In this document: piece after piece, positions 1-43,054 of the stretch
Layout: every line of letters starts with the position of its first letter
Position numbering within the stretch: position 1 is the first letter of the stretch
Assembly: GCA_032718475.1 (NCBI GenBank)
Contig: JAUCBJ010004665.1
Location: 1-43,054 of the forward strand
DNA: 43,054 bases
Direction of reading: 5' to 3'
DNA from: Nemertoderma westbladi
Lineage: Eukaryota; Animalia; Xenacoelomorpha
The notes under the pieces: model-generated
Seen by the model: the letters and a program-made list of their open reading frames with translations, nothing else
Databases searched by the model: none
Told to the model about the DNA's origin: nothing
Position numbers and translations under genes: made by a program

Positions 1-601
1 AGAACGATTTAGTGTTACAAAATAAATTGAACTGTATAGTACACTATACTATACACTATACAAAATGAATTAAACTGCAGTATTTTACTACATTGCATCC
101 ATAGTTACTGCGATTCCAATTACTGTACTCTTCAACTCCCAATGCTGCTTTACTCACTGTTAAATAATTTAGTGTTCTAGAATATTTATTACGTAACTAG
201 AGAGCCGATTAACAACATAAACCAATATTGGATATTGAGTTCCATTTGGAGTTCGCCTTACAGACACTAAAGTTGTAATAACTTTACTTTAACTCAAATT
301 ACTTGCAAACCTTTTCTAACCGATGCTCTTTCAACACATGTAATAAAAATTTTAAAAACTCCACCAAAAATATTTATTTTTCTATTTTCGCCGAGAAAAA
401 GGTTAAATAAATGCAAATTCAATTGATTACTGTATCTTCTAGGGAAAAAAAGTACCCTTGTTCAGTTAATTTAAATCAGCTCACAAACATACGTACACCA
501 TTCTCAATCTGTGTTTAAATATAAGCAGTGAAACATGCATATTAATTATCAATGGAAGATGAATATTAATAATATACCTTGCAATTTATCGGTTTTCATT
601 A

Positions 602-648
602 AGAGAGAGAGAGAGAGGGAGAGAGGGGGGGGGGGGGGGGGGGGGGGG
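602..648. repeat. (GA)n microsatellite followed by poly-G tract
   Basis: agagagag... running directly into a G homopolymer of more than 20 nt. Confidence 0.9.
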
Positions 649-873
649 TCGGGGTTGCGGTTACCCCCTTTCTTTTTCTGACAGTTATTTTAATGCGTTT
701 TCCAAAGTAAAATGTTATTCCGAATCTGAAATCAATTTTTCGATAAGTTGTTTCGTTCTCGAGTTATGGAAACATTTTTTGAATTTTTGATGAAGCGCCA
801 CATGTAAAACCAAAAGAAATCATCCCAAAATTTCTAATTTCTAATTTGCAATTTTCGGAACCGCGCCAAAAAC

Positions 874-1092
874 GGGTCAGAGTAAAACGCGGATCCGGAT
901 TCTACATTTAACATTGTCCCTACGGAAGTCGATTTTTTTTACATTCTTTTAACTCCCAAAAATAAAACTATAACCTGTTCTATTGACTTTAGTTTATTGT
1001 TTTGGTTAAAATAACGTGCCACTGCAACCCGCTCCTTTCCCTTAATTGATAATTTTGAAATCCGGATCCGGATCCGCGTTTTACACCTACCC
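874..1092. mobile_element. MITE, Mutator(MULE)-like, 219 bp
   Basis: ~27-bp TIRs gggtcagagtaaaacgcggatccggat / atccggatccgcgttttacacctaccc; perfect 9-bp TSD gccaaaaac at 865-873 and 1093-1101; G-starting TIR plus 9-bp TSD is typical of MULEs. Confidence 0.8.
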
Positions 1093-1141
1093 GCCAAAAA
1101 CTTCCAAACTATATCAAAACTATAAAAGAATATGTCATATT

Positions 1142-1489
1142 AGAGATGTTGAAGGCCGACACCGGCTGGTAAAGTTGAAATAGAACCGTAGAAAGATATT
1201 GAACTGACGAAAAATTACCGCTGGGATCGGGATTCGAACCAGGGACATCTCACAAACCGTGTGATAGCCAATAGTTCAACAAAATATATAAATATCCATA
1301 TAAATATATTTAATCTCCCCGATTTAACATCTTTACATTACTTTCTATAAACCTGCAGTTTGGCCACTGTTACCTCTGGGATATGCAGAGGTCCCTGGTT
1401 CGAATCACGGTCCCAGAGTTAATTTTTCAACAGGTCAATATATTTCTATAGGTCAATATAATCTCCCCGCTAACATCTTTACTTTCTAT
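1142..1489. mobile_element. tRNA-derived (SINE-like) insertion with two inverted tRNA 3' halves
   Basis: Arms ~1186-1250 and ~1387-1452 are inverted copies, each with a T-arm/B-box (ggttcgaatc) and a downstream TTTTT; flanked by 14/15 direct repeat agaa[t/a]atgtcatatt at 1127-1141 and 1490-1504. Confidence 0.6.
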
Positions 1490-2246
1490 AGAAAATGTCA
1501 TATTTATCGAAATACTGATTTCTCAGATTCGGAATCACCATAAAAATTTGCATTGGAAAACACATTACATAAACTGTTTAAAAAAAAATACCGCGGTGAA
1601 AACCCCAAAAAATTCATAAAATTTCATGACACACTGGAAAGGCAGGGAAAACCTTGAAAATACGAAATAAACCTAAAAGAAAAGCATCCTAACTGTATGC
1701 GCAAGCTGAGTGGCCCGAAACCAAAGCGATGAAATGATACCAATATAGCAGAAACAAAACCGTAGGCATTACTTAGGTCACCGGTACTACTGTGTGCCAC
1801 AGCGTCTACCTACCTACGGTCAGTAACACCAGTCAGTAGCGATACAAGCAGAATACCGTCACCGTGAGTCTCTCACCTCTAATAATACCCAATATCAAGT
1901 CTTTGGTAAATAAATTTAAAGATTCCCGCCAAGGGCCGCCTATAATAATTCATTAACCAATTAATTAATTAGTACTTGGAGAAGCTGGACTTTATTTACC
2001 TTTAACATGTAAACATAATTAGTATAGCGATCAACAGATTGGGGGACTGAAATAACAGCTGATTAACTGAATTCCGCAAAAATATACATTAAGAACACAA
2101 TATTTCCATTTTCGAATCAAATAATAATGTTTAACTAAATAACTACATACTGTTAAACTATTTATGGTGATTAACAACTAACTACTAAGTATAATCAACT
2201 AACACTTACAATGACTAACTAGGTATAACAACACTTTAACTATACG

Positions 2247-5200
2247 ACTACTACTACTAGGTCGAGCGAACTCGGACAGTGGAAATGAGATCCTTCCAGG
2301 CTTCCCGATTCTACTACTACTACTAGGTCGAGCGAACTCGGACAGTGGAAATGAGATCCTTCCAGGCTTCCCGATTCTCCAACTACTACTAGGTCGAGCG
2401 AACTCGGACAGTGGAAATGAGATCCTTCCAGGCTTCCCGATTCTCCAACTACTACTAGGTCGAGCGAACTCGGACAGTGGAAATGAGATCCTTCCAGGCT
2501 TCCCGATTCTCCAACTACTACTAGGTCGAGCGAACTCGGACAGTGGAAATGAGATCCTTCCAGGCTTCCCGATTCTACTACTACTACTAGGTCGAGCGAA
2601 CTCGGACAGTGGAAATGAGATCCTTCCAGGCTTCCCGATTCTCCAACTACTACTAGGTCGAGCGAACTCGGACAGTGGAAATGAGATCCTTCCAGGCTTC
2701 CCGATTCTCCTACTACTACTAGGTCGAGCGAACTCGGACAGTGGAAATGAGATCCTTCCAGGCTTCCCGATTCTACTACTACTACTAGGTCGAGCGAACT
2801 CGGACAGTGGAAATGAGATCCTTCCAGGCTTCCCGATTCTCCAACTACTACTAGGTCGAGCGAACTCAGACAGTGGAAATGAGATCCTTCCAGGCTTCCC
2901 GATTCTACTACTACTACTAGGTCGAGCGAACGCGGACAGTGGAAATGAGATCCTTCCAGGCTTCCCGATTCTACTACTACTACTAGGTCGAGCGAACTCG
3001 GACAGTGGAAATGAGATCCTTCCAGGCTTCCCGATTCTACTACTACTACTAGGTCGAGCGAACTCGGACAGTGGAAATGAGATCCTTCCAGGCTTCCCGA
3101 TTCTACTACTACTACTAGGTCGAGCGAACTCGGACAGTGGAAATGAGATCCTTCCAGGCTTCCCGATTCTCCAACTACTACTAGGTCGAGCGAACTCGGA
3201 TAGTGGAAATGAGATCCTTCCAGGCTTCCCGATTCTCCAACTACTACTAGGTCGAGCGAACTCGGACAGTGGAAATGAGATCCTTCCAGGCTTCCCGATT
3301 CTACTACTACTACTAGGTCGAGCGAACTCGGACTTGTGGAAATGAGATCCTTCCAGGCTTCCCGATTCTCCAACTACTACTAGGTCGAGCGAACTCGGAC
3401 AGTGGAAATGAGATCCTTCCAGGCTTCCCGATTCTCCAACTACTACTAGGTCGAGCGAACTCGGACAGTGGAAATGAGATCCTTCCAGGCTTCCCGATTC
3501 TACTACTACTACTAGGTCGAGCGAACTCGGACAGTGGAAATGAGATCCTTCCAGGCTTCCCGATTCTCCAACTACTACTAGGTCGAGCGAACTCGGATAG
3601 TGGAAATGAGATCCTTCCAGGCTTCCCGATTCTCCAACTACTACTAGGTCGAGCGAACTCGGACAGTGGAAATGAGATCCTTCCAGGCTTCCCGATTCTA
3701 CTACTACTACTAGGTCGAGCGAACTCGGACAGTGGAAATGAGATCCTTCCAGGCTTCCCGATTCTACTACTACTACTGTAGGTCGAGCGAGCTCGGACAG
3801 TGGAAATGAGATCCTTCCAGGCTTCCCGATTCTACTACTACTACGTAGGTCGAGCGAGCTCGGACAGTGGAAATGAGATCCTTCCAGGCTTCCCGATTCT
3901 ACTACTACTACTGTAGGTCGAGCGAGCTCGGACAGTGGAAATGAGATCCTTCCAGGCTTCCCGATTCTACTACTACTACTGTAGGTCGAGCGAGCTCGGA
4001 CAGTGGAAATGAGATCCTTCCAGGCTTCCCGATTCTACTACTACTACTGTAGGTCGAGCGAGCTCGGACAGTGGAAATGAGATCCTTCCAGGCTTCCCGA
4101 TTCTACTACTACTACGTAGGTCGATCGAGCTCGGATAGTGGAAATGAGATTCTTCCAGGCTTCCCGATTCTACTACTACTACTGTAGGTCGATCGAGCTC
4201 GGATAGTGGAAATGAGATCCTTCCAGGCTTCCCGATTCTACTACTACTACTGTAGGTCGAGCGAGCTCGGACAGTGGAAATGAGATCCTTCCAGGCTTCC
4301 CGATTCTCCAACTACTACTAGGTCGAGCGAACTCGGACAGTGGAAATGAGATCCTTCCAGGCTTCCCGATTCTACTACTACTACTAGGTCGAGCGAACTC
4401 GGACAGTGGAAATGAGATCCTTCCAGGCTTCCCGATTCTACTACTACTACTATGTCGAGCGAACTCGGACAGTGGAAATGAGATCCTTCCAGGCTTCCCG
4501 ATTCTACTACTACTACTAGGTCGAGCGAACTCAGACAGTGGAAATGAGATCCTTCCAGGCTTCCCGATTCTACTACTACTACTAGGTCGAGCGAACGCGG
4601 ACAGTGGAAATGAGATCCTTCCAGGCTTCCCGATTCTCCAACTACGACTAGGTCGAGCGAACTCGGACAGTGGAAATGAGATCCTTCCAGGCTTCCCGAT
4701 TCTCCAACTACGACTAGGTCGAGCGAACTCGGACAGTGGAAATGAGATCCTTCCAGGCTTCCAGATTCTCCAACTACTACTAGGTCGAGCGAACTCGGAC
4801 AGTGGAAATGAGATCCTTCCAGGCTTCCCGATTCTCCAACTACTACTACTAGGTCGAGCGAACTCGGACAGTGGAAATGAGATCCTTCCGGGCTTCCCGA
4901 TTCTCCAACTACTACTACTAGGTCGAGCGAACTCGGACAGTGGAAATGAGATCCTTCCAGGCTTCCCGATTCTCCAACTACGACTAGGTCGAGCGAACTC
5001 GGACAGTGGAAATGAGATCCTTCCAGGCTTCCCGATTCTCCAACTACGACTAGGTCGAGCGAACTCGGACAGTGGAAATGAGATCCTTCCAGGCTTCCCG
5101 ATTCTCCAACTACTACTAGGTCGAGCGAACTCGGACAGTGGAAATGAGATCCTTCCAGGCTTCCCGATTCTACTACTTCTACTAGGTCGAGCGAACTCGG

Positions 5201-5966
5201 ACAGTGGAAATGAGATCCTTCCAGGCTTCCCGATTCTCCAACTACTACTAGGTCGAACGAACTCGGACAGTGGAAATGAGATCCTTCCAGGCTTCCCGAT
5301 TCTCCAACTACGACTAGGTTGAGCGAACTCGGACAGTGGAAATGAGATCCTTCCAGGCTTCCCGATTCTCCAACTACGACTAGGTCGAGCGAACTCGGAC
5401 AGTGGAAATGAGATCCTTCCAGGCTTCCCGATTCTCCAACTACGACTAGGTCGAGCGAACTCGGACAGTGGAAATGAGATCCTTTCAGGCTTCCCGATTC
5501 TCCAACTACGACTAGGTCGAGCGAACTCGGACAGTGGAAATGAGATCCTTCCAGGCTTCCCGATTCTCCAACTACGACTAGGTCGAGCGAACTCGGACAG
5601 TGGAAATGAGATCCTTCCAGGCTTCCCGATTCTCCAACTACGACTAGGTCGAGCGAACTCGGACAGTGGAAATGAGATCCTTCCAGGCTTCCCGATTCTC
5701 CAACTACGACTAGGTCGAGCGAACTCGGACAGTGGAAATGAGATCCTTCCAGGCTTCCCGATTCTCCAACTACGACTAGGTCGAGCGAACTCGGACAGTG
5801 GAAATGAGATCCTTCCAGGCTTCCCGATTCTCCAACTACGACTAGGTCGAGCGAACTCGGACAGTGGAAATGAGATCCTTCCAGGCTTCCCGATTCTCCT
5901 ACTACTACTAGGTCGAGCGAACTCGGACAGTGGAAATGAGATCCTTCCAGGCTTCCCGATTCTCCA
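2247..5966. repeat. 66-bp satellite, ~56 copies
   Basis: Unit ctactactactactaggtcgagcgaactcggacagtggaaatgagatccttccaggcttcccgatt; longer tgtagg/gagctc variants cluster at ~3775-4270 and tacgacta variants at ~4640-5850. Confidence 0.97.
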
Positions 5967-6642
5967 TAGTTGTCGCAATTTCGTTTCTCCCAAGTTCAGT
6001 ATCCCTTTCAAGTTGATCTATATATGTTATATATCTACTTAACTATACTCAATGACTTAACGACTGTATTTAACTCACTGACCCTCTGTCTCGGTGTCTG
6101 GAAGCGGTAGGAACCGTGGAGGTTCCGAACTGTTAGGGGAGGTGGGAGGCAGACGGAGAACCGAACCTCGGCGTTCCATTGGGTTAAATCGAACCAAATC
6201 TACAGCAAATAAATATTATAATATAAGAAGAGTGCCAGATTTTTCTATTGTGTTAAAAGTTTCAATAAAGGGAAATTAAAAAAAAGCCTAACTATTTAAA
6301 ATAATAAATCACTAAGGATCTTTGAAATGGAAGAACGTCTCAGTGCCACACCACGTATTGGGTGTGTGTGTTAGTTTACCCCCATTAATCGTTCCAAAGG
6401 GTGTCGAAAAAGTTAAAAAAAAAGGTGCAGGAATGATAAATATGAGTTCTGGAATATTTATAATGTAAGTAGAATCAGCAGCACAATAAATTAGGCTTAT
6501 TGGCACTACAGAAAATTTATAGAATATTAAATTACATTTTGGTGCAATTACAATAATAATAACTATTTACATACTTGTGTGCAAAGTAGCACTTTACGTT
6601 TACAGTGTGATGATCCGAGTGGCTTTGTTACACGAACGAACG

Positions 6643-6721
6643 TTACGTGGTAACCAATAACGGCGTTAAGTAATGTCCCCTCAGTGGACATTACTTAACA
6701 CCGTCATGGGTTACCACGTAA
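6643..6721. repeat. Near-perfect 36-bp-arm palindrome
   Basis: ttacgtggtaaccaataacggcgttaagtaatgtcc, 7-nt loop, then ggacattacttaacaccgtcatgggttaccacgtaa (33/36 pairs); partial arm copy near 6817-6836. Confidence 0.8.
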
Positions 6722-7233
6722 ACAATAACACCAAATACAATACTAAATGTACAGACCAATACAATGCTGTAATGTCCTCTACAAGTTGTAAAGTGCTAAA
6801 TAACAACTCGCTGTTACTAACGGCGTTGAGTAATGTTACAATTTTGGATAAAATATATATAAATATATTAAAAGAAAGAGGACAGAGAGAAAAGTGGGAA
6901 TGTACAGGTACATTCTCGTTGCTCAGTATATTTAGGTTGACTTACCTGGTATCGGGACCTCCAGACTCTCTTGTACGTTCATGGACCGCGCACGTAACAT
7001 CGCCCCGGACACAGAAACCCGTCTCCGTGACAACTGGCTGAACGAAGGGGCTCTGGGGATCAGACCACCAATACCGGGCGGGGGTTTGTGATTGGCTGGG
7101 CTGAGTAGAAGGGGTGCAGGGCATGTTGTCTCGCCCATCAGACGATCCAGATACTCTGAGAAACTTTGGTGGCCTGGAAAAATTAAAGGTTACAACGTCA
7201 TGGTTCAGCAACGTTGCACCGGGCTCAGACCTT

Positions 7234-7549
7234 GTGGGGCGAGCCACGAAGTGAGCGAAGCCTTAGCATATGGGTGCCATTAACGAGTTGTCTGTCGTCG
7301 CCGTAAATTTTTGATTGCTAATAACTCGGTTATTCCTTGATGAAATTAAACGAAACTTGGTACGTATGTTATGTAGTCCGTCAAAAGTTTAGAAAGAATC
7401 TGAATTTTCGTAAAAAACGAACGAACGCAACGAGGCAAATGAAGGAGACGAATATTGTGTTGACGACTTCAGACTAACGACAGACAACTCGTTGATGGGG
7501 CCCCTATATGCTAAGGCTTTGCTCACTTCGTGCTGCGCGAAGGCCCCAC
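7234..7549. mobile_element. MITE-like element with ~65-70-bp inverted repeats
   Basis: gtggggc...cacgaagtgagcgaagccttagcatatgggtgccattaacgagttgtctgtcgt (7234-7298) vs acgacagacaactcgttgatggggcccctatatgctaaggctttgctcacttcgtg...gccccac (7477-7549); no TSD found. Confidence 0.7.
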
Positions 7550-7867
7550 GAACGTGTGCTATGGTAACTGGTAACTATGGTTACTGGTAACTGTTTACTA
7601 CATATGTTATATTATATTATACATAGAAGGAAAGACAAGAAGCTAGATTTCCCCATCGTCCAGGTCAGGAACACCCGTCCCCTACAGAACCAGTAAATAC
7701 AGACCTCTATCTCAGTAGAACTGTATCACCCCGCTCGCGCTCCGTACCCGGCCGCCAGCAACACTCTAAGACCTCGGCTACCATGACAAATTACAACATG
7801 TAATGTTGATTTAAACGTGTAAACTATCTTTATGTCCACGTAGCGAGACTTCTAGTATTCACTCCGT

Positions 7868-8397
7868 CCAGTATTGGCTCAGTTGGCAGAGCGTGGGATT
7901 TGGGAATCTCTATTACAAGGATCGGCATGCTGCATTGCAGTTGCATTTTTAAGAATGCTGTACCGGCTTGTCGACAAAATTGCACCGCCACAACTCCCTA
8001 TCACCCATGACATTTGCTAGATCATCTGCATCTTCAAGGCCTGTGTCCTTTAAGATGCGTCTCAAGAAAGTCACGGGCTGTCCACCATGCTTATTCACTC
8101 CATGAGGCTGCCAAAGTACAAGATTATGCACTGGTTGGTCCTCACGGCGAAAGCAATGTCCTGCAAAGCGGAGGTAATTTTGTTCTAGTGTCAAGCTTGG
8201 GGGAACCAATAAGACACCTCCAATGTTATAGTGTCTGGTGGGAGATGTGTGCATTGTACTTGACACAATGAACCCGGCGTAGCATTCTTGTGAATGTGCC
8301 ATCCAGAGATTTGGTGTCCTCAGCAGTTACAGCCCAGCATGGACTCCCGTAGAGGAGTACTGGAACTACTGCTACCGAGTTCAATCCTCCATTCCGG
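7868..8397 (+). pseudogene. tRNA-derived sequence (SINE head or tRNA pseudogene) split by a LINE insertion
   Basis: 5' half ccagtattggctcagttggcagagcgtgggatttgggaatctc (A-box, 7868-7910) and 3' half accgagttcaatcctccattccgg (B-box-like, 8374-8397) lie on either side of the LINE; T-run follows. Confidence 0.55.
7911..8373 (-). mobile_element. 5'-truncated, frameshifted non-LTR retrotransposon (RTE-like) 3' end
   Basis: Translates to VVPVLLYGSPCW...LDGTFTRMLRR and LRFAGHCFRR...DRELWR, the post-RT C-terminal region; same family and same short 3' UTR as 24283-25165. Confidence 0.85.
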
Positions 8398-8988
8398 TAA
8401 ATGTTTTTTTGTTGTAAGATTGGTAGTAAGCCATTCAAGGAAACAGTTCGTGCGTTAGTAGACGCGGAGCTTTGCACGATTTCGCGCTTGTTTATAATCA
8501 CACTGCTATTTTATTTTCATAACAAAAAAATTTCAGAAACTTTTTCGTGTGATGTCGGTATGTAACGATGTGTTTCCCTTATATGTATGTGTGTATTGTA
8601 TTAAATATGTCGGCAATAAATATATTTCACTAATTTGTGTAATTTCATTTAGTCTCGCTTGAATTTTAGAACTAAAACCTGCCAACTCGTGTAAAACTCA
8701 ATACACCCGCTGAGAATAATTGAATCTCAATTTTGTGACAAATTTGTGACAAAAAGTGCTGCTTTCCGATATTTTTCTTATTAAAGAACATTACTTTTTC
8801 TATTCCACGGGGTTATTTATGGCAATACAAATTAATAAGTTACTTATAGAATCAACAGAACATAATTTATAACCAAATATGATCGAATAATTAATTAATT
8901 TACGATAAATTAATAATGTTGTTTGATTAGTTTACTAATTTAACCTACTCAAAATCTGAACAAGTAAATATAATTATCTAATTAAGTA

Positions 8989-9173
8989 AATTAAACAGGA
9001 CTTAGGATGATCCAACTCTATAGCAAATGGAGCGGAAAAAATGAATTTGCTACCAGCAAGGATCGAACCCGCGTCTCCCGGTAAACGTTCAGGTATGCTG
9101 ACCGCTACACCACGGAGGCACTTTTCCGCTCCATTTGATATAGAGTTTGATCATCCTAAGTCCTTTTTAAATT
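8989..9173. mobile_element. Composite element: tRNA-like unit enclosed by ~50-bp inverted repeats
   Basis: aggacttaggatgatccaactctatagcaaatggagcggaaaa (8997-9039) vs ttttccgctccatttgatatagagtttgatcatcctaagtcct (9122-9164), extending imperfectly outward. Confidence 0.65.
9048..9119 (-). tRNA. Degenerate tRNA-like sequence (pseudo-tRNA/SINE head)
   Basis: GCCTCCGTGGTGTAGCGGTCAGCATACCTGAACGTTTACCGGGAGACGCGGGTTCGATCCTTGCTGGTAGCA: A-box, B-box, pairable T-arm and a T6 run just downstream; mismatched acceptor stem and non-canonical anticodon loop argue against a functional tRNA. Confidence 0.55.
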
Positions 9174-9226
9174 AATAATTTTTATAATCTATGGATGTTA
9201 AAACATATAAATAATAAATATAATTA

Positions 9227-10623
9227 TATATATTCAGATTAATTATATATATTCAGATACAATAACTCTACTCTACTAATAATATGTATACATACATCAG
9301 TATATATTCAGATACAATAACTATACTCTACTAATAATATGTATACATACAGCAGTATATATTCAGATACAATAACTATACTCTACTAATAATATGTATA
9401 CATACAGCAGTATATATTCAGATATAATAACAATACTCTACTAATAATATGTATACATACAGCAGTATATATTCAGATACAATAACTATACTCTACTAAT
9501 AATATGTATACATACAGCAGTATATATTCAGATACAATAACTATACTCTACTAATAATATGTATACATACAGCAGTATATATTCAGGTATATATTCAGAT
9601 ACAATAACTATACTCTACTAATAATATGTATACATACAGCAGTATATATTCAGATACAATAACTATACTCTACTAATAATATGTATACATACAGCAGTAT
9701 ATATTCAGATACAATAACTATAATCTACTAATAATATGTATACATACATCAGTATATATTCAGATACAATAACTATACTCTACTAATAATATGTATACAT
9801 ACAGCAGTATATATTCAGATACAATAACTATACTCTACTAATAATATGTATACATACAGCAGTATATATTCAGATATAATAACTATACTCTACTAATAAT
9901 ATGTATACATACAGCAGTATATATTCAGATACAATAACTATACTCTACTAATAATATGTATACATACAGCAGTATATATTCAGATACAATAACTACACTT
10001 TACTAATAATATGTATACATACAGCAGTATATATTCAGATACAATAACTATACTCTACTAATAATATGTATACATACAGCAGTATATATTCAGATACAAT
10101 AACTACACTTTACTAATAATATGTATACATACAGCAGTATATATTCAGATACAATAACTATACTCTACTAATAATATGTATACATACAGCAGTATATATT
10201 CAGATACAATAACTATACTTTACTAATAATATGTATACATACAGCAGTATATATTCAGATACAATAACTATACTCTACTAATAATATGTATACATACAGC
10301 AGTATATATTCAGATACAATAACTATACTCTACTAATAATATGTATACATACAGCAGTATATATTCAGATACAATAACTATACTCTACTAATAATATGTA
10401 TACATACAGCAGTATATATTCAGATACAATAACTATACTCTACTAATAATATGTATACATACAGCAGTATATATTCAGATACAATAACTATACTCTACTA
10501 ATAATATGTATACATACAGCAGTATATATTCAGATACAATAACTATACTCTACTAATAATATGTATACATACAGCAGTATATATTCAGATACAATAACTA
10601 TACTTTACTTTACTAATAATATG
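9227..10623. repeat. 55-bp AT-rich satellite, array 1, ~25 copies
   Basis: Unit tatatattcagatacaataactatactctactaataatatgtatacatacagcag. Confidence 0.97.
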
Positions 10624-11387
10624 CTATCAGCTCAACTGTTTATCTGATGTCGGAAGTTTCAAGTAAAATATAATTCAACTTTACTTTATTAGATCGCGTA
10701 ATTTATTGATATTCTTTATTACACATTGTCACATTATCCGAAGGATTACTAGGTCATATTAAATTAACGTTTATTGTTTTGGTTAGATATTGGTTTTATT
10801 TTCTCCGAAATGGGATTTGCGTCCAGTTCCCCCCTGTCTCAGCCTTGGCTAGCTGGGACTTTCCAAAATCAATATTTATTATATCAATATGTTCAATTTA
10901 TTAGTTCATATGGGCCACACTTGGAATCACAAATATAATTATTAACATTTCGGTCACATTAACCTTTATTATACTATAATAGAAAATTATAATAATATAA
11001 TAAGGCATCTTGTCAAAGTGATATAAATTGGGATGGATGTTATCGGGGGTTGAACCAGCGCTGTATTGTATCATTTCAAGTTAATAAATATAATAAGGTC
11101 GATTACGCTATTTAATAACCAAAGGAGGTTGTATGAGTTATGTATAGTATTATTTTAATTATTTGTATGGAATTTATTTCGCACTATCAAATCGCCGGGA
11201 CGATTTGGAATTTAAATCGTAGTGCGACATTATTTCTCAGTATGTCCCTACGCCATACATTTTACTATATATTTCCAGTATATTCAGTTAATATCCAGTA
11301 TGTCACCGCGTCATTATTAGGTTGTTCTAGAAAGTTTAAGTGCAAAACTACAAATAATTCCCCACAAATAAATAAAATTACATTAGC

Positions 11388-11484
11388 CATTGTTCATAAT
11401 TAGCACTTTAAAGCTTTACGGCCCTCGTTCTATTACAAAATCACTCGTGCCGTAACGCTATAAAGTGCAATTCTATGTACAATG
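11388..11484. repeat. Imperfect ~40-bp-arm palindrome, probably a small transposon relic; second copy at 17963-18060
   Basis: cattgttcataattagcactttaaagctttacggc vs gccgtaacgctataaagtgcaattctatgtacaatg. Confidence 0.55.
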
Positions 11485-11836
11485 ACGTATATAATAGTTA
11501 ATATCATAAAGAAAGTAGTGATGTAATTATGTTTATTTAATATAAAGAACAAATTATTCGAAGTTTAAAAAGTTTTCTACGGCAGTTTTTCTGAATTAAT
11601 AACAAAAAAGTTATTTACTGTATCACGATATTTATTAACAACTAATTACTAATAATTAATTATTATTTATAATATTGGTATGCTAATTAAGCGTAAAAAT
11701 ATCAACCAAATTTTTTCCTATCCAGCAACTTATATTAATTAACTAGTCAAAATGAAAACAATTAAATAAAGTTACAATCTACAAAAAATGTACAAAAACC
11801 GAATTATATAATTAATAGTTAATAATAGTAGATTCG

Positions 11837-12877
11837 TTAAACTCTGATCTTCATTTCCATTTTCTCCATCGGTACGAATCTCCCAGGGTCAGTAAATGTG
11901 TACCAATAGGGTCCCTCCCAATCCTCCCTACCGTAGACGCCGTTTAGATTGGAGTAGCTGCACGACCGATACCACCAAGCCCCTATGTGGTTGACGGCGC
12001 AGTTTCCGGAAGTAGCCTCGTTGTCGCTGTCCTTAGTGGAGAACGGTTGTCCATCGAGGTAGGTACCCCCACCGGGACTCCCGTAAAGTATCGAATCACC
12101 AGCTGTACCGCTGTATCCGGATATCTGTAGCCTGTAATTACTATTAGAATCACCGATACTGAAGTTATTATACTCGGCGTACTTGTGTTCTCCTCGGTAC
12201 CAAAGATCGATCCTCAGTTTGACTCCGCCTTTGGTAAGTTCATAGATGTTGTCGAGTCCTATCCAAAAGTTATTTTCTACGGCACCGAAACCATGGGTGT
12301 ATTCCGACCATCCCAGATAGAAATCCTCCGACCCATCTATTCGTCTCTGTATCACTACCCAGGGGCCCCCGGGGACTGTGTCATCGCAGCGAAGTGAACC
12401 ATCCAATCCATTGGGGTGGCTGATGAAGGAATTGAAGTCCTCTGGGGTATTCGAGCAAATCAGTGCAGGGAGGGATGTTGGCTGGAGATCCGAGATCTTC
12501 TGTGTTAGATGAGCAATACTCTCATCCATTTTTCTAAAAACTTCATCTAATTTCCCAATACGTTGATCAACATTATTATTTTGAATTAAAATAATCTTAA
12601 TTTCTTCCTCAATGTTGTTGTACATCACAAACAACAACGTAGCTAACGCCGCTCCTACAAACAACATAACCACTACCCCAACAACAACTCCAACCCACCA
12701 TCTTCTTACTGAAACAACTCGTCTCTCAGTAACGGCGTTATTGCGTCCTATAACATTCTGTGACGTATGTTGTGGAATCGCGTTATCCGATATGACGTCA
12801 TAGACACCTTCCGGTGATCCTGCTGGAATTTCCTCCATCTCAATTTCTGTATCGCTATATATTCCATGATGAGCCAT
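11837..12877 (-). CDS. Type II transmembrane fibrinogen C-terminal domain protein A1 (FReD; FIBCD1-like architecture), 346 aa, intronless
   Basis: Acidic Tyr-containing N-tail; RR then TM WWVGVVVGVVVMLFVGAALATLLFVMY; heptad-like stalk; complete FBG motifs GGPWVVIQRRIDGSEDF, YTHGFG, FWIGLDNIY, YRLQISGYSGTAGDS, FSTKDSDNE, CAV..GAWWYRSCSYSNLNG, EMKIR. Confidence 0.93.
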   Translation of the reverse strand: MAHHGIYSDTEIEMEEIPAGSPEGVYDVISDNAIPQHTSQNVIGRNNAVTERRVVSVRRWWVGVVVGVVVMLFVGAALATLLFVMYNNIEEEIKIILIQNNNVDQRIGKLDEVFRKMDESIAHLTQKISDLQPTSLPALICSNTPEDFNSFISHPNGLDGSLRCDDTVPGGPWVVIQRRIDGSEDFYLGWSEYTHGFGAVENNFWIGLDNIYELTKGGVKLRIDLWYRGEHKYAEYNNFSIGDSNSNYRLQISGYSGTAGDSILYGSPGGGTYLDGQPFSTKDSDNEATSGNCAVNHIGAWWYRSCSYSNLNGVYGREDWEGPYWYTFTDPGRFVPMEKMEMKIRV

Positions 12878-13337
12878 GTTCAGTTAATTGATGGATTGGA
12901 TAACAAAGCTACTAGTAAAGTTTGTTGTTGGTATAGAGTTTGTTGCTTTATGAGATTTCGGTTGATTTCGAGAATTTTTAGGGAGTTAAATATAATTTCA
13001 TATGTAATACATTTACTTCGCTACTTACATTTACAGAATGTGTCGTAAGTTAATCAGGATAAACTTTTATACCAATAAATAAACCAATTTTAGGAGGAAT
13101 AAGTGTCAGAATATTTATTTATGCTGATATATAATAATGCCAAGATATTTGTTATGCTACTGTATTGTAGTAATGAACGTGTATTACCTATACAACAGTA
13201 CAGGAGGGTAATTTTTCGTGTTTTGGCTCCAAATCGCTATAAAGCACGTGATGAAACTATAAGCCGTTAATACAGTTACACAGTAATAGTTATAATTAAT
13301 ATTATAGTAGGGGAATTACTGACTGGCATTAACCCGC

Positions 13338-14627
13338 TCACATAATGCATAAAAAAAACCTTAACTTAAATTTAGTTGGACACAAATACACGAGTTGGGC
13401 CTTCGTGCAGGATAACTCTTGTGTTGGGCCTTCGTGCAGGATAACTCTTGTGTTGGGCCTTCGTGCAGGATAACTCTTGTGTTGGGCCTTCGTGCAGGAT
13501 AACTCTTGTGTTGGGCCTTCGTGCAGGATAACTCTTGTGTTGGGCCTTCGTGCAGGATAACTCTTGTGTTGGGCCTTCGTGCAGGATAACTCTTGTGTTG
13601 GGCCTTCGTGCAGGATAACTCTTGTGTTGGGCCTTCGTGCAGGATAACTCTTGTGTTGGGCCTTCGTGCAGGATAACTCTTGTGTTGGGCCTTCGTGCAG
13701 GATAACTCTTGTGTTGGGCCTTCGTGCAGGATAACTCTTGTGTTGGGCCTTCGTGCAGGATAACTCTTGTGTTGGGCCTTCGTGCAGGATAACTCTTGTG
13801 TTGGGCCTTCGTGCAGGATAACTCTTGTGTTGGGCCTTCGTGCAGGATAACTCTTGTGTTGGGCCTTCGTAATTGTCGTTAGAATCTGCAATGCTAAGGT
13901 TCTGGTACTCGGCGTATTTGTGTTCGTCTTTATACCAGTGATCTACCCTAAGTACTACACCATGTTTACTAAGTTTATATATCTGATCTAAACCGATCCA
14001 GAAGTTCTTCTCTAAGTCACCGAAACCGGAAGTGTAATTCACCCAATTTAAATAGAAATCCTGAGAACCATCCACACGTCGCTGTATTACAATCCAGGGG
14101 CCGCCAGGGACTGAGTTGTCGCACCTCGTAAATCGTTTTATACCGAAATGGTGGTTGATGATAGCGGTGGTGTTTAATGGGGTATTTAGGCAAACAAACA
14201 TAGGGTCGAGTTGCATCCATAGTTCGAAAACTGTTAATTTGTCGCTTAACTCAGAATTATTCTTGTTCAACTTACGTATCTCTTTTTCATAAAACTCATC
14301 CAATTTCTTAAATCTTTCTGCAACATATATATTTTGAACTGCCATATTGGATTCTAGTTCTTTTATATTCTTAGCCATTTTACTACCAACCAACAAGGGT
14401 ATTATAGTGACAACCAGAATAACAGTGACTACCAGACCAGCTACTACAACCCCCCATCGTCTACCCGACATTCTATCTCTACCATTCAATCTATCATTCC
14501 CAACTCCGCTGTCCGTAGAAGTTACCGGATTTTCATTAATATTACTCGTAGATACAATCTCGTAACTTTCATCTGGAATTTCCTCTAACTCAACTTCAGA
14601 ATATTGACATACATTTTGGTTCGCCAT
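13338..14627 (-). CDS. Type II TM FReD protein B1, FBG domain truncated after SIADSNDNY and read in-frame into a 29-bp repeat (possible pseudogene)
   Basis: Tail with YSEV and YEIV; TM WGVVVAGLVVTVILVVTIIPLLVG; coiled-coil-like stalk; GGPWIVIQRRVDGSQDF, FWIGLDQIY; lacks the Ca/ligand-binding P subdomain. Confidence 0.7.
   Translation of the reverse strand: MANQNVCQYSEVELEEIPDESYEIVSTSNINENPVTSTDSGVGNDRLNGRDRMSGRRWGVVVAGLVVTVILVVTIIPLLVGSKMAKNIKELESNMAVQNIYVAERFKKLDEFYEKEIRKLNKNNSELSDKLTVFELWMQLDPMFVCLNTPLNTTAIINHHFGIKRFTRCDNSVPGGPWIVIQRRVDGSQDFYLNWVNYTSGFGDLEKNFWIGLDQIYKLSKHGVVLRVDHWYKDEHKYAEYQNLSIADSNDNYEGPTQELSCTKAQHKSYPARRPNTRVILHEGPTQELSCTKAQHKSYPARRPNTRVILHEGPTQELSCTKAQHKSYPARRPNTRVILHEGPTQELSCTKAQHKSYPARRPNTRVILHEGPTQELSCTKAQHKSYPARRPNTRVILHEGPTQELSCTKAQLVYLCPTKFKLRFFLCIM
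13394..13870. repeat. 29-bp minisatellite, ~16.4 apparently identical copies
   Basis: Unit gttgggccttcgtgcaggataactcttgt. Confidence 0.97.
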
Positions 14628-14822
14628 TTATTACTGCAATAAATAATGTGTCACCTCTTATATAAATTTTTGAATCCACTTTTCAACTTTTCAGGGCAAT
14701 ATAAAGTAATTTGAAGGTAGATAAGATATGGATAAAGTTTCAAACTAAAATTACTTGTAATGAAAAAACCAACAAATAGCTGCATAAAATTGTTGGAACT
14801 TCTTTCAAGAGCTCAGTGCCTT

Positions 14823-15733
14823 GAAAATGTTTCAAATTTTCGATTTTTTATTTTTAATTTCATCTAGAGCAGAATTTAATGAGGATTTCAAATCTGAAAA
14901 CGGTTTAGTGAGATCTCTTTTACTTTTCGAGTTATGGTTGTCTGTCCGTCTGTCTCTCTTTTGGTCTGACTGTCAGAATGCAACAATGTTCATGTTACAA
15001 AATTTATATTGTCAGTTAGCTTTAATATTTTGTGGAATCTCGACTGTCTGTCTCTCGGACTGTCCCTCTAATATTTTTGCAGTCATACAGACCCTAGATA
15101 GACAGAAAAGATTCAGCTAATTACGAAAACTGACATCGGAAATAAAATTACCGACCACGAAAACCCCCATAGAGAAATTTTTAGCTATTGTGTTCAAATT
15201 ATTATATTTTGACGGACAAACCGACAGACAAACTGACACACAGACAGACATCAGATAGTCAGTTAGAAGACTAGATTTTCCAAAAAAAAGGAAAACTGAC
15301 ATCGGCAATGAATTCTCCTACCAGGAAAACCCCCATAGGTAGTATTTTGGTGTCGTATCCTTCCGCATAGGCAGACTTAATTTATCACATTATATTCTTT
15401 CATATTCACATAAAATAATTGGCGGGAAGGTTTAAACTAAAGAGTATTATCTCGGAATTACATTTTTTCACACAAAAAACACTACTCCTCCCCCATTTCT
15501 AAACTTTTTTTGTGATTTTTTATTTTTATGAAAGAAAATTTAATAAGCTTTAATATTCTTCGGCCACTTTTTTTGATTTCAGAATATTTCCGCATTTTTT
15601 TAAAGAAAAAACATAAAAAACGTGGATTTTTTCAATTTATAATAATTTTGAATTTTTTTTTACAAAATTTCCAATTCTCCGAAATAGAAAATGAAAATAA
15701 AAAAAAGTGGCCGAAGAATATGATGAAAATTAA
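14823..15733. mobile_element. Degenerate non-autonomous DNA element relic (duplicated, longer copy at ~21715-22965)
   Basis: Opposed gtct/agac microrepeats, repeated gaaaactgacatcgg and gaaaacccccatag, inverted pair atattcttcggccacttttttt / aaaaaaagtggccgaagaatat; no coding signal. Confidence 0.45.
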
Positions 15734-15772
15734 AATTAATCCAATTAATTGAAAATAAATTATATTATGAAA

Positions 15773-17195
15773 AGTATATATTCAGATACAATAACTATAC
15801 TCTACTAATAATATGTATACATACAGCAGTATATATTCAGATACAATAACTATACTCTACTAATAATATGTCTACATACAGCAGTATATATTCAGATACA
15901 ATAAATCTACTCTACTAATAATATGTATACATACAGCAGTATATATGCAGATACAATAACTATACTCTACTAATAATATGTATACATACAGCAGTATATA
16001 TTCAGATACAATAACTATACTCTACTAATAATATGTATACATACAGCAGTATATATTCAGATACAATAACTATACTCTACTAATAATATGTATACATACA
16101 GCAGTATATATTCAGATACAATAAATCTACTCTACTAATAATATGTATACATACAGCAGTATATATGCAGATACAATAACTATACTCTACTAATAATATG
16201 TATACATACAGCAGTATATATTCAGATACAATAACTATACTCTACTAATAATATGTATACATACAGCAGTATATATTCAGATACAATAAATCTACTCTAC
16301 TAATAATATGTATACATACAGCAATATATATTCAGATACAATAACTATACTCTACTAATAATATGTATACATACAGCAGTATATATTCAGATACAATAAC
16401 TATACTCTACTAATAATATGTATACATACAGCAGTATATATTCAGATACAATAACTATACTCTACTAATAATATGTATACATACAGCAGTATATATTCAG
16501 ATACAATAACTATACTCTACTAATAATATGTATACATACAGCAGTATATATTCAGATACAATAACTATACTCTACTAATAATATGTATACATACAGCAGT
16601 ATATATTCAGATACAATAACTATACTCTACTAATAATATGTATACATACAGCAGTATATATTCAGATACAATAACTATAATCTACTAATAATATGTATAC
16701 ATACAGCAGTATATATTCAGATACAATAACTATACTCTACTAATAATATGTATACATACAGCAGTATATATTCAGATACAATAACTATACTCTACTAATA
16801 ATATGTATACATACAGCAGTATATATTCAGATACAATAACTATACTCTACTAATAATATGTATACATACAGCAGTATATATTCAGATACAATAACTATAC
16901 TTTACTAATAATATGTATACATACAGCAGTATATATTCAGATACAATAACTATACTCTACTAATAATATGTATACATACAGCAGTATATATTCAGATACA
17001 ATAACTATACTCTACTAATAATATGTATACATACAGCAGTATATATTCAGATACAATAACTATACTCTACTAATAATATGTATACATACAGCAGTATATA
17101 TTCAGATACAATAACTATACTCTACTAATAATATGTATACATACAGCAGTATATATTCAGATACAATAACTATACTTTACTTTACTAATAATATG
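15773..17195. repeat. 55-bp AT-rich satellite, array 2, ~26 copies
   Basis: Same unit and same terminal junction (tatactttactttactaataatatgctatcagc) as array 1. Confidence 0.97.
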
Positions 17196-18412
17196 CTATC
17201 AGCTCAACTGTTTATCTGATGTCGGAAGTTTCAAGTAAAATATAATTCAACTTTACTTTATTAGATCGCGTAATTTATTGATATTCTTTATTACACATTG
17301 TCACATTATCCGAAGGATTACTAGGTCATATTAAATTAATAACGTTTATTTTTTTGGTTAGATATTGGTTTCGTTTTCTCCGATATGGGATTTGCGCCCA
17401 GTTCCCCCCTGTCTCAGCCTGGGCTAGCTGGGACTTTCCAAAATCAATAATTATTATATCAATATGTTCAATTTATTTGTTCATATGGGCTACACTTGGA
17501 ATCACAAATATAATTATTAACCTTTCGGTCACATTAACCTTTATTATACTGTAATAGAAAATTATAATAATATAATAAGGCATCTTGTCAAAGTGATATA
17601 AATTGGGATGGATGTTATCGGGGGTTGAACCAGTGCTGTATTGTATCATTTCAAGTAAATAAATATAATAAGGTCGATTATGGTATTTAATAACCAAAGG
17701 AGGTTGTATGAGTTATGTATAGTATTATTTTGATTATTTGTATGGAATTTATTTCGCACTATCAAATCGCCAGGACGATTTGGAATTTAAATCGTAGTGC
17801 GACATTATTTCTCAGTATGTCTCTACGCCATACATTTTACTATCTATTTCCAGTATATTCAGTTAATATCCAGTATGTCACCGCGTCATTATTAGGTTGT
17901 TCTAGAAAGTTTAAGTGCAAAACTACAAATAATTCCCCACAAATAAATAAAATTAGATTAGCCATTGTTCATAATTAGCCCTTCAAAGCTTTTACGGCCC
18001 TCGTTCTATTACAAAATCACTCGTGCCGTAACGCTATAAAGTGCTATTCTATGTACAATGACGTATATAATAGTTAATATCATAAAGAAAGTAGTGATGT
18101 AATTATGTTGATTTAATATAAAGAACAAATTATTCGAAGTTTAAAAAGTTTTCTACGGCAGTTTTTCTGAATTAATAACAAAAAAGTTATTTACTATATC
18201 ACGATATTTATTAACAACTAATTACTAATAATTAATTATTATTTATAATATTGGTATGCTAATTAAGCGTAAAAATATCAACCGAAATTTTTTGTATCCA
18301 GCAACTTAAATTAATTAACTAGTCAAAACGAAAACAATTAAATAAAGTTACAATCTACAAAAAATGTACAAAAACCGAATTATATAATAAATAGTTAACA
18401 ATAGTAGATTCG

Positions 18413-20233
18413 CTAAACTCTGATCTTCATTTCCATTTTCTCCATCGGTACGAATCTCTCAGGGTCAGTGAATGTGAACCAATAAGGTCCCCAACCCTCC
18501 CCCTCCCTCCCGTAGACGCCGTTTAGATTGGAGTAGCTGCACTCCCGATACCACCAAGCCCCTTTGAGGTTGACGGCGCAGTGTCCGGACCAAGCATCGT
18601 TATCGCGATCCTTAGTGGAGAACGGTTGTCCATTGAGGTAGTGATACCCACCGGGACTCCAAAGTATCGAATCACCAGCTGTACCACTGTATCCGGATAC
18701 CTGTAGCGTGTAGTTTCTAATAGAATCACCGATACTGAAGTTATTATACTTGGCGTACTTGTGTTCTCCTCGGTACCAAAGATCGATCCTCAGTTTGACT
18801 CCGGCTTTGGTAAGTTTGTGGATGTCGTCTAAACCCAGAAAAAACTCGCTCTCCACCTTACCAAAGCCGGTAGTATAACTGATCCATTCGCGAAAAAATG
18901 ATACTGATCCATCTACCCGCCTCTGTATTACTATCCACGGACCTCCAGGGACTGAGTTGTCGCACCTAATGACCCCATTTACTCCATTCGTATGGTTGAC
19001 GAAATCGGTGGTGTTTACTTGAGTGAATAAACAAATATATTCAGGGTGAATCTGCGACAACTTGTCCTCCAGGTCGTTATTTCTTTCTGTTAGATCATTA
19101 ATACATTTATTCAATTTCCTATTACTTTCATCTGGCTTATCTATCTTTTCCGATAGATCACCAATACTTTCATATAAATTACTCATTCTTTCATCATTTT
19201 CTACTTTGTTATTGTATATTTTTTCAGAGCTATCTCTCAGCTTGTCGTTTGTCTGTGTAAGGTTGTCACCTAAGTGACTAATCTCGTACTGCATCTCTGT
19301 GGTAAATTTGTGTTGAAGAAAGTAAAATTCAGTTACTACAGCCGCACCCACTAACAACACTACCAACACTCCACAGACAACCCCAATCCACCATCTCCTA
19401 ACTGAATGAAGTCGGCTTTCATTAACTGAGCCATCCCTATCCAGAATACTCTGCCGCTCTGTAACTCCAATACTATCTCGAATTATCTGTGATGGATGAG
19501 GTTGCGTGACGTTATACGGGATGTCTTGATATATATCTTCCTGTGGACCTGATTGAATTTCACCCATTGGAACTTCAGTATCTCTGTAGGTACCTATCTG
19601 TGGACCTGAATGAATTTCACCCATTGGAACTTCAGTATCTCTGTAGGTACCTATCTGTGGACCTGATTGAATTTCACCCATTGGAACTTCAGTATCTCTG
19701 TAGGTACCTATCTGTGGACCTGATTGAATTTCACCCATTGGAACTTCAGTATCTCTGTAGGTACCTATCTGTGGACCTGATTGAATTTCACCCATTGGAA
19801 CTTCAGTATCTCTGTAGGTACCTATCTGTGGACCTGATTGAATTTCACCCATTGGAACTTCAGTATCTCTGTAGGTACCTATCTGTGGACCTGAATGAAT
19901 TTCACCCATTGGAACTTCAGTATCTCTGTAGGTACCTATCTGTGGACCTGATTGAATTTCACCCATTGGAACTTCAGTATCTCTGTAGGTACCTATCTGT
20001 GGACCTGATTGAATTTCACCCATTGGAACTTCAGTATCTCTGTAGGTACCTATCTGTGGACCTGAATGAATTTCACCCATTGGAACTTCAGTATCTCTGT
20101 AGGTACCTATCTGTGGACCTGAATGAATTTCACCCATTGGAACTTCAGTATCTCTGTAGGTACCTTCCTGTGGACCTGAATGAATTTCACCCATTGGAAC
20201 TTCAGTATTTCTGTAGAGACATTCCTGTGCCAT
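18413..20233 (-). CDS. Type II transmembrane FReD protein A2 with ~12x tandem Tyr-motif cytoplasmic tail, 606 aa, intronless
   Basis: 19-aa repeat TYRDTEVPMGEI[H/Q]SGPQIG; RR then TM WWIGVVCGVLVVLLVGAAVVTEFYFL; longer stalk than A1; complete FBG domain ending FSTKDRDNDA...GAWWYRECSYSNLNG...EMKIRV. Confidence 0.92.
   Translation of the reverse strand: MAQECLYRNTEVPMGEIHSGPQEGTYRDTEVPMGEIHSGPQIGTYRDTEVPMGEIHSGPQIGTYRDTEVPMGEIQSGPQIGTYRDTEVPMGEIQSGPQIGTYRDTEVPMGEIHSGPQIGTYRDTEVPMGEIQSGPQIGTYRDTEVPMGEIQSGPQIGTYRDTEVPMGEIQSGPQIGTYRDTEVPMGEIQSGPQIGTYRDTEVPMGEIHSGPQIGTYRDTEVPMGEIQSGPQEDIYQDIPYNVTQPHPSQIIRDSIGVTERQSILDRDGSVNESRLHSVRRWWIGVVCGVLVVLLVGAAVVTEFYFLQHKFTTEMQYEISHLGDNLTQTNDKLRDSSEKIYNNKVENDERMSNLYESIGDLSEKIDKPDESNRKLNKCINDLTERNNDLEDKLSQIHPEYICLFTQVNTTDFVNHTNGVNGVIRCDNSVPGGPWIVIQRRVDGSVSFFREWISYTTGFGKVESEFFLGLDDIHKLTKAGVKLRIDLWYRGEHKYAKYNNFSIGDSIRNYTLQVSGYSGTAGDSILWSPGGYHYLNGQPFSTKDRDNDAWSGHCAVNLKGAWWYRECSYSNLNGVYGREGEGWGPYWFTFTDPERFVPMEKMEMKIRV
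19535..20218 (-). repeat. 57-bp in-frame coding minisatellite, 12 copies
   Basis: Unit on + strand: ctgtggacctga[t/a]tgaatttcacccattggaacttcagtatctctgtaggtacctat; length is a multiple of 3 and the frame stays open. Confidence 0.95.
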
Positions 20234-20610
20234 GTTGAAGGTAATTTACAAAGTTGTAGGTGAAAATTCGTTATAAAGAAAAAATAGAGAGAAATCTAGC
20301 TGTCACTTACAATTAATAATATCTTGACATTGAATAAAACGTACGTGCAGATGATGTGTTTTTTGCGACAACTGAATGGTAGGACTGGCTATATAAGTAC
20401 AGGCAGATGATATGTTTTAAACGGAACTTTATTTCTTCAAATATGTTTCTAATTGGATCAGCAATTAATGTTCTGTGTTTCCCAATAGAGATATTATCTA
20501 TCGCAAATAAATGCTTATGTGATGGAATGCTTGGCCGCTATGAAATAAATGGGAGTGTTGAAAAATCACCTCGTGGGAAATTTTATAATGATGTTTAAAT
20601 CAGATAGTAA

Positions 20611-20662
20611 GAACAAATAGTGAAGAACAAATAGTGAAGAACAAATAGTGAAGAACAAATAG
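20611..20662. repeat. 14-bp minisatellite, ~4 copies, at the truncation point of gene B2
   Basis: Unit gaacaaatagtgaa. Confidence 0.85.
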
Positions 20663-21432
20663 ATAGTGAGAACGTAATTGTCGTTAGAATCTCCAATGCT
20701 AAGGTTCTGGTACTCGGCGTATTTGTGTTCGTCTTTATACCAGTGATCTACCCTAAGTACTACACCATGTTTACTAAGTTTATATATCTGATCTAAACCG
20801 ATCCAGAAGTTATTCTCTAAGTCACCGAAACCGGAAGTGTAATTCACCCAATTTAAATAGAAATCCTGAGAACCATCCACACGTCGCTGTATTACAATCC
20901 AGGGGCCGCCAGGGCCACTGAGTTGTCGCACCTCGTAAATCGTTTTATACCGAAATGGTGGTTGATGATAGCGGTGGTGTTTAATGGGGTATTTAGGCAA
21001 ACAAACATAGGGTCGAGTTGCATCCATAGTTCGAAAACTGTTAATTTGTCGCTTAACTCAGAATTATTCTTGTTCAACTTACGTATCTCTTTTTCATAAA
21101 ACTCATCCAATTTCTTAAATCTTTCTGCAACATTTATATTTTGAAATGCCATATTGGATTCTAGTTCTTTTATATTCTTAGCCATTACTACCAACCAACA
21201 AGGCTATTATAGTGACAACCAGAATAACAGTGACTACCAGACCAGCTACTACAACCCCCCATCGTCTACCCGACATTCTATCTCTACCATTCAATCTATC
21301 ATTCCCAACTCCGCTGTCCGTAGAAGTTACCGGATTTTCATTAATATTACTCGTAGATACAATCTCGTAACTTTCATCTGGAATTTCCTCTAACTCAACT
21401 TCAGAATATTGACATACATTTTGGTTCGCCAT
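20663..21432 (-). pseudogene. FReD gene B2: near-identical to B1, two frameshifts and 3' truncation
   Basis: 2-bp deletion at ~21186 gives a stop right after the TM (84-aa ORF 21178-21432); 2-bp insertion at ~20915; FBG homology ends at DNYVLTI. Confidence 0.88.
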
Positions 21433-21714
21433 TTATTACAGCAATAAATAATGTGTCACCTCTTATATCAATTTTTGAATCCACTTTTCAACTTTTCAAG
21501 GCAATATAAAGTAATTTGAAGGTAGATAAGATATGGATAAAGTTTCAAACTAAAATTACTTGAAATGAAAAAACCAACAAATAGCTGCATAAAATTGTTG
21601 GAACTTCTTTCAAGAGCTCAGTGCCTTGAAAAATTATTCCCTATATTATATTTCTGCATGTGTGTGTAGTGTTAGTGGGGAAAATCTAAAGCTATCAGAA
21701 TGTCTTAAGAATTA

Positions 21715-22965
21715 AAATGTTTAAAATTTTCGATTTTTTATTTTTAATTTCATCTAGAGCAGAATTTAATGAGGATTTCAAATCTGAAAACGGTTTAGCG
21801 AGATCTCTTTTACTTTTCGAGTTATGGTTGTCTGTCCGTCTGTCTCTCTTTTGGTCTGACTGTCAGAATGCAACAATGTTCATGTTACAAAATTTATGTT
21901 GTAAGTTTTCATATTTTGTTGAACCTCATCAGTCTGCCTGTCTGCCTGCGTTTCTGTCTGTCTGCCGTAATTCATGCAGTTAGCTTTAATATTTTGTGGA
22001 ATCTCGACTGCCTGTCTCTCGGACTGTCCCTCTAATATTTTTGCAGTCATACAGACCCTAGATAGACAGAAAAAATTCAGCTAATTACGAAAACTGACAT
22101 CGGAAATAAAATTACCGACCACAAAAACCCCCATAGAGAAATTTTTAGCTATTGTGTTCTAATTATTATATTTTGACGGACAGACCGACAGACAAACTGA
22201 CACACAGACAGACATCAGATAGTCAGTTAGAAGACTAGATTTTCAAAAAAAAATAGAAAACTGACATCGGCAATGAATTCTCCTACCAGGAAAACCCCCA
22301 TAGGTAGTAGTTTGGTGTGGTATCCTTCCGTATAGGCAGACTTACTTTATCACATTATATTCATTCATATTCACATAAAATAATTGGCGGGAAGGTTTAA
22401 ACTAAAGAGTATTATCCCAGAATTACATTTTTTCACACAAAAAACACTACTCCTCCGCCATTTCTAAACTTTTTTTGTGATTTTTTATTTTTATGAAAGA
22501 AAATTTAATAAGCTTTAATATTCTTCGGCCACTTTTTTTGATTTCAGAATATTTCCGCATTTTTTTAAAGAAAAAACATAAAAAAACGTGGATTTTTTCA
22601 ATTTATAATAATTTTGAATTTTTTTTTACAAAATTTCCAATTATCCGAAATAGAAAATGAAAATAAAAAAAGTGGCCGAAGAATATGATGAAAATTAACA
22701 TGCTGGTTCCAAAAAATGTGGCATCGAAAAATGAAAATGGAAAATAATGGAGGAGTCTTTTTGGCAAAATTTTTTAAATCTTACGCCAGCCGCAAGGTGG
22801 CGCTAAAATTTTTTTTTTCACATTTTTATTTACTTAAGTTCATTCTCTTTTCGATGGTATATAGTTTTCTGCGCATTCTTCAACCATATTGGAGATATAA
22901 ACAAATAAAAAAAAAACCACAAGGGGGGCGCACCCCCCCCCCCCCCCCCCCCCCACCCCCCCTTA
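21715..22965. mobile_element. Degenerate non-autonomous DNA element relic ending in a G/C-run
   Basis: Longer copy of 14823-15733, continuing to aaggggggcgcacccc...cccctta; matching left terminus not identified. Confidence 0.4.
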
Positions 22966-23213
22966 CGGGAACTGATTTGGATAACTGTAGTATAAATAAA
23001 GTAGAGGACTTTACACTTTACTCCAGCAGACGGGTTCTTTAACTCAGTGTGGTAACAGGATGGACAACGCTATCGCACCACACATGCGTCATATCACAGG
23101 GATTGCACCACGTATTCTGTACAACATGATTCCACCCACTCTCAACGGAGCGGTAGGCGCTGCTGTTATCCTAAGACAAGTGTAGCAGTCCGAAAGTACA
23201 ATAAAAATGTTGG

Positions 23214-23596
23214 CCCATGTGAAGAATACCAGACTTTCTGCAGTTATATTTCACTTTGCAGTTACCCCCATGTGAAGAATTCCAGACTTTCTGCCGTTAT
23301 ATTTCACTTTGCAGTTACCCCCATGTGAAGAATACCAGACTTTCTGCCGTTATATTTCACTTTGCAGTTACCCCCATGTGAAGAATACCAGGTTTTCACC
23401 AAAAACACAGGTTACAGAAGGGTTGAATCTAACCAAAACAATAAACGAATTAGTATATGTACAGGTTATAAGACAGAAATAAGCGCTATAAAACACTTAA
23501 TAAAGATAAATTTAAAAAAATGAAAAATCTTCATATATAAAATTCCAATAAAAATGTCGACCGAAAAGTGAAATCCTGGTATTCTTCACATGAGGG
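23214..23596. mobile_element. Small TIR element (23371-23596) preceded by three 53-bp tandem units containing its left end
   Basis: cccccatgtgaagaataccaggttttcac (23371-23399) vs gtgaaatcctggtattcttcacatgaggg (23568-23596), 27/29 pairs; cccatgtgaagaataccag recurs every 53 bp from 23214. Confidence 0.65.
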
Positions 23597-24282
23597 AAAA
23601 TGTTAGATTATATTATTATGTGACTTTCTTTTGGAATTTTTCGAACTCATTATATTAAAGATCGGTAGGCGCTAGCATAAAATTAGAAACGGTTGATATT
23701 TTGGATAAAAGAATATAATTTATACATTTATTTATCGTAACTTATTAGAAACCTATAATTATAGTAATAAAAGTGGGTTGCTAATTCAAATAGAGAACAT
23801 CATATCAGTTTTGAATGTAAAGCTGTACATTTATACTAGCGAAGTAATGCAGACAGACAGACCTTTTACAGCTCCATGTGAGTAATAAATATCAAAACCA
23901 ATATAGGATGATAATAGATGAGTAATGCCGAGGATGCAATATCGGCTACGGAGTGAGATATGTTACGGTGTGAGAAGGTGTGGCGTGGAAGAGGTATTAT
24001 AGTTGGATGGACTTTAGTTATTGGTTTGTACGTTGTTCGCAAATTGTCCGTTGTCCGTCGTTTTCCGTTAACATTATTGGTGTATTTAATTGGTGAGATT
24101 AACATTATGACTAGTTGATTTCAGAAACAATACACGTTGTAAGTCACACAACCATTCTTATTCACGACACATCCTCTGGGGTCCATTCATATCTATCGAC
24201 CGGTCTGTCAGACAGCAGGTTTCCTTTCAGAACCCCGGCCGGGTGGACGGTAAGGAGATGCGTGGAACATAGTCAACCACAA

Positions 24283-25165
24283 TTCTTGTTCATAATTGTG
24301 GTTGACTATGTTCTCCTGCCAAGTACCTAAAACCTAACTGATCTAGACTTTGCTGATGACTTAGGAGTACTCTCAGAATCATTAGAGGGAGCCCAACGGC
24401 TCCTCAGCTCATTAGAACATGCTGCTTCTAGTGTTGGTCTTTTTATTAACTCCAAAAAGACCAATATTTTGACAGTTAATTTTGAAAGTCCCCAGCAAGT
24501 CTCTGATCGGATGAGCATAAGCTCAAAGGATGGTATGCTTGAGCATGTGGATGACTTCTGTTACCTGGGATCATGGATCCGGAAGTCAGGTGATGACCTT
24601 CGAATACGTAAGGAAAAGGCATGGGCAGCCTTGAATAGGCTTTCCAGGATTTGGAAGTCACCGAGAATTAATCGGAAACTTAAGGTCCGGTTATTTAGAG
24701 CAGCAGTAGTTCCAGTACTCCTCTATGGGAGTCCATGCTGGGCTCTAACTGCTGAGGACACCAAATCTCTGGATGGCACATTCACAAGAATGCTACGCCG
24801 GGTTCATTGTGTCAAGTACAAAGCACACATCTCCAACCAGACACTATATAACATTGGAGGTCTCTCATTGGTTCCCCCAAGCATGACACTAGAACAAAGC
24901 CGCCTCCGCTTTGCAGGACATTGCTTTCGCCGTGAGGAATGTGCTTAATCTTGTGCTTTGGCAGCCTGATGGAGTGAATAAGCATGGTGGACAGCCCATG
25001 ACTTTCTTGAGATGCATCTTAAAGGACACTGGCCTTGAAGATGCGGATGATCTAGCAAATGTCATGGGTGATAGGGAGTTGTGGCGGCTCAATTTTGTCG
25101 ACAAGCCGGCACAGCATTCTTAAAAATGCAGCTGCAATGCAGCTTGCCGATCCTAGTAGTATAGG
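24283..25165 (+). mobile_element. 5'-truncated, decayed non-LTR retrotransposon (RTE-like), RT C-terminal part
   Basis: FLFIIVVDYVL, then TDLDFADDL (RT catalytic motif, ~24337-24363), HVDDFCYLGS, KVRLFRAAVVPVLLYG, RLRFAGHCFR; frameshift near 24940; stop at 25123 and short 3' UTR ending ctagtagt. Confidence 0.9.
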
Positions 25166-25539
25166 GTGAACGTGAGAAGGGAGGTAGATATTCAACTAGA
25201 GTTACACTCGGGAATCAGATTAGGGCTTTCGACATTCTCACCACACAACGAGATCTACTGACATTCTAGAAGATATTACAATGAAACCAAACCTGATACC
25301 TAAAATTGTCAATAAGATTGATTCAAACTTTGATCATTAAACTTTAATAATCTGTTAATGTTTATTATAAAAGTTTAGAAATTCCACGCTAAATGTCAAA
25401 TTTTCCCCATGTTTGCAGATTCCTCACCCCGCGCAACGCAGGTTTTTTTTAATTTAAGTGCTAACAGAAACTCTGTTGCCAGATTAACCAATGAACTAAC
25501 ATTTACACACTTTAGCTTACACACCGTTTTTGCGCGGAG

Positions 25540-25757
25540 CACACCTAGTTCAGTAAAGTTACACACCTAGTTCAGTAAAGTTACACACCACACACCTAGT
25601 TCAGTAAAGTTACACACCTAGTTCAGCAAAGTTACACACCTAGTTCAGTAAAGTTACACACCTAGTTCAGTAAAGTTACACACCTAGTTCAGTAAAGTTA
25701 CACACCAAGTTCAGTAAAGTTACACACCTAGTTCAGTAAAGTTACACACCTGGTTCA
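25540..25757. repeat. 22-bp minisatellite, ~9-10 copies
   Basis: Unit acacacctagttcagtaaagtt. Confidence 0.92.
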
Positions 25758-26029
25758 TCATCAGATCCGTCAAGGAAACTCAAATGGCTAAAGCAGGATG
25801 TTGGGAGGAAGTCAGAAAGTTTTCCCATCTGAACCCTAAAAGGATAGATAATAAAGGAACTAATAAAAGTCTTTATTAAAGGTGAAATTACACTGAAAAA
25901 TTAACTTATAACTATAGAAAATAAAAATACGTTTATAGACTGTCAGTTTGTATTAAACTTATCTACAAACAAGAACTATTGTATGTTTTATTGGATATGA
26001 CTATATTATTATTATTATTTTTTAATTAA

Positions 26030-29000
26030 TATAATTTTATTCACTAAGACCAACCTTATGTATCAATAATTTTATTTACTAAGACCAACCTTATGTATCA
26101 ATAATTTTATTCACTAATACCGACTTAATGTATCAATAATTTTATTTACTAAGACCGACCTTATGTATCAATAATTTTATTCACTAAGACCGACCTTATG
26201 TATCAATAATTTCATTCACTAAGACCGACCTTATGTATCAATAATTTTATTCACTAAGACCGACCTTATGTATCAATAATTTCATTCACTAAGACCGACC
26301 TTATGTATCAATAATTTTATTCACTAAGACCGACCTTATGTATCAATAATTTTATTTACTAAGACCGACCTTATGTATCAATAATTTTATTTACTAAGAC
26401 CGACCTTATGTATCAACAATTTTATTTACTAAGACCGACCTTATGTATCAATAATTTCATTTACTAAGACTGACCTTATGTATCAATAATTTTATTCACT
26501 AAGACCGACCTTATGTATCAATAATTTTATTTACTAAGACCGACCTTATGTATCAATAATTTTATTAACTAAGACCGACCTTATGTATCAATAATTTTAT
26601 TTACTAAGACCGAACTTATGTATCAATAATTTTATTTACTAAGACCGACCTTATGTATCAATAATTTTATTTACTAAGACCGACCTTATGTATCAATAAT
26701 TTTATTCACTAAGACCGACCTTATGTATCAATAATTTTATTTACTAAGACCGACCTTATGTATCAATAATTTTATTTACTAAGACCGACCTTAAGTATAA
26801 ATAATTTTATTCACTAAGACCGACCTTATGTATCAATAATTTTATTTACTAAGACCGACCTTATGTATCAATAATTTTATTTACTAAGACCGACCTTATG
26901 TATCAATAATTTTATTCACTAAGACCGACCTTATGTACCAATAATTTTATTCACTAAGACCGACCTTATGTATCAATAATTTTATTTACTAAGACCGACC
27001 TTATGTATCAATAATTTTATTCACTAAGAACGAAATAATGTATCAATAATATTATTTACTAAGACCGACCTTATGTATCAATAATTTTATTCACTAATAC
27101 CGACTTAATGTATCAATAATTTTATTCACTAAGAACGAACTAATGTATCAATAATATTATTTACTAAGACCGACCTTATGAATCAATAATTTTATTTACT
27201 AAGACCGACCTTATGTATCAATAATTTTATTCACTAAGAACGAAATAATGTATCAATAATATTATTTACTAAGACCGACCGTATGTATCAATAATTTTAT
27301 TTACTAAGACCGACCTTATGTATCAATAATTTTATTCACTAAGACCGACCTTATGTATCAATAATTTTATTTACTAAGACCGACCTTATGTATCAATAAT
27401 TTTATTTACTAAGACCGACCTTATGTATCAATAATTTTATTTACTAAGACCGACCTTATGTATCAATAATTTTATTTACTAAGACCGACCTTATGTATCA
27501 ATAATTTTATTTACTAAGACCGACCTTATGTATCAATAATTTTATTCACTAAGACCGACCTTATGTATCAATAATTTTATTTACTAAGACCGACCTTAAG
27601 TATAAATAATTTTATTCACTAAGACCGACCTTATGTATCAATAATTTTATTTACTAAGACCGACCTTATGTATCAATAATTTTATTTACTAAGACCGACC
27701 TTATGTATCAATAATTTTATTTACTAAGACCGACCTTATGTATCAATAATTATATTTACTAAGACCGACCTTATGTATCAATAATTCTATTCACTAAGAC
27801 CGACCTTATGTTATCAATAATTTTATTTACTAAGACCGACCTTATGTATCAATAATTTTATTCACTAAGACCGACCTTATGTATCAATAATTTTATTCAC
27901 TAAGACCAAACTAATGTATCAATAATTTTACTCACTAAGACCGAGCTTAAGTATCAATAATTTTATTTACTAAGACCGACCTTATGTATCAATAATTTTA
28001 TTTACTAAGACCGACCTTATGTATCAATAATTTTATTCACTAAGACCGACCTTATGTATCAATAATTTTATTTACTAAGACCGACCTTATGTATCAATAA
28101 TTTTATTTACTAAGACCGACCTTATGTATCAATAATTTTATTTACTAAGACCGACCTTATGTATCAATAATTTTATTTACTAAGACCGACCTTATGTATC
28201 AATAATTTTATTTACTAAGACCGACCTTATGTATCAATAATTTTATTCACTAAGACCGACCTTATGTACCAATAATTTTATTCACTAAGACCGACCTTAT
28301 GTATCAATAATTTTATTCACTAAGATCAAACTAATGTATCAATAATTTTACTCACTAAGACCGACCTTATGTATCAATAATTTTATTTACTAAGACCGAC
28401 CTTATATATCAATAATTTTATTTACTAAGACCGACCTTATGTTATCAATAATTTTATTTACTAAGACCGACCTTATGTATCAATAATTTTATTCACTAAG
28501 ACCGACCTTATGTATCAATAATTTTATTCACTAAGACCAAACTAATGTATCAATAATTTTACTCACTAAGACCGAGCTTAAGTATCAATAATTTTATTTA
28601 CTAAGACCGACCTTATGTATCAATAATTTTATTTACTAAGACCGACCTTATGTATCAATAATTTTATTCACTAAGACCGACCTTATGTATCAATAATTTT
28701 ATTTACTAAGACCGACCTTATGTATCAATAATTTTATTTACTAAGACCGACCTTATGTATCAATAATTTTATTTACTAAGACCGACCTTATGTATCAATA
28801 ATTTTATTTACTAAGACCGACCTTATGTATCAATAATTTTATTTACTAAGACCGACCTTATGTATCAATAATTTTATTCACTAAGACCGACCTTATGTAC
28901 CAATAATTTTATTCACTAAGACCGACCTTATGTATCAATAATTTTATTCACTAAGATCAAACTAATGTATCAATAATTTTACTCACTAAGACCGACCTTA

Positions 29001-32000
29001 TGTATCAATAATTTTATTTACTAAGACCGACCTTATATATCAATAATTTTATTTACTAAGACCGACCTTATGTATCAATAATTTTATTTACTAAGACCGA
29101 CCTTAAGTATAAATAATTTTATTCACTAAGACCGACCTTATGTATCAATAATTTTATTTACTAAGACCGACCTTATGTATCAATAATTTTATTTACTAAG
29201 ACCGACCTTATGTATCAATAATTTTATTTACTAAGACCGACCTTATGTATCAACAATTATATTTACTAAGACCGACCTTATGTATCAATAATTCTATTCA
29301 CTAAGACCGACCTTATGTATCAATAATTTTATTTACTAAGACCGACCTTATGTATCAATAATTTTATTCACTAAGACCGACCTTATGTATCAATAATTTT
29401 ATTCACTAAGACCAAACTAATGTATCAATAATTTTACTCACTAAGACCGACCTTAAGTATCAATAATTTTATTTACTAAGACCGTCCTTATGTATCAATA
29501 ATTTTATTTACTAAGACCGACCTTATGTATCAATAATTTTATTTACTAAGACCGACCTTATGTATCAATAATTTTATTTACTAAGACCGACCTTATGTAT
29601 CAATAATTTTATTTACTAAGACCGACCTTATGTATCAATAATTTTATTTACTAAGACCGACCTTATGTATCAATAATTTTATTTACTAAGACCGACCTTA
29701 TGTATCAATAATTTTATTTACTAAGACCGACCTTATGTATCAATAATTTTATTCACTAAGACCGACCTTATGTATCAATAATTTTATTTACTAAGACCGA
29801 CCTTATGTATCAATAATTTTATTTACTAAGACCGACCTTATGTATCAATAATTTTATTCACTAAGACCGACCTTATGTATCAATAATTTTATTTACTAAG
29901 ACCGACCTTATTTATCAATAATTTTATTTACTAAGACCGACCTTATGTATCAATAATTTTATTCACTAAGACCAACCTTATGTATCAATAATTTTATTTA
30001 CTAAGACCGACCTTATGTATCAATAATTTTATTTACTAAGACCGACCTTATGTATCAATAATTTTATTCACTAAGACCGACCTTATGTATCAATAATTTT
30101 ATTCACTAAGACCAACCTTATGTATCAATAATTTTATTTACTAAGACCGACCTTATGTATCAATAATTTTATTTACTAAGACCGACCTTATGTATCAATA
30201 ATTTTATTCACTAAGACCGACCTTATGTATCAATAATTTTATTCACTAAGACCAACCTTATGTATCAATAATTTTATTTACTAAGACCGACCTTATGTAT
30301 CAATAATTTTATTTACTAAGACCGACCTTATGTATCAATAATTTTATTCACTAAGACCGACCTTATGTATCAATAATTTTATTCACTAAGACCAACCTTA
30401 TGTATCAATAATTTTATTTACTAAGACCGACCTTATGTATCAATAATTTTATTTACTAAGACCGACCTTATGTATCAATAATTTTATTTACTAAGACCGA
30501 CCTTATGTATCAATAATTTTATTCACTAAGACCGACCTTATGTATCAATAATTTTATTTACTAAGACCGACCTTATTTATCAATAATTTTATTTACTAAG
30601 ACCGACCTTATGTATCAATAATTTTATTCACTAAGACCAACCTTATGTATCAATAATTTTATTTACTAAGACCGACCTTATGTATCAATAATTTTATTTA
30701 CTAAGACCGACCTTATGTATCAATAATTTTATTTACTAAGACCGACCTTATGTATCAATAATTTTATTTACTAAGACCGACCTTATTTATCAATAATTTT
30801 ATTTACTAAGACCGACCTTATGTATCAATAATTTTATTCACTAAGACCAACCTTATGTATCAATAATTTTATTTACTAAGACCGACCTTATGTATCAATA
30901 ATTTTATTTACTAAGACCGACCTTATGTATCAATAATTTTATTCACTAAGACCGACCTTATGTATCAATAATTTTATTCACTAAGACCAACCTTATGTAT
31001 CAATAATTTTATTTACTAAGACCGACCTTATGTATCAATAATTTTATTTACTAAGACCGACCTTATGTATCAATAATTTTATTCACTAAGACCGACCTTA
31101 TGTATCAATAATTTTATTCACTAAGACCAACCTTATGTATCAATAATTTTATTTACTAAGACCGACCTTATGTATCAATAATTTTATTTACTAAGACCGA
31201 CCTTATGTATCAATAATTTTATTCACTAAGACCGACCTTATGTATCAATAATTTTATTCACTAAGACCAACCTTATGTATCAATAATTTTATTTACTAAG
31301 ACCGACCTTATGTATCAATAATTTTATTTACTAAGACCGACCTTATGTATCAATAATTTTATTTACTAAGACCGACCTTATGTATCAATAATTTTATTCA
31401 CTAAGACCGACCTTATGTATCAATAATTTTATTTACTAAGACCGACCTTATTTATCAATAATTTTATTTACTAAGACCGACCTTATGTATCAATAATATT
31501 ATTCACTAAGACCAACCTTATGTATCAATAATTTTATTTACTAAGACCGACCTTATGTATCAATAATTTTATTTACTAAGACCAACCTTATGTATCAATA
31601 ATTTTATTTACTAAGACCGACCTTATGTATCAATAATTTTATTTACTAAGACCGACCTTATGTATCAATAATTTTATTTACTAAGACCGACCTTATGTAT
31701 CAATAATTCTATTCACTAAGACCGACCTTATGTATCAATAATTTTATTTACTAAGACCGACCTTATGTATCAATAATTCTATTTACTAAGACCGACCTTA
31801 TGTATCAATAATTTTATTTACTAAGACCGACCTTATGTATCAATAATTTTATTTACTAAGACCGACCTTATGTATCAATAATTTTATTTACTAAGACCGA
31901 CCTTATGTATCAATAATTTTATTTACTAAGACCGACCTTATGTATCAATAATTTTATTCACTAAGACCGACCTTATGTATCAATAATTTTATTTACTAAG

Positions 32001-35000
32001 ACCGACCTTATGTATCAATAATTTTATTCACTAAGACCGACCTTATGTATCAATAATTTTATTTACTAAGACCGACCTTATGTATCAATAATTTTATTTA
32101 CTAAGACCGACCTTATGTATCAATAATTTTATTTACTAAGACCGACCTTATGTATCAATAATTTTATTTACTAAGACCGACCTTATGTATCAATAATTTT
32201 ATTCACTAAGACCGACCTTATGTATCAATAATTTTATTTACTAAGACCGACCTTATGTATCAATAATTTTATTCACTAAGACCGACCTAATGTATCAATA
32301 ATTTTATTTACTAAGACCGACCTTATGTATCAATAATTTTATTCACTAAGACCGACCTTATGTATCAATAATTTTATTCACTAAGACCGACCTTATGTAT
32401 CAATAATTTTATTTACTAAGACCGACCTTATGTATCAATAATATTATTTACTAAGACCGACCTTATGTATCAATAATTTTATTCACTAAGACCGACCTTA
32501 TGTATCAATAATTTTATTTACTAAGACCGACCTTATGTATCAATAATATTATTTACTAAGACCGACCTTATGTATCAATAATTTTATTCACTAAGACCGA
32601 CCTTATGTATCAATAATTTTATTTACTAAGACCGACCTTATGTATCAATAATATTATTTACTAAGACCGACCTTATGTATCAATAATTTTATTTACTAAG
32701 ACCGACCTTATGTATCAATAATTTTATTCACTAAGACCGACCTTATGTATCAATAATTTTATTTACTAAGACCGATCTTATGTATCAATAATATTATTTA
32801 CTAAGACCGACCTTATGTATCAATAATTTTATTTACTAAGACCGACCTTATGTATCAATAATATTATTTACTAAGACCGACCTTATGTATCAATAATTTT
32901 ATTTACTAAGACCGACCTTATGTATCAATAATTTTATTCACTAAGACCGACCTTATGTATCAATAATTTTATTTACTAAGACCGATCTTATGTATCAATA
33001 ATATTATTTACTAAGACCGACCTTATGTATCAATAATTTTATTTACTAAGACCGACCTTATGTATCAATAATTTTATTTACTAAGACCGACCTTATGTAT
33101 CAATAATTTTATTCACTAAGACCGACCTTATGTATCAATAATTTTATTTACTAAGACCGATCTTATGTATCAATAATATTATTTACTAAGACCGACCTTA
33201 TGTATCAATAATTTTATTTACTAAGACCGACCTTATGTATCAATAATTTTATTCACTAAGACCGACCTTATGTATCAATAATTTTATTTACTAAGACCGA
33301 TCTTATGTATCAATAATTTTATTTACTAAGACCGACCTTATGTATCAATAATTTTATTTACTAAGACCGACCTTATGCATCAATAATTTTATTTACTAAG
33401 ACCGACCTTATGTATCAATAATTTTATTTACTAAGACCGACCTTATGCATCAATAATTTTATTTACTAAGACCGACCTTATGTATCAATAATTTTATTTA
33501 CTAAGACCGACCTTATGCATCAATAATTTTATTCACTAAGACCGACCTTATGTATCAATAATTTTATTCACTAAGACCGACCTTATGTATCAATAATTTT
33601 ATTCACTAAGACCGACCTTATGCATCAATAATTTTATTCACTAAGACCGACCTTATGTATCAATAATTTTATTCACTAAGACCGACCTTATGTATCAATA
33701 ATTTTATTTACTAAGACCGACCTTATGTATCAATAATATTATTTACTAAGACCGACCTTATGTATCAATAATTTTATTTACTAAGACCGACCTTATGCAT
33801 CAATAATTGTATTCACTAAGACCGACCTTATGTATCAATAATTGTATTCACTAAGACCGACCTTATGTATCAATAATTTTATTTACTAAGACCGACCTTA
33901 TGTATCAATAATTTTATTTACTAAGACCGACCTTATGTATCAATAATTTTATTTACTAAGACCGACCTTATGTATCAATAATTTTATTTACTAAGACCGA
34001 CCTTATGTATCAATAATTTTATTCACTAAGACCGACCTTATGTATCAATAATTGTATTCACTAAGACCGACCTTATGCATCAATAATTTTATTCACTAAG
34101 ACCGACCTTATGTATCAATAATTTTATTCACTAAGACCGACCTTATGTATCAATAATTTTATTTACTAAGACCGACCTTATGTATCAATAATATTATTTA
34201 CTAAGACCGACCTTATGTATCAATAATTTTATTTACTAAGACCGACCTTATGCATCAATAATTGTATTCACTAAGACCGACCTTATGTATCAATAATTGT
34301 ATTCACTAAGACCGACCTTATGTATCAATAATTTTATTTACTAAGACCGACCTTATGCATCAATAATTGTATTCACTAAGACCGACCTTATGTATCAATA
34401 ATTGTATTCACTAAGACCGACCTTATGTATCAATAATTTTATTCACTAAGACCGACCTTATGTATCAATAATTTTATTTACTAAGACCGACCTTATGTAT
34501 CAATAATATTATTTACTAAGACCGACCTTATGTATCAATAATTTTATTTACTAAGACCGACCTTATGCATCAATAATTGTATTCACTAAGACCGACCTTA
34601 TGTATCAATAATTGTATTCACTAAGACCGACCTTATGTATCAATAATTTTATTTACTAAGACCGACCTTATGTATCAATAATTTTATTCACTAAGACCGA
34701 CCTTATGTATCAATAATTTTATTCACTAAGACCGACCTTATGTATCAATAATTTTATTTACTAAGACCGACCTTATGTATCAATAATTTTATTTACTAAG
34801 ACCGACCTTATGTATCAATAATTTTATTCACTAAGACCGACCTTATGTATCAATAATTTTATTTACTAAGACCGACCTTATGTATCAATAATTTTATTCA
34901 CTAAGACCGACCTTATGTATCAATAATTTTATTTACTAAGACCGACCTTATGTATCAATAATTTTATTTACTAAGACCGACCTTATGTATCAATAATTTT

Positions 35001-36818
35001 ATTTACTAAGACCAACCTTATGTATCAATAATTTTATTTACTAAGACCGACCTTATGTATCAATAATTTTATTCACTAAGACCGACCTTATGTATCAATA
35101 ATTTTATTTACTAAGACCGACCTTATGTATCAATAATTTTATTTACTAAGACCGACCTTATGTATCAATAATTTTATTCACTAAGACCGACCTTATGTAT
35201 CAATAATTTTATTCACTAAGACCGACCTTATGTATCAATAATTTTATTCACTAAGACCGACCTTATGTATCAATAATTTTATTTACTAAGACCGACCTTA
35301 TGTATCAATAATTTTATTTACTAAGACCGACCTTATGTATCAATAATTTTATTTACTAAGACCGACCTTATGTATCAATAATTTTATTTACTAAGACCGA
35401 CCTTATGTATCACTAATTTTATTCACTAAGACCGACTTATGTATCAATAATTTTATTCACTAAGACCGACTTATGTATCAATAATTTTATTCACTAAGAC
35501 CGACCTTATGTATCAATAATTTTATTTACTAAGACCGACCTTATGTATCACTAATTTTATTCACTAAGACCGACTTATGTATCAATAATTTTATTCACTA
35601 AGACCGACTTATGTATCAATAATTTTATTCACTAAGACCGACCTTATGTATCAATAATTTTATTTACTAAGACCGACCTTATGTATCAATAATTTTATTT
35701 ACTAAGACCGACCTTATGTATCAATAATTTTATTTACTAAGACCGACCTTATGTATCAATAATTTTATTTACTAAGACCGACCTTATGTATCACTAATTT
35801 TATTCACTAAGACCGACTTATGTATCAATAATTTTATTCACTAAGACCGACCTTATGTATCACTAATTTTATTCACTAAGACCGACCTTATGTATCAATA
35901 ATTTTATTTACTAAGACCGACCTTATGTATCAATAATTTTATTTACTAAGACCGACCTTATGTATCAATAATTTTATTTACTAAGACCGACCTTATGTAT
36001 CAATAATTTTATTTACTAAGACCGACCTTATGTATCACTAATTTTATTCACTAAGACCGACTTATGTATCAATAATTTTATTCACTAAGACCGACCTTAT
36101 GTATCAATAATTTTATTCACTAAGACCGACCTTATGTATCAATAATTTTATTCACTAAGACCGACCTTATGTATCAATAATTTTATTTACTAAGACCGAC
36201 CTTATGTATCAATAATTTTATTTACTAAGACCGACCTTATGTATCAATAATTTTATTTACTAAGACCGACCTTATGTATCAATAATTTTATTTACTAAGA
36301 CCGACCTTATGTATCAATAATTTTATTTACTAAGACCGACCTTATGTATCAATAATTTTATTCACTAAGACCGACCTTATGTATCAATAATTTTATTCAC
36401 TAAGACCGACCTTATGTATCAATAATTTTATTTACTAAGACCGGCCTTATGTATCAATAATTTTATTTACTAAGACCGACTTATGTATCAATAATTTTAT
36501 TCACTAAGACCGACCTTATGTATCAATAATTTTATTTACTAAGACCGACCTTATGTATCAATAATTTTATTTACTAAGACCGACCTTATGTATCAATAAT
36601 TTTATTTACTAAGACCGACCTTATGTATCAATAATTTTATTTACTAAGACCGACCTTATGTATCAATAATTTTATTTACTAAGACCAACCTTATGTATCA
36701 ATAATTTTATTTACTAAGACCGACCTTATGTATCAATAATTTTATTTACTAAGACCGACCTTATGTATCAATAATTTTATTCACTAAGACCGACCTTATG
36801 TATCAATAATTTTATTTA
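26030..36818. repeat. 35-bp AT-rich satellite, ~308 copies
   Basis: Unit ataattttatt[t/c]actaagaccgaccttatgtatca. Confidence 0.98.
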
Positions 36819-37300
36819 CATTTGTTCGTTCGGCATTACATTTTAAATTATTAATAATAATAATAATATTATCTACAAACCTCACTAACATAGTTAAATT
36901 AACCAATAATGGAAACATATTGAAAAGGTAAATAAAATATCCGAGTAGTTCATGACCCCAAGCACCAAATATGTGTTTAATGGGTTTAAATTTTTTATTA
37001 ATTTATTAAATTCTAAATTCATTTAAAACATAAAAGGAAAGAAGCAGGTCACATTGGCGGTGTTTTCTAACCAAAACAATATACACAACTTTATATCATA
37101 TGCGACCAATTTGCACCACCATATAATAATGTAGAAGTTTATTCGTTGCAATTATTAAAACAATAAGCTGTTTGCTACAGCGTTAGTGCTGGTACTCCAT
37201 TACTACAGTGTATCCATTAAAAGACATAGTTAAATACGAGTAACAAAATATAAAACTTATAAAAAAAGCTTAAACTATCTAACAAATATAGCAGAGAGGT

Positions 37301-40300
37301 AAATGGGGTGGGTGGTATAGGGTATGATATGAAGGGTGTGGGTGTTATAGGGTATGATATGAAGGGTGTGGGTGGTATAGGGTATGATACGAAGGGTGTG
37401 GGTGGTATAGGGTATGATATGAAGGGTGTGGGTGGTATAGTGTATGATATGAAGGGTGTGGGTGGTATAGGGTATGATATGAATGGGGTGGGTGGTATAT
37501 GGTATGATATGAATGGGGTGGGTGGTATAGGGTATGATATGAAGGGGGTGGGTGGTATAGGGTATGATATGAAGGGTGTGGGTGGTATAGGGTATGATAC
37601 GAAGGGTGTGGGTGGTATAGGGTATGATATGAAGGGGGTGGGTGGTATAGGGTATGATATGAATGGGGTGGGTGGTATAGGGTATGATATGAAGAGTGTG
37701 GGTGGAATAGGGTATGATACGAAGGGTGTGGGTGGTATAGGGTATGATATGAAGGGTGTGGGTGGTATAGGGTATGATATGAAGGGTGTGGGTGGTATAG
37801 TGTATGATATGAAGGGTGTGGGTGGTATAGGGTATGATATGAATGGGGTGGGTGGTATATGGTATGATATGAATGGGGTGGGTGGTATAGGGTATGATAT
37901 GAAGGGGGTGGGTGGTATAGGGTATGATATGAAGGGTGTGGGTGGTATAGGGTATGATATGAAGGGTGTGGGTGGTATAGGGTATGATATGAAGGGTGTG
38001 GGTGGTATAGGGTATGATACGAAGGGTGTGGGTGGTATAGGGTATGATATGAAGGGTGTGGGTGGTATAGGGTATGATATGAAGGGTGTGGGTGGTATAG
38101 TGTATGATATGAAGGGTGTGGGTGGTATAGGGTATGATATGAATGGGGTGGGTGGTATATGGTATGATATGAATGGGGTGGGTGGTATAGGGTATGATAT
38201 GAAGGGGGTGGGTGGTATAGGGTATGATATGAAGGGTGTGGGTGGTATAGGGTATGATACGAAGGGTGTGGGTGGTATAGGGTATGATATGAAGGGGGTG
38301 GGTGGTATAGGGTATGATATGAATGGGGTGGGTGGTATAGGGTATGATATGAAGGGTGTGGGTGGTATAGGGTATGATATGAAGGGTGTGGGTGGTATAG
38401 GGTATGATACGAAGGGTGTGGGTGGTATAGGGTATGATATGAAGGGTGTGGGTGGTATAGGGTATGATACGAAGGGTGTGGGTGGTATAGGGTATGATAT
38501 GAAGGGGGTGGGTGGTATAGGGTATGATATGAATGGGGTGGGTGGTATAGGGTATGATATGAAGGGTGTGGGTGGTATAGGGTATGATACGAAGGGTGTG
38601 GGTGGTATAGGGTATGATATGAAGGGTGTGGGTGGAATAGGGTATGATACGAAGGGTGTGGGTGGTATAGGGTATGATATGAAGGGTGTGGGTGGTATAG
38701 GGTATGATATGAAGGGGGTGGGTGGTATAGGGTATGATATGAAGGGTGTGGGTGGTATAGGGTGTGAAATGAATGGGGTGGGTGGTATAGGGTATGATAT
38801 GAAGGGGGTGGGTGGTATAGGGTATGATATGAATGGGGTGGGTGGTATAGGGTATGATACGAAGGGTGTGGGTGGTATAGGGTATGATACGAAGGGTGTG
38901 GGTGGTATAGGGTGTGATATAAATGGGGTGGGTGGTATAGGGTATGATATGAAGGGTGTGGGTGGTATAGGGTATGATACGAAGGGTGTGGGTGGTATAG
39001 GGTGTGATATAAATGGGGTGGGTGGTATAGGGTATGATATGAAGGGTGTGGGTGGTATAGGGTATGATACGAAGGGTGTGGGTGGTATAGGGTATGATAT
39101 GAAGGGTGTGGGTGGTATAGGGTATGAGATGAAGGGTGTGGGTGGTATAGGGTATGATATGAAGGGTGTGGGTGGTATAGGGTATGATATGAAGGGGGTG
39201 GGTGGTATAGGGTATGATATGAATGGGGTGGGTGGTATAGGGTATGATATGAAGGGTGTGGGTGGTATAGGGTATGATATGGATGGGGTGGGTGGTATAT
39301 GGTATGATATGAAGGGGGTGGGTGGTATAGGGTATGATATGAAGGTTGTGGGTGGTATATGGTATGATATGAAGGGGGTGGGTGGTATAGGGTATGATAT
39401 GAAGGGTGTGGGTGGTATAGGGTATGATATGAAGGGTGTGGGTGGTATAGGGTATGATACGAAGGGTGTGGGTGGTATAGGGTATGATATGAAGGGTGTG
39501 GGTGGTATAGGGTATGATATGAAGGGTGTGGGTGGTATAGTGTATGATATGAAGGGTGTGGGTGGTATAGGGTATGATATGAATGGGGTGGGTGGTATAT
39601 GGTATGATATGAATGGGGTGGGTGGTATAGGGTATGATATGAAGGGGGTGGGTGGTATAGGGTATGATATGAAGGGTGTGGGTGGTATAGGGTATGATAT
39701 GAAGGGTGTGGGTGGTATAGGGTATGATATGAAGGGTGTGGGTGGTATAGGGTATGATATGAAGGGTGTGGGTGGTATAGTGTATGATATGAAGGGTGTG
39801 GGTGGTATAGGGTATGATATGAATGGGGTGGGTGGTATAGGGTATGATATGAATGGGGTGTGGGTGGTATAGGGTATGATACGAAGGGTGTGGGTGGTAT
39901 AGGGTATGATATGAAGGGTGTGGGTGGAATAGGGTATGATACGAAGGGTGTGGGTGGTATAGGGTATGATATGAAGGGTGTGGGTGGTATAGGGTATGAT
40001 ATGAAGGGGGTGGGTGGTATAGGGTATGATATGAAGGGTGTGGGTGGTATAGGGTATGATATGAAGGGTGTGGGTGGTATAGGGTATGATACGAAGGGTG
40101 TGGGTGGTATAGGGTATGATATGAAGGGTGTGGGTGGTATAGGGTATGATACGAAGGGTGTGGGTGGTATAGGGTGTGATATAAATGGGGTGGGTGGTAT
40201 AGGGTATGATATGAAGGGTGTGGGTGGTATAGGGTATGATACGAAGGGTGTGGGTGGTATAGGGTGTGATATAAATGGGGTGGGTGGTATAGGGTATGAT

Positions 40301-43050
40301 ATGAAGGGGGTGGGTGGTATAGGGTATGATATGAAGGGTGTGGGTGGTATAGGGTATGATATGAAGGGTGTGGGTGGTATAGGGTATGATACGAAGGGTG
40401 TGGGTGGTATAGGGTATGATATGAAGGGTGTGGGTGGTATAGGGTATGATACGAAGGGTGTGGGTGGTATAGGGTGTGATATAAATGGGGTGGGTGGTAT
40501 AGGGTATGATATGAAGGGTGTGGGTGGTATAGGGTATGATACGAAGGGTGTGGGTGGTATAGGGTGTGATATGAATGGGGTGGGTGGTATAGGGTATGAT
40601 ATGAAGGGTGTGGGTGGTATAGGGTATGATATGAAGGGTGTGGGTGGTATAGGGTATGATACGAAGGGTGTGGGTGGTATAGGGTATGATATGAAGGGTG
40701 TGGGTGGTATAGGGTATGATATGAATGGGGTGGGTGGTATAGGGTATGATATGAAGGGGGTGGGTGGTATAGGGTATGATATGAATGGGGTGGGTGGTAT
40801 AGGGTATGATATGAAGGGTGTGGGTGGTATAGGGTATGATACGAAGGGTGTGGGTGGTATAGGGTATGATATGAAGGGTGTGGGTGGAATAGGGTATGAT
40901 ACGAAGGGTGTGGGTGGTATAGGGTATGATATGAAGGGTGTGGGTGGTATAGGGTATGATATGAAGGGGGTGGGTGGTATAGGGTATGATATGAAGGGTG
41001 TGGGTGGTATAGGGTGTGAAATGAATGGGGTGGGTGGTATAGGGTATGATATGAAGGGGGTGGGTGGTATAGGGTATGATATGAATGGGGTGGGTGGTAT
41101 AGGGTATGATACGAAGGGTGTGGGTGGTATAGGGTATGATACGAAGGGTGTGGGTGGTATAGGGTGTGATATAAATGGGGTGGGTGGTATAGGGTATGAT
41201 ATGAAGGGTGTGGGTGGTATAGGGTATGATACGAAGGGTGTGGGTGGTATAGGGTGTGATATAAATGGGGTGGGTGGTATAGGGTATGATATGAAGGGTG
41301 TGGGTGGTATAGGGTATGATACGAAGGGTGTGGGTGGTATAGGGTATGATATGAAGGGTGTGGGTGGTATAGGGTATGAGATGAAGGGTGTGGGTGGTAT
41401 AGGGTATGATATGAAGGGTGTGGGTGGTATAGGGTATGATATGAAGGGGGTGGGTGGTATAGGGTATGATATGAATGGGGTGGGTGGTATAGGGTATGAT
41501 ATGAAGGGTGTGGGTGGTATAGGGTATGATATGGATGGGGTGGGTGGTATATGGTATGATATGAAGGGGGTGGGTGGTATAGGGTATGATATGAAGGGTG
41601 TGGGTGGTATATGGTATGATATGAAGGGGGTGGGTGGTATAGGGTATGATATGAAGGGTGTGGGTGGTATAGGGTATGATATGAAGGGTGTGGGTGGTAT
41701 AGGGTATGATACGAAGGGTGTGGGTGGTATAGGGTATGATATGAAGGGTGTGGGTGGTATAGGGTATGATATGAAGGGTGTGGGTGGTATAGTGTATGAT
41801 ATGAAGGGTGTGGGTGGTATAGGGTATGATATGAATGGGGTGGGTGGTATATGGTATGATATGAATGGGGTGGGTGGTATAGGGTATGATATGAAGGGGG
41901 TGGGTGGTATAGGGTATGATATGAAGGGTGTGGGTGGTATAGGGTATGATATGAAGGGTGTGGGTGGTATAGGGTATGATATGAAGGGTGTGGGTGGTAT
42001 AGGGTATGATATGAAGGGTGTGGGTGGTATAGTGTAGGATATGAAGGGTGTGGGTGGTATAGGGTATGATATGAATGGGGTGGGTGGTATAGGGTATGAT
42101 ATGAATGGGGTGTGGGTGGTATAGGGTATGATACGAAGGGTGTGGGTGGTATAGGGTATGATATGAAGGGTGTGGGTGGAATAGGGTATGATACGAAGGG
42201 TGTGGGTGGTATAGGGTATGATATGAAGGGTGTGGGTGGTATAGGGTATGATATGAAGGGGGTGGGTGGTATAGGGTATGATATGAAGGGTGTGGGTGGT
42301 ATAGGGTGTGAAATGAATGGGGTGGGTGGTATAGGGTATGATATGAAGGGGGTGGGTGGTATAGGGTATGATATGAATGGGGTGGGTGGTATAGGGTATG
42401 ATACGAAGGGTGTGGGTGGTATAGGGTATGATACGAAGGGTGTGGGTGGTATAGGGTGTGATATAAATGGGGTGGGTGGTATAGGGTATGATATGAAGGG
42501 TGTGGGTGGTATAGGGTATGATACGAAGGGTGTGGGTGGTATAGGGTGTGATATAAATGGGGTGGGTGGTATAGGGTATGATATGAAGGGTGTGGGTGGT
42601 ATAGGGTATGATACGAAGGGTGTGGGTGGTATAGGGTATGATATGAAGGGTGTGGGTGGTATAGGGTATGAGATGAAGGGTGTGGGTGGTATAGGGTATG
42701 ATATGAATGGGGTGGGTGGTATAGGGTATGATATGAAGGGTGTGGGTGGTATAGGGTATGATATGGATGGGGTGGGTGGTATATGGTATGATATGAAGGG
42801 GGTGGGTGGTATAGGGTATGATATGAAGGGTGTGGGTGGTATATGGTATGATATGAAGGGGGTGGGTGGTATAGGGTATGATATGAAGGGTGTGGGTGGT
42901 ATAGGGTATGATATGAAGGGAGTGGGTGGTATAGGGTATGATATGAAGGGTGTGGGTGGTATAGGGTATGATATGAAGGGGGTGGGTGGTATAGGGTATG
43001 ATATGAAGGGTGTGGGTGGTATAGGGTATGATATGAAGGGGGTGGGTGGT
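37301..43050. repeat. 30-bp G-rich, strand-asymmetric satellite, ~190 copies
   Basis: Unit gggtggtatagggtatgatatgaagggtgt; almost no C on the + strand. Confidence 0.98.
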
Positions 43051-43054
43051 GTTA

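What the first reader, a model, noticed from the sequence alone, without database searches (positions are those of the whole stretch)
18413..20233. Fibrinogen-domain membrane receptor whose cytoplasmic tyrosine motif is amplified 12-fold
Seen: the 19-aa repeat (TYRDTEVPMGEIQSGPQIG) aligns with the single N-terminal unit of paralog A1 (IYSDTEIEMEEIPAGSPEG). Both are followed by an acidic YxxI (EDIYQDI in A2, EGVYDVI in A1). So the repeat is an in-frame expansion of a native Tyr motif and not an inserted satellite. Known: basic residues before a single internal TM with no signal peptide indicate type II topology as in FIBCD1, and acidic Tyr motifs are typical kinase/SH2 docking sites. Inference: a signalling FReD receptor whose output could be tuned by VNTR copy number, which I do not recognise as a described system. 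The motifs are not strict ITAM/ITIM consensus.
Basis: partly seen in the sequence, partly recalled or inferred. Interest (0 to 1): 0.85.

Follow-up and report, generated by a model that had tools for sequence, protein, structure and literature searches.

The report
Fibrinogen-domain receptor with stuttering inner tail
An animal gene encodes a predicted surface receptor with a fibrinogen-type recognition domain, and its inner tail holds twelve copies of a 19-residue tyrosine-bearing piece; the copy number likely differs between individuals, but the one textbook docking motif is not copied, so the repeat is likely a tolerated by-product of a repeat-prone genome rather than a signalling dial.

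Summary
Observation confirmed. A2 (18413-20233, minus strand) is a 606-codon open frame: 12 in-frame 57-bp units, one membrane helix, a stalk and a fibrinogen domain. The unit is homologous to paralog A1's single N-terminal motif. Three distinct paralogs keep two tail tyrosines. Type II topology is predicted.

The array stands in 3 of 4 laid runs, with different unit make-up. Contig depth ratios suggest about 12, 2-3 and 4-5 units, so a VNTR is likely.

The tuning idea is weak. The amplified tyrosine (QIGTYRDT in 10 of 12 units) fits none of the ITAM, ITIM, ITSM or YxxΦ patterns; the acidic YxxI stays single. An 8-bp flanking repeat explains the origin by slippage. Tandem arrays fill 57.5% of the window, and both B paralogs break off at other arrays.

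Best reading: a Dectin/FIBCD1-like recognition receptor from a recombining gene cluster, carrying a tolerated minisatellite. It lacks FIBCD1's acetyl pocket. Expression is only hinted at. The scan noted similar repeated tyrosine tails on other DNA (mussel lectin, sea squirt), but no fibrinogen-domain case.

The parts
18413..20233 (-). A2 coding sequence, 606 aa, single open frame: tail - membrane helix - stalk - fibrinogen domain
19535..20218 (-). Coding minisatellite, 12 x 57 bp (19 aa): 5 His-type and 7 Gln-type units, each with one Tyr and one in-frame Met
   Evidence: array contigs in runs X1, X2, X3
20222..20229 (-). First copy of the 8-bp direct repeat that flanks the unit (codons 2-4); likely slippage seed
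19538..19545 (-). Second copy of the 8-bp direct repeat, at the end of unit 12 (also at the end of unit 1, 20165-20172)
19520..19540 (-). Single-copy acidic YxxI motif (EDIYQDI, Y235), hemITAM-like / YxxΦ-like; not amplified
   Evidence: consensus from PMC12582321 passages
19331..19393 (-). Predicted signal-anchor membrane helix (aa 281-301), preceded by RR
   Evidence: hydropathy and charge count; continuous helix 60-131 in the A1 model
19034..19330 (-). Predicted helical (coiled-coil-like) extracellular stalk, longer than in A1
   Evidence: model made for A1; A2 by homology
18416..19033 (-). Fibrinogen-related domain; 4 core Cys and Ca-site Asp544/Asp546 present; FIBCD1 Tyr405 and His415 replaced by Leu556 and Ser566
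17182..18815 (-). Part of A2 and its 3' flank that is 86-100% identical to A1 and its flank; upstream of about 18815 identity falls to 55-66%, so A2 is a recombinant
11837..12877 (-). Paralog A1, intact, 346 aa, one copy of the unit, tail tyrosines Y7 and Y26
13869..14627 (-). Paralog B1: tail with YSEV-x9-YEIV, membrane helix, stalk and half a fibrinogen domain; homology ends at a 29-bp array (13394-13870)
20662..21432 (-). Paralog B2: 98.6% copy of B1, broken by two small indels (near 21184 and 20915) and ending at a 14-bp array (20604-20662)
15773..22700 (.). Second copy of a block (55-bp array, A gene, B gene); the first copy is 9246-15736

Best explanation
A2 is predicted to be a type II surface recognition receptor that likely signals or is taken up through its single acidic YxxI motif, and the twelve-copy tail is likely a tolerated minisatellite that lengthens the tail without adding standard docking sites. 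Shown: the open frame, the domain order, the homology of the unit to A1's first tyrosine motif, and both tyrosines in three paralogs. Inferred mechanism: the stalk oligomerises the fibrinogen heads; ligand clusters the receptor; the YxxI tyrosine is phosphorylated and bound by an SH2 protein (as in the hemITAM lectins Dectin-1 and CLEC-2, recalled) or read by the endocytic adaptor (as for the endocytic receptor FIBCD1). Inferred origin of the array: slippage between two 8-bp direct repeats just upstream of the two tyrosines copied the stretch between them. Each added tyrosine is thus a hybrid, with motif 2's upstream side and motif 1's downstream side. The array lies N-terminal of YxxI, in a tail that the A1 model leaves unstructured, so the distance from YxxI to the membrane is unchanged and any multiple of 57 bp is tolerated. 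The ligand is likely not an acetyl group.
For: Domain order and topology: (A1 model pLDDT 79.8, tail mostly under 50, fibrinogen fold TM-target 0.76-0.80). Both tyrosines conserved in A1, A2 and B. Purifying selection outside the converted part, e.g. dN 0.36 vs dS 2.8 in the first half of the fibrinogen domain and dN 0.32 vs dS 1.4 in the membrane helix. Only Y235 fits YxxΦ among A2's 14 tail tyrosines. 8-bp flanking repeat at lag 57 x 12. 57.5% of the window in tandem arrays; 10 arrays listed, 3 with periods divisible by three. Both B copies end at unrelated arrays. The array differs between samples: runs X2 and X3 give one-period 87-nt His-type contigs, whereas Gln-type units are 7 of 12 in the window; X3's last unit is His-type, the window's Gln-type. 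Depth ratios of 1.4-1.6 (X2) and 3.4 (X3) match about 2-3 and 4-5 units in a k-mer model that reproduces X1.
Against: The copied tyrosine is conserved in A1 and B, so it probably does something, and twelve copies could raise avidity for a non-standard partner. The unit runs exactly from tyrosine to tyrosine. The array is in frame and present in 3 of 4 runs from three studies, which fits tolerance and selection equally. The tool warns that contig depth is no copy number, so the unit counts are estimates. No relative of the tail was found outside the window, so motif conservation rests on three sequences. Signalling versus uptake cannot be told apart from sequence.
Confidence: 0.6

Rival explanations
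1. Copy-number-tuned signalling: each unit is a phosphotyrosine dock, and alleles with 2-12 units give graded or switch-like recruitment of an SH2 protein, as EPIYA-C duplication does for CagA-SHP2.
For: The unit is a conserved tyrosine motif; alleles likely differ in number; 19-residue spacing could suit tandem SH2 domains (inference). EPIYA-C duplication raises SHP2 binding over 100-fold (PMC4623810 abstract). Botryllus FcoR receptors vary their tyrosine motifs between alleles (PMC12582321 passages).
Against: No standard motif in the unit: Thr at +3 and no upstream acid in 10 of 12 copies. The only YxN is in unit 1 and was not copied. The YxxI was not copied. Unit differences are all amino-acid changing. 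The repeat-rich background suffices.
Confidence: 0.2
2. The array is mostly left out of the protein: it is removed by in-frame splicing at its AG|GT sites, or translation starts at an internal unit Met, so the product resembles A1.
For: Every unit carries CAG|GT and most carry TAG|GT or AAG|GT, which would remove whole units in frame, and every unit has an ATG. Earlier unchecked notes report many splice-donor arrays in this genome.
Against: The donor-like 9-mers are poor and no acceptor has a pyrimidine tract. The first ATG has A at -3 and G at +4, as in A1 and B. Run X3 holds the full unit-to-unit junction at 3.4 times the depth of the downstream coding contig, which counts against splicing only if X3 is RNA.
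Confidence: 0.08
3. A2 is a young recombinant copy that is drifting towards loss, and the array is the first sign of decay, as in B1 and B2.
For: A2 is a mosaic with a breakpoint near 18815. dN/dS is about 1 between A1 and A2 downstream of it (0.102 vs 0.098). Both B copies are broken.
Against: The frame is open over 606 codons. Contigs covering about 470-510 nt of the A2-specific coding part in three runs differ by 0, 3 and 4 letters with no gap. Core cysteines and calcium ligands are kept. The A1/A2 differences cluster at pocket-loop positions rather than spreading evenly.
Confidence: 0.12

Closest known systems
FIBCD1 (vertebrate; PMC3908420 passages; PMC9994688 passages; fish sequences P0156, P0165)
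   Same: Cytoplasmic N-terminus, one membrane helix, coiled-coil stalk, C-terminal fibrinogen domain with calcium site; endocytic receptor with suggested cytoplasmic phosphorylation sites.
   Different: FIBCD1 has a short tail with no YxxΦ in the two fish sequences. Its acetyl pocket Tyr405/His415 is Leu/Ser in A2 and His/Ser in A1. A1 and A2 do not group with FIBCD1 in the quick trees, although the test could not reject such a group (p-AU 0.43).
hemITAM type II C-type lectins, Dectin-1 and CLEC-2 (recalled; consensus [ED][ED][ED]xYxxL from PMC12582321)
   Same: Type II receptor with an acidic single-tyrosine motif in an N-terminal tail (QEDIYQDI, PEGVYDVI, PDESYEIV).
   Different: Fibrinogen head instead of C-type lectin; the motif misses the strict consensus at two or more positions; a second, non-standard tyrosine motif lies upstream and is the one repeated.
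Botryllus fester co-receptors, FcoR (PMC12582321, passages)
   Same: Invertebrate multigene receptors with two or more tail tyrosine motifs (YxxI/L/V 'core-1', hemITAM-like), haplotype copy-number variation and intergenic recombination in the linked family.
   Different: Type I immunoglobulin-family proteins; motif variation comes from alleles and splicing, not from a tandem repeat.
H. pylori CagA EPIYA-C repeats (PMC4623810, abstract and outline)
   Same: Variable tandem copies of a tyrosine segment in a disordered region at the membrane.
   Different: A bacterial effector with a proven phosphorylated SH2 ligand; here phosphorylation and binding are unshown and the unit lacks a recognisable SH2 motif.
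Sea urchin Sp185/333 cluster (PMC5103432, abstract)
   Same: Repeat-flanked segmental duplications, deletions and differing gene content between individuals; assemblies can mix allelic clusters.
   Different: Unrelated proteins; this cluster also holds broken copies.
Amphioxus protein P0169 (uncharacterised)
   Same: Predicted type II collagen-fibrinogen protein with two tyrosines (one YxxL) in a short N-terminal tail; the architecture recurs in invertebrates.
   Different: Collagen stalk, 28-residue tail, no repeat, no detectable tail homology.

Membership tests
Fibrinogen-related domain (FReD) superfamily | C-terminal fibrinogen globular domain | tested here: met
   PF00147 168 bits against a cut-off of 22; Foldseek E 3e-21 to tenascin and 8e-20 to FIBCD1 for the A1 model
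FIBCD1 | Type II topology: tail, one membrane helix, helical stalk, FReD | tested here: met
   By prediction only: hydropathy, charge bias, no N-terminal signal; helix 60-131 in the A1 model
FIBCD1 | Acetyl pocket Tyr405, Cys414-His415, Tyr431, Trp443 | tested here: not met
   Residues from PMC3908420; comparison with P0156 and P0165 gives Leu/His for Tyr405, Ser for His415 and a shorter Tyr431 loop
FIBCD1 | Calcium ligands Asp393 and Asp395 | tested here: met
   A2 Asp544/Asp546; A1 Asp285/Glu287
FIBCD1 | Orthology (one clade with FIBCD1) | tested here: inconclusive
   Separate in quick trees of 58 and 20 rows picked from 180 domain hits; backbone unresolved; p-AU 0.43
FIBCD1 | Tetramer, chitin binding, endocytosis | not testable with these tools
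   needs experiment
ITAM / ITIM / ITSM receptors | Consensus motif in the tail | tested here: not met
   0 matches in A2 and A1 (patterns recalled); B has a Val variant YxxV-x9-YxxV only
hemITAM receptors | [ED][ED][ED]xYxxL | tested here: not met
   QEDIYQDI has two of three acids and Ile at +3; hemITAM-like only
hemITAM receptors | Syk recruitment after phosphorylation | not testable with these tools
Coding minisatellite | Head-to-tail in-frame units in a coding sequence | tested here: met
VNTR | Unit number differs between individuals | tested here: inconclusive
   Unit make-up differs between runs (shown); the number is estimated from contig depth only, about 12, 2-3 and 4-5; no long reads

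The most novel reading that the evidence does not exclude
A lineage-specific family of fibrinogen-domain pattern-recognition receptors that signal directly through paired tail tyrosines diversifies both ends at once: recombination reshuffles the ligand pocket, and a germline VNTR sets the number of phosphotyrosine docks (about 2 to 12), giving individual animals different response thresholds. It would be a host-encoded counterpart of CagA's EPIYA dial, possibly in an acoelomorph worm whose group has lost much of the Toll and complement machinery.
Probability: 0.2. Interest if true: 0.8.

Novelty: new variant of a known kind. Interest (0 to 1): 0.42.

Why it matters
Invertebrate fibrinogen-domain proteins are mostly described as secreted, and FIBCD1 is the described membrane-bound one, with only a suggested signalling role (PMC3908420). 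A recombining cluster of type II members with conserved tail tyrosines gives a candidate for direct signalling by this domain. If the host is an acoelomorph, as unchecked earlier notes suggest, it is a candidate immune receptor in a group reported to lack much of the Toll and complement pathways; that survey (PMC12849515) has 0 hits for 'fibrinogen' in its main text. Natural alleles with few and many units would make the copy-number question directly testable. The repeat itself is probably ordinary for this genome.

Tried and rejected
No whole genome is held, so the family could not be counted. No RNA holder was listed.

Hints from missing cover, not used as evidence:
(a) Run X3, guessed as DNA, covered 4 of 30 bins of 20100-21899 and 27 of 30 bins of 17200-19600: the array, the A2 coding part and its 3' flank, but not B2 or the spacer. 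A high-copy element stood at 3.4 times A2 depth, against 611 (X1) and 2295 (X2). This looks like an RNA library in which A2 is transcribed with its repeat, but the library type is not on record. X3 showed no contig for the first 36 coding bases; the cause is unknown (tip clipping is one possibility).
(b) Run X4 had no cover over most A2-specific sequence while B was deep, a hint that A2 is absent from some animals. A filter can cause such holes.
Only 4 of the 6 listed runs were laid.

Homolog searches: whole A1, 511 hits, best 120 listed, none above 51% identity. A2 without the array, 61 hits, none above 55%. A1 1-165: 0 of 750 candidates. A1 1-146 against 1.84 billion representatives: 1 hit, an unrelated repeat protein, rejected. 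ESM Atlas: fibrinogen clusters only for whole A1, nothing usable for 1-140. Of 179 fibrinogen hits screened, 6 were flagged as possibly type II: two FIBCD1, amphioxus P0169, and three that look like mis-started or low-complexity models.

Positive selection on the ligand loops was tested and not shown: P-domain dN 0.129, dS 0.118, Fisher p 0.53. A2's last unit shows no direct significant match to B's tail (11,639 of 20,000 shuffles as high); the link to B goes through A1 (0 of 20,000). The careful tree did not finish, so quick trees were used. No complex prediction was run. An FFAT-like reading of YxDT (recalled motif) was dropped because B lacks it.

Ten paper searches listed no paper on a type II fibrinogen-domain receptor with a repeated tyrosine motif; most results were seen as listings only. 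PMC9835746, PMC6321704 and PMC10565955 (passages) added no membrane-bound invertebrate case. No supplements were opened; those of PMC12849515 and PMC10565955 may bear on family membership and species.

Full report
What is there. The minus strand carries four related single-frame genes in the order B2, A2, B1, A1, in two copies of a block that begins with a 55-bp array. A2 (18413-20233) encodes 606 residues and A1 (11837-12877) 346. Both have Pfam Fibrinogen_C at the C-terminus with E about 4e-49. Each has one hydrophobic segment preceded by arginines and no N-terminal signal sequence; in the 15 residues either side, K/R counts are 3 vs 1 (A2) and 4 vs 1 (A1). An AlphaFold model of A1 (73-sequence alignment, mean pLDDT 79.8) shows an unstructured tail, one long helix over membrane segment and stalk, and a fibrinogen fold matching tenascin, ficolin and FIBCD1 structures. 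Type II topology is therefore a good prediction, not a measurement.

The repeat. Twelve 57-bp units fill 20218-19535. Units 2-11 differ only by His/Gln at one codon; 5 of 12 are His-type and 7 Gln-type. The unit aligns gap-free to A1 residues 7-24 (2 of 20,000 shuffles as high), and the last unit plus YQDI to A1 7-32 (0 of 20,000). A1's first 31 residues match B's tail (0 of 20,000), although A2's unit does not match B directly. All three distinct paralogs keep two tail tyrosines, while synonymous divergence between A1 and A2 is 0.6-2.8 in this part of the gene.

Which tyrosine was copied. A2's tail has 14 tyrosines, and only Y235 (QEDIYQDI) fits YxxΦ; no ITAM, ITIM or ITSM pattern matches in A1 or A2 (patterns recalled). 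Ten of the twelve copies read QIGTYRDT, with no acid upstream and Thr at +3. The acidic YxxI, which resembles the hemITAM consensus given in PMC12582321 (passages), stays single. An 8-bp direct repeat lies just upstream of both original tyrosines, a whole number of units apart. Slippage between its copies would duplicate exactly this stretch and create hybrid motifs; this origin is inferred. All differences among units change the amino acid, which shows no constraint, though the numbers are small.

Background. Tandem arrays cover 57.5% of the window. B1 and B2 both lose the second half of the fibrinogen domain at about the same codon, where unrelated 29-bp and 14-bp arrays begin. Unchecked earlier notes on this genome report many arrays grown from a gene's own sequence. 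They also suggest an acoelomorph host, which none of my calls establishes. An in-frame array in an unstructured tail is what such a genome would be expected to keep.

Other samples. Four of six listed runs were laid, all as assembled contigs. In X1, X2 and X3 a contig covers A2-specific coding sequence up to the last unit (513, 510 and 471 nt; 0, 3 and 4 differences) and stops where the repeat makes the graph branch. X1, which may be the assembly's source, gives depths of 49.5 and 124.2 for repeat contigs. The window's allele predicts multiplicities of 4.38 and 10.46, which implies 11.3 and 11.9 per copy against 11.0 and 12.9 for the unique flanks, so 12 units are real. X2 and X3 each give one 87-nt contig spanning a full period with His-type units, and X3's last unit is His-type where the window's is Gln-type, so alleles differ in make-up. 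Depth ratios of 1.4-1.6 and 3.4 correspond to about 2-3 and 4-5 units in the same model. The tool cautions that depth is no copy number, so these are estimates. Whether X3 is RNA and whether X4 lacks A2 rest largely on missing cover and are listed under Tried and rejected; expression is not shown.

The cluster recombines. B1 and B2 are 98.6% identical and the flanks 95-100%, but A1 and A2 are only 55-66% identical upstream of about 18815 and 86-97% downstream. A2 thus joins an old paralog's tail, membrane helix and stalk to an A1-like domain end. In that end the differences gather in pocket loops, often as two- or three-base codon changes, yet dN/dS is about 1 and not significant. The junction at 15736/15773 is a new adjacency, which favours a true tandem duplication. 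Two haplotypes joined by the assembler are not excluded; this happened for Sp185/333 (PMC5103432, abstract and section list).

Comparison with known systems. The architecture is FIBCD1's (PMC3908420 passages). The calcium ligands are kept, but Tyr405 and His415 of the acetyl pocket are Leu and Ser in A2, so acetyl binding is unlikely and the gene should not be filed as FIBCD1. Orthology is unresolved (p-AU 0.43). In signalling logic it resembles hemITAM lectins (recalled) and Botryllus FcoR. CagA shows that duplicating a tyrosine segment can raise SH2 binding over 100-fold (PMC4623810 abstract), which keeps the tuning reading alive. No relative of the tail or stalk was found. Among 179 fibrinogen hits, the credible type II proteins were two FIBCD1s and one amphioxus collagen-fibrinogen protein with tail tyrosines. 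Ten paper searches listed no description of this arrangement (mostly listings).

Verdict. The most likely reading is a recognition receptor working through one acidic YxxI, with a tolerated and probably polymorphic coding minisatellite (0.6). Copy-number tuning of signalling is possible but unsupported by the motif itself (0.2). New variant of a known kind; interest 0.42.

Noticed in passing
window 13394-13870 and 20604-20662: B1 and B2 lose the second half of the fibrinogen domain within four codons of each other, followed by two unrelated arrays (29 bp and 14 bp). The DNA from there to mid-A is not homologous between the two blocks.
   Followed up: partly
window 14543-14627 (B1 tail; same in B2): YSEV-x9-YEIV is an ITAM-spaced tyrosine pair with Val at +3, closer to an activating motif than anything in A1 or A2. 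B2 could encode only an 83-residue tail-plus-membrane peptide.
   Followed up: partly
window 18416-18815 vs 11840-12240: A1/A2 differences cluster at ligand-loop positions as multi-base codon changes while the 3' flank is 95-99% identical; dN/dS about 1, not significant.
   Followed up: yes
window 18972-19347 (table 5): Contigs in X1, X2 and X4 match both the membrane-helix coding stretch and the start of the fibrinogen domain. With many deep fibrinogen-like contigs, this suggests more type II paralogs elsewhere in the genome.
   Followed up: no
window 19535-20218: Each unit holds AG|GT proto-splice sites that would remove whole units in frame, and an in-frame ATG.
   Followed up: partly
window 37308-43050 and 2250-5966: A 30-bp array (about 191 copies) has open frames of 869 and 729 codons repeating a tyrosine-bearing 10-mer, and a 66-bp array has open frames up to 612 codons. 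No gene context was checked; they show that open frames arise easily in these arrays.
   Followed up: no
window 24331-24948 (+) and 7908-8373 (-): Two fragments of a LINE-like reverse transcriptase element, 92.5% alike over 468 bp, in opposite orientation around the cluster (weak RVT_1 and DUF6451 hits below cut-off).
   Followed up: no
window 17690-18090 and 21720-21840: Very high-copy dispersed elements (contig depths in the thousands) in A2's 3' flank and upstream of B2.
   Followed up: no
window 26031-36819: A 10.8-kb array of a 35-bp unit (308 copies).
   Followed up: no
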